Below, in pieces: positions 1 to 64,000 of a stretch of 64,000 bases of DNA. The stretch comes from a virus. The notes beneath the pieces were generated by a model. That model made no database searches. It saw nothing but the letters and a program-made list of their open reading frames with translations, and had not been told where the DNA came from. Positions within the stretch are counted from its first letter, which is position 1, and each line of letters opens with the position of its first letter. The DNA lies in IMG/VR virus record IMGVR_UViG_3300044734_000006, positions 1-64,000 of that record; one strand, given 5' to 3'. The position numbers and the translations under genes were made by a program.

Positions 1-750
1 AAGTTCGCTCCGGTCGGTATCCTGCGGGCGGATGCGGCGGATGTAGTCGCGGAGCACCTTGCTCATGGCGTGCTTGGGAGTGTCGAGCGGGATCATCCGC
101 TCCTTGTTCCCCTTGCCGAAGACGCGCAGCAGCCAGTCTCCACGGCTGGTCTGGACGAGCGAGTCCAGCGTCATGAGCGGGATCTCGCAGCGCCGCACCC
201 CGCAGCGCACCATGAGTTCGACGATCACTCCGTCCCGGCCGCGGTCGCGGGAGTTGAATGCAGCCGTGCCGTCAGCGGTGCGCGCGAACGCCGTGACGCT
301 GAGCAGGCGGCGCGTGGCCTCGGGGTCGATGGAGCGCGGCAGGAGTTGCGGTCCCTTCGGCGCCGGGGTGTCGAGCACGGCGCGGTCCTCGAGGTAGCCA
401 CGCTTGGCGCACCAGCGCAGGAACTGCTTCGTGACGCGGTAGTGGATGTTGATGGTCGAGGCGCTGAGGCCGGCGGATCCCTGCGGGCCACGGAGCGCGG
501 CAAGCTCGGACAGGAATCGCTCGAACACCGCCTCGGTCCACTCGGCAACGGCCCGGAGACCCGCCTCCTCGGCGAACTCCTGCGACCGACCGCGGAGCAC
601 CCAGCGGTAGTTGCGCATCGTCCCCTCCTCCCGCATCAGTCGTGTCTGCGCAGCGAGGAACTCGGTGACGGTCTCATCCCAGCCGCTCGGGCGGGGCTTC
701 TCGACCGCGACGGGCGCGGGGATGGGCGTGGGGCGCTGGACGGAACGCAT
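1..750 (-). CDS. int: Tyrosine recombinase / integrase (XerC/D-like), C-terminus runs off the window
   Basis: Manual translation from ATG at 750 (GGAGG RBS upstream): MRSVQRP...STINIHYRVTKQFLRWC...RDGVIVELMVRCGVRRCEI...LRVFGKGNKERMIP; catalytic box-I Arg and GKGxKER Lys present. Confidence 0.92.
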   Translation of the reverse strand, partial: MRSVQRPTPIPAPVAVEKPRPSGWDETVTEFLAAQTRLMREEGTMRNYRWVLRGRSQEFAEEAGLRAVAEWTEAVFERFLSELAALRGPQGSAGLSASTINIHYRVTKQFLRWCAKRGYLEDRAVLDTPAPKGPQLLPRSIDPEATRRLLSVTAFARTADGTAAFNSRDRGRDGVIVELMVRCGVRRCEIPLMTLDSLVQTSRGDWLLRVFGKGNKERMIPLDTPKHAMSKVLRDYIRRIRPQDTDRSEL

Positions 751-793
751 GCGGGCCTCCTACGGGGCCACGATCAGGCTGTGAGCGCCGTTG

Positions 794-821
794 AGAATAC
801 GGGGGCTTCCAGCCGTGTCAA
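794..821 (-). promoter_or_regulatory. Sigma70-type promoter for the integrase
   Basis: TTGACA-16 nt-TATTCT on the minus strand about 45 nt upstream of the integrase ATG. Confidence 0.55.
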
Positions 822-1105
822 CCGCCGCTTTCGGATTTTCGTGCGGCTGTCGGCCTCGGACCCATCCTGCCTCGTGCCGAGATCGGCCTATCTCGCCCGG
901 AGATGGGCTCAGACCGTCGCGGTCGTCGGCGCAAGCTCGGTCTGTCAGCCGCCGCGGGTGAGGCGGTGTCTGCATAGGTCGTTGACACTGCGGGGATTTC
1001 TCCCTGCCTGTGGCTGTGATCACGTTCTCTGCGGTTCTCGTGTGCCTGTCGGGCGGCTGTCGTGGCCGCCTATGGTGCGCCGCTTTTTCATGAGCGTCAA
1101 GGCTC

Positions 1106-1402
1106 ATGCCTGAAACCGACCGACCGACCCACGGAGGAACGCCGAACGTGCTCACCGCCGACCCGGTGGCGAAGCCGCTCACCGCCTACCCATGCCCCGA
1201 GTGTGACGGCCCCACCCGCGTACTCACCACTCGCATGAGGGAGCGGAACGGTAACCCGTACGCCTTCCGCCAGCGGGTGTGTGAGGCGTGTGGCGAGAAG
1301 TTCAGCACACACGAACTGACGACCACCCGCGTCCATGCACTCCACGCCGCAGCCGAGGCGTTCGTCGTGCAGATGGCGCCCGACGAGACCACCGCGGCAT
1401 GA
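1106..1402 (+). CDS. Zinc-ribbon protein resembling the NrdR N-terminal domain
   Basis: CPECDGPTRVLTTR...RQRVCEACGEKFSTHE matches the NrdR CPxC...RRRECxxCxxRFTTYE pattern; no ATP-cone. Confidence 0.65.
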   Translation: MPETDRPTHGGTPNVLTADPVAKPLTAYPCPECDGPTRVLTTRMRERNGNPYAFRQRVCEACGEKFSTHELTTTRVHALHAAAEAFVVQMAPDETTAA

Positions 1403-2181
1403 CAACCGCACAGGAGGACCGCATCATGACCGACTTGGCGATCGTGGAAGATCGCGACACCGAGACCACGACGCTCGGCGAGACCGAGGCACGGGCGCTG
1501 ACGGAGCGCATCCGCACGCACTGGAACATCATCAAGGCGCCGCTGCAAGCCTTCGCCGCGCTGATGGCAGAGGCTGAGGACGGCAAGCCGTGGGAGGCGC
1601 TCGGCCACGGCACCGGGGAGACGGGCCGGCTGAAGTGGCTCCGCGAGGAGTTCAACATCGGCAGGGCGCAGTACTTCCGCATGCGCAAGGCAGCGACCGA
1701 CGAGGCGCGGCTGAGCAAGGCTGCGGGGACGACGCTGCAGATCCGCGAGTCCCACGTCCGAGGGATCCGCCCCGACCAGATCGGTGAGATCGCCGCGGCG
1801 GTGACCGAGAAGATCGGCGAGTCCAAGCTGACCCACGACGAGCGCATGGAGATCGTGCAGGCCGGACTGGCTGAGGCGCGGGCGAACTCTCCGGTCGGCA
1901 AGCCACGCCGCTACGTCGAGCATGGCGAGGTTGTTGACGCCGAGGTCACGCCTGTGATCGTGGAGTCCGCCCCGGCGGTACGGGCGGCGCCGAAGGGACG
2001 CAGGGTGAGCGACGAGAGCGTCGCCCATCTTGCCAAGGCGCTGGACATGCTGGCCGGGGTTGGTGTCCACGCCGAGGACATGGCACGGGGGTTGACCGCT
2101 AAGCAGGCGGCCGAGCTGCCGAGCCTCGAGGATGCCTACGAGTGGCTGACCGTGTTCTACGCCGCTCGGGCGAGTGTGTGA
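1399..2181 (+). CDS. Hypothetical phage protein
   Basis: ATGA overlap with the upstream gene, alternative RBS-backed ATG at 1426, normal composition. Confidence 0.7.
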   Translation: MTTAQEDRIMTDLAIVEDRDTETTTLGETEARALTERIRTHWNIIKAPLQAFAALMAEAEDGKPWEALGHGTGETGRLKWLREEFNIGRAQYFRMRKAATDEARLSKAAGTTLQIRESHVRGIRPDQIGEIAAAVTEKIGESKLTHDERMEIVQAGLAEARANSPVGKPRRYVEHGEVVDAEVTPVIVESAPAVRAAPKGRRVSDESVAHLAKALDMLAGVGVHAEDMARGLTAKQAAELPSLEDAYEWLTVFYAARASV

Positions 2182-2200
2182 CGGCTCAGTAGAACGAAAC

Positions 2201-2235
2201 GGGGCTCCGCGGCGCTTCACCTCGCCCGGAGCCCC
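2201..2235. terminator. GC-rich hairpin (terminator-like, U-tract on minus strand)
   Basis: GGGGCTCCG-CGGCG...CGCC-CGGAGCCCC in the intergenic gap, flanked by AGAACGAAAC. Confidence 0.45.
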
Positions 2236-2382
2236 TGTCCAGCCCCATCCCTGCCAGGAGGAGCCAACCCCATGAAGGAGGTCAGTGGTGACGACGATAC
2301 CACATACCGATACCCGTAGCGCAACCGTAAGTCTTGCCCACAGGATAGTCAGGCTTCACCTGCTGCCTCGGGTGGCGGCGCT

Positions 2383-3378
2383 GTGAGCGTCGAGGCTACC
2401 CGCTGGGTGTGGAAATTCTCGGTGGTCGGCGGTACCGACCGCCTCGTCCTGCTTGCCATCGCAGACTGCGCCAACGACTACGGCGGTAACTCTTGGCCAT
2501 CGATCAAAACCATCGCCGAGAAGTGCCGGGTATCCGAGGCCACCGTCCAACGGACGATCGCTAGGCTTCGGGATGCGGGGCACCTGGAGGTCGAGTACCA
2601 ATCCGGAGGATTCGAGGACACACCGGCGCGGCGCAGGCCCAACCGCTACAAGGTTGTCGGGGTCGCAGATTGCGACCCCACAGAATTGTCGGGGTCGCAA
2701 AACAGAATTGTCGGGGTCGCAAAACAGAATTGTCGGGGTCGCATGCAGGTGCGACCCGAACCAGAGACTCTGAACGTACAAGATATAAAACTAAAGCCTC
2801 CGTATGGTTCCAACGACGACCCTGCAGAGGTGTCCGTAGCAGAGGAGCCACGGCCTACGGCTCACGCTCCCCTCGGCGACGTCCCGCAGAACGAACGAGA
2901 CACGCAGCCCGAGCCAGCGCCACTTCGGTCGATCAGCACGCGAGAAGCCCTAGCCGCGATGTTCGCCACGACGCGAGCAGATGCGAACGGGAGTGATATT
3001 GCGCCGCCGCCCTCCTCGCCGCCCACGGACCCCACGAACGGCCACCATCCGCCGGCCAACGGCAAGCCCGACCTAGAGGCGGTCGTGGCGGTCTACAACG
3101 CCAACCGAGGCACCCTGCCGAGTGTCCGCAAGGTACCGAGCAGCCCCAACGCTCGGAGTGCTCTGCTCCGGATGTGGGAAGACGCGGACGGCGACGTTGC
3201 GCTGATCGGGATGGCGGTCAAGGCAGCGTCGCAGGATCCGCACTACCAGGGCGGCGCAGACCATCACCCCTACGGGCTGGTCACGATCGCCCGGCACTTC
3301 GCTGAGCGGTGGCAGGGTATCGCTAGCCGGAAGCGTGAGCAGGACGCCGAGTTGGACCGCTGGCGGCCAGCGGAGTGA
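2383..3378 (+). CDS. Phage replication initiator (winged-HTH, lambda O-like)
   Basis: RLVLLAIADCAND..SWPSIKTIAEKCRVSEATVQRTIARL N-terminal HTH; internal iterons; overlaps dnaB. Confidence 0.88.
   Translation: MSVEATRWVWKFSVVGGTDRLVLLAIADCANDYGGNSWPSIKTIAEKCRVSEATVQRTIARLRDAGHLEVEYQSGGFEDTPARRRPNRYKVVGVADCDPTELSGSQNRIVGVAKQNCRGRMQVRPEPETLNVQDIKLKPPYGSNDDPAEVSVAEEPRPTAHAPLGDVPQNERDTQPEPAPLRSISTREALAAMFATTRADANGSDIAPPPSSPPTDPTNGHHPPANGKPDLEAVVAVYNANRGTLPSVRKVPSSPNARSALLRMWEDADGDVALIGMAVKAASQDPHYQGGADHHPYGLVTIARHFAERWQGIASRKREQDAELDRWRPAE
2654..2797. repeat. Iteron array / probable phage origin of replication
   Basis: Core TTGTCGGGGTCGCA at 2654, 2686, 2708, 2730 (22-bp period ACAGAATTGTCGGGGTCGCAAA), inverted half-sites TGCGACCC at 2671 and 2750, AT-rich AGATATAAAACTAAA at 2781. 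Confidence 0.85.
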
Positions 3379-4685
3379 CCCTCAACCTGCCGACCGACGC
3401 TGACCTTGAGCGCCGCCTGCTGACGGTCTGCCTCGTCGACCCAGACGCCATCCACGTCGCCAGCGGGCATGTCGAGGCGGACGACCTCAGCGTCACTGCT
3501 AACGCGGCAGTGTTCAGGACGATGCGTCGGCTGGCGGACTGCGGGATCCCGGTCGGCCCGGAGTCGGTCATCGCGGACTTGCAGCGTGAGGGCGGTGGAA
3601 CCGAGGTGGATCTGTTCGTCGCGGGGCTGGTCACGGGGAACCACCGGAGGTCCATGCTGGAGTTCTACGCCCGGACGATCCGCGAGCTATCAGTGCGGCG
3701 GCGCCTGATCACCGCGGCCCGCGAGGTGGCGGTGATGGCCAGCCAGACGGGGCGCACGATCGAGTCGGTGCTCGAAACGGTGGCGACGCGCTACTCCGTG
3801 GCAGCGGACCTCAAGCGAGGATCGTCGGTGCCGCAGCAGGACGCGATGCGTGAGGCGTGGGGGAAGTGGGAGCGGCGGTTGCACTCCGGACCGCGCGGCA
3901 TCCCGACCGGGTTCCGCGACCTCGACCACATCACGGACGGCTGGATGGCCGAGGAGTTGATTATCGTCGCCGCGCGTCCCGGGGTCGGCAAGACGACGCT
4001 GCTGCTCCACCTCGCGCTCGCCGCTGCGAGGGCCGGCGAGCAGGTTCTGTTCGTCACCTTGGAGATGCCTACGGACGCTCTGCTGCGGCGTCTCGTGGCT
4101 TCGATCGCGATGATCCCGGAGCGGATGATCGACGGACGCATGACCGCCGGTATGACGACCAAGGCGGCGCTGGCAGCGGACGAACTCAACAATCTGCCGC
4201 TGTCGTGGATCAGCGAGGCGACGACGGTCTCTGAGTTGACCAAGCAGGTACAGGTGCACCGCCTGCGCCAGCAGTGCTCGGTACTGCTCGTGGACCAACT
4301 TGGCAAGCTGCGCCCTGCACGTAGTCGCGACAACCGCAACGGCGACGTGTCCGAGTTCAGCGACGGTCTCAAGCAGATCGCCCGGACGTGCAAGATCCCG
4401 GTGATCGCCGCGCATCAGTTCAGCCGTGCCGCGGCAGGGCTCGGCAAGGACCAGCATCCCGAACTGCACCACCTCCGAGACAGTGGCACGGTCGAGCAGG
4501 ACGCGGACATCGCTGTTCTCATGCACCGCCCGTGGGATGATGCGGACCGGCATGAGGGGCCGATCGAGGTGCATGTCGCCAAGAACCGTCGCAACGGCGC
4601 AGAGAAGACGACGCTGTACTACATCGGCGAGCAGACGCGGTTCGCCCCCGCCTTCTCTCCGCAGGTGTTGGCGAACGATGGATGA
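3375..4685 (+). CDS. dnaB: Replicative DNA helicase
   Basis: GIPTGFRDLD, IIVAARPGVGKT (Walker A), FVTLEM, LRDSGTVEQDAD, VAKNR. Confidence 0.96.
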   Translation: MTLNLPTDADLERRLLTVCLVDPDAIHVASGHVEADDLSVTANAAVFRTMRRLADCGIPVGPESVIADLQREGGGTEVDLFVAGLVTGNHRRSMLEFYARTIRELSVRRRLITAAREVAVMASQTGRTIESVLETVATRYSVAADLKRGSSVPQQDAMREAWGKWERRLHSGPRGIPTGFRDLDHITDGWMAEELIIVAARPGVGKTTLLLHLALAAARAGEQVLFVTLEMPTDALLRRLVASIAMIPERMIDGRMTAGMTTKAALAADELNNLPLSWISEATTVSELTKQVQVHRLRQQCSVLLVDQLGKLRPARSRDNRNGDVSEFSDGLKQIARTCKIPVIAAHQFSRAAAGLGKDQHPELHHLRDSGTVEQDADIAVLMHRPWDDADRHEGPIEVHVAKNRRNGAEKTTLYYIGEQTRFAPAFSPQVLANDG

Positions 4686-5079
4686 GGATGAACTCGAATC
4701 GCTCGCCACGCCGCCCATCGATGAGGACGCCTGCCGCACCGCTCGGGCTGCCGTGGAGGCCGCACGCGTGATCGCAAGGCGTACCGGCGACGATCTGCTC
4801 GAGGGCGTTGCGAACCGCGTGGAGGACGCCATCGAGGGCTACCGCGCCACGCCGTCTCTGTGGGCGGAAGGGATGTGCTACGCGAGGATTCAGCGGGTTG
4901 GTGCAGCGGAGTGGCTGGAGCGGGCGATGGTCGAACTGCGCTGGCATCTGGACAAGGCGATGGACGGCAGCAGCGTCGTACACCTGAGCGACTACGGACT
5001 GACGGAGGAGCAGGTGGCCATGTGCAAGGGTCGGCCGCTCCAGCAACCAACGACGATGGAGGGAGACTGGGATGCATGA
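4678..5079 (+). CDS. Hypothetical protein
   Basis: ATG overlapping the dnaB end; fills the operon gap. Confidence 0.6.
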   Translation: MDEDELESLATPPIDEDACRTARAAVEAARVIARRTGDDLLEGVANRVEDAIEGYRATPSLWAEGMCYARIQRVGAAEWLERAMVELRWHLDKAMDGSSVVHLSDYGLTEEQVAMCKGRPLQQPTTMEGDWDA

Positions 5080-5293
5080 CTTGTCCAGCGCGATGAGTGT
5101 TGCTGAGGAACTTGCGAAGCGCCACGACGGGCACTTCACGCTGATGCGGTTCACCACAGGATGGAAGGCTGTCTTCGGGACGCCGGACGTGTGGGTAGAG
5201 GACAGGGCGGCGATCTTCGCGCTGGAGATCCATGACACGGCGTATGGCGTGGTTGTTGATGCAATTATCCGCGAGCGAGCTGGGGTGCACTGA
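5072..5293 (+). CDS. Hypothetical protein
   Basis: Coupled start/stop overlaps on both sides. Confidence 0.6.
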   Translation: MHDLSSAMSVAEELAKRHDGHFTLMRFTTGWKAVFGTPDVWVEDRAAIFALEIHDTAYGVVVDAIIRERAGVH

Positions 5294-6126
5294 TGCAGGC
5301 GACATCGATAGAGTGGGCCTCGGCTACATACAACCCGGTCACCGGCTGCACCCGCGTCAGCCCCGGCTGCGGTAAGCCACTGCCCGGATCCGAGGGCCAG
5401 CCGCATGGCAAGTGTTATGCGGAGACCTTCGCTGAGCGGTGGCGCGGGGTTCCGGGCCACGCCTACGAGCACGGCTTCGACGTGCAACTGCGCCCTGAGC
5501 GGTTGGAGCAGCCGTTGTCGTGGCGCAAGCCGTCACGGATCTTCGTCTGTAGCATGGCCGATCTGTTCCACGCGGACGTTCCGGCCGAGTACATCGAGCA
5601 GGTGTGGGACGTCTTCGAGCGTGCGCACTGGCATGAGTTCCTCGTGCTGACGAAGCGTGCAGAGAGGATGGAGCGTGTGGCGCGCAACCTCATGCATCGG
5701 TTCGATGACGAGTACCACGGCTACAGCGGCGGAAATCCGCTGGATAATGTGTGGTGCGGCACCAGCGTCGAGACGCCAACCTACTACGGCCGTATCCGTC
5801 ACCTGCAACGCACACCAGCCGCGGTGCGGTTCCTCTCGTGCGAGCCCCTCTTGGCGCCGCTGCCGGATCTGCCGCTCGGTGGCATCGACTGGGTGATTGT
5901 AGGGGCAGAGAGTGGTCCGGGAGCACGTCCTATGGACTTGTCCTGGGTAAGCGACATCATCCGCCAGTGTCGCGCTGCTGGTACGGCAGTTTTTGTGAAG
6001 CAGATGGGCGCGGTGTGGGCGCGCGAGCATGATGCACGAACTGCAGACGGCAAGCGCGACGTGAAGGGCCACAATATGGATCTGTGGCCTGCTGACCTGC
6101 AGGTGCGCGAGATGCCCGGCCGATGA
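5293..6126 (+). CDS. Phage Gp37/Gp68 family protein (DUF5131, radical-SAM-like)
   Basis: IEWxxxTYNPVTGCTRVSPGC...CYAE, IFVCSMADLFH, LTKR, RFLSCEPLL, DWVIVGAESGPGARPM, FVKQMG. Confidence 0.92.
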   Translation: MQATSIEWASATYNPVTGCTRVSPGCGKPLPGSEGQPHGKCYAETFAERWRGVPGHAYEHGFDVQLRPERLEQPLSWRKPSRIFVCSMADLFHADVPAEYIEQVWDVFERAHWHEFLVLTKRAERMERVARNLMHRFDDEYHGYSGGNPLDNVWCGTSVETPTYYGRIRHLQRTPAAVRFLSCEPLLAPLPDLPLGGIDWVIVGAESGPGARPMDLSWVSDIIRQCRAAGTAVFVKQMGAVWAREHDARTADGKRDVKGHNMDLWPADLQVREMPGR

Positions 6127-6404
6127 ATGGACGTGAGCCACAGATGGAGTTAGAGATGCACTTCCTGCGCAACTTCGGCAAGCCGCAGCACGAGGTCAGC
6201 CGATGCGACTACGAGCGCGCTTGCGAGGGGACCAACGTACCTTCGTACCAAGCGCCTGACCTGATGGACGCCTACGAGGAGCCGGGGCGGCTGTACGACG
6301 GTGCCACGGCCACGCGTGTGGTCTCGCAGGTGACGTGCTTACCCTGCCGCGACTGGTTGGCGCCACGACTGGATGACGACGGCGACCTGATGGTGCAGTC
6401 CTGA
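6123..6404 (+). CDS. Hypothetical protein
   Basis: ATGA overlap, operon context. Confidence 0.55.
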   Translation: MNGREPQMELEMHFLRNFGKPQHEVSRCDYERACEGTNVPSYQAPDLMDAYEEPGRLYDGATATRVVSQVTCLPCRDWLAPRLDDDGDLMVQS

Positions 6405-6588
6405 TGGAGCCGTGCAAGTGTGGCGGGGAGATGTGGGGGCGGCCGGCGAGCAACAGTGGCGGATGGTGCTGCGCGTTCTGTCACCCTGACCCGCGCATCC
6501 TGATCGCTGAGTGGGTAGCTGCAGGCCGTCCCCCGTACAACGCGTGGCTCGCTGCAGGGCGTCCCGTACCGGCGCTGAGGCGTGCGGC

Positions 6589-6810
6589 ATGAGGACCGCC
6601 ACGGACGACCGCGTAGCCGCGCTGGGTCTCCAGCTGGAGAGGATGCAGGCGCTCAACGTGGACCAGGGCAGGCACATCGCCAAGCTGATGCGTGAGCGTG
6701 CGGAGCAGGACGCAGTCATCGCCAGCCTGTACACAAAGATCGCGGAGCGGGACGCCGTGGTCATCGCAGTGTTGCAGCGCGAACTGGATACGTTGGAGGG
6801 TGCGGCGTGA
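6589..6810 (+). CDS. Hypothetical coiled-coil protein
   Basis: ATGA overlap, heptad-like sequence. Confidence 0.55.
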   Translation: MRTATDDRVAALGLQLERMQALNVDQGRHIAKLMRERAEQDAVIASLYTKIAERDAVVIAVLQRELDTLEGAA

Positions 6811-7118
6811 GCGACTGCCGATTTGATCGCCGCTGGTACGACCACGGCGACGGCTCGCCGTGCCCCATGCCACCACTTTCGCCTACGGGGGCCGCATTCG
6901 GCTATGTGTACCCATGCCGCCGGGATCAGGGTGGACGTTGCGAGGCGTGGCATTGGTGCGTACCCGCTGCCGAGGCCGACGGCACCGAGGCAACGGCCCA
7001 AGCTGCACATGACGCAGGATTGCAGGCCATGGACCGCGCTGGCCTTACTCCCGACCATGGCGAGCATAGCCCCTGCTGGTGTTGCTGGGACATCCGCGTC
7101 GCTGGGGTAGTGAGATGA
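6807..7118 (+). CDS. Hypothetical Cys/His-rich protein
   Basis: GTGA overlap, operon context. Confidence 0.5.
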   Translation: MSDCRFDRRWYDHGDGSPCPMPPLSPTGAAFGYVYPCRRDQGGRCEAWHWCVPAAEADGTEATAQAAHDAGLQAMDRAGLTPDHGEHSPCWCCWDIRVAGVVR

Positions 7119-7311
7119 GCAGCAACCCCGGCGGCTGCACGCCGCTCCGCATCCTCACCAAGCCGACGCAGTGGTCCCTGCACGAGGGCGGACACCTCAC
7201 CGTAGCCTGCGCCGCTGCAGCGCGCTATTCTGCCACCAACGGCCGCACAGGGCTCGGGATGGACCGCTCCTGCCCTGTGTGCCTGACGCTGCTGCTGGTA
7301 TGGGAGAAGCC

Positions 7312-7822
7312 GTGAGCGTCTACGCTGGGAATCGGCACATGGTCAACGGATCGCCACCTCGCGGATTTTTCGCCGTTGGAGTGGATCAACCAAAGTGCGA
7401 GATCAACATAGGCACGCTCTGGCGTACAGCTCACATCCTCGGTGCCGCCTACCTGTTCACGATCGGCAAGCGGTATCGCCGTCAGCCATCAGATACCACC
7501 AAGCGGTGTCCCAGTGGATCAGGCGTTGACGCACCTTCCTCTGATCCACTGGGACACCGCTGACGACATGCGTTCCCATCTCCCCCTTGGGGCTCGGTTG
7601 GTCGGCGTTGAACTTGCCGACGAGGCCGTAGCGTTGCCAGACTACGAGCACTGGCAACAGAGCGTCTACCTGCTAGGTGCCGAGGACCGTGGGATCTCGG
7701 CTGATGTTTTGTCACGATGTCACGACGTTGTGAAACTTCCAGGGTCCATGTCGATGAATGTGGCTGTGGCTGGAAGCATCGTCATGTACGACCGTATTGC
7801 CAGGGGCGCACGGCGCCGCTAG
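7312..7822 (+). pseudogene. SpoU/TrmH-family RNA methyltransferase, frameshifted by a 19-nt insertion
   Basis: N-half (NIGTLWRTAHILGA...SDTTK) and C-half (ALTHLPL...LLGAEDRGIS...SMNVAVAGSIVMYDR) lie in different frames; deleting 7504-7522 joins them. Confidence 0.85.
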
Positions 7823-7837
7823 GGAGGGGCCTGCCAC

Positions 7838-8050
7838 ATGATCAACCGTTCCGAGACGCGCGGAAGGGATGGCGTGGTGGTGACCATCGCCAGCCGCGAC
7901 CGGTTGCCGGACTTACAGCGGTTCGTGGACGACGAGTACAGCAATGACCGACGCAACGTGGACGTTGACCTGTTGGAATGGGCCGTGCGTGAGATCCGGT
8001 ACTTGCGCCTGCTCGCCAAGCGCCACCGTGAGATGGACGAGGCGTCCTGA
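7838..8050 (+). CDS. Hypothetical protein
   Basis: GGAGG RBS and ATG. Confidence 0.55.
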   Translation: MINRSETRGRDGVVVTIASRDRLPDLQRFVDDEYSNDRRNVDVDLLEWAVREIRYLRLLAKRHREMDEAS

Positions 8051-8263
8051 ACTACGCCGCCTACGCCACTACATAACCCGCGGACAACCTCGCCATCGCT
8101 TGACGACCCGCCACCAGCCAGGTATGTTGTCAACCCACCGTCTCCCCACCCGCTACACCGGACTTCTACGCCGTAGTATCGCCTGTCGCACTTGACGCAG
8201 GCTTGGGCCAGGTCATACCCTGCGGTCAGTAACGACGGGGGAGGCCATGGCGGGGGCCTAGAG

Positions 8264-8836
8264 ATGCAGGCAGGGGCACAGGTGTCCCAGGGTGACGGTG
8301 ACTCAGGTCACAGCACGATGGACGATGACGCTGTAGACACCGAGCAGTACGACGTCGAGATTCCACCCGGCTGGAAGACCGTCCGGCGCATGGCATTGGA
8401 CTGCGGCGTCGCCATGGGGACGATTCGGCGCCATTACAAGGAGTACAAAACCTTACCGTTCCGGAGGTTATCCGATGGGCGTATCATTGTCAATGCGAAT
8501 GAGGCTCCCATAGAGCGGATCAAGGGCGCCCACCGTCACCGCCGGATGATGGACGAGGCGAGACAAGAGATCGTGCCGACCGCTACCGCGGAGCCTACCG
8601 ACGATGATTACTCCGCTGTGCAAGTGATCCGCCGTCACGTCCGCTGGCTCGAGCAGACGATCGAGGAGTTGCAAAACCGCCACGCCGAGTACGAGCGCGA
8701 ACGCAGGCGTATGGAGCAGGCGCACCGGGCCGAGTGCCAGCAGTTGCTGGCGATCATCTCTAGCCTGACCAACGCCACGCAGACACCCGCCTCCAGCCCC
8801 CGTAGATCGCGCCGCAAGGCCACAGAGGCGGGCTAG
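8264..8836 (+). CDS. Putative HTH DNA-binding protein with C-terminal coiled coil
   Basis: WKTVRRMALDCGVAMGTIRRH HTH-like segment; start uncertain. Confidence 0.55.
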   Translation: MQAGAQVSQGDGDSGHSTMDDDAVDTEQYDVEIPPGWKTVRRMALDCGVAMGTIRRHYKEYKTLPFRRLSDGRIIVNANEAPIERIKGAHRHRRMMDEARQEIVPTATAEPTDDDYSAVQVIRRHVRWLEQTIEELQNRHAEYERERRRMEQAHRAECQQLLAIISSLTNATQTPASSPRRSRRKATEAG

Positions 8837-9222
8837 GAGGCAGGGTCGGTAGGCATGTGTGCCTGTGGGCGCGACAGGAGGGCGTATAGGGCGTCACGGT
8901 CGCTCGGGCGGACCACCATGGCCACCCATCCTGCTCGTCGGAACGCCGCTAGCCACGCATCCTGCTCGGGTGTGGTGCGCCCCGTCTCGCGCTTGATTTC
9001 TGCCACTACCCCGTAGTCGCACTGTGAATGGAGTAGGAGAACGTCGAGGAACCCAACGCCGTCACCCTGCACGGGGGTACGCCAGCCCTTTGTTGTCCGT
9101 CCCGGCCTAGCGTGGTAGGAGCGCCACCCGTGCATCTTGGCGACGTCCAGCACCCACGTCAGCAGCGCGTCCTCAGAGATGGCTCGCAGCGTGTGGTCGG
9201 CGGCGGTCAGGCGTGCGCTCAT
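8833..9222 (-). CDS. VRR-NUC family nuclease / putative Holliday junction resolvase
   Basis: SEDALL...GFLDVLLL...AEIKRETGRTTPEQDAWL PD-(D/E)xK pattern. Confidence 0.85.
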   Translation of the reverse strand: MSARLTAADHTLRAISEDALLTWVLDVAKMHGWRSYHARPGRTTKGWRTPVQGDGVGFLDVLLLHSQCDYGVVAEIKRETGRTTPEQDAWLAAFRRAGWVAMVVRPSDRDALYALLSRPQAHMPTDPAS

Positions 9223-9315
9223 GGGGCGGGCTCCTCTGGCAGCCGCACGTCGAAGGTGACGCCCTCGGGTGGGAGCGACAGCAGAGGAGCCCGCATCGCC
9301 ATTGTCAGATCCCGG

Positions 9316-9909
9316 TCAGTTCGGCAGGCACTTCTTGGCCGCAGAGTCGAAGTGACACGGGTGGATGGCGGTGTCTCCGGTTGGCTGGCCGGTTTGCACG
9401 AAGGCCCCGTTTTGGATCTCGACCGGGTACGGGAACGCGCTCACGACGCCTTCGATGTAGGCGGGATGGACCACTCCTGCCGCGTCGAGGCACATGGCCC
9501 ACGTTCCCATACCGCTCTGTGGCGGGTAGACGCCAACGGGATCCATCTGGCCCACGGCCACGCCAGCACCGTTGTTGTAGCCGCCGAACTCAGACTGCAG
9601 CGGGTTGGAGAGTTGCACGTTCACAGGAATTGGCCAGCCCATCGACTTGCAGACGCCTTCGGGCTTGCCTGCGTAGCTCTCCCACGTCGTCCACGTCGTC
9701 GGTGTGCCGGTGGCAAGCTGAGTCTCCAACTGGATCAGCGCGTGTCGGTAGTTGCTGTACGGGAACAGCGGGAGCGGCTGACCCTGGTTGTAAATCTGCT
9801 GCTGGGACGCCTGCGCGTTGTTCTCGACGTTGTTGGCGGCCGGCGTGCCGACGTCACACCCGACGACGAGCAGTGTCAGCGGGACGGCGAGGATGATCTT
9901 CCGTAGCAT
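9316..9909 (-). CDS. Lipoprotein
   Basis: MLRKIILAVPLTLLVVGC signal peptide with lipobox Cys. Confidence 0.8.
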   Translation of the reverse strand: MLRKIILAVPLTLLVVGCDVGTPAANNVENNAQASQQQIYNQGQPLPLFPYSNYRHALIQLETQLATGTPTTWTTWESYAGKPEGVCKSMGWPIPVNVQLSNPLQSEFGGYNNGAGVAVGQMDPVGVYPPQSGMGTWAMCLDAAGVVHPAYIEGVVSAFPYPVEIQNGAFVQTGQPTGDTAIHPCHFDSAAKKCLPN

Positions 9910-10284
9910 TCAGTGGGCTCCACAGTGGTCGATGGCGAAGGAACGTACGTCGGCGCTCTGCTCGGTGGGGCTGATCGACCCGGCTGCTGAGCAGATGTTA
10001 TTCCGAAGCGAGTTGGCGTGGGTCGTGTCACCGCTCGTCGCGGCGGTGTCATAGTCGGGGATCAGGCTCTCGGCCCGTCCGTTGGCGCCTTGGATGAAGT
10101 CGATGCTATGGCGCACGTTCTGTCCGTGCTGTGTGATCGCCGGCCCCTCCACGAAGCGCAGGTAGGCAAGATATCCGACCCACGAGAGGGCGACGATCAG
10201 CGCCACCACGAAGAGGCCGCGCAGCAGGACGTTAGCACCGATGCGGTCGGGGTTGTCGCTCTCGGTCCAGTGGGTACGGGTCAT
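9910..10284 (-). CDS. Single-pass membrane protein
   Basis: Hydrophobic stretch LLRGLFVVALIVALSWVGYLAYL; abuts both neighbours. Confidence 0.75.
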   Translation of the reverse strand: MTRTHWTESDNPDRIGANVLLRGLFVVALIVALSWVGYLAYLRFVEGPAITQHGQNVRHSIDFIQGANGRAESLIPDYDTAATSGDTTHANSLRNNICSAAGSISPTEQSADVRSFAIDHCGAH

Positions 10285-12062
10285 GGATGACGTTCTCCTG
10301 TGTGTGGTTGCGGGGCCATGGTCTCGCTCTCGAACAGATCAGCGAACACCTCGGGCACGCCAGCGTCGTCGACGATTGGCGCCTGCTCATGGATCTGGTC
10401 GAGCCCGTACGGCACCGTGAGCTTGCCCCACATCTCGAACGGACGAGTGTCGCCATGGTAGACCGTCTTGGCCAGCGTGATCCGCTCGCTCATGCTGATC
10501 AGGACCTTGCCCTCTGCGATGTTGGTGATCTCGTGCTGCGGCCAGCGCCATTCATCATGCGGCGTGACGGTGCGGGTGACCGTTTTGGTCCTCCGCTGCT
10601 CCTTGTTCCTGGCGTGACGCTCATGGCTGGACGGGTCGTCCTCTGTCGGCGACTGCTGGCGCCACCACGGGCTGTGGGTGCGTGCGGTGGCCTTGGTCGT
10701 CCGGTGGATGGTGTGCTTGCCGCCGGTCCGCTCAAGGCTGGCGAGCAGCTCGGGATCCTTGCACCCGCGTAGCACAGCGGTGACCGCCATGCCCTCGCGG
10801 ACCACCCTCTCGGTCTCCGCGTTCCACCGCAGGCTGAACTGTCCCATGGCCTGCACGGAGGCCATGAGCACGACCCCGCGTCCTCCCCCGTCGCCGATGA
10901 TCCGCGTGAGAGACGGCAGGGGGCTGAGCGTCGCCATCTCGTCCAGAGCGAGCAGGAACGGCCGCTCCAATGGCTGCCCACCCCGGCCGTCCGAGATGGC
11001 ATAGGCGGCCTCGGTGATCTCCTCGATTAGCCCGGTGGTCAGCGGCGCCAGGTCGCAGTTCGGGTCCGAGGGGGCGACGACGAACAGCACATGATCGCGG
11101 CCCAACTGCGGTCGGACGCTCGGGTCATGCTCGTCGTATCCGAGGAACTCGTACGGGTCGAAGCCGCACTCGCCGGCAAGGTTGGCATCCGCCAAGACCC
11201 GCGGGTTGTCGAACGCCGAGATGGCCGCGTCGAGGCAGGACCATACAGACCCCACCTCATCGCTCTCGCGAACCTTGGGATCGCGCAGGGTAAGGCTGGC
11301 CAGGTTCTCCAGCGCCTGTCGGTCTGGGCAGAGGTGCGGGTTCCCTTCCCACCGCGCGATCCGGTTTTTGAGGATGTCTGCGGGCTCGTCCACGTTGTGC
11401 TGCTTCACCCACGACCGGACGTGCCCCATGCCCTTGCCGTCCAGCGCAGCGGCGTACAGGAGAGGCGCGAGATACTGCGTGGCCCGCGTCTGCCAGTGGC
11501 TCGGATCCTTGGCCCCCTTGCCGGCGTTTACCCCCATGGCCCGTGCGCGCTTGGTGGCCGTGTAGAAATCCTCGCAGCCTCGCAGCGGAGACCAGTGCAG
11601 GCGTCGCACCCACGGCGGGACGTCGTCGGCTCCGAGGATCTGCATGGGGTCGAACACCCACACCTCACCACGGTAGGCGCGGACCGCCTTGCAGTGCTCA
11701 AGGATGTCCGGCTTGGTGCTCGTGGCGATGACCGGTCCCAGCCACGCCTGTACGTTGGGGATGATCAGCGTGGCGGTCTTGCCTCGCTGCGAGATGGCGA
11801 CGATCAGGACGTGCTCTCGCGGAGGAGCCTGCACAAACCTGCCCTTGTCCCAGCCGAGGATTGGCCGCCCGGGGATGATGCCGTACCAGATCGGGTCAAC
11901 GGGATCCACGCAGTGTAGCCGGGGCGGACGGAGGCGATGACCGTCGCGGAACACTGGGAAGGCGTGGTACTGAGCGAGGAGGCGCGGACCGTAGCGCATC
12001 TTGCCGTGCCAGCCAAGGCCACTCATCCCGGCGAGAGCGGCGACGATCTCGGGGAGGATCAC
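10281..12062 (-). CDS. virD4: Type IV secretion coupling protein (VirD4/TraG/TraD family)
   Basis: HVLIVAISQRGKT..IIPN...GPVIATSTKPD, VWVFDP, WSPLRGC, W..RA..YLAPLLYAAAL, LLALDEMATL.PLPSL....GGGRGV...VQ..GQ...W. Confidence 0.88.
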   Translation of the reverse strand: MILPEIVAALAGMSGLGWHGKMRYGPRLLAQYHAFPVFRDGHRLRPPRLHCVDPVDPIWYGIIPGRPILGWDKGRFVQAPPREHVLIVAISQRGKTATLIIPNVQAWLGPVIATSTKPDILEHCKAVRAYRGEVWVFDPMQILGADDVPPWVRRLHWSPLRGCEDFYTATKRARAMGVNAGKGAKDPSHWQTRATQYLAPLLYAAALDGKGMGHVRSWVKQHNVDEPADILKNRIARWEGNPHLCPDRQALENLASLTLRDPKVRESDEVGSVWSCLDAAISAFDNPRVLADANLAGECGFDPYEFLGYDEHDPSVRPQLGRDHVLFVVAPSDPNCDLAPLTTGLIEEITEAAYAISDGRGGQPLERPFLLALDEMATLSPLPSLTRIIGDGGGRGVVLMASVQAMGQFSLRWNAETERVVREGMAVTAVLRGCKDPELLASLERTGGKHTIHRTTKATARTHSPWWRQQSPTEDDPSSHERHARNKEQRRTKTVTRTVTPHDEWRWPQHEITNIAEGKVLISMSERITLAKTVYHGDTRPFEMWGKLTVPYGLDQIHEQAPIVDDAGVPEVFADLFESETMAPQPHTGERHP

Positions 12063-12559
12063 AGCGACCGCCCTCCGTAGGCGGGCTCGTTGACGGGTGT
12101 GTAGGCGGTCAGGTCGCGGGTCGTGGCGTCAGGTTGTGCGGCAGGCGTGGCTGTGCGTGACGCCTCGGCCGCTATGCGCTCGCGGATCGGCATGGACAGC
12201 TGCGCCGAGCCTTCGACGTACGGGTAGACGACACCACCGCATCTCCAGTTGTCGTTGGCGACGGCCCTCGTCGCGTAGTCGTCTGCCGCGCCTTCGAGCG
12301 AGTTTCTGTACGCCGCCTCCGAGCCGAACTGGCGGTGCAATTCCATGTTGCTCCCGTATGGCTCGCCAGATGTTAGGTAGTCCATGCAGGCGCGGTGAGC
12401 GTCTTTGTACTCGGACGTGCCGGTTACGACCTTCTCGGCGAGCGAGCCAGGTTCAACCTCCCAGCAGCCGTCGTTGGATGGAATCAGGTTGAAGATGCTC
12501 GGAACGTGCTCGGTGGGCGCCCAGTACAGCCCGGTTCCGTCTGCGCTGTGATCTGTCAT
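12059..12559 (-). CDS. Hypothetical protein ending in -PAYGGRSL
   Basis: ATGA/GTGA overlaps with neighbours; disordered C-terminal tail. Confidence 0.7.
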   Translation of the reverse strand: MTDHSADGTGLYWAPTEHVPSIFNLIPSNDGCWEVEPGSLAEKVVTGTSEYKDAHRACMDYLTSGEPYGSNMELHRQFGSEAAYRNSLEGAADDYATRAVANDNWRCGGVVYPYVEGSAQLSMPIRERIAAEASRTATPAAQPDATTRDLTAYTPVNEPAYGGRSL

Positions 12560-12789
12560 GTCACTCGCACCGTATAGATGCGCTGGCTGTCTTGGAATCC
12601 CCGTGCGATCTTGCGGTCCCGCTCCAACAGAACCAGTGCTCGGTACGTGCGCGCAGCCGGAATGCCAGCCGTATAGGCGAGGATGTCGATGACGTAGATG
12701 TTGCCGCTGCGGATGGCTTGCAGTACGAGTTCGCAGTCACCCGTGGTCCGGCGTCGGCGGAACAGTCGAGCGAGGATACCCATGTGCAT
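12556..12789 (-). CDS. Small winged-helix-like protein
   Basis: AGGAG RBS; LVLQAIRSG..YVIDI...AGIPAARTYRALVLLE..RKI...RIY (PadR-like). Confidence 0.5.
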   Translation of the reverse strand: MHMGILARLFRRRRTTGDCELVLQAIRSGNIYVIDILAYTAGIPAARTYRALVLLERDRKIARGFQDSQRIYTVRVT

Positions 12790-12812
12790 CTCCTGCAGCG
12801 AGCCGTGGTCGC

Positions 12813-13499
12813 TCACGTCCGACCCTGCCCGCGGCGCTGGTAGTCCTGCCAATCCTTCACCTTAGCCTTCGCCATGATGCGCTCACCACGGCGGTTGAAC
12901 AGGTCGACAGTGGGACGTCCGACGACCCCCTCGATTCGGGCGTCTGGCCACTTCGAGATCAGAACGCCAGCGGTGATCAGGCCCCATGCCTCATCCAGAC
13001 TTCCAGTGAACTGCCAAGGGACCGTGTCAAGACCTAGTGCCGACGCCACGCTGGAGACGTTGTCCCCTGTGAGCCACCAGCGCCCAACCAGTACATCGAA
13101 CACGATGACGGTCTGGTCCTGGCGATACATGCCTCCCTTCTGGATCTTGGCCCCGTACCCCTCGCCGTACACCGTGACGTCGTCAGCCTCCGGGAAAACC
13201 TCTCGCCACCGCTCCGGCAGCAGCAAGGGATCAAGGTTGCGGAGCAGTGGCGCGGGCACCTGCGCCTCGTCGGTTCGACCACCAACCGTCACCGTCTCTC
13301 CGTTCCAGTGGAGACGGATATTGGTTCCGTCGATCTTCTCGGTCCATCGCCACGGGGAATGAGCCAAGAACCCGAACTCGGGAACCGACCACTCGCCGGG
13401 GATGATGACATTGCGGTCGTCTCGCTGAAAGAGTGTCTGTATCTTTTGGTATGGAGGGCCGAACTTTGTGGTGTCCGGTGTCCGTACGTCAATGGTCAT
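12813..13499 (-). CDS. RNA ligase (Rnl2-like nucleotidyltransferase)
   Basis: Motif I TEKIDGTN, III VYGEGYG, IIIa FDV, IV IEGVV, V KAK. Confidence 0.9.
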   Translation of the reverse strand: MTIDVRTPDTTKFGPPYQKIQTLFQRDDRNVIIPGEWSVPEFGFLAHSPWRWTEKIDGTNIRLHWNGETVTVGGRTDEAQVPAPLLRNLDPLLLPERWREVFPEADDVTVYGEGYGAKIQKGGMYRQDQTVIVFDVLVGRWWLTGDNVSSVASALGLDTVPWQFTGSLDEAWGLITAGVLISKWPDARIEGVVGRPTVDLFNRRGERIMAKAKVKDWQDYQRRGQGRT

Positions 13500-13508
13500 G
13501 CGTGTCTC

Positions 13509-14474
13509 CTACAGTGACCGACCGAGTTGAGGTGCTGCATCTAATTCGGCCTCGTCGCGAATTGGCTCGGCTGGCGCAGAGGGTCCGCCGATCGCCTCTC
13601 GCATGACCGAGGCGGGCGCTCCGCACGCAGTGTCCTCGTCACCCATGCTCGTAACGGCGACGACCTTGCCATAGTCGGGTCCGGGCATCATCTGGAGCAT
13701 CGGCGATCCTGACCATCCGGGATCCACGGGTGTAGCGACCACGGTGCGGGTAAAGGCGTTGTCGTGGCACGCAGGCTGGTCGGTGCGCGTACCGAGTACG
13801 GTGGTCGGGATTACGCCTCGGTCTGAGACGATGGCAACTTGGTCACCGGCCACGGCATCACGAGATGCCAGTTCGAGCGCGTCATCCCCGTCCCCCTGCC
13901 TGCCGCTGACCACCGCGAAGTCATCATGGTAGTCATCGACCACCTTCCGATGCGCCCAGTCCCCATCGACAACGTGCTGCGCCGTTGCTCTGCCGGTGGT
14001 TCCATCGGGCATGCGCAGGTCCCACGCCGTCCCCTTCGGGTTGGACAGTCCGCGGGCTGCGTAGATCGTCCCCGTATGTGCCTCCGCGTTCCCGATCGGG
14101 TCGGCGGCGGCCACGCTGTCGTATCCGTGCCCAGCCGCGAAGGCGTCGTGCTCCGCTGCCTGCGGGGCCGCCAGCGCGGTGGTGGATTTGAGCGTGGTCT
14201 GGCCCATGTCGCGCTCGAGCGAACGGGAAGCGGACGCCGCAGGCTCCTCGGCCTGAACTGGCGCCGCTTCCCGCCGCGGTGCGGGTGCCGATGGTGGATC
14301 GAGGTGATGGATCGGCACCCTGCCCTCGCGGAGCACGGAAACCGCTCGGAACGCACCGCTGTCGACGTGACGCTTCACTGTGCTGTCGAGGTGACGTGGG
14401 GCCACGCAGTGCCGGGACTGGCGACCGCTCTGGTCCTCCAGCACGACCATGGCGGGTTGCTGACGGCTGAACAT
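13509..14474 (-). CDS. Trypsin-like (S1) serine protease ending in -PQLGRSL
   Basis: Triad motifs TAQHVV, HDDFAVV, PGWSGSPM; no signal peptide. Confidence 0.82.
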   Translation of the reverse strand: MFSRQQPAMVVLEDQSGRQSRHCVAPRHLDSTVKRHVDSGAFRAVSVLREGRVPIHHLDPPSAPAPRREAAPVQAEEPAASASRSLERDMGQTTLKSTTALAAPQAAEHDAFAAGHGYDSVAAADPIGNAEAHTGTIYAARGLSNPKGTAWDLRMPDGTTGRATAQHVVDGDWAHRKVVDDYHDDFAVVSGRQGDGDDALELASRDAVAGDQVAIVSDRGVIPTTVLGTRTDQPACHDNAFTRTVVATPVDPGWSGSPMLQMMPGPDYGKVVAVTSMGDEDTACGAPASVMREAIGGPSAPAEPIRDEAELDAAPQLGRSL

Positions 14475-14479
14475 TGCTC

Positions 14480-17400
14480 CTATCCCATCCCGTGCGAGTT
14501 GCCGCCGATTTCGTGCGACGGCGTGGTGTCTGTCTCTGCCGCGGAGTGATCCGGGGCCAAGTCTCTCGTCTCGGCCGTCTCGCGCGCAGGCTCAGGCTCT
14601 GGCGTGTGGTCTGCTACGAGCTCCGTCTCTCTCTCGGGCTCAGCGTCGCGCTCAGGCTTCGCGTCCGCGCCCTCGCGGCTGGCTTCCGGCTCCGGGCGGG
14701 CTTCCTTTGCCTGCTCGCGGTCCTGCTCCTCATCAGCGTCAGGGCGCGACGGTCCATCAGTAGGGCGCTCGTCACCGGCGTTATCCGCGGGCTTGGGGCT
14801 CGGCTCGTGGTCCTGCGCCAGATCGCGTAGGCCATGCCGCTCCAGCACGTCGGGGTCATGGGGCGGGCGCTCTGCTAGCTGCGCGTCGTCGACGCTAGGC
14901 GGTGGCGGCAACTCTGCGTCTTCGGGTCGCGCAAGCCCACGTCTGTGCTCTGGCGCTACGTCGTCCTGCTCTGCTGCGCGGCCCCGTCCGTACACGGGCT
15001 CAGGCAGATCGCGCTCGCCAGCCTGACGCAGGCCCCGCTCGTGCTCTGGCGGTGCGGTGCGTGGACCCTGCCCGCCCAACCTCGCCCACGCCTCGTCAAG
15101 GTTGCGCTCGAACGTCTCGCGGTCCACCGGTAGGCCACGCTCTCGTGCCTCCGCTGCGACCCGTGCCTGTGTGGCGTAGGCGTCGTTCCACCCAGACGGT
15201 GCGGTCGTGCTGACGGGCTCGGCATTCCTTTCCGTGCCCTCGCGCAGCCACGACGTGTCGGTGAGCGGGTTGGGGGAGCTCTGTCGCGGGGCACCCGTGC
15301 TGGCCTGCTGCTCCCACATCGGCGCTGCGTCACGGAGGCGTCCAGACTGCTCACGGCCGACCGGGACCGTCTGCATCTCCCGTAGTGCCGATGCCTCAGT
15401 GATCTGCTGGAGTAGGTCGGGCTCCTGCGAACCAGCCTCGAGCCGCGCACGCTCTGCGGTCGGCAGGCCAGCGTGACCGTTCCCTACCGCTCCCGCCATG
15501 TCCACGATCTCTGCGGTGACGGGCCGGCCGTCCACGCGCGTCACCACGGGCTGCGGTGCATGCTCCGGTGTGGCTGCGATTCCACGGCGCTCCGCGTTGG
15601 CTGCGAACCCGTCGAACCCGTCCCGGCCTACGGCGTCGTGCGCTGGAGTATCCAGCGGCAAGGTGCGGACGTCGGCGACAGGCTGGCTCTCAGGGGTGGC
15701 GACGCGGTCCTGTGTGTGTGCCTGATCGGCGGCAGCCATCCGTGCTGCGCGCTCCTCGCGCTCCGCCGGGGTATGGAGTTCGTCGCGCAGATTCGGCACG
15801 ACCTCGCCGTTCGCCCTACGTATGTCGTTCTCGGTGGTGCCTGGTGGCAGGCCGTTCAGGTCGTCAACCATCCACGCGTCGTTGATTGGGTCAGACCGAC
15901 GCTGCTCGTCCATCCGCTGAGCGAACCGCTCCAACCGGTCGTTGCGGCCCACGTCTGGATCCACCACCGCGATCTGCTCGGCGCTGTGGAGTTCTCTGCG
16001 GAGGCTCCTGTTGACGCCGTTTCCCAGCGCAAGGTCGACATCGGAGTGGGACAGATGCGTGCCGAAGTCACTCTCTCGGTCGATGTCTGAGTAGTCACGC
16101 CGCCGTGCCGCTCCACTGTGCTGGATTACGGTTAGTCCTTCCGCCTCAGCCGCCTCACGGATGCGCTGTGCGGTATCTGGGGTGGCGAATCCTTCCACTG
16201 CCGCGTTCTGGTGAAAGATCGCTCCGGTCGCGCCCACGCTGTTCGCGATGCCTGGCTGCGATCCGTGGGTCACGAATCCGGCCTGGTTCATCCTGACGAG
16301 CGGATCATTGATCAGGGCTGTCTCTGGGTCCGGGTCGGGATGGCCGTTCGGATGTGCGAGATTGCCGGGCAGGAATTGCTCCGCAGTCACCTTGCCAAGG
16401 TGGTTGGTCGTCGTGGCATCGCCCCAGTCGCGGATGACGCGCTGCTCGCGAGCGGGCCTTTCCGCAGCCAACACGTCCGGTACCGACTCCTTCACCAACC
16501 CATGCTGCTTGGCGAGAACGGACGCGGCCGTGCCCTCTTCGTGGCCGTTGATCCTGTCGACTTGCCGTAGTTCCTCAAGCGAAGGCACTCCAACGACCTT
16601 GCCGTCCTTGTCGAGTGCGAGCGTGGAGGTGTTCGTCTCAACCCCACCGCGGAGGAATAGCGAGTTTTCTGCCGCCCTAGCCGCGCGCTGAGCACGCGGA
16701 GAGGCGACGGACTGCGACACGGCGGCTGCGTTGGCCACGGCCTCCTCGCGCTGTATGCCGTCGAGGGACCGTATTCCTCGCTGAACACGCTGCTCCTGAG
16801 CAGGTGTCAGGGTGACAACTCCGGCAGTGTTGCGCTGCGGTGTCCGTGGCTTCCGTCCGCCGACCACGGGCACGCTGGAGCCGAGGGCGTCCGCGATGCT
16901 CGCCACGGAGGGGATGCGGCGTGGCTTGCTGGTAGGGCTCTGTGTGCTGCGGCCGCTGCTCCCGCCTCCTCCCCCGCCGTTTCGCGCTGCGCTGGCCGGT
17001 GGCGTGGCTGCGGTCCTGCTGCGTGCGTCCGGCTTGGGCGGTTGCTTCTCGCCGCATGCGCTGACTACCTTGCCGCCGATGCCGGCGACGAACGACCCGC
17101 CGCCACCCTCGCCGACTTCCAACTCGAACAGATCGCGGACTTGACCCGTCTTCTCTCCACGCTGGTTGCGCAGCCACGAGTGGTTGCCACCACCGCCATG
17201 TCCGCCATCCAGCCGTGCGGCTTGGTACTTGGGCCGGAACGGAGACCAGACGGGGGTGATGTCCGTGCGCTCGCCAAGGGTCTCTGCGACGAGCCGTGCC
17301 CCCGTCACCAAGAACGGTGAAGCGGTCGGCAGCGGCCTCCAGTCCGGGCCGTAGTAGCCCTTCAGCAGCGCACGACGGTGGTCCTCATCCATTCCCAGCG

Positions 17401-18727
17401 CCCATGGCGGGACCGTCTTGGTGTGCGGCTTGTCGCCGAAGTGCTCCGCAAGCCACTTCGCCTGAGCCTGATCGCGCCCCTCGAACGTGACGCCGCCGCC
17501 CTTATCCTCGCGTCCCGTCCAGCCCGTGAGATGCTGGCGGATGGCTTGTGCCTCTCGCCGATCGGTGGCCTTGATCGTGATGCGGTCACCGTTTATGGTT
17601 CCGCTGCGCAGGTAGTTACCGACGAGATGCCACTCCTCGGGCGAATCCGGCGCGCCTGCGGGGATCGGAAGCGGATCGAAGTGCGTCGGCGTGGCCCACT
17701 CGTGGATCTTCGGGTTGAGCAGTCTCGGCGCCACCCATGCCGGCGATCCGTCCTTCTGACGCACCAACACGGGGTGACTGTCCGATGCCTCGATCGGTGG
17801 ATGACCGTCGCCCGAGATGCGCGCAGTCGGTCCCTTGTGCCTGTGTGACTTGGTGACCTTAGCCCACCGGCCGTTGTGGTCGACGACTTGGTCACCCTGG
17901 CGCACGTCCTCGATGAACACGATCCCGCGATCGGTCACCACGGGCGTTCCCTTGGGGAACCCCTCGGGCTTGCGCTTTCCGGGGTTAGGGATGTGTGTGG
18001 TGGCGGGGGCGGCGTTGGATTGGGTTGGCACAGACGTACCTTCATGAGCGATGGCGCTTTGCTCTTGCAGTCCGCGCCTTTGGGCTTCGTCGTAATGGCG
18101 TCTCTTCAGTTTCTCGGCTCGGTGGTATGCCTTCCAGCCAGTGCGCTGAGCGCGTTTGTCATCACTGTGTGCTCCAGCCCACCACTCATTTTTGAGGCGA
18201 ATGATCTCGGCCTGAGTTGCGGCGTCGGGAGGTGGTAGCAACTCCTCGCGGTGCTCGTCCTCTAGTTCGTCAATCTGGCGCTGGAACTTCCGGTCGGCTG
18301 CATGCTTGTGGGCCAGCGCCATGGCAACGTCGCGGTCGCCATCGATGACGGCCCAGTAGAAGCGCATTTCGGGTGGAGCAGATGGTCCACGCCAAGGGTC
18401 TTCGCCACGCTGGACGGCGGCGGCGATGTCCTGTACCGCGGGGTGATCCGTTACGGCGTCCACAAGCTCGTGCGTCCACACTGCGCCCTCGTTGTCACTG
18501 AGTTCGAACCCTTGCTGTACACGCTCCCACGCATCGGGTTTGGGCGATGGAGCCTGAGCGTGGACGTCCTTGGCGTCCGTCCGGGCGTCCTCGGAACCCT
18601 CGCCGAACAGAGAGTCGACATAACGTGCATTACGCGCAGCCGCGAGTAGACGATCAACTCGCTGTTCAAGGCGCCGACGCTCGGCAACTTGCTCGAACAG
18701 TTCGTCGCTACCGCTATGGCTGGCCAT
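14480..18727 (-). CDS. 1415-aa multidomain protein: degenerate intein (Hint + LAGLIDADG), DUF6919-like domain, long disordered acidic tail
   Basis: GFPKGTPVVTDRG..IEDV..GD.V, SDSHPVLV, LLKGYYG, LFELEV...SFVAG..VVSAC; ETALINDPLVRMNQAGFVTHGSQPG...QNAAVEGF. Confidence 0.85.
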   Translation of the reverse strand: MASHSGSDELFEQVAERRRLEQRVDRLLAAARNARYVDSLFGEGSEDARTDAKDVHAQAPSPKPDAWERVQQGFELSDNEGAVWTHELVDAVTDHPAVQDIAAAVQRGEDPWRGPSAPPEMRFYWAVIDGDRDVAMALAHKHAADRKFQRQIDELEDEHREELLPPPDAATQAEIIRLKNEWWAGAHSDDKRAQRTGWKAYHRAEKLKRRHYDEAQRRGLQEQSAIAHEGTSVPTQSNAAPATTHIPNPGKRKPEGFPKGTPVVTDRGIVFIEDVRQGDQVVDHNGRWAKVTKSHRHKGPTARISGDGHPPIEASDSHPVLVRQKDGSPAWVAPRLLNPKIHEWATPTHFDPLPIPAGAPDSPEEWHLVGNYLRSGTINGDRITIKATDRREAQAIRQHLTGWTGREDKGGGVTFEGRDQAQAKWLAEHFGDKPHTKTVPPWALGMDEDHRRALLKGYYGPDWRPLPTASPFLVTGARLVAETLGERTDITPVWSPFRPKYQAARLDGGHGGGGNHSWLRNQRGEKTGQVRDLFELEVGEGGGGSFVAGIGGKVVSACGEKQPPKPDARSRTAATPPASAARNGGGGGGSSGRSTQSPTSKPRRIPSVASIADALGSSVPVVGGRKPRTPQRNTAGVVTLTPAQEQRVQRGIRSLDGIQREEAVANAAAVSQSVASPRAQRAARAAENSLFLRGGVETNTSTLALDKDGKVVGVPSLEELRQVDRINGHEEGTAASVLAKQHGLVKESVPDVLAAERPAREQRVIRDWGDATTTNHLGKVTAEQFLPGNLAHPNGHPDPDPETALINDPLVRMNQAGFVTHGSQPGIANSVGATGAIFHQNAAVEGFATPDTAQRIREAAEAEGLTVIQHSGAARRRDYSDIDRESDFGTHLSHSDVDLALGNGVNRSLRRELHSAEQIAVVDPDVGRNDRLERFAQRMDEQRRSDPINDAWMVDDLNGLPPGTTENDIRRANGEVVPNLRDELHTPAEREERAARMAAADQAHTQDRVATPESQPVADVRTLPLDTPAHDAVGRDGFDGFAANAERRGIAATPEHAPQPVVTRVDGRPVTAEIVDMAGAVGNGHAGLPTAERARLEAGSQEPDLLQQITEASALREMQTVPVGREQSGRLRDAAPMWEQQASTGAPRQSSPNPLTDTSWLREGTERNAEPVSTTAPSGWNDAYATQARVAAEARERGLPVDRETFERNLDEAWARLGGQGPRTAPPEHERGLRQAGERDLPEPVYGRGRAAEQDDVAPEHRRGLARPEDAELPPPPSVDDAQLAERPPHDPDVLERHGLRDLAQDHEPSPKPADNAGDERPTDGPSRPDADEEQDREQAKEARPEPEASREGADAKPERDAEPERETELVADHTPEPEPARETAETRDLAPDHSAAETDTTPSHEIGGNSHGMG
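17057..17962 (-). mobile_element. Intein-derived region (302 aa) lacking Cys1 and terminal His-Asn
   Basis: Blocks A, B, C, E, F, G recognisable; first residue Gly, last residues Ser-Ala, +1 Cys kept. Confidence 0.8.
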
Positions 18728-18739
18728 CTAAGTCCCCTG

Positions 18740-18847
18740 TCAGTGGTGGTGATGCAGGGGGATGACGCCGGTCACCAGACCGGAGAGGATCAGTGTCACC
18801 ACCAGCATGAGCATGGGGTGTTTGCCGAACGCGATACCAAAGAGCAC
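18740..18847 (-). CDS. 35-aa membrane peptide
   Basis: GGGAG RBS, GTG; MLFGIAFGKHPMLMLVVTLILSGLVTGVIPLHHHH (below the ORF-track cutoff). Confidence 0.55.
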   Translation of the reverse strand: MLFGIAFGKHPMLMLVVTLILSGLVTGVIPLHHHH

Positions 18848-18859
18848 CCGAGTTCTCCC

Positions 18860-19039
18860 TTAGTAGTGGCCGTGGAGCCCAAATGTGTAGACGCCATACA
18901 CGCCGAACATGATGAACATGGCGCTGATCACGACGGTCGGGATGACCTTCTGGCGGATCCCCTCCCTCATCGTGCCGAACCACCACCATGCGATGTAGGC
19001 ACCCATGACCGCGAAGACGAGGTCTGGTACGCGTTCCAC
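18860..19039 (-). CDS. 59-aa two-TM membrane protein
   Basis: GGAGG RBS, GTG; MERVPDLVFAVMGAYIAWWWFG...VVISAMFIMFGVYGVYTFGLHGHY. Confidence 0.65.
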   Translation of the reverse strand: MERVPDLVFAVMGAYIAWWWFGTMREGIRQKVIPTVVISAMFIMFGVYGVYTFGLHGHY

Positions 19040-19107
19040 CTAGACCCCTCCGCACCCACGGACGATGTAGAAGACAATCGCGAGCGGCGCACCGATCCGG
19101 GCACAGC

Positions 19108-19314
19108 TCACAGCGGGTAGATCCCGTGCGCGAAGTGGAACACGGTGACCACGAGGAAGGCGGCCACCAAGGCATGCCACCAACTCGCTCGCCTCATGGC
19201 CTCGAAGATCCCCCACACCACGCAGAGGTTGGCGAGCCAGATGTAGGAGAGGAAGACGGAACCGAAGGCCACACCGGGCTGAGCGACTGCGGCGAGGAGG
19301 AGGGTACTGGTCAT
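19108..19314 (-). CDS. 68-aa membrane protein
   Basis: ATGA overlap; two hydrophobic segments. Confidence 0.65.
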   Translation of the reverse strand: MTSTLLLAAVAQPGVAFGSVFLSYIWLANLCVVWGIFEAMRRASWWHALVAAFLVVTVFHFAHGIYPL

Positions 19315-19568
19315 GGCGTGGTCTCCCCGTCAAATACCGCGTCCATGATCCTCACCACGTTGCGCGGTCGGTACTTGCCGTCAGATGGGCGCGGCAGATA
19401 GGCGTACTGATGGCGCCAGCGGCCATGCACGGCGACCTGTCTCCACTCGCCGAGCCGTGGATGGCAGTTCCCGGGCCGTCGCCACGTTCTGACTCGGGCG
19501 CAGTCGCTCACCTCGTAGTCGGGAGCCCACGGGATCGGTAGCCAGCGCTCCTCGGTCTCGTCGGTCAT
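19311..19568 (-). CDS. NUMOD4 domain protein
   Basis: ERWLPIPWAPDYEVSDCARVRT. Confidence 0.75.
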   Translation of the reverse strand: MTDETEERWLPIPWAPDYEVSDCARVRTWRRPGNCHPRLGEWRQVAVHGRWRHQYAYLPRPSDGKYRPRNVVRIMDAVFDGETTP

Positions 19569-19975
19569 CGCCGAGCCATGAGCAGTGCGGCGATCAGCAG
19601 GCACCCGTGGTGGAGAGCCTGATCAGCTTGGTATGGACCGTTCACCGGGGTGGACATCTCTGCGAATCCCGCCGAGCCCGTGTGTCGCAGCAGCCAGCGC
19701 ACCGACCATCTCCGGTCGATGAACGCGTGCGTGGCGCTCGAGAACATCATGCCGACCAGCAGAGCCCGCAGGTTGCAGCGCATCCCCGTGGCTGCGAGCA
19801 CCGCACCGACCGCCACCGCCTGCGTGGCCTGATAGCCAGCAACGTGCCCGGCCATGGCGCGCCAACTCTGCGCCTTGCGCACGGCTTGATGGTCGGTCTG
19901 AACGAGGTGGTCACCCACGTTGTGCGCGGCCCATAGCGTGGGGAGCAGCGCGGCGAACCTCAGCGCATCAGTCAT
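19565..19975 (-). CDS. DUF3307 membrane protein
   Basis: AHNVGDHLVQTD..A..K, THAFID, DQALH. Confidence 0.8.
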   Translation of the reverse strand: MTDALRFAALLPTLWAAHNVGDHLVQTDHQAVRKAQSWRAMAGHVAGYQATQAVAVGAVLAATGMRCNLRALLVGMMFSSATHAFIDRRWSVRWLLRHTGSAGFAEMSTPVNGPYQADQALHHGCLLIAALLMARR

Positions 19976-20331
19976 CGCTCGCTGCCATACTTACGAATGG
20001 GGCGCGTTCGGTTGACCCTTCGTGGAACGTACTCACCGAGCCGGTTGCGTACCCAGCCCGTGGCGCTGACACCAGTAACCTCGGAGGACTGCTGCATGAG
20101 GTCGACGAGTACGGAGCGGTCGGTACCACGCATTTCATGCACGGTGTTCGCATACCTGCCCTGCCGTTGCCAGAGCTTCCATCCGATCTGATGCATCCCC
20201 TTGCCGAGGCTCGCGAACTTCAACATAGGGCTGATCGCCCAGCCGTCCTCGCCGATCTGATCCCATGTGCTGATGATGGTCTCGTCTGCGGGCGATGCGT
20301 TCATCGTGGATCCTCCGCCCTCGGCAGTCAT
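19972..20331 (-). CDS. Hypothetical protein
   Basis: ATGA overlap, operon context. Confidence 0.55.
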   Translation of the reverse strand: MTAEGGGSTMNASPADETIISTWDQIGEDGWAISPMLKFASLGKGMHQIGWKLWQRQGRYANTVHEMRGTDRSVLVDLMQQSSEVTGVSATGWVRNRLGEYVPRRVNRTRPIRKYGSER

Positions 20332-20535
20332 CTACTCATCCCCGAAGCGGTGGGCCCGGCGGCCAAGTGCAGATCTGAGTAACGCCGCCGGGCCACCGCC
20401 ATGAGAGAACGCGCGGGAGAGGGTTGCACTGCTGGTGCGCCTACGGGGAGGGAGTTGTGTCGCGCGTCCATGTTGGAGGTAGTCTAGCACGACGGCGGTC
20501 CGATGGCGTGCCATTCCCATGATACGATGGAGGGC

Positions 20536-21426
20536 GTGATCGAAGTTAGCAAGACGTGGTCACTTGTGCCATGCAAGTTTCGTCCTGGAGTTTCAAGGGA
20601 GCGAGGAGTCCACGCCCAGGAGGCGCGGGCTGGCAAGTATCGCGGCGCCCATGTCTGGGCTTGGATGGATGCCAACGGCGGTGTGCCGCCTCCTAAGGGC
20701 ATGTGCGTGTGCCATCACTGCGATGTTCCGCCCTGCATAGAAGCTGAGCACCTGTTCCTCGGTACATACGCTGACAACACCCATGATGCGCAGGCCAAGG
20801 GGCGGATGCCTATCCGCGCACCGCGCCACGTAGCGCGTCGTGCTGGAACACAAACCTATGTTCGGAGTATCGCGATGCTACGATCGCCCACCGACCCGCC
20901 ACTCGACCACCAAGAGAGCGCCGATGAGCCCGTTCGACGTGATCCAGCCGATCTCGCAGACGTGAGCCCTCCAACCGACCCGCACCAGCCCAGAGCGCGT
21001 AGTGTCCACTGGCCTGACGAACTTCACGTCTATGTTGCGGCCGTGGCTCGGGAGGGTGAGGTCCAGGGGTACACGCGGGCCGAGTTCAACATCTCCACCG
21101 TGGCGCGTGAGGCCCTGCATCGTCTCCGTGATCGCCTAGAGGAACCCGCCACAGCAGCCGCTGCCATCATCCGAAGCTGGCGAAAGGATGACGATGGTAC
21201 GGCGCCGCCCCCGTCCAAGGCTCGCAGTGTGTGGTGGGACGACGAGCAGCACGGGTGGCTCGAGGACGTCGTCCGCGAAGGGAAGCGTGCCGGCAGCAAG
21301 GCGTTCAACATCAGCGTGGTGGTCCGCGAGGCGCTGTACCGGTTCCGTGCCCGCTACCCGGAGCCTGCCAAGGCCGCCGAGGCGATCATCCGGGGCTGGG
21401 AGCGAGAGGCGAAGCGCGAAGGCTAG
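20536..21426 (+). CDS. HNH endonuclease fused in frame to two tandem ribbon-helix-helix-like repeats (internal start at 20875)
   Basis: AHVWAW...VCHHCDVPPCIEAEHLFLGTYADN; repeats ARSVHWPDELH..FNISTVAREALHR / ARSVWWDDEQH..FNISVVVREALYR. Confidence 0.75.
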   Translation: MIEVSKTWSLVPCKFRPGVSRERGVHAQEARAGKYRGAHVWAWMDANGGVPPPKGMCVCHHCDVPPCIEAEHLFLGTYADNTHDAQAKGRMPIRAPRHVARRAGTQTYVRSIAMLRSPTDPPLDHQESADEPVRRDPADLADVSPPTDPHQPRARSVHWPDELHVYVAAVAREGEVQGYTRAEFNISTVAREALHRLRDRLEEPATAAAAIIRSWRKDDDGTAPPPSKARSVWWDDEQHGWLEDVVREGKRAGSKAFNISVVVREALYRFRARYPEPAKAAEAIIRGWEREAKREG

Positions 21427-22763
21427 GCGTATCCTTTGGATACTGCGGCCCGGTCTCCGCTACCTCGTGAGGCCGAAGACTACGAGAAGGAAGATGACGA
21501 CGAGCAGCAAAAGCACCCCGGCCTGACTGCTCATCGGTCCACCGGCGACATCGGCGAACACTCGGCTACTCACGCCTGACGCCTCGGCACGAACGCCCAG
21601 AACCACAACGCCAGTATCACGACCATGGTGAGCCCGGTCGCCCAGCCCAGCGGGGAGATGTAGACGGCAGCGCAGGCGACCACTCCGGCACCTACGCCGA
21701 GATCCGAGACGGTCACGCACGGCTGGCTGCGGATCATCGGTTCACGTGGGCTGTTCGGTGGCAGCCATCGTACCGCCGTGACTGTGTGGACCACGAACGT
21801 GGCAACCAACCATCACGCACCGATCACCGTCGATTATGCGCCATTCCGGAGCGTAGCGGTCTAGCAGTGCCTCTAGTTCGGCGATGCGGCCGAGGGCGCA
21901 CTCGTGCTCGGCCATCGTAACGTGCGTGCTGAACTCACCCACGGTCGTGCTCATGAGAACGCTCACTATCAGGAGTTCCGCGCACGATATCCTCCCATGT
22001 CCATCCCTGCGCCGCCTTGCAGCCGGGACACAGAATACCCCGTGTCGCGTCGTACTCGTGTGTGAAGCTACAGTCGGTCAGGTCGTGTGTGCAGACGGCC
22101 CGTAGCGGGTGAACGTAGTCCCTCACGCCCTGTGGCTCGCGGAGATGCCACTCGTGCCTGACCGTGTCGAGGTAGAACGTCATCACTCTGCCGTCACTCC
22201 ATTCGCTGCGAGCTCGAAGGCAGGGGTGAAGGCGCCGTCGCCCGGTATCCCCAGCCAGCGGTCGAGCATGTTGCCGAGATCGTAGAGCATCTGCGCCGCC
22301 CGCTCGGCGTTCGCGGTGAGGCAGCCGCACTCCACGATGGTGCCCATGCGCGTGTCGGGATCACGCTCCACGTCGTGGCCCTCGCCGCCGCATGCCTCGC
22401 AGCGTGGGTCCGCGCCGACCGTCAGGACCGGAGACAGTCTCATCGCGCTCCCTCGGTGTGCATGTCGCATTCCAACGTCGCGAAGCAGATCGGGCACTCG
22501 GGGCAGCCCTTTGGCGCCAGTTCGGACGCAGCGTGCAGGGCTGCGACGACGTAGGTGGGCAGGCTGGCCCCGTCCTCCTCAGCCCTCAGCAGCGCACCTG
22601 ACGCGGCCAAGGCGACGGCGCTGGGGGTCATGGGCTGGATCTGTGCGTCGATCATCCGCAGTGCCATGGTCATGCCTCTGGGTCAAAGGCGGGAGCCGGT
22701 GTCATGCGGCCCCCGCCTCATCTGACGAGGGCTGTTCTCCTGTCCCGCCGCGGCCATGTCCCT

Positions 22764-22799
22764 CATACCGACACGATACCACGGCATCGGAATGCCGTC
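22764..22799 (-). promoter_or_regulatory. 36-bp promoter/operator unit, copy 1
   Basis: Identical to 28201-28236; TGGACG-17-TATCGT-6-ATG with palindrome ACGGCAT-N4-ATGCCGT. Confidence 0.75.
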
Positions 22800-22827
22800 C
22801 AGCACGCGTTACCGTACCGCGACGGGC

Positions 22828-23364
22828 TCAGGCGGCCAGCGCTGGATCATCGCCCCAGACCGTCCAGTTGTCGCGGGGGCGCCTAGCAAATAGTTCCGCG
22901 TACCGCATCCCCGGCCAAGTCGTCTCTACCCAGCGGTGCAGATCGTCGGGCTTCTGCGAGTGCCGCGTGGCGGGGGCGTGGATGACGCTCGGCAGTAGCA
23001 GGCCGGGCCGCGGCGCCGGGAATCGACCACGCCGGCCGAGCAGGTACACTTCGTGCTGAGAACGCAGCCACTTTCCCGTGCCAGAGCGAGGCTTCGCCCA
23101 GACGCCAGAGGTGCGGAATCGAAACCCCCACGCAGCCATGACCTCGAGTCCGAGATGCAGGCGGTTCGCGGGCACCCAGAGCAGGAGCAGGGAGTCGCGA
23201 GCCGTCAGGGCTTCCACCGGCATCGCGCAGATATCGGGTAGGGACATGGTCGCGTAGTGGCGGGTGATGGAGCGGGAGCAGGTTTTTCCGAAGCATTCTG
23301 GCCACGGATTATCTGCGATGACGATGTCGAATTGCCCCACAGGCCACGGCTGGCGCGTGCTCAC
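22828..23364 (-). CDS. MT-A70 family adenine methyltransferase
   Basis: FDIVIADNPW, HYATMS...LLLWV, WGFRFRT..VWAK, HE..LLG..G, HSQKP, ELFAR...W..WGD. Confidence 0.9.
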   Translation of the reverse strand: MSTRQPWPVGQFDIVIADNPWPECFGKTCSRSITRHYATMSLPDICAMPVEALTARDSLLLLWVPANRLHLGLEVMAAWGFRFRTSGVWAKPRSGTGKWLRSQHEVYLLGRRGRFPAPRPGLLLPSVIHAPATRHSQKPDDLHRWVETTWPGMRYAELFARRPRDNWTVWGDDPALAA

Positions 23365-23577
23365 GTCCTCTCCCGCAGCCACACGTCTACCTCGGCAGGC
23401 ACGTAGGGATGCACCTCGCCCTTGCGCAGCTTCCGGCATACGGTCGGGTCGGCTGGGTCCGCAGGCTGTCCTCCGGACGTCACGGTGCGCTCTGGTAGGT
23501 CTCGGCTGCACACATCGCGGACCACGTCGGCTGCGGTGCGGACGATGGCGGTGGGCTTCCTCACTCCGTAATGGTAC

Positions 23578-23895
23578 TCACGGTGCGGGCTTGCTCTCAC
23601 TCAGAGCGTCGTATGCAGCCTGTAGGTGCGCGTGACGCATGGCTGCAGAGGTTGCGTGGAGACTGCAACTATCCCACGGATCACCGCCAGCCAGCACGTC
23701 GTTGGTGCATCTGCCCTCATGTTCGCCTTGCTTGATCGCCTCACCTGCCATTCGTGCAACCCGCATCAGCGCCTCGCCGTGCTCCACCAGCCAGTCCACG
23801 TACTCAGCCATGGCCCACAACCCACCACCGTCATCCACACCCTGCTGGCGCAACTCCTCGCCCCTAGCGAGCACGTCGTCAGTGCTGGTCATCAC
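23578..23895 (-). CDS. Hypothetical protein
   Basis: Overlapping start, operon context. Confidence 0.55.
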   Translation of the reverse strand: MMTSTDDVLARGEELRQQGVDDGGGLWAMAEYVDWLVEHGEALMRVARMAGEAIKQGEHEGRCTNDVLAGGDPWDSCSLHATSAAMRHAHLQAAYDALSESKPAP

Positions 23896-24081
23896 GCCTT
23901 CCGCATGGCCCGATCGGCCTCTCGCAGGAGCCCAAGGGCATATCCAACGTAGCTAACGGCGTAGACCAACCCTACGGCGGATATGCCCCCATATATCTGG
24001 GCCGTCACGTACCAGATGCAGACGTAGGCGGTAGTGAGTATGCCGATGGCGATCCACCACGGCAGCGCTCGTAGAATCATG

Positions 24082-24477
24082 TCAGTACTCCTCCCTACGC
24101 GCCGATCCTCGACGCCTCATCGACCAGTGCATCCCGAGATAGCAGCCCACGACCAGGAGCACGCCCTGCAACGTAACGGCATGTCGGAGCGCCATCGTGG
24201 CGACGACCGCGGCGCCGATGACGACCAGCAGGCATCCGAGGGCGCTATGTCTTCGCGCATGGGCGGCGTTCCGTCGTGAGTGAACACGCTCGATGTACCC
24301 CGGCCCGGGCGGGTCGATGACCGTGCGCGAGCGGTTCCGTCCGAAGGTGCGGTGGTACCATTTTGGCCCGACCGTGACGGATGGTCCGCCGAGGCTGAGG
24401 TTGAGGCGTACGCCGGGGAGCACCTTGCGGCGCCACTGCCAGCGTGCGTGCCAGCGACCACGACGGCGCGTCGTCAT
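24082..24477 (-). CDS. DUF4236 domain membrane protein
   Basis: RRKVLPGVRLNLSLGGPSVTVG...PGPG plus two C-terminal TM segments. Confidence 0.75.
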   Translation of the reverse strand: MTTRRRGRWHARWQWRRKVLPGVRLNLSLGGPSVTVGPKWYHRTFGRNRSRTVIDPPGPGYIERVHSRRNAAHARRHSALGCLLVVIGAAVVATMALRHAVTLQGVLLVVGCYLGMHWSMRRRGSARREEY

Positions 24478-24917
24478 GCCGACCGCTTCGTGGGACGGAG
24501 TTCGACAGTTGCACCCTCGGCGCGCAGGGCGTTGACGATGGCTACCGCGTCGCCTGCGTAGATGTCTTCGCGCACCACAACGGGGGCGGAATCGACCAAC
24601 TGTAGGGCGCCTCGGAGTTCCATTCCGGGGATCGCCCAGCGGACCTCCTTGATCACGTTGATCTTGCGCGGTCCGACCTGGGTGAGCACAACGTCGACAC
24701 GCTGCTTGCCCGCTGGCTCCACGGTCACCGTGGGCTCGCCCTCCACGTACATGAGCGGGTCGTTCCGGTAGTTCTCGGCGTCGATCGCAGCCATCTCTTC
24801 CGGGTCGGTTTTGCCTCCGTAGTCGGACGGGTTCGCTGTGTACGTCCAGCGGAAGGTGACGGTGGCGACGAGTTCGACCGCTCCGTCCTCTGGCGTGTGG
24901 CTGGGATGCTCGGTCAT
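24474..24917 (-). CDS. Ribosomal protein bL12 (L7/L12) C-terminal domain fused to an unknown N-terminal domain
   Basis: VDVVLTQVGPRKINVIKEVRWAIPGMELRGALQLVDSAPVVVRE...ALRAEGATVELR. Confidence 0.88.
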   Translation of the reverse strand: MTEHPSHTPEDGAVELVATVTFRWTYTANPSDYGGKTDPEEMAAIDAENYRNDPLMYVEGEPTVTVEPAGKQRVDVVLTQVGPRKINVIKEVRWAIPGMELRGALQLVDSAPVVVREDIYAGDAVAIVNALRAEGATVELRPTKRSA

Positions 24918-25243
24918 CACTCGCTCTCCTCTGGCACGTAGGCTCTGGCGCGCGCAGGCAGGTTCACCCCAGGCCGTCCAGCAAGATTCAGGCGGTCCTC
25001 ATGCGCGAAGGTGAGGTCCGAAATCTGTCCGTGACCACGGTCTATCAATACGCGGTGGCCCTGACGTAGTTCGTCGTCCAACCATGCTCCGCGAGACACC
25101 TCGTCGCGCAGCACGTCCGCTATGGTCTGTCCACGCTCCAAAGCCATGCCTGCGAGGAGGCGATAGACGCTCTCGGAGAACTCAACGGTGAACCTCTCCG
25201 CGCTCATGGCGTTTGTACCGGTTTGGAGTTGCTCGGTCATCAC
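24917..25243 (-). CDS. Putative ribbon-helix-helix protein
   Basis: RFTVEFSESVYRLLAGMALERGQTIADVLRD. Confidence 0.6.
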   Translation of the reverse strand: MMTEQLQTGTNAMSAERFTVEFSESVYRLLAGMALERGQTIADVLRDEVSRGAWLDDELRQGHRVLIDRGHGQISDLTFAHEDRLNLAGRPGVNLPARARAYVPEESE

Positions 25244-26090
25244 TCACTCTCCCCGGGCATGTAAAGACGGTCCAGGTGCTGGGGCGGGCTCTCTCCTAGC
25301 GCGCTGCTCACTCGGGCCAGCCACACGTGCTTGGTGCCGTACATCCGGAGTCGAGCGCCGTCAGCGTGATCGTGCTCCGATGCCCATACGATCTGTCGAC
25401 CTTGCTCCAGCAGTCTGCGGTAGTCCTGGACCTCATCTATCAGGGCACCGGCTGCCGCTGGGGAGATGCGTCCCTCACTGTCGACGACGATCTTGTCAAT
25501 GTCGATGCGGTCCGTCATGACCGAGCCCTCCGCGCGATGTACCCCTTGATCGCCATGCTCTCTGCCATGTCCGCGCCTACCTGCGCCACCATGCAGTCGG
25601 GATGCCACGGCCGTCCGTCACCGTCGTGAGCCGCCGCAGCGTCGTCAAGGCTCACGGCGCACTGCACACACCAGACCCGTACTCGGTCCGTCATGGCTCG
25701 AACACTACGCGCAGGGACAGCTCGCAGTCGTGGCAGACGAGCCAGAACATCTCTGCCGCGGATCGTCGCTTCTCCAGGTAGTGCTTGCGTCGGCACTCCT
25801 CGCAGGTGACCGTGATGGGCTTGGGTGAGCCGGAGGCGGGGGCGTGTGGGCTGGTAGGGCCGACGCCGAACACTCCCCAGCGCGAGTCGTAGTCGGTCTG
25901 CGTGGTCACGCTGTCTCCAGTAGGCTCTGTGCTTGGCGGTCGAACATCGCAGCCCAACCCAGCCGTCCGTCGTCTCGGCGCAGGATGGTCGCTGTGAGCG
26001 CGTCAGCCGTGAGCGTGATGGCGCGTCGGGTTGCCTCGCTCGGGCGGTTGCGGTGAGCGGCAAGGTCCTGGTCGAGTTGCCACGGCGCGG

Positions 26091-26531
26091 TCATCCACGA
26101 TCCTCCGTGGGCAGCAGATCGGCGAGGGCGTCGAGGGCGTCGCATGCCTCGTCAAGGCGGGCCAAGGTCGAGTTTTCTGCGAGCTCCAACGAGATGTGTC
26201 CTTGCTGGCGCAGAGTGGCGATCTTGCGCACCACCTCCAGCGTTGCATTCCAATCGTTCCGGTACCGACCGCCGTCCGGGATCCCCAGCACCTTGGCGAA
26301 GTGGGCCTCACGCTCACGCTGGAAAGCGATCGTCTCACGCTGGCTCTCGTTCTCTGCGCGTAGCCTCCGTAACTCCTCCGGGTCGATCCACGGCGCGACC
26401 GGCACGTCCTTCAGGTTCTCGAATCCACCCGTGCCGAACCCAACTGCCAAGTGCCTGCCGTGGTCCTGCCGGAACACGCATCCGCGCACAGCCACAAGGT
26501 CGTCCGCCTTGGGGGAGTAGTTCGACGCCAT
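26091..26531 (-). CDS. Hypothetical protein
   Basis: GGAGGAG RBS, ATGA overlap downstream. Confidence 0.6.
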   Translation of the reverse strand: MASNYSPKADDLVAVRGCVFRQDHGRHLAVGFGTGGFENLKDVPVAPWIDPEELRRLRAENESQRETIAFQREREAHFAKVLGIPDGGRYRNDWNATLEVVRKIATLRQQGHISLELAENSTLARLDEACDALDALADLLPTEDRG

Positions 26532-27174
26532 CTCAGTGCTCCTCCACGCAACCGGAACCCTGACGCAGCCTGCCGGCTACCTCCTCCAGCCACTGCCTGC
26601 ACGGAAGGCATGTCACGAAGGATCGACGGTGGGTGCTGACGATCGACCGCCCACGAGGTGGGGAATCACAGCCACACGGCGGCCACATATGTCCCGACAA
26701 GGTGAAGTGCGTCGGCCCCCACTGCATCTCGCGTGCTCCGATATCCATCTCAGTGCACCCCGATGCAGGAGAGAACCAGCAGGGCCAGCAGGGAGAACGC
26801 CAGCCAGCGCGGCATGCCGAGGATCATCGCGTTGGTCCTCCGATAGGTCTGACGCCGAGGCGCGCGGGTGGCGGTGTGCGTCTTGGGGATCCCGCTCACG
26901 ACGACGAGCGGACCTACCCTGCGGGCGTGAATCGTGGAGGTGGTTGCCATGTCAGAAGATCACCACGATGCCGATGAGCGCCAAGCCGATGGCGAAGATG
27001 GTCGCGCCTGTAGCCAGTGCCTCGGGGTGCGCTCCCATCGGGTCGAACCGGAGCGCGATGTATACGGCTGGCCCAGCGATGTAGAACATCATCCCAGCCA
27101 GCGCGAGACACAACTTCCACTGGATCACGTTCGGGTTGCTAAAGGCGTCCATGAACGCCAGCGTCGCTCTCATG

Positions 27175-27708
27175 TCAGCGCACCACCGTCTTCGACACGG
27201 CATCGGCGCCCTTGGCGAACTCCTCGGCCTGCACCTCGGCCAGCTTGCGGAACGCCTCCACGATGGCAGGAGCCATCTCGCAGAACCGCAGCCGCTCCTC
27301 TCCGGTGGCCATGTGCAGGTCGTACATGCCGCCCGGGTTGTACTCGTACATGTTGATGTGCCGACCGACCTGAGATCCGACCGCTCCCACCACGGGACGG
27401 GTGGAGTAAACCGTGCTGTCGATGACGAGAGCGTTGGTCCCATGCTTGTGCGGCTTGTCGTTATCGTCTGTCGGCCACGTCACCCGCTCCACGCTGGCCG
27501 TGACCGTCTCGGATGCGGACCGCTCGTCGCCAACCTCAGCCACCCAGCCCGCCTGCGTCCGGTAGATGGTCACGCTGTCCCCGGAGCGGAACGGCCCGAC
27601 GATGGCCGCCGCGATGCGCTCCGTCGCTGCGTCGAGTTCGGCCCGTGCGATCTGCCGTCCCTTCGCCGCAGCGGTCATGTCCACGATGGCCTGTGCCAGG
27701 TCTGCCAT
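27175..27708 (-). CDS. Hypothetical protein
   Basis: GGAGG RBS, plausible composition. Confidence 0.65.
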   Translation of the reverse strand: MADLAQAIVDMTAAAKGRQIARAELDAATERIAAAIVGPFRSGDSVTIYRTQAGWVAEVGDERSASETVTASVERVTWPTDDNDKPHKHGTNALVIDSTVYSTRPVVGAVGSQVGRHINMYEYNPGGMYDLHMATGEERLRFCEMAPAIVEAFRKLAEVQAEEFAKGADAVSKTVVR

Positions 27709-28200
27709 GTCGATGCCTCCTCCCCGGTCGTACTGCCGGGGCCATGTCGGGCAGGTGTACTACCTGCTCCGTGCTAGGTCAACGCTACGCCGTCTTCGAC
27801 TTGCGCCTCTTGTCGGCTGTCGTGGCACGGCGGACGAGCGCCATGGCGGCGTCCATGTCGTCGAACGCCTCCTGCATCCAACGCTGTCCCGAGACGGTCA
27901 CCTTGATGTCACTGCCATCTGTGGCGTGCGACACGGTGATGATTCGTCCTGTGGCGGTGACCGACTCGTAGGCCATCACCCGTCCACCGACCGACCGAGT
28001 GTCGCTCATCTCTGCCCCTCGTCGTCGCGGATGTTCATATAGGTCGGCGCGAAGGTCGGGTGTTCGTGGTGGATGCGGGCCACGTCGACCCGGAACTTGC
28101 TCACGTCCCGAGCGTCCCATTCGCACCCATCCTGACGGCACGTCGACCGCCAGCCCATGGCCGGGGTTACCGCTGCGCCTTCGAGGAGACTCTGGTGTGC

Positions 28201-28238
28201 CATACCGACACGATACCACGGCATCGGAATGCCGTCAA
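28201..28238 (-). promoter_or_regulatory. 36-bp promoter/operator unit, copy 2
   Basis: TTGACG-17-TATCGT-6-ATG (leaderless), same internal palindrome as the 22764 copy. Confidence 0.75.
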
Positions 28239-28451
28239 CGGCCGCGACGGCCCCGTGTCCGGAGCCTCCGCAACCTGCGCCCGATCCGGGTATGGGGACG
28301 CTCCGGCGGTCGTCTGAGAACGCCTGCGGTGTAGCGGAGCACGCAGAGGACGCCGAGGACCAGCAGCGCGAGGACGGCGAGGTGGAAGGCGGTCATCCCC
28401 TCAGCATGGCGAGGCAGGGTGTCGCGCCCATGTAACGGATGGCACAGGGGG

Positions 28452-28480
28452 TTGCGGAGTACCTAGTAGCTAGGTATACT
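28452..28480 (+). promoter_or_regulatory. Rightward promoter with palindromic operator
   Basis: TTGCGG-17-TATACT overlapping TACCTAG-TAG-CTAGGTA at the strand switch. Confidence 0.65.
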
Positions 28481-29501
28481 CTAGTCATCAGCCAGCCCGC
28501 AGGAGACACCGAGATGAGCACCACCACCAAGACCGCCACACCCCGGCCGCGCATCTTCAACTGCCCCGGATCGGGCCAGCGGTGGACCGACGAGTACAAC
28601 CACGACCTCGCCGCACGAGGCGTCATCACCACGACGGAGGCTATCTGCCACCACTGCGGCGACCACCAGTCGGTCAAGCGCGATGGCACCTTCTACCGGC
28701 ATCGCACTCCCTGACCCTACCCCTCCCGTCGCGGGAAGCCTCCCGCCTGAAGGAGAGCCGGACAGCTACCGGCCGAAACGGGAACACGAAATGGACACCG
28801 AGATCACCCGTCGCTGCCTCGCCTGCGGAGCCAGCCACACCCGTCTCGGCCTCTGCCCCGGCTGCGAGCGCAAGGCCGAGGAGTACGCCGTAGGCAGTAT
28901 CGCCCCGCGCATCCTCGCTGGAATGAGGCGCGAGCGCACGGAGAAGCGAGGATGATGATCATGATTCTGCTGAGCCTCGTGTTGCTGTCGATGCTGACGG
29001 GGCAGCCGTGGTTCCTGCTGGGGCTAGGACTGCTGTATCTAGTGGTGGCACTGCGGATAGTGGGCGCGAAATGAGCACCAAGATCACGCTGCTGGTGAGC
29101 GCCACCGTCCTCGGGTTTTCCGCAGAGGGACGGCGCTGGCGGCGCCGGTAATGCGCAAGTTCCGGTCCCAAGCCCGGGCGCAAAGGAGGATCCACCGATG
29201 ACCGACATCGCCAGGAACGACGCCGTATGGGTGCGACGCACCGAGCCACAACCGTGCTCCTACTGGTTGACCATCGGCGAGCGTCAGTGGGCCGTCCTGC
29301 CCGAGATCGGCGGACATGGCTGGGAGGTGTGTGTCTACGAGCACGACGGCGTGGAGTTCGTAAATGACGCAGCGACGGTCGCCGAGGGTAAGCGCATCGC
29401 TGAACGGGATGCGACTCGGGCGGCAAGAGTGGACGCTGCGCGGATGAGCACAACCCGATGACCTTCCCAAGTCTCGGGGAAGCCACAAGGAGGAACGACC
29501 G

Positions 29502-30059
29502 ATGACCGACATCACGGCGACCCGCGGGCTGCCGAAACTCCACCCGCAGATGTACTCCTACCCGGTAGACCACTACCGGATGCTCGCTGCCCAGCCCGAC
29601 CGCCTTGACCTCAACCCGCCCTACCAGCGTGGCTCGGTGTGGGGTGTGGAGCGCAAGCGCAACCTCATCAAGTCGTTGCTCATGGGCCTGCCGGTTGGCG
29701 CGGTGTTCCTCAACAGTCGACACATCATGCAGCCCGACAGGGTGGTGGACGGCAAGCAGCGCATCGAGGCCATCCTCGACTTCCTTGGCGATCGGCTCGC
29801 GGTGCCCGCCGTATGGTTCTCCGAGGACGATCTGACTGAGGCGACAGCAGGGCAGTGGGGCAGCGGGAACCTTACCACGGACATGGTGTCGTACTCCGAT
29901 CTGACCCTTCCCGTGCAGCGTCGGTTCAACGATTCCACCGTCGCCACATACCAGACCAAGCTCCGCACCGAGGCCGAGGAGCGCGAACTGTTCCTGCTCA
30001 TCAACTACGGCGGGGTGGCGCAGGGCGATATGGACGCCGATGCGGGGGACGGGCGATGA
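29502..30059 (+). CDS. Stand-alone DUF262 (GmrS/ParB-like NTPase fold) protein
   Basis: PPYQRGSVW, LIKSLLMGLPVG, VVDGKQR, ELFLLIN..G. Confidence 0.88.
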   Translation: MTDITATRGLPKLHPQMYSYPVDHYRMLAAQPDRLDLNPPYQRGSVWGVERKRNLIKSLLMGLPVGAVFLNSRHIMQPDRVVDGKQRIEAILDFLGDRLAVPAVWFSEDDLTEATAGQWGSGNLTTDMVSYSDLTLPVQRRFNDSTVATYQTKLRTEAEERELFLLINYGGVAQGDMDADAGDGR

Positions 30060-30315
30060 GCACCGACTTCGACGTTGACGCCGAAATGGACCGCTCACGT
30101 GATGAGAGCAGATGCCTGGACCCGCGCCTTGACGAAGCGTTGGAGCGTATCGGCACACTGGAGAGGCTTGTCAGACGCATGGCGCGTTCTCTAGCGGGCG
30201 ACGATGGTGCGGACATCGAGGAGGACGTCCGCATGTCGACAGCCTGCTCGTGCGATCTCGCTGAGTGGGGCAGCCACATCCACGACTGCCGGTTCGCCCC
30301 AGAGGATCGACGCCG

Positions 30316-30588
30316 ATGACCATCCGCCGCGAGTTCCCGCTCGGCATGAAGGAGATCGCAGCCCTCCTCGGCGTGAAGCAGTCCGCAGTCTGGCAGTGGG
30401 AGAAGAACCGCAAACTACCTCCCGAGGACGGCTGGATTAGCGGACGTAAGGGCTGGTGGCGGGCGACCATCTTGGCGTGGGACGCAGCAGGGAGGCCACG
30501 AAGGTCGGCGCCGCTCGCGGAGGCAGGCGTGACTGAGGTTTGCCCAGAGTGCAGCAGTTATCACGATGGTGGACCGTGCGAGTGGTAA
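30316..30588 (+). CDS. HTH DNA-binding protein (Cro/excisionase-like)
   Basis: LGMKEIAALLGVKQSAVWQW...LPP...W..ATILAW. Confidence 0.7.
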   Translation: MTIRREFPLGMKEIAALLGVKQSAVWQWEKNRKLPPEDGWISGRKGWWRATILAWDAAGRPRRSAPLAEAGVTEVCPECSSYHDGGPCEW

Positions 30589-30626
30589 GGGATTGACGGA
30601 CGTGGGCTTATCACTACAATAGAAGC

Positions 30627-30700
30627 CACACGGCTATCACGCTCACCGCTGGGAAGTGCAGCGGACCAGAGGCCACTCCTAGCGCTGGAGTGGCCTCTCT
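30627..30700 (+). ncRNA. Candidate small RNA with its own promoter and terminator hairpin
   Basis: TTGACG-16-TACAAT (30593-30620), no ORF, hairpins CCGCTG/CAGCGG and a perfect 12-bp AGAGGCCACTCC/GGAGTGGCCTCT. Confidence 0.45.
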
Positions 30701-30701
30701 G

Positions 30702-32822
30702 CTATCCAGCCCTCCGCTGACCCTTCCAGTGCCTGATCAGGCGGCCCATCTCGGACTCGCTCACGTAGGCACCCTGCATCCGGCGCGTCTCTCCGTCGTC
30801 GTTCAACCGGCAGAGCATGTCTCCGCGGCCCGCCAGTTTCTCCGCTCCCATCTCGTCGAGAATGACGCGGGAGTTCACGCCGCTCGAGACGCGGAAGGCG
30901 ATGCGGCTCGGGAAGTTCGCTGTGATGTCCGCGGGGATGAGTTCCGCCGAGGGACGCTGGGTCGCTGCGACAAGGTGGATACCGGCCGCCCTGGCAAGCT
31001 GAGCCAGCCGCTGTAGCGCCTCCTCCACGTCATCCTTTGCCCGGAGCACAAGGTCGGCGAGCTCGTCGATCACCACCACGATCCGGGGCAGGGGCTCAGC
31101 CCTGGTGTTGTGCTGGGCGATGTTCTTCGACCCACTGCCGGCGAGGATTCGGTACCGCTTGTCCATCTCGTCGACCACCTCGCGGAGCGCCTCCACCGCC
31201 TCATCAGCGTCGTTGACGATCGGCCGCAGCAGATGAGGGATTCCAGCGTACCCTTCCAACTCGACCACCTTGGGGTCGATAAGCACGATCCGTAGTTGAT
31301 CCGGGGTGGCCTGCAACAGCAGCGAGGCGAGCAGGACGTTGATGTAGACGGACTTGCCGGAGTTCGTCGCGCCGCCGATCAGCAGGTGCGGGGTGGTCGT
31401 CAGGTCTCCGACCGCGGACTGCCCGGACAGGTCGGCGCCGAGTGCGATGGCCAGCCCGGTACGGGCCACGATGCGGAAGGCCGGGGCCTGCACGAGCGAC
31501 CGCAGGGTGACCAGCTGCGCCGCCTTGTTCGGCACCTCGATGCCCACGGCGGCCTTGCCGGGGATCGGCGCTTGGATGCGGATGGTCGCGGCAAGAGCGA
31601 GGGACAGGTCGGTCTGCCGCGTGGTGATGCGCCGGACCGACACGCCGGGGGCAGGCTGCAGGACGTACTGCGTGACCCGTGGGCTGGGGTTGACCTCGAT
31701 CACCTTCCCCATGACGCCGAAGGATTCCAGCGTGGATTCGATCAGCGAGCGGGTGTCGCGGATCTCCGCGTCCTGCCGAACGCGGTCGGTCTTGCCCTCG
31801 TCGAGTAGGTCGATGGGGGGCAGGAGCCACTCTGAGTGCCCCGTCTCCAAATCTGGCAAGACCATGAGCGCGGTCTGTCCGGAGTCGCCAGCTGGATACT
31901 GCCCGTCATCCGTGGCGGGTTTTGGAGACTCCGATGGGCGCGGAGGGTTCGCCATGGCCTCTCGCATCGGGCCGGCCAGCCACGGCACGCCCTGCCAGTT
32001 GCGTCCAGCCTGAGCGGGAGCGTGCGTCTCGTCCTCCGCAGGCTCCTCCGTGTCGCCGCTCTCCTCGCCACGGATCCATCCCCACAGTCGCTCAGACCGT
32101 AGCCCACGCCGCATCCCGTCGCGCATCGCACCGGCCACCACCGGCACATCAAGGTCCACGGCTAGCACCAGGCCGAGGCACGTCAGGCCGACGAACAGCA
32201 CCACCGACCACCACGGCCCGACCCAGCCAGCTGCCGAATCCGCCAGCGAACCTCCGACCGACCCTGCCCCGCCCCGCGTCCACGGCACCAACGCGGTCAG
32301 CCCGAGCAGCCCCGGGATAGCGATGCCCACCCCCGCAGCCGAGGCGTGACCGTGCCCCAGCAGCAACCGAACTCCGACCAGCAGCAGACCGGCCACGAGC
32401 AGAGCATCCCCGACCACCCCCAGCCAGTCCGTGAGCATCGAGCCCTGCGGGATGAGCAGGAGCGGGATGGAGAGCAGCGCCGCGATGAGCGCCCCGACGC
32501 CGTGCAGGTTGCGCCGCTGGTCGTGGGTGACCTTGGGCGCCTTGGCGGTACGCCTTGCCGGTCGTCTGGTCCGGGTCGCCATCACGCCTCCTGCGGGAAG
32601 GTCGGGGAACTTGCGGCCGTGCTCTTTCTCATGGCACGGACGGCAGAGCACCATGAGGTTCGCACGCCTGCAGTCGTTCGGTCTGCGGTTCTTGTGGTGA
32701 GCCTGTAGCGCCCGATCCGTCTTGCACCGCTTGCATCTCTGGCCTTGGCGAAACTCGCGGCTGAGCTCTTGCCAACAGGGCGGGTAGTCCGCTCCTGGGT
32801 AGACGCGGAACCGTGCAGCCAC
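30702..32822 (-). CDS. ftsK: FtsK/SpoIIIE DNA translocase (multi-TM + motor, no gamma domain) with in-frame N-terminal HNH; internal start at 32582
   Basis: IRIQAPIPGKAAVGIEVPN, PHLLIGGATNSGKS, LIDPK, VVIDELADL, ARAAGIHLVAATQRPS, GAEKLAGRGDML; HNH CKRC..AHH..N..NLMVLCRPCH. Confidence 0.93.
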   Translation of the reverse strand: MAARFRVYPGADYPPCWQELSREFRQGQRCKRCKTDRALQAHHKNRRPNDCRRANLMVLCRPCHEKEHGRKFPDLPAGGVMATRTRRPARRTAKAPKVTHDQRRNLHGVGALIAALLSIPLLLIPQGSMLTDWLGVVGDALLVAGLLLVGVRLLLGHGHASAAGVGIAIPGLLGLTALVPWTRGGAGSVGGSLADSAAGWVGPWWSVVLFVGLTCLGLVLAVDLDVPVVAGAMRDGMRRGLRSERLWGWIRGEESGDTEEPAEDETHAPAQAGRNWQGVPWLAGPMREAMANPPRPSESPKPATDDGQYPAGDSGQTALMVLPDLETGHSEWLLPPIDLLDEGKTDRVRQDAEIRDTRSLIESTLESFGVMGKVIEVNPSPRVTQYVLQPAPGVSVRRITTRQTDLSLALAATIRIQAPIPGKAAVGIEVPNKAAQLVTLRSLVQAPAFRIVARTGLAIALGADLSGQSAVGDLTTTPHLLIGGATNSGKSVYINVLLASLLLQATPDQLRIVLIDPKVVELEGYAGIPHLLRPIVNDADEAVEALREVVDEMDKRYRILAGSGSKNIAQHNTRAEPLPRIVVVIDELADLVLRAKDDVEEALQRLAQLARAAGIHLVAATQRPSAELIPADITANFPSRIAFRVSSGVNSRVILDEMGAEKLAGRGDMLCRLNDDGETRRMQGAYVSESEMGRLIRHWKGQRRAG

Positions 32823-33166
32823 ATCACGCTGCGGTACGGCGAGCTTGAGTGCGGTGGGCGGTCAACTCAGACTGGCTCCGGTGGGACGGCCTTGTCGATA
32901 CGCGCGCAGAGGTCACGATCCTCCGCGAAGATTGACCCCACGCCCCACTGCCCTCGTGCCTCTCGTAGCAGAACGGTGAGTTCGCCTGTGTGTGCCTTGG
33001 CTGCGTCCGCCTCTGCCTCCATCGCCGTGAGCCTAGCCTCTAACTCAGCGATCCGGGCCAGCCTCTCCCGTTCGATCGCCATGCACCACTCGTCGGAGTG
33101 GGTACGGCGCGGCTCGTCGGTCATCGGTCCTCCTCCTCGGGTCGGCAACGGAGATGTGACGGGGTG

Positions 33167-33204
33167 TTGCATATAAGGCTGGTTATGCGTATACTACTGG
33201 CATG
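33167..33204 (+). promoter_or_regulatory. Leaderless promoter
   Basis: TTGCAT-17-TATACT-ACTGGC-ATG; shares GTATACTACTGGCATGGACAC with the minus-strand promoter at 56763. Confidence 0.65.
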
Positions 33205-33929
33205 GACACCACACCACGGAGCACCGAGATGACCAGCAGCCCCAGCCGCCAGTGCGTAACCCCCGGTTGCACCAACACCACCACCCACATCATCTGCGCG
33301 AAGTGCGAGACCAAGGCCCGCATCCTCGTCAACCGCCTCACTCGGCCATGAGCATCACCGCCCCCGCCGTCGCCGACCCCGTCTACCTCTGCGTCTACTG
33401 CGAGCGGTTGTTCGACGAGCCTGCCGAGTTCCGGGCACACAGCCTCGCCGACCATCCCGCCGAGTGGACCGACGTGGCCGAACTTGACTGGGAGATCGCC
33501 GATCAGGCACGGATCTACACATGGGCCGAGGAGATGGAGCGTCGCAACCTCGTTCTGCGTGCCATCCGCGGGCACTACGGCTATATCCCCGACCAGAGTG
33601 CCGTGCTCGCCGACTGGCCTCGCTGAGTGCCATTCACCACCAACCACCTCACGAGGACACAAGGCATGTGCAACCGAGCTGATCAATCCGAGCCCATCAG
33701 CCTTCCACGCGAGGTAGTCAGGGAGGATGTGGCGTGGTTCTCCCCCAAGCGCGATGGGGCCGTCCTCTACGGCAACGCCGATCGGGCGATCATTCGTGGC
33801 GACGCGACCATCTACGGCAACGTTGTGGAACTCCACACACGGCCGGGAGCGAGGGTCACGATCTACGGCAATGTGCTGGTGGATCGCTCGTCTCGTGGCA
33901 CGGTGACTTGGATGAACGGGAGTCGCTAA

Positions 33930-34136
33930 ATGCCACGCCCCCGCTCCGTCGAGATCGTCCCGGCGATCCTCAGCGATGGCCTGCGGCAGTGCCCCCAGTG
34001 CCTGCTCTGGTTCGCCGTCCTCACCGCTGACCCGGATCGCCCCAGCCGTGGACGACGTGACCGTGTCTACTGCTCGGCTACCTGTCGGACGCTGGCATCG
34101 CGAGATCGAGTATCCATTTCTCCCAGCCCGGAGTAG
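33930..34136 (+). CDS. Small zinc-finger protein (CGNR-like)
   Basis: CPQC..WF...RVYCSATCR. Confidence 0.6.
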   Translation: MPRPRSVEIVPAILSDGLRQCPQCLLWFAVLTADPDRPSRGRRDRVYCSATCRTLASRDRVSISPSPE

Positions 34137-34159
34137 CCCGTCGCCAACTGGATACTGGC

Positions 34160-35893
34160 TCACGCCTCTTCCTCAGTTTTTGGAGACTCCATCGGCAGGA
34201 TGGCCAGGGTCGGCTGCTCGCGTGCCATCGACCACTCATGGACCACCTCGGTAACCTCATCGGTGGCGGCGTAGTAGCGGGGGCCAGTGAGGCGCTCCTG
34301 CCCCACCGCGGGCGGATAGAGAGCCTTGGCGATGGCAGGGATTTTCTTGCCCGAGCGCCACATGGCGATGATCTGATCCGCCAGCGCGTCTCCAACGCGC
34401 GCACGCGCCTGCGCGCGAGAAACACCCGAAACAAGATCAGATTCGCCGTTTCCGACGTCCCGTGTCGGGGCATCCAGAAACAGGGTCTTGGGGGGTGTTA
34501 TGGCCCCGAAAAACGGGTTTTCGAGCCTGTTTCCGCTTGCCCCGTTCGATCGCTGCGCGGCGGCCATCCGCGCCACCTCGACGAGGTCATCCGCCTCCAG
34601 GCGGGGGATGTTCAGCCGCACCGGACCGACGCCCGGAGCGAAGACCACGGCCTCGCCCTGCTCCAGCGTGTTGATGCCCTCGGGGAGGCTGGCTGAGCGC
34701 ATCCCGGAGACCATGCGAGCGTCGATGGTGCGGCAGCGGTGGATGATCCCCGCGGAGAGCACGTCCCGGACCATACCGCCGCCGACCGACGCTGTGGCCC
34801 ACTGCTGGGCGAGAAGCAGGGCGATCACGGAGCGCTGTGGACCGGCCTGCAGGATGTCCGCGAGCATGCGGGGCAGTTCGGTGGCGAGCTCTCCGCGGAG
34901 GGTGGTGGTCCACTCGTCCATAGCGAGCACCAGGAGGCGTTCCTTGGGAGCCGGCTCGCCGGGACCGTGGTCCTTGCGCCACTGCATCTGCCGCTTCTGT
35001 CGCACCTTCAACTCGCCGTGGACGGTGCGGACTGCGGAGAGGATGGCCTTGTCGTCCACAGCGGTCGGGAGCAGGAACAGGCCCGCCTCCTCGAGCGGTG
35101 CTAGGCGGGTGGCGAGGCTGCGCTTGCTGCCGGCTTGGGGGTCGCAGAGGACGTGATCGGCACCGCGGAGGACGTGCTGGGCGATGATGCCGGCGGCGGT
35201 GTTCGACTTGCCAAAGTTCGGCATGCCGGCGATGCCGATGGAGAACTCCTCCGCGCCCTCGTGGCGGACGTCTCCGCTCTCGCCGTAGCCCAGTAGGAGG
35301 GGACGGTTGCCGCCCACCTCGCCGGCCGCGATCAGCCTGCCGAACGGAGGCACGTCCGGGATGCGCGAGATGGTCAGTGCGGGCTCCTCGGTGAGCGCCG
35401 TGGGGCCGGTGATCCGCGGCGAGTTGACGGTGTGCAGGTTCACCAGCCCGTGCGGCAGGGCGGGGTTGACGGCCAGCAGGTTGCGGGTCTGCACGGCTGC
35501 GGAGTTGACGGCAATGCGGAGTTCCGGCGTCAGGCCGCGGTACGCCACTGCCCCGGTCGCCTTGTCCGGCATGTCGCGGTTGTGCCAGAGATGCAGCCCA
35601 CCAGCGACGGCCCCGGCAGGCACGCAGACGGTCAGGGTGGCCAGCGCCCCGATCTCGAGCAGCCGCAGCCAGGTCGAGGCGCGGTCGACATGCCACTCCG
35701 AGTCGAGCTTGGCGTTCGCAGCGTCGATCTGGGCCTGTTTCTGCTCCTGCGAGAGGTGGAGGGCCTGCGCCTGCGTCTCGATCTTGATCTGCTCGGGCGT
35801 TGGGCCGGGCGTCTTGAGCGAGTTCCACGTCCAGCCGATGCCGAGGGCGCAGAACCCGGCCGCTGCGAGAGAGCCAGCCATGCGAACACTCAC
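34160..35893 (-). CDS. Membrane-anchored FtsK/HerA-superfamily ATPase with C-terminal HTH
   Basis: Two TM segments, IAGMPNFGKS (Walker A), LCDP, LVLAMDEW (Walker B), LLLAQ; IIAMWRSGKKIPAIAKALY. Confidence 0.8.
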   Translation of the reverse strand: MSVRMAGSLAAAGFCALGIGWTWNSLKTPGPTPEQIKIETQAQALHLSQEQKQAQIDAANAKLDSEWHVDRASTWLRLLEIGALATLTVCVPAGAVAGGLHLWHNRDMPDKATGAVAYRGLTPELRIAVNSAAVQTRNLLAVNPALPHGLVNLHTVNSPRITGPTALTEEPALTISRIPDVPPFGRLIAAGEVGGNRPLLLGYGESGDVRHEGAEEFSIGIAGMPNFGKSNTAAGIIAQHVLRGADHVLCDPQAGSKRSLATRLAPLEEAGLFLLPTAVDDKAILSAVRTVHGELKVRQKRQMQWRKDHGPGEPAPKERLLVLAMDEWTTTLRGELATELPRMLADILQAGPQRSVIALLLAQQWATASVGGGMVRDVLSAGIIHRCRTIDARMVSGMRSASLPEGINTLEQGEAVVFAPGVGPVRLNIPRLEADDLVEVARMAAAQRSNGASGNRLENPFFGAITPPKTLFLDAPTRDVGNGESDLVSGVSRAQARARVGDALADQIIAMWRSGKKIPAIAKALYPPAVGQERLTGPRYYAATDEVTEVVHEWSMAREQPTLAILPMESPKTEEEA

Positions 35894-36370
35894 GGCGCTG
35901 GCTCGGTGGTGCCCAAGACGTCGTCGATGTCGGCGACCGCCTTGCGGATGGACTTGGCCCAATCGTCCACGGGTGGCATTTCCTTGGAGTATCCGACGAT
36001 CACCGCGCGCATCTCTCGCAGTAGCACTGTCAGGTCGGTGATGAGCGCTTCCCGTGCCAAGCACTCGGGGCAGTCGTAGGCGAAGCGGTGAACATGACGC
36101 CCCTTCATGCCGCGTCGTTCCTCCCGCCTCGGATGGCCAGCGCCTCTTGGCTGGGGATGCGGTAGACGTCTGGCCGGTGGACGATCACGCCGCGGACTGG
36201 CCTAGCGGCAGGCCGGTAGACCGCGGGCTGGCTGATGCGGACAAGCGCCCACACGAAGCCGAGCAGGAACATCGGGATGCCGACGTCGGCCATCAGCAGT
36301 TGCCAGATGGGGGCGCCGAGAGCGTGCCCGACGACCGTGGCCGCGGCGACGAGCAGGGCGGCAGCCGGGA

Positions 36371-36613
36371 TCATTCGTCGCCCTCCTCGGCGTTCGCTGC
36401 ATCTGCACGGATCTCCTCCAGCACCTCGTCCGGGTGACACATCGCCACCCGGATCGAGGCACGGATGACCCGCGAGAGGGCGAGGAGCCGGGCGGGCTCG
36501 GTGACGATGCTGCCGTATAGAGCGAAGGCCCGCGCCGTCATGTCTCGCAGCCAGTCGCGCTCGGCGCCTCCGAGGTAGGTCCGTACCGCGTGCTTCCGCG
36601 TCCCGCCCGCCAT
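36371..36613 (-). CDS. Hypothetical, possibly RHH, protein
   Basis: VRTYLGGAERDWL...LSRVIRASIR. Confidence 0.5.
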   Translation of the reverse strand: MAGGTRKHAVRTYLGGAERDWLRDMTARAFALYGSIVTEPARLLALSRVIRASIRVAMCHPDEVLEEIRADAANAEEGDE

Positions 36614-36618
36614 CTCGG

Positions 36619-36843
36619 TCAGAAACTGCCGATTCCGCGCGCCTGCATCGGACTGCCGTGCTCGTCCGTGATGCGAACGATCGTGGCCTCGTTCGACCCG
36701 ACCCGCCGCTTGAGGTACTTGACCTTCTCGTGGAACTCGTCCCACGTCATCTCGGCCTCGAAGACGATGGTGGCGGTGCGGTGGTTCTCCTCGGGAACGT
36801 CCGAGTGTGTCGCCGCGCCGGCGAGGTTGGTCCGGGGTGCCAT
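36619..36843 (-). CDS. Hypothetical small DNA-binding protein
   Basis: GGAGG RBS, TATGAT -10 upstream. Confidence 0.55.
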   Translation of the reverse strand: MAPRTNLAGAATHSDVPEENHRTATIVFEAEMTWDEFHEKVKYLKRRVGSNEATIVRITDEHGSPMQARGIGSF

Positions 36844-37382
36844 GGGCTGTGCCTCCGTGGGTTGGTGATGGTGCGGATCATACAGGGCTCGGGGGTTGCA
36901 GGGCTACGGGGCCGCGGTAGTGCGATGCCGTGGCATTCCCATGCGCGTCCGCCCACACGTGATGCGCACCTGACCCGCGTCACACGTGTGCGTGCGAGGA
37001 TCGCGGGTCAGATCCAGCCCGTAGAGTTGCACCCGAGACCACGGGTTTGCTCACGACTTGCACACCACCACTGCGCATGGTGTATCTTTCGCAGCGTGAC
37101 GGCTTGCGCGGATTGGGAAGGTTGCCAGCCACAGAGAGGCGGTGGATCAGCGGCCCGTCTGCTCCGCACCTCGCCACACTCATCCGCAGATGAGGAGCAA
37201 GCCGCCGGGAGACCGCGAACGACAGGCGCATCCCGCACCACCATGCTGACTGACGATGTTATGGCACTTGCAGCGGAACTCTTTGACGATCTGCGCTCCC
37301 AACAACTTCCATGGACTTGCCCAGCGTGTCAGGCGGTGATGCTGGCGAAGTGCTCCGAGGGTATCGAGGCGCGAGCGCAGCC

Positions 37383-38168
37383 GTGAGCACCGACCCGAAG
37401 CCGTTGTGGCAGATCATGCCCGAGATGAGCGAGGCAGAGTTTCAACGCTTCGTGAGCCGCATCGCTGCGCATGGCTACCTGTCCAGCCAAGAGGTACTTG
37501 TCGACCGCGATGGCCGGATCATCGATGGCCACCACCGGGCTAGGGCCTGCGCGGCACTGGGTATTGAATATCCGCGCCGCGTTCTTGACCAGGAGATGAC
37601 CGACGACGAGAAGTGGGAGATCGTCTGGCTCATCAACGTCTCACGCCGTCACCTGACCCTCGATCAGCAGCGTGACCTCGTCCGCCAGTGGTTGAAGCGG
37701 CACCCTGAGACCTCCAACCGCAGCGTGGCAGCCGACGTAGGTGTGGATGACAAGACTGTCGGCAAGATCAGGGGCGAACTGGAGGCGTCTGCGGAAATTC
37801 CGCAGACGGTGCGTCCCCACCAGCGTCAGGACCAGAGGCGCAACGGTGTGCCTACCGACGATCCGGAGCCTGACACCGTCGAGGCTGACGAGCGCGAGTT
37901 GATGACCGACGTGGCCGACCACCGCAACGGCGTGTGGTTCGAGGTCACCATCGGCTACCCGGCTCCGAGCCAAGTCGCACGCCAGCGTGGCGACCTACCG
38001 TACTCGCGGGAATCAGAGCGCCGTGAGTGGCACTCCACGCGGCTGTACCTGACCGCTCCAGCCCCGCAGTCTCTGATGGATGGCGCTTCGGTGGTGAAAG
38101 AACTCGCCGAATCCCTCTGGCGTCAGGTGCAGGCCGACCCCTTGCTCACGATGCTGATCCATGCCTGA
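37383..38168 (+). CDS. ParB N-terminal (CTPase) domain + HTH protein
   Basis: MSEAEF..I..HG...IIDGHHRARAC, INVSRRHLT, SNRSVAADVGVDDKTVGKIR. Confidence 0.85.
   Translation: MSTDPKPLWQIMPEMSEAEFQRFVSRIAAHGYLSSQEVLVDRDGRIIDGHHRARACAALGIEYPRRVLDQEMTDDEKWEIVWLINVSRRHLTLDQQRDLVRQWLKRHPETSNRSVAADVGVDDKTVGKIRGELEASAEIPQTVRPHQRQDQRRNGVPTDDPEPDTVEADERELMTDVADHRNGVWFEVTIGYPAPSQVARQRGDLPYSRESERREWHSTRLYLTAPAPQSLMDGASVVKELAESLWRQVQADPLLTMLIHA
37786..37808. promoter_or_regulatory. Perfect 23-bp palindrome inside the parB-like gene (candidate binding site)
   Basis: CGTCTGCGGAA-A-TTCCGCAGACG immediately after the HTH codons. Confidence 0.55.
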
Positions 38169-38602
38169 GACGCGCCCGACCTTCGCCGACGAGGTGGACG
38201 CGATGCTGATGGCAGAGCGAGAGCCGCCCGACTACACCATGGCCGCCTCCTGCGTGACGTGCGGCGTGGAGATGCAGCCCGAGCCGGTGACCACCGAGGC
38301 TGGCGTGGTGAACTGGCAGTGCCCAACGTGCCATGTGGTGGTGAAGGTGCGCGTCCGATGAGCGAGCAGGAACGCCGCCGAGCCCGCGTCTGGACACACA
38401 GTGGCTGGGAGGTATGCACGCATGGCGGCATACCGGTGGCCTTCGCCCGGTATCCGTGGCTGCGCGACCCGTCCCACTATCGCGACGGCGGTCCGGCAGA
38501 ACCCGGTGATCTCACAGAGCACGAACTATCCGAGCACATCTGCGGGATACGCGGACCGGACGTAGGGCTGCTCTGTCCGCTCGTGCGATCGGTGACGAAG
38601 GT

Positions 38603-38902
38603 ATGACCGACACGCCCGCGCAGAACGTCTACCCCGAACTTGTGGCCCGCTACCGCGACGCTCGTCGTCAGTACCGTCAGCCCGGTGTGTCCAACTCTGC
38701 GGCTGCACTGGGTATGGATGAGCACGAATACTGCCGCAGGTTCGTCGCGGAGTTGGGACCGATCGTCACGCAGACCAGCACGGTGAGCATGGCGAACATC
38801 GCGTGGCTGGAAGGTGCTGCATACGATGAGGCTGGGTTGCAGGATGCACGTGCGTCGGGGCTGAGCGAGACGGTCGGACGCGCTGGTCAAGTCAAGCCAT
38901 GA
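38603..38902 (+). CDS. Hypothetical protein, paralog of 45254-45538
   Basis: ELVARYRDARRQYRQP...MDEHEYCRRFVAELG. Confidence 0.7.
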   Translation: MTDTPAQNVYPELVARYRDARRQYRQPGVSNSAAALGMDEHEYCRRFVAELGPIVTQTSTVSMANIAWLEGAAYDEAGLQDARASGLSETVGRAGQVKP

Positions 38903-38996
38903 GGCGCGACCACGACGAGCAGGAAGACCGGCGTGACGCACCCGAGCCCATCGTGCTGCCGCTGCCCGTGCCTCAGCCTGCGGAGCCCGTACCGGC

Positions 38997-39584
38997 ATGA
39001 GCCCTCCGATCGTCGGATACCGCGCATGGCGGGTTGTGGGCGACGAACTGAGCAGCCTGTTCGTCGAGCAGATCGCATGGCCAGCAGGCGAGCGGATGGT
39101 CGCAGAATGCATGCCGCACAGGCTGCATAGCCAGCTAGCGCCGCACGATGCCCCGTGTCAGCAGTGCGACTGCGGCATCTACGCACGGACGACGCTACCC
39201 GGCATCTTCGATGAACTATGGAGTCGCGGGATGGCATCACTGGACACGGTCGTCGGTGCTGTGCTCCTTTATGGCGTCACGTACCACGGCAAGAGCGGAC
39301 CGCACGTCATCCGCGCTCAGTACGCCCAGCCGATCTGCCTGCTTGCCGATGATGCGTGGTACCCGCTCAGGCTGACGGACGATGGTATCGACCTGCAGGA
39401 GTGGCGGGCCATGCTGGAGCGTGTGTCGCAACGGTATGGGTTGCCGGTCGTGCGGCGTGACAGTATCGAGCGGTACGCAGCGGAGTTCGGCGAGCCGCTG
39501 TGCACGACCGAGGACGAACGGGTCACGCATGCGTCTGCTGATCCCCGTTGGCGCTCCTGGTGGCCGTGGGGCTTGGGATCGTAG
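38997..39584 (+). CDS. Hypothetical phage protein
   Basis: PIVGYRAWRV...CDCGIYA...VVGAVLLYG...RAQYA; GGAG RBS. Confidence 0.7.
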   Translation: MSPPIVGYRAWRVVGDELSSLFVEQIAWPAGERMVAECMPHRLHSQLAPHDAPCQQCDCGIYARTTLPGIFDELWSRGMASLDTVVGAVLLYGVTYHGKSGPHVIRAQYAQPICLLADDAWYPLRLTDDGIDLQEWRAMLERVSQRYGLPVVRRDSIERYAAEFGEPLCTTEDERVTHASADPRWRSWWPWGLGS

Positions 39585-39627
39585 TGGGCGACACCATGCT
39601 CGATGTGATCCGCACGCGGACCTGAGC

Positions 39628-40200
39628 GTGCCTCGCTTGCGCTGGACCGACGAGGAGCGTGCCGAGGCCATTCGCCTGTATGAGAAGGTAGGGCCAGCAG
39701 AGGCAGCACGGCGTACCGGGATCCCTCTCGGCACGGTGAAGTCGCTTGCCAAGAGGGCTGGGGTAGCAACCGGATGCATCCCGTCCTTGGTGGCCGCGAC
39801 CACAGTCGCTGCACTGACCCTCAAAGATCGCCGGCAGCGGTTCGCGGTCGCCCTCCAAGATCAGGCCGAGAAGTTCCTCGAGCACCTATGGGCACCGAGC
39901 ACGGCGTTCCACTGGGGCACGGTGAGCGAGCAGGACGGAGATGTGACGACCACTCGCACCGAGTTCATGGAGCATATCCTTGAGCGGCCGACGTTTGGAG
40001 ATCAGAAGGCGATCATGTCCACCATCTGCATGGCCGTGGACCGATCGATGAAGCTGACTGGCGACGACGCCGCACCTGTGGGGGCGGGCATCCTCGTCCA
40101 GATCCAACAGCGGCTTGCGGGCGGACTGGACGCGCAGACGCGGGTGCAAGTGGCCGCACTGCTCGACACCATCGAGGCCCCGACCGAGCCGGCGGCATGA
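39628..40200 (+). CDS. Probable terminase small subunit (N-terminal HTH)
   Basis: RWTDEERAEAIRLYEKVGPAEAARRTGIPLGTVKS; directly upstream of the terminase ATPase. Confidence 0.7.
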   Translation: MPRLRWTDEERAEAIRLYEKVGPAEAARRTGIPLGTVKSLAKRAGVATGCIPSLVAATTVAALTLKDRRQRFAVALQDQAEKFLEHLWAPSTAFHWGTVSEQDGDVTTTRTEFMEHILERPTFGDQKAIMSTICMAVDRSMKLTGDDAAPVGAGILVQIQQRLAGGLDAQTRVQVAALLDTIEAPTEPAA

Positions 40201-40210
40201 GCGGCTGACT

Positions 40211-41023
40211 GTGGCCACCCTGTCTCCCGCTCGTCGGCTGGCAGCTGCCCTTGACCCGGTGGTGCGGATGCAGCACGGTGGCATGACAGCCGACCCGTGG
40301 CAGGCGCTGATTCTGCGTACCGAGGCACGGCGTGTCATCGCGCTCACATCGCGCCAGACGGGTAAGTCGACCACGGCTGCCACAGACGCCCTGCATACCG
40401 CCGAGACCGAGAATAGTGGCGACATCATCATCGCTGCGGCCAAGCAGGATCAGGCAGCAGAGATGTTGCGCAAGTCGAAGGCGCTCTACAGCATCGGCGG
40501 GAGCATCTACGACGACGACCTCGGCGTCGATTCCGTGCTCCGCATCGAGATGCCGAACCGTTCGCGCATCTTGGCTGTGCCAGGCAAGGCCGCCACCGTC
40601 CGTAGCTTCACAGCGAAGAAGCTCATCGTTGATGAGGCCGCTTACGTCCCAGACGAGTTCTACATGGCTGTCTTCCCAATGCTCGCCGTGTCGCATGGAC
40701 GCATCTCGCTATACAGCACTGCGCATGCCAAGTCAGGGGCGTTTTATGACATCTGGACTGAGGCGCCTGAATGGGACTTCCGACTGCCACCCGAGGCGCA
40801 AGAGGAAGCGTGGCTCAAGATCAAGGTGCCGTGGTGGGAGTGTCCACGTATCCGACCGGAGTTCATCGAGGCAGAGCGGCGTAGATTCGGGGAGCAGTAC
40901 GTGCTTCGAGAGTATTGTTGCGAGTTCGCCGACGCCATCACCGCTGCCTTCCGCTCCGAGGACATCGAGGCCATGGCGCGCGACGACGTGGAGCCGTGGG
41001 CCATCGCAGGGTGGGCGCGGTGA
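40211..41023 (+). CDS. terL: Terminase large subunit, ATPase domain only
   Basis: PWQ, SRQTGKST (Walker A), LIVDEAAYV (Walker B), YSTAH..SG.FY, REYCCEF then stop. Confidence 0.9.
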   Translation: MATLSPARRLAAALDPVVRMQHGGMTADPWQALILRTEARRVIALTSRQTGKSTTAATDALHTAETENSGDIIIAAAKQDQAAEMLRKSKALYSIGGSIYDDDLGVDSVLRIEMPNRSRILAVPGKAATVRSFTAKKLIVDEAAYVPDEFYMAVFPMLAVSHGRISLYSTAHAKSGAFYDIWTEAPEWDFRLPPEAQEEAWLKIKVPWWECPRIRPEFIEAERRRFGEQYVLREYCCEFADAITAAFRSEDIEAMARDDVEPWAIAGWAR

Positions 41024-41060
41024 TCCTGTGGCAGATCGCGTCTGCGCCTACTCTGCCCGG

Positions 41061-41282
41061 ATGCCTGAGTTGGACATCGATGCAGCCAACGGTCTCTGGT
41101 ACTGCGCAGTCCGCGATGGCCTCGTGGAGATGTACGCCGAGGACGCGTCCACATGGGCGCTGACCGACCGCGGGCTGGAGGTGGCCTACCGGCGGGCGTT
41201 CACGCAGGGCGCGGATCCAGAGTTCCTCTCTGCGAGCCAACTTATCTCCCTCGCGGTGTACGGCATCACGGACATGGGGTGA
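41061..41282 (+). CDS. Small hypothetical gene between the terminase halves
   Basis: TACTCT-6-ATG leaderless start; MPELDIDAANGLW... Confidence 0.6.
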   Translation: MPELDIDAANGLWYCAVRDGLVEMYAEDASTWALTDRGLEVAYRRAFTQGADPEFLSASQLISLAVYGITDMG

Positions 41283-41309
41283 GTCCGTATCCAATGGATA
41301 CTGGCCCTG

Positions 41310-42158
41310 ATGCGGCTTAGGGTAGGAGTCGACCTTGGCAAGGTGAATGACTCTAGCGCTGTGACCGTGTGTGAGGTGACCGACGCACCCGCAGCGCTGG
41401 GTCATGTTACCGCAGCGGACGTGGACTCGATGAGCATCGGTATCGACCCGCTCAGCCCACTCGGCATCCTTGGCGTGAGGCATACGCAGCCGGTGTACAT
41501 CGACCCGCTCGACCACCTGCCAGGACCGCGCGTGCCGTCGCTCGAACCGCTCTACACGGCACGTCACATCGAGCGCGCACCGCTCGGCACACCTTATACC
41601 GACGTGGCGATCGGCGTGAGGGTCATCGTCCAGTGGCTCCGGCAGCAGTTTCCTCGCATCGTGCCAGAACTCTACGTCGATGCCACGGGGGTCGGTATCC
41701 CGGTGGTGGACATCCTGCGGCGAGAACTGGCAGGCATTTCGCATCGGCTCGTGCCAGTCACGATCGTCAGCGGGGACGGGTATCACGACGTGGTCACGGC
41801 AGACGGTGCGGACCGCAAGGGCAGGGTCGTGCCGAGAAGTGCGCGGGGGCTGAAGGTCGGCAAGGGCTTCCTCGTGTCGCGGTTGCAGGCGTTGCTGCAG
41901 ACGCAGCGCCTTGTCGGTCCGCGTACGATGGTCGCCGAGTTGCAGGACGAGTTGCGGGTGTTCGAGACGCGGGCGAAGGAGGGGCGGGACGTGTATGGCG
42001 CGAAGGTGGGGGCGCACGATGACCTAGTTTTGTCTGCTGCTCTCGCCGTGCTTGACAGACCGCGGCAGGATGCACGCCGCGTGGTGGAGACGCTGGAGAC
42101 GATCAGCGGCCCGAGCATCGTCGGTGGCGGGCCGGCGGGAGCGTGGGACATTGGCTGA
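41310..42158 (+). CDS. Terminase large subunit, RNase H-like nuclease domain as a separate gene
   Basis: VGVDLGKVNDSSA, LYVDATGVGIPVVDIL, GAHDDLVLSAALA. Confidence 0.88.
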   Translation: MRLRVGVDLGKVNDSSAVTVCEVTDAPAALGHVTAADVDSMSIGIDPLSPLGILGVRHTQPVYIDPLDHLPGPRVPSLEPLYTARHIERAPLGTPYTDVAIGVRVIVQWLRQQFPRIVPELYVDATGVGIPVVDILRRELAGISHRLVPVTIVSGDGYHDVVTADGADRKGRVVPRSARGLKVGKGFLVSRLQALLQTQRLVGPRTMVAELQDELRVFETRAKEGRDVYGAKVGAHDDLVLSAALAVLDRPRQDARRVVETLETISGPSIVGGGPAGAWDIG

Positions 42159-42461
42159 GGTGCTGGTGGATCATGCCAAGGACAACGGGTTGATTGCAGA
42201 CGCGGGTGACAGGTGGATCGGTGGTCACGGGATCACATGCCGCCGCCTCGCCGGTACGGGCCGTTGGATCTACTGCAAGTACTGCTACAAGAGCGTTGCG
42301 CCGTGGACACTGGAGGAGACCGTACCGGAGACGGGCGTGTGGCGGATGGTCTGCTGCGGAGAGTGCGGGGCAGGCTTGACACGGTCTGAGCAGGTAGAAT
42401 CGGGATATGAGTGAGATCGTCGAGGAGCGCCGGTGCCGTTCTGGCAGCCAGATAGAGGAGC

Positions 42462-42740
42462 GTGATGACAATCGCGGACGATCGGCCTGATTGCGTGACG
42501 TGTGGGGCTAGTCTTACGGGTGCTGCCGACGTGGCCTACTGCAAGGTCTGCCGTGTAGAGGCTGCCGCGGCCCGCTGGTTTACGAGTGGTGAGCGATACG
42601 GAGACGTTTTGGCTGCTACTGGGGTTGACGATGGCGAACTCGAAGAGGCACTTGAGCGCAGGTTTGACCGTATACTGGCGATCGTCAACCGGATGTGCGG
42701 TCTGTCAGCGACAGATACGACTAGGTACCCGCCGCCTTAG
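42462..42740 (+). CDS. Hypothetical zinc-binding protein
   Basis: GAGGAG RBS; CVTC...CKVC. Confidence 0.5.
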   Translation: MMTIADDRPDCVTCGASLTGAADVAYCKVCRVEAAAARWFTSGERYGDVLAATGVDDGELEEALERRFDRILAIVNRMCGLSATDTTRYPPP

Positions 42741-42761
42741 TCAAGCATTTGGGATCTAGTG

Positions 42762-43124
42762 CTAGGCAAGGGTGTGGGACAGCGGCCCCACACTCCCGTC
42801 TGCGCTAGACCAGTAGAATGTCACCACCGTTCCTGTCTCCCGCTGGCTAGGCCTGTGCTTCAGGTAGCAGCCAATGTGTCGCGGTATGGGTTCTAGGTTC
42901 GTGCAGACCGGGCACTCGATGCGGTGATCTAGATGTCCCTCTACGTTCTGGAAGGCGTGGTCGCAGCGCCATCCCACCACCCGTGATGGATGGCTCCGCT
43001 CGCAGTTCTGACAGGGTGGCATCTTGCTGCAATGGTGGTCGTCCATGCATCTCTGGCACAGACGCTTCACGCAGTGTGGACATCGACCCACGCTATCCAC
43101 CCCGCAACCACGAGAGCACCTCAT
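42762..43124 (-). CDS. Cys-rich hypothetical protein
   Basis: TAGAAT-7-ATG; several CxxC pairs. Confidence 0.5.
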   Translation of the reverse strand: MRCSRGCGVDSVGRCPHCVKRLCQRCMDDHHCSKMPPCQNCERSHPSRVVGWRCDHAFQNVEGHLDHRIECPVCTNLEPIPRHIGCYLKHRPSQRETGTVVTFYWSSADGSVGPLSHTLA

Positions 43125-43364
43125 GACATCCATTCTACCCCGACGTAGGGCAACCCCGTCCCGCGTCCCACGATGCGTCCCACGATGGGACAGGGACAGC
43201 CGACACCCAAGGCCACGCTGAGATCGCGGGTCCGTCGCACCCTACATCTGCGTGTCCCGTCCCTGCGGCCGGTGAGCGGAAGCACCACAAGCACGAACAG
43301 CGCCGCGACTAGGCACCTCCCGCCAGCGCAGACCACAGACCACTACATGGCTCAGTACCTGTAG

Positions 43365-45257
43365 GTGGCGACGCTCCTCGGGCCTGACGGTCGGGCGTTC
43401 CCCAGGACCACACGCGCCGAGTTCGCCGCGGCACAGTCCGCGCTGGCGGCCATGCCGGCAGAACTGCGACGTGCGGTGAACCTCGACGAACTCGGCGTCA
43501 GCGGTACGCAGATCATTGGCGGCTTGGTCTACGAGGAACGCGCCCCCGAACTCGCAGGCTCCAAGGGCATGGAAGTCTGGCGCGAGATGGGGCACGACGC
43601 CACCTTGGCGATGTGTGTGCGCGCCACCATCAACCCGCTGCGCAGTGCGGACTGGTTTATAGAACCTGCGAGCGAGGAACCCGATCACGTTGAGCAAGCC
43701 GACCTCGCGCACTGGTGCCTGTGGGAGTTCGGCACGATGTCATACGACGATCTGCTGCGCCAGCAGATGCGTGCCATGAAGCAGTACGGGGTTGGGGCCT
43801 CGGAGGTGTGCTATCGACCGATCCCATCCGGGGAGTTCGCTGGAAAGTGGGGGTGGGAGAAGCTCGCGTGGCGCAGTCCTCTGAGCCTGTATCGCTTCGA
43901 CGTCGAGCCAGTGCAGACCGAATATGGCGGTACTAGGCGCGAACTCGTGACGATCGTACAACGCGATCCTGCATCGGGGACGCTGTTCTACCTGCCGAAA
44001 GACAAGGTGCTGCTGTTCGTCAACGACCTCGAGGGCGAGAACTTCTTGGGGAGAAGCGCATTCCGCGAGTGCTACGAGGCATGGCGGTACAAGCGTGCCA
44101 TCGGTCGCCTGGAGGCCATTGCCCTCGAGCGTTGTGGCATGGGTCGCCTGAAGGCCACGCTCCCGCAGGACTACTCGGACGAGGAGCGCAAGATGGCTCG
44201 GCAGATCGTGGAGAACGACCGCATCCATGAGAACGCTGGCATCGTCACCACCGAGGCTGTACCGGTCGACGTGATCCACAACTCGCTGGAGGGCGCGGCC
44301 TTTCGTGCGGCATGGGAAGCCTACGATGCGGCGATGTGCTTTCCGTTCCTCGCCCAGTACCTGCTGCTGGGCCAGCGTGGCAACAGCGGCGCGTACTCGC
44401 TCTCCCAGGACCACTCGCAGATCCAACTCACGCAACTCAACGGCGACGCCAACCAGTTCGAGCAGGTGCTCAACCTCAGTCCGGGCATCCCGCTGCTCAT
44501 CTCCATCAACTACCCGAACGCGGACCCGAGCAAGATGCCGAAGTTGCAGCACGGGGACATCGGACGCAAGGACATGGAGCTGATGGGTAAGACCCTGCTC
44601 GCCTTGTCGCAGGGTGGGTGGGTCATGCCGACCGCGCAGGATGAGGACACGCTGCGCAAGTTCGTAGACCTCCCGGAGCGCGACCCGATGCTCGGCCCGG
44701 AAGCCTTGGTGCCGCTCATCCAGCAGGTGTTACCGCCGACGTGGTGGGGGACGCCGCATCAGGCTGGACAGGCGGTGAACCCTGCGGCCAAGGCTCTGGT
44801 CGGCTCTGGCGTGCCAGCGCCGCAGGGCCAGCAGGTTGCGGGGCAGTTCTCCGAGCGCGAGTGGGCCGCCATGGCTGAGCGCTCGGTGAGGGCGCGGATG
44901 CCATGGCGCCGCCCGCAGATTAAGGGTGGACGCGTCACCGCCGAGGATGCCGTGAGGGTGCGGATGGGAGAGTATCTGTTGGACTACTTCGAGCAGGCCG
45001 ACAAGCCACGCATGCAGAAGCCTGATCCGCCCAGCGTACGCCTTGCCAAGCGGCGTAAGCCATACCAGATCGCGCGCATGTCCTCCGATGCGGCCAAGGT
45101 TGTGGAGATCAACGCACGGGCCAAGGCGGGCGGTGGGAGTGCGAACGGTAAGCGCAAGGTGGTCGTGAGCCCAGCGGATATCGTTGCACGGCAGGGTCGT
45201 AGGTCGGTGCAGGACGTGCTTGCAGTGCTCGGTGCGAAGAACGGGAGCGTAAAGTGA
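43365..45257 (+). CDS. Portal protein (Mu gp29 / DUF935-like)
   Basis: ELGVSG, LPKDKVLLF...EGENFLGRSAFRECYEAWRYK, ERCGMG, LAQYLLLG...GAYSLS, LISINY. Confidence 0.88.
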   Translation: MATLLGPDGRAFPRTTRAEFAAAQSALAAMPAELRRAVNLDELGVSGTQIIGGLVYEERAPELAGSKGMEVWREMGHDATLAMCVRATINPLRSADWFIEPASEEPDHVEQADLAHWCLWEFGTMSYDDLLRQQMRAMKQYGVGASEVCYRPIPSGEFAGKWGWEKLAWRSPLSLYRFDVEPVQTEYGGTRRELVTIVQRDPASGTLFYLPKDKVLLFVNDLEGENFLGRSAFRECYEAWRYKRAIGRLEAIALERCGMGRLKATLPQDYSDEERKMARQIVENDRIHENAGIVTTEAVPVDVIHNSLEGAAFRAAWEAYDAAMCFPFLAQYLLLGQRGNSGAYSLSQDHSQIQLTQLNGDANQFEQVLNLSPGIPLLISINYPNADPSKMPKLQHGDIGRKDMELMGKTLLALSQGGWVMPTAQDEDTLRKFVDLPERDPMLGPEALVPLIQQVLPPTWWGTPHQAGQAVNPAAKALVGSGVPAPQGQQVAGQFSEREWAAMAERSVRARMPWRRPQIKGGRVTAEDAVRVRMGEYLLDYFEQADKPRMQKPDPPSVRLAKRRKPYQIARMSSDAAKVVEINARAKAGGGSANGKRKVVVSPADIVARQGRRSVQDVLAVLGAKNGSVK

Positions 45258-45538
45258 TGGATGTGTCGATGTCGTGCAGCGGAGTAGGCGCCATGCAAGT
45301 GGCGGACATTCACGCCGAGATGGTCAGTCGTTATGCGCGGGCTCGACGTCAATACCGCGAGCCGCGTATCGCCGAGGCGTGCGCCCTGGTCGGTCTGTCC
45401 GAGCGCGAGTACTGCGAACGCTACGTGGCACAGATGGGAGTTATCTACATGACGTGTAGCGCCACCAACCCTGTGACCGTGTGTGATGCCTTCGCCCATG
45501 CCGGTGTGTTGCTTGCACAGGAGAGCGGTGATGGATAG
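45254..45538 (+). CDS. Hypothetical protein, paralog of 38603-38902
   Basis: EMVSRYARARRQYREP...LSEREYCERYVAQMG. Confidence 0.7.
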   Translation: MMDVSMSCSGVGAMQVADIHAEMVSRYARARRQYREPRIAEACALVGLSEREYCERYVAQMGVIYMTCSATNPVTVCDAFAHAGVLLAQESGDG

Positions 45539-46118
45539 CGGCATGGACGTAGAGACCACGGGAGGATATCGCGTCCCGCTGGACAACTGGAACGACCTTG
45601 CCAACTACCTCGCCATGCAGCGGGTCAAACTGACCGCCTCGTTCGTCACGAAACTGACGATACTGCGGTCACAGGAACCAGAATACCGAACGTTTAGGGA
45701 AGAGCAGGGTCGAGCCTGGAGGTGGATACACGAGACCACGGAACAACACCCGTGACCGTCGAGGTCTGGATTGCCTCCGCTGTCGCCATCGCCGAGGCAT
45801 GCGCGGGCGTGGCTATCTGCGTGATGTGGCATGTCGATGCGAGGACCCATGGGCACTGACCACGGAGCGCACGAGATGACCGACGCTGAGCATCGCGCTT
45901 GGCACTATGCCTTGCGGGTTGTTGGTGACCGACCCGACTTTGAGGCCATCGGTAATCCTCCCATCCGTAATACCTACCCGCTGTCGACAGTGCGCGAGAT
46001 GTTGCGCCGAGCCTACGTCGCAGGCTGGGTTGCTGCCACAGAACCACCTCCACCACCGCATGATCTCCGCAACCCGTGTGAATCGCTGGGACGACATGGG
46101 CACTGAGGCGTCGCGCTA

Positions 46119-46472
46119 GTGTCTGGCGACCATCTGGCAGACCGCCTTGTCGCGCTGATCGGCTCGTGGCCGTTCCTGCTCGCTCAGGCTGTGGTGCTCA
46201 TCCTATGGGTGGCCGTCAACGCGAGCGGGTATGCCCACCGTTGGGACAATCCGCCGTTCGTACTGCTGAACCTGTGTCTCAGTGTGGAGGCCGCCTTTGC
46301 TGCTCCGCTCATCCTTGTCGCTGAGAGACGGTCCACGCAGGCGTTGCAAATCAAGCTGGACGAACTCATCCGGTCCATCCCGAGTGCGCGGGATGAGATC
46401 ATCGCTGCGGAGAAGTTGCCAGCCGAGGAGATTGACCGGCTGAGCGAGGAGTGCCAGAACAGTGATGTCTGA
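46119..46472 (+). CDS. DUF1003-like membrane protein
   Basis: ADRLVALIGSWPF...WDNPPFVLLNLCLSVEAAFAAPLIL. Confidence 0.8.
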   Translation: MSGDHLADRLVALIGSWPFLLAQAVVLILWVAVNASGYAHRWDNPPFVLLNLCLSVEAAFAAPLILVAERRSTQALQIKLDELIRSIPSARDEIIAAEKLPAEEIDRLSEECQNSDV

Positions 46473-47703
46473 CCGTATCGAGCTCGCACACCCAAGCGAC
46501 ACCCGTCAGGCTGCACTCGACGCCCTGCCCGTACATGGGTCGCTGCGCAAAACAGCCGCAGCGCTGTCCGGGCCAGACAGAAAGGGTCCGAGTAAAAGCT
46601 CAGTGCACCGATGGAAGCAACGCGCATCGGCAACCACAGACACTCCTGCACCACCTGATGCGTCCGATCTCCCAGAGCCCGACACCACGCAGAGCGCTGC
46701 GGACGATCCCGTCGTGCAGGCCGAGTCCGAGTACATCGACCCGGCTGGCGCCGCACCGGAGCCCGGCCCAACCTTCGCTGACCGTCTGACCGACCCGACC
46801 TTCCTCCGCGCCCTGCACCGCTACCTCGACCTTTGTGCCACGGGGACGCGACCGGATATTGCATGGGAAGGTGCGAAGGTGATCGACCCGTTCTTCTCGC
46901 TCTCCGATAGCGAGGATGCTGACCTACGTGCAGCGGTGGAGCGGTTCACGGGGGCAGAGACAGAGCGCGCCATCTTCGCGCTGTCCGAGCCGCTGTTCGT
47001 CTCTCAGACCGCCTCCGCGTTTCACTTCGACAGTGCCTCCACCAACGATCTCCTCGACGCGCTCACGGCTGTGCGCACCGACGGCTACATGGCGGGGATC
47101 AACGCTGGCCTCACCGCGCACGGACGTGATCCGCTCACCGACATCACCGATCCTGCCACATTGCGCCAGCTCCAGTTGGATACGGCGGACATGGTGAACT
47201 CGGCGGTGAAGAGTTGGAACTCCGACGCGTCGGCAGCGACATGGCGCGCTTGGGGTGCGGTGAAGGATGACCCTTCGCTTACCTCTGACGCCGACCGGCG
47301 AGCCGCCCTGACTGGCGCGATGTCTGACTGGCGCGACGGACGCTCTGCATCGAAGGCAGATCAGTGGTCTGGCGACAACGCTGCAAGCGGCATGTATGAT
47401 GCTGCCAGCCAGTTTCAGCAGGAGAACAAGACCGGCACGCAGGCATGGGTTGAACCGCAAGACGCCAGTTGCGATGTTTGCCAGGAAATGGTTGACATGA
47501 GCAGCGAGCAAGATCCTGCCGACGCCGACACTATGCTGGCATTAGATCTTCCAGCGCACTCGCATTGCCCGCATTATCTAGTAGTGGTCCAGGCGGACGT
47601 TCCCGCCGATCAACCGCTGTGGGGCAGCGATCTTGGCCCGACCGGCAGCGGTGGGGACGCAGCGCCAGCCGATGCATCTAGCGCCGACGAGGCGGCAGCG
47701 TAA
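46465..47703 (+). CDS. Head morphogenesis / minor capsid protein (Mu gpF-like) with N-terminal HTH-like segment
   Basis: Position after portal; C-terminal CDVC...LPAHSHC motif. Confidence 0.65.
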   Translation: MSDRIELAHPSDTRQAALDALPVHGSLRKTAAALSGPDRKGPSKSSVHRWKQRASATTDTPAPPDASDLPEPDTTQSAADDPVVQAESEYIDPAGAAPEPGPTFADRLTDPTFLRALHRYLDLCATGTRPDIAWEGAKVIDPFFSLSDSEDADLRAAVERFTGAETERAIFALSEPLFVSQTASAFHFDSASTNDLLDALTAVRTDGYMAGINAGLTAHGRDPLTDITDPATLRQLQLDTADMVNSAVKSWNSDASAATWRAWGAVKDDPSLTSDADRRAALTGAMSDWRDGRSASKADQWSGDNAASGMYDAASQFQQENKTGTQAWVEPQDASCDVCQEMVDMSSEQDPADADTMLALDLPAHSHCPHYLVVVQADVPADQPLWGSDLGPTGSGGDAAPADASSADEAAA

Positions 47704-48054
47704 AATGGGTCGGATGAGTGACGAGAGCGCCACGGCCATCACGGGCATCATCTCGTGCGTCGATATCACGGACGCAGAGTGTCCAGAGTGCTGTGTGAGT
47801 TGTCACTATGAGTGGGATTACGGCTACGGCGAGGGGATGGGGCCGACCGCCAAGGCGTACGACCTGAACGACAAGTTCTCGCTGTGCTGCACGGTGGCGA
47901 CTTGGGTTGACGCGCTGCCAGAGGAGCGGATCAGGGCCATGGTACGCGCCTTGCTGGGATCGACCTTGCCGCCGTGACCGGCCACCGCGACACACTGCAC
48001 ATCAGCGGGTACCATCTCGCCATCAGTATCGACCGACACTATCGGAGGATCATC

Positions 48055-48387
48055 GTGTCCACTCTGCTCTCCACAGTTGCCCCAGGAAATACCGCGAGCT
48101 TCCATGCCACCGCATATCTCGACATCGCCCAAACTCAGATCGACCCACGCGCCACCATCTCGTGGAAGATCGACAACGAGGCAGCAGCCACGGTAGTGGA
48201 CCATGGATCGACCGGAGGTGTCGGCTCCTGCACTGCGACGAGCGTGGCGGAAGGTGCTGCCGTCCTCACGGCGGTCGCCACGGACGCGGACGGACATTCC
48301 GTGGACAGCCTGACATGGCCGATCGCGGTAGCTGTGCCGGTGCCCGACGCGGTGGCGGTGGTCATCACGCAGGATCCGGCGGTCTGA
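48055..48387 (+). CDS. Ig-like domain protein
   Basis: GGAGG RBS; beta-rich, ISWKIDNEAAATV...AEGAAVLTA. Confidence 0.6.
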   Translation: MSTLLSTVAPGNTASFHATAYLDIAQTQIDPRATISWKIDNEAAATVVDHGSTGGVGSCTATSVAEGAAVLTAVATDADGHSVDSLTWPIAVAVPVPDAVAVVITQDPAV

Positions 48388-48620
48388 TGCATAGTGTCGC
48401 CAAGGACCGTATCGCCCTGAAGGTCTGCGCGATCGGCGCGTCACTGGGGGTAGTCGGTGGGGTAGCCACAACCATCCTTGGCATCCCGTGGTGTAATGGC
48501 GGCTCGGTCATCGGCGGCTTCATCGCTGGCGTCAGCTTGGGGCTGCTCAGCAGCCTCTTCTGGTGGCACACGGCGAACGATTACCGAGACATGTACGAAA
48601 AGGCTCGATCGCGGCGATAG
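48387..48620 (+). CDS. Two-TM membrane protein
   Basis: Two Gly-rich hydrophobic segments, basic C-terminus. Confidence 0.6.
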   Translation: MHSVAKDRIALKVCAIGASLGVVGGVATTILGIPWCNGGSVIGGFIAGVSLGLLSSLFWWHTANDYRDMYEKARSRR

Positions 48621-48621
48621 G

Positions 48622-49704
48622 GTGCGCGTCCGCTACTACCCCGCCTCCCGCTATGACGGCTGTGCGATGTACCGGCTCGTCTTCCCTGCGAACGTCCTTG
48701 CTGCGCAGGGGATGGACGTGGCTGAGGGCAGGCGGGAGGACATACAGGCCGTGTGGCGCCAGACGTCGGACGGGCCGCGGGTGGCATGGGCCGAGCCGCT
48801 CGACTGCGACGTGGCGGTCTTCCAGCGGGTGTGCAGGCGTGACATCGTGGACTGCATCCCGTCCTGGCAGCGGCAGGGCACGGCGGTGGTGATGGACGTG
48901 GACGATCTACTCTCGGCGGTCGACCCGGGGAACCCGGCGTTCGCGGCCTACCACCCGTCCAACCCTGCGGAGAACTGGCATCACCTCGAGCGGGCGTGCA
49001 GGATGGCCGACATGGTCACGGTGAGCACCCCGGCGCTGGCTGAGCGGTACGGGCGGCATGGGCGGTTCAGGGTACTGCGCAACTGCGTGCCAGAGTGGTA
49101 TCTTGGCGCGGATGGGGCATGCTCGATGGACGGAGGGTCGCAACCTCAAGTCGTCGCGGCCTCTGCCCCAGTCTTAGGCTGGGCTGGCAGGGTCGAAGTC
49201 CACGCTGCGGACCTCGCCGTGGTTGGGACGGCCGTCGCTCAGGCCATGCGTCAGACCGGTGCAACCTTCCGCGCGGTGGGGGATGAGGCCACCCTGACGG
49301 CGCTCGGGGTAGAGGGCGAGGTGGTGCCGTTCATGCCGTTCGCGGAGTACCCTGTGGAGGTGGCACGGTTGGACGTGGGGATCGCACCGCTGGCGTATAC
49401 GGCGTTCAACCGCGGGAAGTCTGCCCTCAAGCCGCTCGAGATGGCCGCGCTGGGGGTGGCGTTCGTCGCCTCGCCGCTGCCCGAGTACGCACGCCTTGCG
49501 GAGCTTGGTGCCGGCTACCTCGCATCCCGCCCACGCCACTGGCTGGCTGGCCTGCGTCGCCTGCTGACCGATGCGGAGTACCGTGCAGAGCGGGCAGGAC
49601 GGGGGCGCGAGGTGGCCGCTGGGCTCACGTATGAGGGCCACGCTGAAAATTGGGCGACAGCATGGGGCGAGGCGCTCAGGGTGCGGCGGGAGAATGCGGC
49701 GTGA
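48622..49704 (+). CDS. Glycosyltransferase (GT-B, family 4-like)
   Basis: GCAMYRL..P, VVMDVDDL, ADMVTVSTPALA, LGWAG, DVGIAPL..TAFNRGKSALKPLEMAALG. Confidence 0.9.
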   Translation: MRVRYYPASRYDGCAMYRLVFPANVLAAQGMDVAEGRREDIQAVWRQTSDGPRVAWAEPLDCDVAVFQRVCRRDIVDCIPSWQRQGTAVVMDVDDLLSAVDPGNPAFAAYHPSNPAENWHHLERACRMADMVTVSTPALAERYGRHGRFRVLRNCVPEWYLGADGACSMDGGSQPQVVAASAPVLGWAGRVEVHAADLAVVGTAVAQAMRQTGATFRAVGDEATLTALGVEGEVVPFMPFAEYPVEVARLDVGIAPLAYTAFNRGKSALKPLEMAALGVAFVASPLPEYARLAELGAGYLASRPRHWLAGLRRLLTDAEYRAERAGRGREVAAGLTYEGHAENWATAWGEALRVRRENAA

Positions 49705-49834
49705 GGCGATTTCTAAGGGCTATTCAGCACGGCGCCTGGTACGTCCGCTGGGTGCTCGCTGGTCGTCCGCCTGTGCATATCGACGCCTCACTTACCGCCA
49801 TCAGCGTGCCCTATCACGAAGACGACCACGCGCC

Positions 49835-50524
49835 GTGATCGCTGTTTGCTCCACCCTCACGCACTTCGCCATGGGTCACCCGGACATCTGGGGAGCGTGG
49901 CTGTATAACGCTGAGGCGATGCAGGCTAGTCACCCTGACGTGCGGTTCTTCTGCGCCATCGAGACGGACGCACGCGGGCTGGAGCCGTTCGCGTCGCTGA
50001 TGTCGCGCCTAGATGATGTATGCGGTGAGTGGTGGACGTACCACCTTGACGACGGGCGTAGCGTGGTGACTACTGAGAACCGCGGTCGCCATCTGGTATG
50101 CGGCCAGAACCTCGCCACCGACTACGCCACGTCCATCGGAGCGACGCACCTCCTGTTCCTCGCTGCAGACTGTGAGCCACCACCTGACGCCATCCCCAAG
50201 CTGCTGGAGGTGAACTGGCCCATTGTCGGTGGTCACGTGCCGGGGTACTGCCTGGACGGCCCCGTGGTGCCCGGGTATGCCTTCCCGGTGAAGCGCCACA
50301 TGGCGACCGCGGCGTTCGTCATGCTGCAACGGTCTATCTTTCGTTCAATCCGCTGGCGCTGGGACATCGACCTTGGGCTCACGGATGACCCCTGCCTCTA
50401 TTGGGATGCCAAGCGGCTATACGGAGTGGACACCTACGTCCGTCACGATGTCGTGGGGCGACACTACCCCGAGGCGCTATGTGGCATCGAGGAGCGCGGG
50501 TACGACCTGAGCGTGGCGCAGTGA
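49835..50524 (+). CDS. Glycosyltransferase (GT-A, family 2-like)
   Basis: GQNLA...ATHLLFLAADC, ATAAFVMLQRSIF, TDDPC...V..DVVGRH. Confidence 0.7.
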   Translation: MIAVCSTLTHFAMGHPDIWGAWLYNAEAMQASHPDVRFFCAIETDARGLEPFASLMSRLDDVCGEWWTYHLDDGRSVVTTENRGRHLVCGQNLATDYATSIGATHLLFLAADCEPPPDAIPKLLEVNWPIVGGHVPGYCLDGPVVPGYAFPVKRHMATAAFVMLQRSIFRSIRWRWDIDLGLTDDPCLYWDAKRLYGVDTYVRHDVVGRHYPEALCGIEERGYDLSVAQ

Positions 50525-50638
50525 GACGCATCGACGCACTGGTGGGAGCGTGGTTCTGGACACTGACCGTCATCACCGCGGCTGGCGTCGCGCTGGTGGT
50601 CTGGGCACTGCTCCAGTGATACTGTTCACTGCTGCGTT

Positions 50639-51151
50639 GTGAGACTCAACGTTGGGTGCGGGGAGTGGCGAGCCGAGGGCTGGCTGAACATCGACGTGGT
50701 GCAGAACGAGCATGTCGCCTCTGACCTCGTAGCGTCGGTCACGGATCTGCCGGCGCACGTCTCCGGTCTCACCGCGGTGTATTGCGGCCATGTCCTCGAA
50801 CACATCCCGCATGACGCCGTCGTCCCTGCCCTGCGTGTGCTGAGGGAGCGGATGGTGCCGGGGGCGCCCATCATGTGCGTCGGGCCGGACGTCCTCCGCG
50901 CTGAGGCCATGTTCCGCGCGGGAGAGATCGACGAGACGACGTGCCGCTCCTGCCATGCGGAGACCCGACCGCCGCGATGGGCTGGCGACGCTCATCACTG
51001 GGACTGCCACGAAGCGGAACTCGTCACGCTGCTCACGGAGGCAGGATTTGCCGACGTACATGCGGTGGACGTTGGTGGGCGGTACCTGCTCACCGAGTGG
51101 CCGCTGGTATCGGGTGTCGGCTGGCAGTGTGCCGTGGAGGGCTCGCGGTGA
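50639..51151 (+). CDS. Class I SAM-dependent methyltransferase
   Basis: LNVGCG...GWLNID, GHVLEH, LTEAGF. Confidence 0.85.
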   Translation: MRLNVGCGEWRAEGWLNIDVVQNEHVASDLVASVTDLPAHVSGLTAVYCGHVLEHIPHDAVVPALRVLRERMVPGAPIMCVGPDVLRAEAMFRAGEIDETTCRSCHAETRPPRWAGDAHHWDCHEAELVTLLTEAGFADVHAVDVGGRYLLTEWPLVSGVGWQCAVEGSR

Positions 51152-52062
51152 AGCGCGCGCTGGTCACCGGAGCGGCCGGGTTTATCGGCAGACACTTCGC
51201 TGAGCGGCTTATGGAGGACGGGTGGCTGGTTGATCGGGTTGATCCGATGTTCACCTGCGGTGCCGAGGGCCGTGACTGTCGCGATTGGTTCCCGTGCCAT
51301 GGCGGTGCTGGACTTGACCACTTCGATCTTGCTGTCCACTGCGCTGCCCAGATTGGTGGCCGCGTGATGATCGACGGTAGCCCTCTGTTCTTGGCGACCA
51401 ACCTTGAACTCGACGCGGCGTTCGCATTGTGGTGCCAGCGGACCCGACCCGAGCACGTCGTGTACTTCTCTAGCAGCGCCGCGTACCCGGTCGACCTGCA
51501 AGACCCGAGACAGATGGGCCTCAGTCACTACGCACTACGTGAGACGGACATCGACCTCGACGCCATCCGCCAGCCTGACGCCATCTACGGACTCACCAAG
51601 CTGGTCGGCGAGACGCTGATGCGCCACCTCGAGCGGGCCGGGGTGCGCACCCACGTGTTCCGGCCGTTCAGCGGGTACGGGCCTCCCGGTGACCAGTCGT
51701 GCGACTACCCCTTCCCCTCACTCATCAGCAGGGCGTTGCATCGCGAGGATCCGTTCGTGGTCTGGGGCGACGGTCAGCAGGTGCGCGACTGGGTAGCGGT
51801 GGAGGACATCGTCGGGGCGGTCATGGCGACGGTTGACCAGGACGTCCGAGGCCCGCTCAATGTCGGCTCAGGCGTGCCGGTCAACTTCGACGAACTCGCC
51901 GCCATGGTCTGCGCCGCCGCCGGCTACAGCCCGACCATCCAGCACCTCACCGATGCCCCCACAGGCGTCCGCTACCGGGTGTGTGATCCGCGTAGGATGC
52001 TGGAGGTCTACCAGCCTAAGGTCATGCTGGAGGAGGGCATCAGGCGGGCGCTGGCGGGGTAG
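51148..52062 (+). CDS. NAD-dependent epimerase/dehydratase (extended SDR)
   Basis: LVTGAAGFIG, FSSSAAY, YGLTK, RPFSGYGP, VWGDGQQVRDW. Confidence 0.93.
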   Translation: MKRALVTGAAGFIGRHFAERLMEDGWLVDRVDPMFTCGAEGRDCRDWFPCHGGAGLDHFDLAVHCAAQIGGRVMIDGSPLFLATNLELDAAFALWCQRTRPEHVVYFSSSAAYPVDLQDPRQMGLSHYALRETDIDLDAIRQPDAIYGLTKLVGETLMRHLERAGVRTHVFRPFSGYGPPGDQSCDYPFPSLISRALHREDPFVVWGDGQQVRDWVAVEDIVGAVMATVDQDVRGPLNVGSGVPVNFDELAAMVCAAAGYSPTIQHLTDAPTGVRYRVCDPRRMLEVYQPKVMLEEGIRRALAG

Positions 52063-52071
52063 AATCGGGCT

Positions 52072-52461
52072 GTGAGGCTACTCATCGCCGGTTCGCGGTA
52101 TTGGGACGACCCCGTGCCCATCCGGCAGGCGTTGGAGCGTGCGCGGCCCACGGTCCTCATCCACGGGGCTGCGAGAGGAGCAGATAGCATCGCGGCACGG
52201 CTAGCCTACGCCATGGGGATCGAGGTGGTGGCGTTCCCCGCAGACTGGAGCATCGGTCGTGCCGCAGGGGTGATCCGCAACCAGCGCATGCTGGACGAGG
52301 GACGACCGGACTGGGCGATCCTGTTCGCAGACTACATCGCCACCTCGTACGGGACACGGGACATGCTCAGGCGGGCAGAGCGGAGCCCCGACGTGAAACG
52401 GATCCATACATGCTCGCACGTAGTCGGGTGGCGAACAGTGCGGGAGGCGGTAGCGGCGTGA
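52072..52461 (+). CDS. SLOG family protein (DUF2493/YspA-like)
   Basis: LLIAGSR, IHGAARGAD..A, FPADW..GRAAG.IRNQRML, GTRDM. Confidence 0.88.
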   Translation: MRLLIAGSRYWDDPVPIRQALERARPTVLIHGAARGADSIAARLAYAMGIEVVAFPADWSIGRAAGVIRNQRMLDEGRPDWAILFADYIATSYGTRDMLRRAERSPDVKRIHTCSHVVGWRTVREAVAA

Positions 52462-53088
52462 ATCAGTACGCGCGTCTGGTCGGGGTGAGTATTGGCGGCC
52501 ACCAATGGGAGGTAACGTACGGCGCCAACACTGTGATGCTAGTGGTCGATGGCGTGACCGAGGCAGCCATGCTGGATCCCGAATCGCTGGACCGTGACGC
52601 TGGCTTGACCGCTCTGCGCGTCGAAAACGCCGAACTTCGTGCTGCGCTGGACGCGCTTGTGCCCCACCGCTGCGAGTGGGATATCTATCCTTCGGGGCGT
52701 GCCCGAGTCTGCGCACTCTCGTCCACACAGGCGGTCACTTGTTGGGATGGAGAGGCCGTGTACCGACTGTGCGACGGACATGCGGAGGTCGCCGGCAAGT
52801 GAAGGCAGGCGCTTGGTCACAGCACCCGGACGGTATCGAACTCATACCGCGACCTGAACCATCGGCTGCGGATATGGGCGGCGACTACCTCATGACGTGG
52901 CGCAACGAGCACATGCATGCTCGGATCTATGAAGCGAGAGTGGCTGGCCGTGTGGGGCAGGTGGTCATCAGCGATGTTGAGATCACGACCGCGCAATATC
53001 CAAACGACGTCTATCTCGAACGCACGAACAGGCTGGTCGCGTCGTTAGCGTCCGCAACCGGAGTCGCCAGTCTGGATACTGGCAGCGG

Positions 53089-53316
53089 CTAGCGTTGCTG
53101 CTCCTCTCTGATGGCACGCATGACCCTGTCGACCAAGTCCGGCGGCGGCGGTGGTGCAGCGATGCCGGAAAGGAGTCGGTCTACCTCTGCGAGCGAGTCT
53201 GCGAATTCTACGCAGGCAGTGCAGGTAGCGAGGTGGGCACGGACGGCAGGGTGGTCGGTCCAGCCTTCCGCTAAGGCCTGCTGGCACTCGTCGTGGGATA
53301 GGGTTCCGACCGTCAT
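53089..53316 (-). CDS. Stand-alone zf-HC2 (ZAS anti-sigma-type) protein
   Basis: C...AVRAHLATCTAC...L...PPPDL..RV; GGAGG RBS. Confidence 0.8.
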   Translation of the reverse strand: MTVGTLSHDECQQALAEGWTDHPAVRAHLATCTACVEFADSLAEVDRLLSGIAAPPPPPDLVDRVMRAIREEQQR

Positions 53317-53426
53317 GGCTAGTTCCTCCGTGACGTTGGTCTGTCACCCATATAGACGCTGCGGCGAGGCGAAATGACGGGATGGGCGGCTCAGGGCGAC
53401 TATGCGTCGGTGGACGAGGGCGTGGC

Positions 53427-53729
53427 CTAGCTACCGAGCCTGACGTGGCGACGTTTGGCATGCGGATGGGGCCAGTGCCGGCGAACCTCTGCCCACCCTG
53501 CGTCGGTGAGTGCGTACCAATCTAGCATCTGGCCATCGCTAGACCACGGACCATGGAAGTCCAGCCAACCACGCTTCGCAAACTCTGCGAGGAGCGAGTG
53601 GGCGGTACGTTGTGGGATACCCATGTCATGGCTGAGGTTGTCGGCGCTGGTGGCACGTCTCGCGGAGAGCAGTAGCAGCACGTTCACGCGCAGGGTGGTC
53701 GGACGTAGTCGCCAGAGACGCACTCTCAT
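53427..53729 (-). CDS. Winged-helix (PadR/MarR-like) regulator
   Basis: LSHDMGIPQRTAHSLLAEFAKRGWL...WYALTDAG. Confidence 0.7.
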   Translation of the reverse strand: MRVRLWRLRPTTLRVNVLLLLSARRATSADNLSHDMGIPQRTAHSLLAEFAKRGWLDFHGPWSSDGQMLDWYALTDAGWAEVRRHWPHPHAKRRHVRLGS

Positions 53730-55841
53730 CGTTGGCTGTCGGTTCTCGGCTTCTGAGCGGACCGGTACTGCTCCACGGCCGTGTCTCCACCGTCCCAGCA
53801 TGCGAAGCACCAGAACTGCGGCGGTGTCGTCCAGACGATAGCGGCTGCGGTGGACCGCTGTACGGGCGTCCCGCAGGTAGCGCACTTACTCATCGGCGTG
53901 GTATCCAGCCGTCACAGATGGCGGCAAGGCGTTCCTGCCAAGCGGCGAACTCGGTGGACACGCGGACATAGTCAGCCAGCTCTGTGTCCGTGAACTCGCA
54001 GCACGGTTGTGTCTTGCAGTAGCCGTCCTCGAACAGCGTGTAGAACGGGTACAGTTCGGTCACGTCGACGCACCGCTCAGCCATATCAGCGTCCCCACAT
54101 CTTGCGGTAGAGATGGTGGCGCTGGCCTTTCGTTAGGGTCAGCCAGAGCCACAGACGGCGACGGCGGGAGGGAGGCGGGCGTAGCAGCGCGATGAGCCCG
54201 AGTGCCTCCCACGTCCTGTCCATCTCTGCGACCACCTCGGAGGCGTAGCCGGTCTGCTCCACGGGGGTACGCACACTCGTCGCCGCTGCGTCCAGCATGA
54301 GTAGCGACGGGAACCCGCGCGTGGCCTCTGCGACGGCCCGCATGCGCTCGGCGGCTTCGCTGGACGTGATGGCCCATACGTCCGGATGCGGCAGGCGGAA
54401 TCGGTCGTCCGTGGTCATTTTGTTGACTCCGTCTTGGTACGCTTACGGCGTGGCTTGCGCGGGGGTGGCAGAAAATCTAATGCGACGTCCAGCGCCACCT
54501 TCGCTGTGATGAGGTCGTCCCGTGCGAGTGCCGCCCGCGCCTCAATTGCGGCTTGCGTGACGTCAACTAGCCAGCCGCACGCCTCTTTGTCCACCTCGTA
54601 CTTAGAGGAGCCCGCCACGAACTCCTCTGCCACTGCCAGCCGCTCCTCTGCCGTGGTGGCAGAGTCGAAGGTACGCGGGGTGTATTCGACGTCAGTCTCG
54701 TCAGCGATCGTCTCGTCGTCACCCATACTCGGACTCATCTACGCAGTCCTCCCGTCCCCGGCATTCGGCACAGGGCGATGCGATGCCTCCATGATCGTGC
54801 GCACCGCATCGACCATATCGTCCCTCACGAGTTCGTCGAGGGGACGGATGAGGACATCGACCATGTCCACGTCGTGCCGGATGACACCAGCCAAGAGGAG
54901 GGCACGGAGGGCATCACGGTGGCCGAACTCATCGCCGTGAAGGTGTGGCGACGGAAGGTCGCAGTCGGGTCGCTGACAGTCGCTCATCGCCGTCCGCACT
55001 CCCCGCAGGGCTCAGGACGTGGCGGTAGCAGGATCGGGTCACCCGTTTGCTCCACATAGACATCAAGGGACCGCAGGGCCTGAGCCAGTGGCGTATCGTC
55101 GCGCTCGCGGACAGTGATCTCCCGTGCTGCGTGGATGACCCTAGCCATTCGCGTATAGAGATCGGGGTCTGCCCCCATCTGGGCGATGGCGTCGCGCCAG
55201 CCTTCCTCCCTCGCCTCTATGACCATGTGCGCTATCTGCTCAGTGATGCTCATACGTAGCCTCCGTGTGTGGGTACTGGGTGGTTCTCATGCCGAGGATC
55301 GCTGGGAGGGAGCACGCACCATCCGGGCATGCAGTCGGCGTGGGGATCGGAATCTGGTGCAGCCAACCTACCGTCCATGATGGCCTTGGCGACGGCGTGT
55401 GCCGCAGCTGTGACATTCTGAACCCATCGGCCCCAGTCCTCAGCGTCCCACGACGGGCTACCAGCCACAAGGTCATCCCACTCGCACTGAGCGCTGTCGC
55501 TTGCCTTGACGAACTCGTCGAGTTGGTGGCCTGCGGCGTCGAGGTACGGTGGGTCGCGCAGGATCTCGTTCATGCTGGGTCTCCTTGGTGGTTGCGCCGA
55601 TGTGCTGCCGATGGGCCGTGGTACTGGCGTGTGTATGCGAGGACACCGGGGTACAACTCTTCAAGCGCCGCTACTAATTCCCGGATACGGTCTGCGGGAA
55701 CCAACATGCTGCCTTGCGCACGCTGTAGGCGACGTTCGTCGACATGCGCCGCCAAGTCTGACGCCGCGAGTGCAAGACGCTTCACTCGTACGGGCTTCGG
55801 CGAGTTAGGCGGAAGGCCCTCCTCTGAGTACGCCAAGTCGA

Positions 55842-56090
55842 TCATCCCGCGCCTCCCTTCAGTCGATATGCTGCTTTCCGGCACGTCGCCGAGCAGAACC
55901 GCTTTGTGCTCCGCTCCCCTGCCATCGGCTGACGGCACTGCTCGCAGACTTGGACGAGGTTGAGCGCGTCGAGGTCGATCGCCAACTCCGCGACGAGGTG
56001 GGAGCCGTCTATCCGCAGGCTGGTGACCTTCACGGAAAGCTCGGTCACGACTGCGGATGCGAGCAGGGACGGATTGCGCCGATACTCCAT
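55842..56090 (-). CDS. Small zinc-finger protein (CGNR-like)
   Basis: CEQC...KRFCSATCRKAAYR. Confidence 0.65.
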   Translation of the reverse strand: MEYRRNPSLLASAVVTELSVKVTSLRIDGSHLVAELAIDLDALNLVQVCEQCRQPMAGERSTKRFCSATCRKAAYRLKGGAG

Positions 56091-56361
56091 CCCTGACCAT
56101 CTTCACACTCGATGACAAGCCAGCAGCACCGACAACTCCGACAGATGTAGCCAGCAGCACTGAGCAACGAGAAGCGGGATGACCCCGAGACTTTGCCGAC
56201 CCAAGCCTGTCCGGGTGTGTGGCCAGCGCGTCGCATCCTGCCCATGAGTGCTGCACGGGCTGCATCAATGGACGAGGCGTGGGTCACGGTCTCAGGCTGA
56301 GCCGCGTAGGGTCGGCTGCCCTCAGTCCGCAGGGAGGTGATCCGCGCTCCGGTGAGATCGG

Positions 56362-56763
56362 TCATCGAGATTCGCGCACCGACCGACGAACATCGTCGAT
56401 CCATGGGCGAGTTTTCCACGCCAGCCATCCGTGGGTGAACCCGTAGATAACGTCGCGGACGAACAGTTCGGCCCCCTCCTGCGTCTCCACCCACTTGCGC
56501 AGGCAGTTGAGCGAGAACGATGAGTGAAAGCCGCCTGCACCTTCGACGCCGATCCTGACGGCAGCGCCAGCGGTTCCATGCGGCGTTGTGACACCCGGCT
56601 CCAGCGTGACAATGGTCCCATCTGGTGTCTCACGTCGTACGCGGTTCGCCAGCCCCATCATCCACTCGTCGAGCCAGTCCTCAGGATGCTCGCCGACCAC
56701 CTTGATGCCGTTGGTGACAGTCTCTGTCCGTGTGGTCTCGGAGGTTCGTGTCGGTGTGTCCAT
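56362..56763 (-). CDS. Hypothetical protein, first gene of a leftward operon
   Basis: TGG-TATACT-6-ATG leaderless promoter with palindrome CACGCTA-N7-TAGCGTG. Confidence 0.65.
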   Translation of the reverse strand: MDTPTRTSETTRTETVTNGIKVVGEHPEDWLDEWMMGLANRVRRETPDGTIVTLEPGVTTPHGTAGAAVRIGVEGAGGFHSSFSLNCLRKWVETQEGAELFVRDVIYGFTHGWLAWKTRPWIDDVRRSVRESR

Positions 56764-56847
56764 GCCAGTAGTATACCACGCTAGCCGCCGTAGCGTGGCA
56801 ACCCATCACGGCAACCTGCGTCGGGTGTCGCCAGACTGGATACTCGC

Positions 56848-57147
56848 TCAGGGCGAGGGCGACGGGCTCGGGCTGGGCGGCGCTGAGGGCCGTGGCTGCC
56901 GCTGTGCGTGGGGTCGGGCTGGGTGCTGGCCTGCGGGGCGGTACGGGGCGCTTGTAGCCCGCTGGCGTGGCCATCCACCGTTCGGCGCGGGTCGGCTGCT
57001 CGAGGACGGCGAGCCTGTCCCGCCTCCGTGTCCTGCCGGCGACTCTGAGCAGGGCGGGGTGCAGGCTCGGGCCAGCTGCGTACCTGTGATGGGGATCAGG
57101 ACGGCTGCGGCGGTAGCGAGAGCCACCAGGGTGCTGCGTGGGTGCAT
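56848..57147 (-). CDS. Small secreted Pro/Ser-rich protein
   Basis: GGAGG RBS; signal-like MHPRSTLVALATAAAVLIP...ARA; ends PSPSPSPSP. Confidence 0.5.
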   Translation of the reverse strand: MHPRSTLVALATAAAVLIPITGTQLARACTPPCSESPAGHGGGTGSPSSSSRPAPNGGWPRQRATSAPYRPAGQHPARPHAQRQPRPSAPPSPSPSPSP

Positions 57148-57945
57148 GTCGGTCGCCTCCGTGCGTGGGCTGCGCACGTATGACGATCCGAGGCACGAGA
57201 ATCCTGCTAGCGTCACACGGTTTTCGCGCGGCGGGTTTTTCCGCTTAGGGTGCCTCTCAACCACGCGCGTGCCCTTACCACGTCTCCAGTGGTGCATCCG
57301 CTGCGCTCAGCCCGTGCCACGTCTGCCTCCGACCCTCGGCCTGCGCTCCCATGGCCAGCCCTACGCGCCGCCGGTCGCCCTCAGTCTTACCGTGAGCGCT
57401 CTCTGCGTTCGCATGCTCACTACGAACAAGTGGAATCCGCCACGGGCGTGCTAACGCCCCCCCAACGCCCCCCCGCTCAAGTCGGGTGGTGTGGGTTTGC
57501 AACGTCCTCACTTGGGGCTCGAAGCCGGTCGGTTTCCCTCCAGCCCCGCCCCAAGCTGTGAGCTAGGGTTCGCGGACCCTGCGGTCTTTGGGCGATTCGA
57601 TGCGGAGGAGGTGTGGTCGGCACGCCCTGGTGCCCGACCTCAGCCGCACGCGATCACCCGGAGTAGGGACGGATCGCTCGACCGGGTTTCTCTCCTCGGG
57701 AGCGAGCGACCCGCGCTGGTCGAAGGGGCAGTTGCAGGAGCCGCAGAGCACGACGTTCACCGGACCTCCCCTGTCCGCACCATCGACATGTGGTACCTCA
57801 TGCGGGTACGATGAGCCCGCAAGGCGGCGGCTAGAACGGTCAGCGCCGTTCCCTCGGGTAGTAGCCGAGGTGTTGGGAGCAAGTATCGCTCACGCTGGCC
57901 GCCCCTTGCAACCACCGCCGCAGCCAACGTGTGTATACTGCGTGC

Positions 57946-58170
57946 ATGAACACACCCCCACCGTGGCGCATCCCCAAGCCGAGGCCGCCAGCTCGCGAAA
58001 GTCGGCTTCGAGCGAACATCTACATGCCCGCCCCACTGGTGGAACGACTAGACCGTCTCCGGGAGCAAGGTGTCGAGATCGCGGTAAGCCGGGTGTGCCA
58101 AGACGCTCTGTGGGAAGCCTGCAACGTCGCGGAAGAGGACGCCAAGCGGCGCAGGCGGCGTAGCACATGA
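57946..58170 (+). CDS. RHH protein (CcdA/CopG-like)
   Basis: TATACT-6-ATG; RANIYMPAPL...IAVSRVCQDAL. Confidence 0.65.
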   Translation: MNTPPPWRIPKPRPPARESRLRANIYMPAPLVERLDRLREQGVEIAVSRVCQDALWEACNVAEEDAKRRRRRST

Positions 58171-58853
58171 CCGCCTTGCGTGAGTTTCGCGATCCCATGG
58201 GACCGGTGCGTCACGTCCTCCCCCACGACATGGTCCGTGGGATAAGGGGGCGCATCCTCCGCGACATGGTGGCTGAACTTCCGGACACCTCGCAGTACAC
58301 GCCACAGTTCGTTCACTACGAGGCGCTTCGCCCGCGAGCGGTCAGGTGGAAGACGGAGCGTCCGACAGTGATGGTTGAGGAGGAGGACGCCGAGTTGGTG
58401 CAGGCTTGCCTGTGCCCGAACTGTCACGTTGATCTCGTACCCGATGGCCTCCTTGCGAGCAGCACACGGAGGAAATACGGTCCATGGATGGCTTGTCCAG
58501 AGTGTCAGTGGGTCTTTCGCGTGGTGATCCCGCAGGCACTACGGCCGCCGCCGGAACCGCCAGAGATAACGCCTCGGCGCGATCCTGTGAGTGTGGCACG
58601 GGCGAAGGCGGTCGAACTTGAGTGGCTCTGCCCGTACTGCCTGACGACGATGGTGGAGGTCATCCCCGTAGGGAAGTACAGGGAATACAAGAGCCGCGTG
58701 CTGACGGCTGACCACATCGTTCCTCGCAGCCGTGGTGGGACGAACTCCCCCGAGAACATCAGTCCGTCATGCCGAACCTGCAACCACGATAAGGCGAGCC
58801 TTCTGCTCTCGGAGTGGCGCAGCCCACGGCGCTGGTGGAATCCGCCGAGATAG
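58167..58853 (+). CDS. HNH endonuclease with extra Zn ribbon
   Basis: CPYC...TADHIVPRSRGGTNSPENISPSCRTCNHDK. Confidence 0.88.
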   Translation: MTALREFRDPMGPVRHVLPHDMVRGIRGRILRDMVAELPDTSQYTPQFVHYEALRPRAVRWKTERPTVMVEEEDAELVQACLCPNCHVDLVPDGLLASSTRRKYGPWMACPECQWVFRVVIPQALRPPPEPPEITPRRDPVSVARAKAVELEWLCPYCLTTMVEVIPVGKYREYKSRVLTADHIVPRSRGGTNSPENISPSCRTCNHDKASLLLSEWRSPRRWWNPPR

Positions 58854-58881
58854 CAACCAGCGCGGGTGTACGATGGTTGCC

Positions 58882-58998
58882 GAGCGGGCCGGGCCACCCC
58901 ACACTCGCATGCGCAGACAGGCCCCTCCGAACCTCCAGGTCGGAGCGCTGAGGGCTGAGCCGGTCTGAGGGATCGGCGGTAACTCTCGCGGCCCGCTT
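58882..58998 (+). ncRNA. Candidate structured non-coding RNA
   Basis: TACGAT -10 at 58869; 10-bp terminal stem GAGCGGGCCG/CGGCCCGCTT enclosing further hairpins; no credible ORF. Confidence 0.4.
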
Positions 58999-59132
58999 CT
59001 CTCCTTGGTCCCCAGTATCCAAAGGATACGGCTGGAGCCAACCTACGGGGATGCGGCGTCCACGGCTGCGACGGCCTTCGCCGCGCTGATGCCCTGCACG
59101 GAACTAGATCGTACCGCAGTCGGTGGGCTGGG

Positions 59133-59456
59133 CTAGAGAGCGGCCTCGCGGAGCAATCGCCACTCGCAGTCAGGCTCATGGTCAGCCAGCGTGGCCGGAT
59201 CGCTCTTGTGGCAGTAGGCGCACCAGTTGAACTCGATCGCCTCGACCATGGGCGCGTCTAGGTTGCGGACCGTGGCGACCAGCGCCTCCAGCAGTGCCAT
59301 CCTCTCGGCATCCGGCCACGGCGCGATCTCATCGTTGGCCGTCCATTCCTCGTCGCCACCGATCAGAGCGATGTGACCACCGATGTGAGCGTCGGCGCAT
59401 AGCCGCAAGTACGCCGCCCGCACAGCCACCACGTTCCCCGGCTTGTAGCCGCTCAT
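59133..59456 (-). CDS. Hypothetical protein
   Basis: ATGA overlap; CAYC..HEPDC motif. Confidence 0.6.
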   Translation of the reverse strand: MSGYKPGNVVAVRAAYLRLCADAHIGGHIALIGGDEEWTANDEIAPWPDAERMALLEALVATVRNLDAPMVEAIEFNWCAYCHKSDPATLADHEPDCEWRLLREAAL

Positions 59457-59653
59457 GGCTGGGCATGGTAGCGCGGATCGATCTCAGCCTTGCGTCGCCG
59501 TAGGTCCATGATTCCGCATGCCTTGGAGCAGAACAGAGCGTCAGAGCGCTTCGGCAGGAACCATACTCCGCAGCGAGGGTTGTGGCACTGCGTGAGGCCG
59601 TCTGGCAAGGCTCGGACGATGACGCGTGACGCGGTCTTGCGTGTTCCGCTCAC
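59453..59653 (-). CDS. Small zinc-finger protein (CGNR-like)
   Basis: CHNPRCGVWFLPKRSDALFCSKAC. Confidence 0.6.
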   Translation of the reverse strand: MSGTRKTASRVIVRALPDGLTQCHNPRCGVWFLPKRSDALFCSKACGIMDLRRRKAEIDPRYHAQP

Positions 59654-60585
59654 CGAGTGCTCGCAGTATGCAGGCGGTAGTCCTTCTCCACGCGGCCGTT
59701 CTGTGCGTCGCCTCGGGCATGCTGCGGTACCCAGAACTTGCCCTCCAGCTTCCCGAACAGGAGGCCACGTCCGTACTTGGGGCCGTAGTGATGGAAGGAG
59801 CCGCGAACGCTGGTGAGTGGTATGCCCCCGCTCTGGTTCCCTGCGCCCCCGCGGGTCGATCGTCCAACGGGGAACACGTTGAGCGTTTTCACGGTCACGC
59901 CTGCCGCGGCGAGGCGACGGCGCTCTGCACGCGGACGCTGAGGCTCTTCGAGTTCCACGTTGCGGCACGAGAGGAAGTTCAGGGTGCCGAGCAATACGAG
60001 CAACGTTCGGTCTTGGCTGATGACATAGTCGTCACCAAGATCAGGCAGGGTACGCCCCCACAGATATCCGCCTTGAATATTGGCGGGAGATCCGTCCTCG
60101 TAGATGTAGATTTCCCAACCGTGACACGGTCCCATGGTAGGGAGCGATGGGCCACTGAGCCATGCGATCGCATGCATGCTCCAACGCACCCGGTCCCAGT
60201 CGATGGTTCCTGTGGGGTTCGATGGCAGGAAAGTGCGGCTCTTGGTGGGGCTCAGGGATCGCTCTATGGGCAAGGTGTCCGTGGCCTCCGAAGCAACCAT
60301 GTGAAGCACACAGACGCAACCTTGTCGGTCCACGTAACCGATGGCTGCCTCGCCGAATGGTGGCGCGATGCACGGATAGTCCCCGTAAACTGTGGTCGCC
60401 CGAGCGGACTGTGGGATGGATCGGTAGATCTCGGTAGCGTCGATCACTGTTGGGGATGAGCCAGAGATCAACCGCAGGGCTCCCGCCGCAGAACCTTTCG
60501 TGTGCTCCGTTTCGGGAAGTTCGAGAAGACGAACGCGACCTGAGCGAAGATCGCTAACGACCTTGGCGATGGGTTCGGCGGTCAT
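59650..60585 (-). CDS. Hypothetical phage protein
   Basis: TATCAT-6-ATG start; C-terminal VRG.F....WV..H.RG motif. Confidence 0.7.
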   Translation of the reverse strand: MTAEPIAKVVSDLRSGRVRLLELPETEHTKGSAAGALRLISGSSPTVIDATEIYRSIPQSARATTVYGDYPCIAPPFGEAAIGYVDRQGCVCVLHMVASEATDTLPIERSLSPTKSRTFLPSNPTGTIDWDRVRWSMHAIAWLSGPSLPTMGPCHGWEIYIYEDGSPANIQGGYLWGRTLPDLGDDYVISQDRTLLVLLGTLNFLSCRNVELEEPQRPRAERRRLAAAGVTVKTLNVFPVGRSTRGGAGNQSGGIPLTSVRGSFHHYGPKYGRGLLFGKLEGKFWVPQHARGDAQNGRVEKDYRLHTASTR

Positions 60586-60771
60586 GCGAGCATGATACCG
60601 CACCCGAGTTGCGATCGGCAACATGCGGCGACGTGACCGCGGTGACCACCGCCTGACGCAGCGGGTAGGCGCGGGCAAACCCACAGGCACGGCGATCCTG
60701 CGCCCGTGGCGACCGATACCAAGACCACCGAGGCCGACGCACAGGTCGTAGAGCACGTCCACGCCGTCGAG

Positions 60772-61260
60772 CTACGTCTGCCTACTCCGTCGTCGAGCCT
60801 TGGCGCGGCAGATGCGGCACTGCCGGGCGCCTCGTGGGTCCACGTAGGTGGTCGCCTCGTTGAAGGGATGGCCATGGACGCACTGGGTCCTCTGGGAGTT
60901 CCAAGGTCGCTCCGGCGCCCGACGGGCGTTTTCCACCGCGGAGCACACGTCGAGGTGCTCTGGTCGGCAGCAGAGGGTGGTCCTGCAGAGGTGGTCCACG
61001 GTCATTCCTTCGGGGATCTGGCCGCGGAACAGTTCGTAGGCCAGACGGTGGATGTACATCCTTTTTCCGCCGTCGGTGATCACGCCGTAGACGTTCCGCC
61101 TTCCCTTCCTCACGTCCACGCTTCCGGTCCAACCCCAGCAGTCGTCTCCGATCACCAAGCTGATCACGAACCGTTCTATGAGTGGACGCCTTTGGCCAGC
61201 ATCAACGCGGCGCGGACTTATGGCTGGTAACACCGTGGACGACAAGGCTATCTCCCACAC
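60772..61260 (-). CDS. HNH homing endonuclease (start uncertain)
   Basis: CWGWTG..YG..HRLAYEL..G.IPEG..VDHLC...C.RPEHL..EN; C..GH.F...RQCRIC. Confidence 0.9.
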   Translation of the reverse strand: MWEIALSSTVLPAISPRRVDAGQRRPLIERFVISLVIGDDCWGWTGSVDVRKGRRNVYGVITDGGKRMYIHRLAYELFRGQIPEGMTVDHLCRTTLCCRPEHLDVCSAVENARRAPERPWNSQRTQCVHGHPFNEATTYVDPRGARQCRICRAKARRRSRQT

Positions 61261-62914
61261 TCACGTGAAGGCCGGTGGTGGCAAGTATGACCACTCCCAC
61301 GCAATCACGGGCACGAAGGCACACGGTCACGCCGTAGACGCGAAGGACAACGGCTCCACGACCGAACTCCTGCCCACCGTGGCGGCGATGAGCGAGACCT
61401 CGCCCGGGGTGATGGCGCTGCGGTTCCCCCAGCAGGCCAAGCTCTCCGAAGGCGCGCCGATTGACTACATGTGCACGGGGGAATGGACGTTCCCGGCGCT
61501 GAACGGCGGACGGCCGATCTCGGTGACACGCGACGACCTCGCCGACGTGAAGCGGCTGTGGGATGAGAACGCTTACGGCCAGCGCCTACCGATCATCGAT
61601 GAGACCCACGACAAGGACCGAGCCGTGGGCTGGATGAAGTCGCTGGACTGGCACCCGACCGATCCTGACCGTCTCGTGGCAGTCCCGGAGTGGAACGAAG
61701 GCACGAACAGGCTGGTCGCGGACGGCAGTTACGGCTACACGTCCCCCGTCCTGCTACTGAACTGGCGCGACCCGGTGTCCGGCACGGTGTACCCCGTCGT
61801 CCCCGGCGGGCTCGGACTGGATCCGAACGACCCCGAGGGCGACACCAGCGGACTAGCGCTGACGAACCACCCGAAGATCAAGAAGCTGTCCGCCAAGTTC
61901 GCAGCCTCCGAGAGCGGTGACACGCAGGCTGCACTGATCGCCTTTGGCGAGGCAGGCACGGTGTTCAGCGGCGTTGCGGCAGACACCGCCCGCGCACTGC
62001 TGGCCGAAGGTGATGGCGCGCCGATCGACTTCGCTTCGGCCGACGCCTCCGCGGACATGACCGATCTGCCGCCGTGCAGTTGGGCGCCGCCCTATGCCGA
62101 GTACAACCGCTGTCCGGGATACACGCGGGTGCTCGCAGATGGTGACGGCGACGCTCCCGGCGACATGCCCGGATGCTGCCGACTGGCGGCGCAGTGCAAT
62201 GGCTACTCCCCGGTCCCGACGGGGACTGTTCCACCGTATCAGCGCTCCTACTACAGCGAGGGACACAGCATGGCCGACAACCCGGCCCAGCCGGCCGGAG
62301 TGCCGGCCGCCAATCCGTCTCCGGTACCCAACGCGCCGCAGACCGCCCCGCCCGCGGCCCCGCAGCCGCCTCCTGCACCACCGCCCCCTGCTCCGACACA
62401 GTCCGCCCAGCACTCCGCGGACATGGGGGAGATGCAGCGCATGCTCGCCGCAGAGACCCACCAGCGCGAGACGATGCAGACCGAGGTCGCACGGCTCGGC
62501 GAGGAGCTGAGGCGCCGCGATGAGGACGACAAGATCCGCGGCGTCGTGGTCCGGCTGTCCGAGCTCGCGAAGCGCTTTCCCCCAGCGGTGCTCGACAGCC
62601 TCGCCGGAGCCGCAAAGAACGGTGTTCGCGACCGCACCCGCCTGCTCAGGCTGAGCGAGCATCCGGTGGGGATCGAGGCGCTCGAGGCCATCCCCCAGGT
62701 GAAGGGTGGTGCGGTGTCGCTGAGCGAGATCGGCACTGGCGCAGAGGCCGACCCCGAGACCTCCTACTCGCGGCTGCGGAAGTTCGCCGAGGAGTTGCGG
62801 ACGGCTGACCCGAGGCTCACCCGCGAGCAGGCGATGCTCAAGGCGAGCGAGGACCACCCTGACCTCGTCGCTGCGTACCGCGCCGAGAAGTATGTGCCCG
62901 GCGCGGCTGGCTGA
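61220..62914 (+). CDS. Mu gpI-like prohead protease fused to scaffold (internal start at 62270)
   Basis: IDETH...AVGW, EWN...YGYTSP, ALTNHPKIK; Pro-rich linker then coiled coil. Confidence 0.85.
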   Translation: MAGNTVDDKAISHTHVKAGGGKYDHSHAITGTKAHGHAVDAKDNGSTTELLPTVAAMSETSPGVMALRFPQQAKLSEGAPIDYMCTGEWTFPALNGGRPISVTRDDLADVKRLWDENAYGQRLPIIDETHDKDRAVGWMKSLDWHPTDPDRLVAVPEWNEGTNRLVADGSYGYTSPVLLLNWRDPVSGTVYPVVPGGLGLDPNDPEGDTSGLALTNHPKIKKLSAKFAASESGDTQAALIAFGEAGTVFSGVAADTARALLAEGDGAPIDFASADASADMTDLPPCSWAPPYAEYNRCPGYTRVLADGDGDAPGDMPGCCRLAAQCNGYSPVPTGTVPPYQRSYYSEGHSMADNPAQPAGVPAANPSPVPNAPQTAPPAAPQPPPAPPPPAPTQSAQHSADMGEMQRMLAAETHQRETMQTEVARLGEELRRRDEDDKIRGVVVRLSELAKRFPPAVLDSLAGAAKNGVRDRTRLLRLSEHPVGIEALEAIPQVKGGAVSLSEIGTGAEADPETSYSRLRKFAEELRTADPRLTREQAMLKASEDHPDLVAAYRAEKYVPGAAG

Positions 62915-62925
62915 GGAGATAGGAC

Positions 62926-63294
62926 GTGGCGTACGATTTGCAAGGCGCAGGGGGGATCATGTCCCTCCTCGCCCTCGCGGACATGACCGGGTCGCAGTAC
63001 CTCGCCGTTGCGGGCGACGTGGCATCGGGAGCCGTGGTGGTGAACACCTCCGCAGGCAGCCGCTCGCTCGGCGTGTTGCAGAACAACCCCCGCCTCGGAC
63101 AGCCGTGTGCGATCTGGAGGGGGTCGAGCATCACGAAGTGGGTCGCGGGAGCCACCATCGCACAGTTCGCTGTGGTGACGACCGACACCGCAGGAAAGGC
63201 CAAGACTGCCACTGGCGGTGACATCGTCCATGGGGTAGCGCTGGAAGCAGGCGTCACAGGCGCGCTCGTGACCGTGGCGCTGGGAGGCATCTGA
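62926..63294 (+). CDS. Capsid decoration/cement protein (DUF2190-like)
   Basis: Small Gly/Ala-rich protein between protease and capsid; GVLQN.P, G.ALEA..G. Confidence 0.75.
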   Translation: MAYDLQGAGGIMSLLALADMTGSQYLAVAGDVASGAVVVNTSAGSRSLGVLQNNPRLGQPCAIWRGSSITKWVAGATIAQFAVVTTDTAGKAKTATGGDIVHGVALEAGVTGALVTVALGGI

Positions 63295-63295
63295 C

Positions 63296-64000
63296 ATGCA
63301 GCCAACCCCGAACAGCGTCTACGTCGATCCGCTGCTAAGCGATATGGCCGTCGCGTTCATGCAGGACGCGACATCATTCATCAGCGATCAGGTCTTCCCG
63401 ACCGTCCCGGTCCAGTACCAGACTGGCAAGTACGACTACTACGACCGCGGCGCGTGGTACAGCATCCGTGCCAAGCCGCGCGCTCCCGGAGAGGAATCGG
63501 CGGGTGGTGGGTACACCCTGCAGCAGAAGACCTACGCGGTCATCCCCTACGCGGTGCACTCCGACCTCGACGCGCAGACCGCAGCGAACGCCATGCCGCC
63601 CGAGGACCCGCGACGGAACAAGACCCGCTGGTGCACCATGCAGTTGCTCCTGCTCAAGGAGAAGCTCTGGGCCGACGGGTTTTTCAAGGCGGGCGTGTGG
63701 ACCACTGACATGACCGGCGTCACCGGAACGTCGCCTACCTCCGTGCAGTTCACGCAGTGGAGCAACCACACGTCCAGCACTCCGATTGAGGACGTCGAGG
63801 CCCAGGTCACGGCCATGGAGCAACTGACCGGCTTCTCGCCCAACACCTTGGTCATCGGGCGGTCGACGTGGGCGGGGCTGAAGAACCACCCGCAGCTCGT
63901 CGATAGGATCAAGTACACGCAGCGCGGCATCATGACCGAGGATCTGCTCGCCGCGGTCCTGGGGCTGGACAAGGTGCTCGTCAGCAGGGCGACCATCGAC
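63296..64000 (+). CDS. Major capsid protein (lambda gpE-like), runs off the window
   Basis: Manual translation: MQPTPNSVYVDPLLSDMAVAFMQ...FISDQVFPTVPV...STPIEDV...GFSPNTLVIG..W..LKNHP. Confidence 0.9.
   Translation, partial: MQPTPNSVYVDPLLSDMAVAFMQDATSFISDQVFPTVPVQYQTGKYDYYDRGAWYSIRAKPRAPGEESAGGGYTLQQKTYAVIPYAVHSDLDAQTAANAMPPEDPRRNKTRWCTMQLLLLKEKLWADGFFKAGVWTTDMTGVTGTSPTSVQFTQWSNHTSSTPIEDVEAQVTAMEQLTGFSPNTLVIGRSTWAGLKNHPQLVDRIKYTQRGIMTEDLLAAVLGLDKVLVSRATID

Follow-up and report, generated by a model that had tools for sequence, protein, structure and literature searches.

A conserved, apparently splicing-dead intein domain in a giant phage protein

The window, a stretch of 64,000 nucleotides from a virus (IMG/VR record IMGVR_UViG_3300044734_000006, positions 1 to 64,000), contains an open reading frame of 1415 aa (P0001) in which an intein-like module has lost residues that splicing normally needs. 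The locus raises the question of whether such a module can still splice, cleave itself or cut DNA and, if not, what keeps it in the protein. An earlier, sequence-only reading had placed an intein here in an open frame, and translation of the coordinates, the fold and the homologues all confirm it. The module occupies residues 256-557 (window 17057-17962, minus strand) and is organized as follows.

14480..18727 (-) giant ORF, 1415 aa (P0001), frame intact, bearing the intein-derived module
17693..17962 (-) N-terminal Hint half, aa 256-345; in block A Gly256 replaces Cys1, and block B Ser315-x-x-His318 is kept (alignment, structure superposition)
17228..17692 (-) degenerate LAGLIDADG core, aa 346-500 (DSSP on the model, Foldseek, motif alignment)
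17057..17227 (-) C-terminal Hint half, aa 501-557; Val-Val-Ser-Ala, not Val-Val-His-Asn, closes blocks F and G (alignment, superposition)
17054..17056 (-) +1 residue, Cys558 (family alignment)

Exact-coordinate translation places Gly256 at 17960-17962, the block B motif SDSH at 17774-17785, the LAGLIDADG motifs LVGNYLRSG and LLKGYYGPDW at 17600-17626 and 17339-17368, Ser-Ala at 17057-17062 and Cys558 at 17054-17056.

The structure prediction that the sequence-only reading had proposed was run on aa 240-580 with AlphaFold2 (pLDDT 91.7, pTM 0.88), and residues 256-557 are predicted to form an entire intein fold that includes a LAGLIDADG insert. The best PDB matches of the model found by Foldseek are intein homing endonucleases (E 1e-15 to 1e-10). 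VIA-align gives a Z of 26.4 against the TliVMA intein over 298 aligned residues and of 15-18 against mini-inteins. The model, the superposition and the block alignment agree on a Hint fold with blocks A, B, F and G in order, and a sub-threshold Pfam Hint_2 match lies at aa 257-301 of P0001. Model residues 17..318 superpose on residues 1..last of the PI-SceI, PI-PkoII and RecA mini-intein chains, so the boundaries of the module are exactly Gly256 (residue 1) and Ala557 (last residue).

The ancestors of the module are LAGLIDADG inteins whose insertion site is motif IV, the catalytic-Cys motif, of C5 cytosine methyltransferases. A phmmer search against 1.84 billion representatives returned 1030 matches with E<=1e-3, of which 347 reach E<=1e-10. 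Almost all are canonical inteins, and about half of the matching proteins carry the intein at methyltransferase motif IV, many in phages. In these hosts, which belong to PF00145, the intein interrupts the methylase at profile position 71. The methylase inteins, of which L003 and those of the cultured phages Lana (Pseudomonas), B22 (Propionibacterium) and RCS47 (Escherichia) are examples, are homologous to the whole module at 28-43% identity, with single-domain E-values down to about 1e-26, and share its block order, fold and WATP...PLP linker motif. The Pro-Glu that precedes Gly1 likewise mirrors the Ser-Pro-Glu/Asp end of their N-exteins. In the tree the module family is monophyletic, on a long branch among the methylase inteins. 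The methylase inteins have Cys1, His-Asn, a +1 Cys and two LAGLIDADG acids, and a methylase extein flanks them at either end. The module family instead carries Gly1 and Ser-Ala, its +1 residue varies, a single acid remains and methylase exteins are absent. At 302 aa in the window, the module falls about 50 aa short of their median of 353.

The catalytic substitutions are shared by the whole family. Canonical relatives typically carry Cys1, His-Asn and a +1 Cys; among 127 that were extracted, Cys1 is found in 124, an x-Asn end in 124, a His-Asn end in 110 and a +1 Cys in 113. In contrast, all eight family members have Gly at position 1 and end in Ser-Ala (Ser556-Ala557 in the window). The block B His is kept, as the sequence-only reading had noted, within a Ser-x-x-His that is invariant across the family (Ser315-Asp-Ser-His318 in the window). 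The +1 Cys that it also reported is present in the window but is not a conserved feature, the position being Cys in five members, Ala in two and Tyr in one. Across the eight members, no position of the module is always Cys, and six of the eight modules have no Cys at all.

Class 2 (Ala1, KlbA-type) splicing requires a terminal Asn, which is absent, and a +1 Cys, which varies; class 3 (Trp-Cys-Thr) splicing requires a Cys at block F position 4, and the eight modules have no invariant Cys to offer. Given Gly1 and Ser-Ala in 8/8 members and no invariant Cys, the three known intein splicing classes and Cys1- or Asn-dependent cleavage would be impossible. A Gly at position 1 would be unable to form the N-terminal (thio)ester, an Ala at the last position would be unable to cyclise, and the lack of a conserved Cys would close the class 2 and class 3 routes. 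From these sequences we infer that the module is inert in both splicing and cleavage. The description of the module as splicing-dead thus holds for the family. The non-canonical one-sided cleavage offered alongside it is unlikely to run through the +1 Cys, because the +1 residue varies (C/A/Y), the terminal Asn is missing and no Cys is invariant. Exteins forming one functional protein around a conserved insertion site were not found: the upstream sequence is short or orphan and the downstream sequence is a low-complexity linker, in agreement with the low-complexity flanks described earlier.

It could be argued that these substitutions are noise in a pseudogene, an assembly chimera or an untranslated ORF, given that the source record, a viral contig from a metagenome, has an estimated completeness of 72% and that the first 232 aa of the protein have no homologue. 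This is scarcely credible and is already largely refuted. There are seven full-length homologues, with open frames of 1133-1498 aa. Eight sequences of 64-91% identity, each assembled independently, share these substitutions; one of the homologues is encoded by a 109.8-kb phage genome that is complete, carries terminal repeats and has the operon in synteny. Sequencing error is ruled out, since Gly1 and Ser-Ala are identical in all eight, and GC content varies with codon position as in a coding sequence.

The sequence-only reading had proposed aligning homologues and had named random decay with frameshifts as the outcome that would count against it. In the alignment, none of the eight homologues contains a frameshift or a stop and the module is conserved, with 101 of its 302 columns (one third) invariant. 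Ranked by mean pairwise identity, the intein module is the best-conserved part of the protein (0.70, with 0.76 in the LAGLIDADG core; DUF6919 reaches 0.57 and the C-terminal tail 0.50); the basic linker at aa 559-640 has a family identity of 0.76. For a single DNA pair, the window and one homologue, dN/dS of the module is 0.23 at a dS of about 1. By segment, the same pair gives the lowest value for the LAGLIDADG core (0.145), and the Hint halves evolve faster (0.40 and 0.20). These sequence comparisons indicate that the module is maintained by purifying selection.

The core itself is degenerate. Foldseek matches for it include I-DmoI, I-Tsp061I, I-SceI and WhiA (8dy7_I), and the two LAGLIDADG helices (model residues 124-136 and 209-220) pack at the domain core. 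Both acids had been reported lost. This is correct for motif 1, LVGNYLRSG, in which the catalytic Asp is replaced by Ser375 and the acid is gone in 7/7 members, the motif being deleted in P0008. It is not correct for motif 2, LLKGYYGPDW, in which an ungapped alignment to canonical relatives places Asp462 at the catalytic position and 7/8 family members have D or E there (Lys in P0008). One catalytic Asp/Glu per motif is therefore not what this core retains. Around Asp462 the motif is altered: Trp replaces the following Gly, and in the AlphaFold2 model a preceding Gly-Pro cuts the helix short by three residues. Of the alpha-beta-beta-alpha-beta-beta-alpha topology, the first half is complete in the predicted model and the second lacks the hairpin between helices 209-220 and 232-244; in the alignment the segment after motif 2 is shorter by 6-17 aa than in relatives. 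P0008 has a further deletion of about 40 aa in the first half of the core.

In LAGLIDADG enzymes the loss of either acid abolishes cleavage (e.g. PI-SceI Asp218 and Asp326). With one of two catalytic acids and, in the model, one beta-hairpin of the DNA saddle gone, DNA cutting has very probably been lost, and the incomplete saddle, with the P0008 deletion, also makes canonical long-site recognition doubtful. The module has a pI of 9-9.8, a basic charge that resembles that of its DNA-binding relatives. A DNA-binding role is plausible, weakened by the lost saddle hairpin and the deletion in P0008.

The remainder of the protein and the neighbouring genes include the following.

16808..17053 (-) Gly/Pro/Ser/Arg-rich basic linker, aa 559-640, predicted disordered (composition; pLDDT <50 in a second model)
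15932..16432 (-) DUF6919, aa 766-932 (Pfam E 3.6e-21)
14483..15040 (-) acidic Pro-rich low-complexity C-terminal tail, aa 1230-1415, the least conserved segment (composition, family identity)
13509..14474 (-) downstream 321-aa ORF in the same operon, with His/Asp/Ser-like motifs AQHVV, DDFAVV and GWSGSP (motif inspection)
10281..12062 (-) VirD4/TraG-type coupling ATPase, encoded in the same leftward run of genes (Pfam T4SS-DNA_transf E 4e-14, TraG-D_C E 8e-13)

The module is joined to about 850 further residues. DUF6919 has been described (PMC11701544); in P0001 this region resembles the SAM-binding regulatory domain of MTHFR, structures of which are its only significant Foldseek matches. The gene context also includes an RNA ligase. 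Residual or novel catalysis could take the form of nicking by Asp462, an unknown Hint autoprocessing through His318, or cutting of the junctions in trans by the neighbouring 321-aa protein, which by its motifs may be a protease. The retained motif-2 acid and the invariant Ser-x-x-His are compatible with the first two; for the third there is the position of this ORF directly after the gene, and a Trypsin_2 domain lies within the giant protein of the homologue P0004. The operon also holds a VirD4-type ATPase but no recognised relaxase. We nevertheless regard such catalysis as very improbable: a single LAGLIDADG acid, set beside a Trp in a helix predicted to be cut short and replaced by Lys in P0008, would not support cleavage, position 1 offers no nucleophile, the terminal Asn is missing, and the 321-aa ORF has no Pfam or PDB sequence match behind a protease assignment.

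The placement of the module differs between the window and its relatives. Two segments lie upstream of it in the window.

18032..18727 (-) N-terminal extension, aa 1-232, in frame, present only in the window and absent from 7/8 homologues (alignment)
17963..18031 (-) leader, aa 233-255, ending Pro-Glu (sequence, alignment)

The earlier description of the module as lying inside the 1415-aa protein is right for the window; in the family, 7/8 homologues start 14-24 aa ahead of Gly1 and the module is N-terminal. These homologues begin "MP..." at the position matching the leader. At the extension the window carries about 850 extra nucleotides relative to L002, and DNA homology to a related phage begins exactly at the intein boundary. 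The extension has a coding-like GC by codon position, with GC3 below that of the rest of the gene, and no homologue of it was found among proteins of 127-406 aa. A candidate internal start at Val233 (GTG) is preceded by a GAAGG ribosome-binding site and could yield an N-terminal form of the module in the window too.

This arrangement bears on a passive explanation, in which the dead intein has no function, is not cleanly removable, and is kept because unfolding a 300-aa domain would wreck the protein, so that selection acts on foldability only. Purifying selection could indeed reflect just the folding need of a large embedded domain, the catalytic residues and the DNA-contact hairpin are gone, P0008 tolerates its extra 40-aa core deletion, and one inactive intein pseudogene, flanked by short exteins, has been described from an actinobacterium (Arth_1007, PMC3196547). 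However, with the module N-terminal in 7/8 homologues, a downstream start codon could drop it harmlessly, yet it is retained; it is also more conserved than DUF6919, in addition to its many invariant columns. We consider this explanation doubtful.

The reading we favor, with a probability of roughly 0.6, is that a dead intein has been retained as a permanent, non-catalytic domain of a giant phage protein, where its job would be binding or anchoring. With the splicing chemistry lost, the module is translated as a permanent part of the protein. Its rigid basic Hint-plus-LAGLIDADG body would bind nucleic acid or a partner protein, and the flexible basic linker of about 80 residues would tether it to the SAM-binding-like DUF6919 and the acidic tail. 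It is conservation by itself that suggests the binding or anchoring job. The repurposing proposed in the sequence-only reading is in this respect partly supported, as probable non-catalytic retention under selection, its DNA-binding part being only plausible.

Several known systems resemble the module in part. Like polyvalent proteins (PMC5512222), P0001 is a very large multidomain mobile-element protein whose relatives vary in inserted enzymatic domains (Trypsin_2 in P0004) and whose gene adjoins those for an RNA ligase and a coupling ATPase. Searches of P0001 found no hallmark domain of PMC5512222; its recognisable parts are DUF6919 and the dead intein alone, and that paper has no mention of inteins. 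Arsp-FB24 Arth_1007 (PMC3196547), in an actinobacterial context, is also an intein of phage origin with missing catalytic residues and short non-enzymatic exteins, and it does not splice; it is a single locus and a demonstrated inactive pseudogene, whereas the module represents a conserved family under purifying selection. Bacterial intein-like (BIL) domains share the Hint fold (Z 16.5 for Clostridium thermocellum BIL, 16.4 for Tetrahymena BIL2) and a place within a variable multidomain protein. BIL domains keep the position-1 nucleophile, are autoprocessing and have no endonuclease insert; Gly1 and the LAGLIDADG insert set the module apart.

WhiA (DUF199), a transcription factor of bacteria that arose from a LAGLIDADG endonuclease, similarly reuses the LAGLIDADG fold without catalysis, its acids lost. 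It has no Hint domain and binds DNA chiefly through an added helix-turn-helix domain, whereas no helix-turn-helix domain is seen in the module protein. HO/WHO of budding yeasts (PMC7282813) have, like the module, an N-terminal intein-like region without exteins or a C-terminal splicing motif, fused to unrelated C-terminal domains; HO/WHO do not splice, and the same is predicted for the module. HO/WHO are eukaryotic, with an active LAGLIDADG nuclease and a zinc-finger domain, whereas the module has a degenerate nuclease, a phage host and a C-terminal partner made up of the linker, DUF6919 and the acidic tail; a Pfam domain search found no zinc-finger family in P0001. Since the nearest relatives of the module are prokaryotic and phage methylase inteins, HO/WHO and the module descend separately. 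HO/WHO and WhiA are precedents for exaptation of this kind (PMC7282813), and by analogy the module may be a further instance of it.

The dead-intein domain (hereafter the module) spans Gly256 to Ala557 of a giant protein of 1415 aa, with Cys558 as the +1 residue. The giant gene belongs to a string of leftward genes, and the features of the window referred to below are:

14480-18727, minus strand: intact 1415-aa ORF (giant gene), by translation
13509-14474, minus strand: 321-aa ORF directly after the giant gene, with AQHVV, DDFAVV and GWSGSP motifs
10281-12062, minus strand: VirD4/TraG-type coupling ATPase, same leftward string
30702-32822, minus strand: FtsK/SpoIIIE-family protein
43365-45257: Mu-like portal

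Exact-coordinate translation of 17054-17962 runs from Gly256 to Cys558 and places every motif quoted in the sequence-only reading at the right codon: the GFPKGT start, block B SDSH, LVGNYLRSG, LLKGYYGPDW, and VVSA followed by Cys. The module falls into an annotation gap, with no above-threshold call in Pfam, NCBIfam or PHROGs. On the giant protein, Pfam gave a sub-threshold Hint_2 match at aa 257-301 (18.1 bits, cut-off 28.4) and DUF6919 at aa 766-932, NCBIfam gave no match, PHROGs gave one weak match, and a PDB sequence search reached only E 0.3-1.5.

The intein architecture of the module is nonetheless real, as established by three independent lines of evidence: sequence, structure and fold comparison. 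A phmmer search with aa 240-580 against 1.84 billion representatives recovered 1030 proteins with E<=1e-3, of which 347 had E<=1e-10, and the matches outside the protein's own small family are nearly all canonical inteins. Among 127 extracted relatives, 124 have Cys at position 1, 110 end in His-Asn (124 in x-Asn) and 113 have a +1 Cys. Because phmmer with the family's own C-terminal block returned almost no matches, the C-terminal boundaries of these relatives were taken from jackhmmer seeded with a canonical methylase intein from a viral contig (L003). The AlphaFold2 model, built with a 38-row alignment as input, has a pLDDT of 91.7 and a pTM of 0.88. Its best PDB matches in Foldseek are the inteins TliVMA, PhoVMA, PI-SceI, PI-PkoII and PI-PfuI (E 1e-15 to 1e-10), and the core is also matched by I-DmoI and WhiA. 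VIA-align superimposes 298 residues on TliVMA (Z 26.4, rmsd 3.5 Å). In the superpositions on PI-SceI, PI-PkoII and the RecA mini-intein, the chain is matched from residue 1 to its last residue by model residues 17..318. This fixes Gly256 as the first residue of the intein and Ala557 as the last, the same boundaries that had been proposed from sequence.

The residues needed for splicing at the two ends of this fold are lost throughout the family, which comprises the giant protein and seven full-length homologues of 1133-1498 aa (64-91% identity in the module region). Position 1 is Gly in all eight members, the last two residues are Ser-Ala in all eight, and the +1 residue varies (Cys in five, Ala in two, Tyr in one). 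Block B Ser-x-x-His is kept in 8/8. No Cys in the module is invariant across the eight, and six of the modules contain no Cys at all. Class 1 splicing requires Cys1 or Ser1 and a terminal Asn, class 2 the +1 Cys and Asn, and class 3 a block F Cys. Classes 2 and 3 are ruled out by the missing terminal Asn and the lack of a conserved Cys, and none of the known intein chemistries (classes 1-3) allows the module to exit the chain. Isolated N-terminal or C-terminal cleavage is without a chemical basis either: one-sided cleavage, raised in the sequence-only reading, finds no support where the position-1 nucleophile and the terminal Asn are absent and the +1 residue is variable. With neither the position-1 residue, the terminal Asn nor the extein context of an intein, the module is not an intein in the functional sense.

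The nuclease half is affected unequally. Loss of the acidic residue had been claimed for both LAGLIDADG helices, and this holds for the first, where the catalytic Asp is Ser in 7/7 and the region is deleted in the homologue P0008, whose first LAGLIDADG half has lost ~40 aa. It does not hold for the second, where Asp or Glu occupies the aligned catalytic position in 7/8, preceded by Gly-Pro and followed by Trp or Arg in place of Gly. The endonuclease core is structurally reduced. In the AlphaFold2 model the motif-2 helix is followed by the next helix without an intervening beta-hairpin, the segment after the motif-2 helix is 6-17 residues shorter than in the relatives, and the module as a whole has 302 aa against a median of 353. 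Canonical recognition of a long DNA site is made less likely by the missing beta-hairpin and the P0008 deletion. Residual nicking by way of the acid kept in the second helix, or processing of an unknown kind, is a further reading that we regard as improbable.

The ancestor of the module can be traced to inteins inserted in motif IV of methyltransferases. In about half of the relatives the intein is preceded by Ser-Pro-Asp/Glu and followed by Cys-Thr/Lys-His-Phe-Ser. The hosts of these are C5 cytosine methylases (PF00145), in which the Pfam match breaks off and resumes at profile position 71, the catalytic-Cys motif IV. The L003 intein is a clean canonical example, with both LAGLIDADG acids and a VVHN end followed by Cys, and methylase inteins of this type are present in the cultured phages Lana, B22 and RCS47. 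A FastTree phylogeny built from 137 intein sequences recovers the dead family as a clade with support 100, on a long branch within a group dominated by methylase inteins; its neighbor there, the protein P0096, is not relied on, as long branches were joined. Pro-Glu directly precedes Gly1 in 7/8 family members, matching the Ser-Pro-Glu before Cys1 of methylase inteins, and is no more than suggestive of that origin. A remnant methyltransferase in the giant protein was considered and rejected, since the PF00145 signal is absent from it. The same phage encodes, outside the window, a C5 methyltransferase-like protein of 217 aa (G000:C1 ~69483-70136; L005:1093-1746, minus strand) with an intact, intein-less motif IV (SPPCQGFS), the kind of homing site used by the ancestors of the dead intein.

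Two free-standing intein-like proteins that have Gly as residue 1 and lack the terminal Asn may bear on the route taken. P0050 (349 aa, 30% identical over the full length) ends in VVH-Cys-stop, and its two LAGLIDADG acids are intact; it may be a free-standing homing endonuclease similar to HO/WHO. P0096 (333 aa) has motifs degenerate like those of the family. Together they hint at a path from intein to free-standing gene, followed by fusion and nuclease loss. The nearest neighbors in the ESM Atlas, viral clusters of ~330 aa with 204 and 57 members and no Pfam family, are a lead only. No close relative of the module in the form of a shorter, stand-alone protein was found at E<=1e-20.

The module, although dead for splicing, is kept, as had been proposed. 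It is the most conserved segment across the eight proteins (mean pairwise identity 0.70, and 0.76 in the LAGLIDADG core, against 0.57 for DUF6919 and ~0.50 for the tail), 101 of its 302 columns are invariant, and none of the eight members has a frameshift or stop in it. By the Nei-Gojobori method, dN/dS is 0.23 at dS ~1 in the one DNA pair compared, the window and L002, a locus from a complete 109.8-kb phage genome with terminal repeats; by part it is 0.145 in the core, 0.40 in the N-terminal Hint half and 0.20 in the C-terminal Hint half. The homologue alignment and dN/dS argue against both random decay with frameshifts and sequencing error. The latter is rejected by identical residues in eight homologues, and an artefact of any kind is highly improbable. 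Across the giant gene (14480-17969 against L002:10060-14521), dS varies tenfold, from ~1 in the intein to 0.085 at aa 641-765 and 0.4-0.56 beyond; the gene is therefore a recombination mosaic, which indicates recent recombination between related phages inside it. A profile search with the family alignment found two loci in viral contigs and none in metagenome contigs or genome contigs; a single-sequence locus search found none in genome contigs or viral contigs.

The position of the module inside the protein is specific to the window. All seven full-length homologues start with Met-Pro, 14-24 aa before Gly1, and the sequence that continues this frame upstream in L002 is rich in Arg and Ser and non-coding in appearance. 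The window protein has an extra 232 aa in frame, coding-like in GC by codon position, for which no homologue was found among proteins of 127-406 aa. DNA similarity to L002 begins at window 17969, in the codon of aa 253-254, at the intein boundary, and the window carries ~850 extra nucleotides upstream of this point. Val233 (GTG, with GAAGG in front at 7 nt spacing) is a candidate internal start that would yield Met-Pro-Thr-Gln, resembling L002. A 165-aa fragment, P0028, has a different in-frame extension of ~65 aa, Cys-rich (CxxC...CxxC), before the dead intein. From these two extensions, the N-terminal side of the module is a swap point that accepts varied fusions. A functionless passenger, constrained by foldability, could also stay conserved, but at the N-terminus a downstream start could discard it, and we consider this explanation unlikely.

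Downstream of the module follow a disordered basic linker, DUF6919 and an acidic Pro-rich tail. The sole significant structural matches of DUF6919 are to the SAM-binding regulatory domain of eukaryotic MTHFR, a likeness described previously (PMC11701544). Among actinomycete plasmid records, 48 (46 from Streptomyces) carry DUF6919 as a stand-alone gene, and a tblastn search of cultured phages gave no match. On the Streptomyces albidoflavus plasmid NZ_CP109240.1, the DUF6919 gene (79088-79687) lies ~4.5 kb from a "terminase family protein," and this plasmid may therefore be a phage-plasmid. The homologues carry further inserts. In P0004 the giant protein includes a fused Trypsin_2 domain at aa 1177-1321, and P0008 has a ~160-aa insertion before DUF6919 (alignment columns 813-976) whose HELAH motif, not recognized by Pfam, may mark a zincin-like peptidase. 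Short motifs likewise suggest that the 321-aa ORF encodes a chymotrypsin-like serine protease, for which Pfam and PDB sequence searches gave no match.

The leftward string contains, besides the giant gene, the 321-aa ORF, an RNA ligase, a 166-aa ORF and the VirD4/TraG-type coupling ATPase, and is syntenic in L002. No promoter or terminator in 13400-20600 scored above shuffles. The viral contig of this record is 79 kb long, with an estimated completeness of 72%, and elsewhere encodes the Mu-like portal, a Mu-like protease/scaffold match, DnaB and the FtsK/SpoIIIE protein. This tailed-phage contig with a Mu-like portal thus combines a coupling ATPase of the VirD4/TraG type with a protein of the FtsK/SpoIIIE family; a relaxase was not found in the scanned ORFs. 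Its late region includes a group-1 glycosyltransferase and an NAD-dependent epimerase/dehydratase (48478-49704 and 50941-52062, both plus strand).

We favor the reading that the module is a selected non-catalytic domain, with a probability of about 0.6. Within it, we lean somewhat toward binding of nucleic acid over binding of protein; the modules are basic (pI 9-9.8). The module would act as a rigid, basic binding or anchoring head on a flexible tether, holding nucleic acid or a partner protein, with the SAM-binding-like DUF6919 domain as its cargo. Far more speculatively, the head could be the recognition part of a transfer or ejection system that is encoded by the phage and works without a relaxase. 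It would bind a specific DNA site, possibly nicking it with the remaining half of the active site, or dock on the VirD4-type ATPase encoded four genes downstream. If this long shot were true, the giant protein would act as a pilot or adaptor that accompanies the phage DNA and carries the SAM-binding domain into the recipient. Coupling proteins would then have a substrate adaptor of a new type, and the HO/WHO route, by which an intein became a cellular tool, would have its first counterpart in prokaryotes.

Inteins are usually viewed as selfish elements that splice or decay. To our knowledge, few have clearly been put to another use, namely HO/WHO in yeasts and WhiA, the latter a reuse of only the nuclease fold. 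Here a whole intein (Hint and LAGLIDADG) has lost its splicing residues and half or more of its nuclease active site, yet is the best-conserved part of a giant protein common to a group of 80-110-kb phages, and would be a prokaryotic-virus example of intein exaptation. Its practical value is modest at present, the function being inferred; the binding partner, once known, could open the operon, with its VirD4-type ATPase and SAM-binding-like domain, to experiment. Through varied inserts among its relatives, such as Trypsin_2 in P0004, the giant protein is reminiscent of polyvalent proteins, which are described from phages and conjugative elements (PMC5512222); that description does not mention inteins, and its hallmark domains were not found in the window's protein. 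Arth_1007, an inactive intein pseudogene (PMC3196547), is a cautionary case beside the module. HO/WHO, in which an N-terminal intein-like region without exteins or motif G is joined to other domains (PMC7282813), is a close working analogue, though not kin by descent, and WhiA, with its nuclease-dead LAGLIDADG fold, is a close analogue of the module's core.
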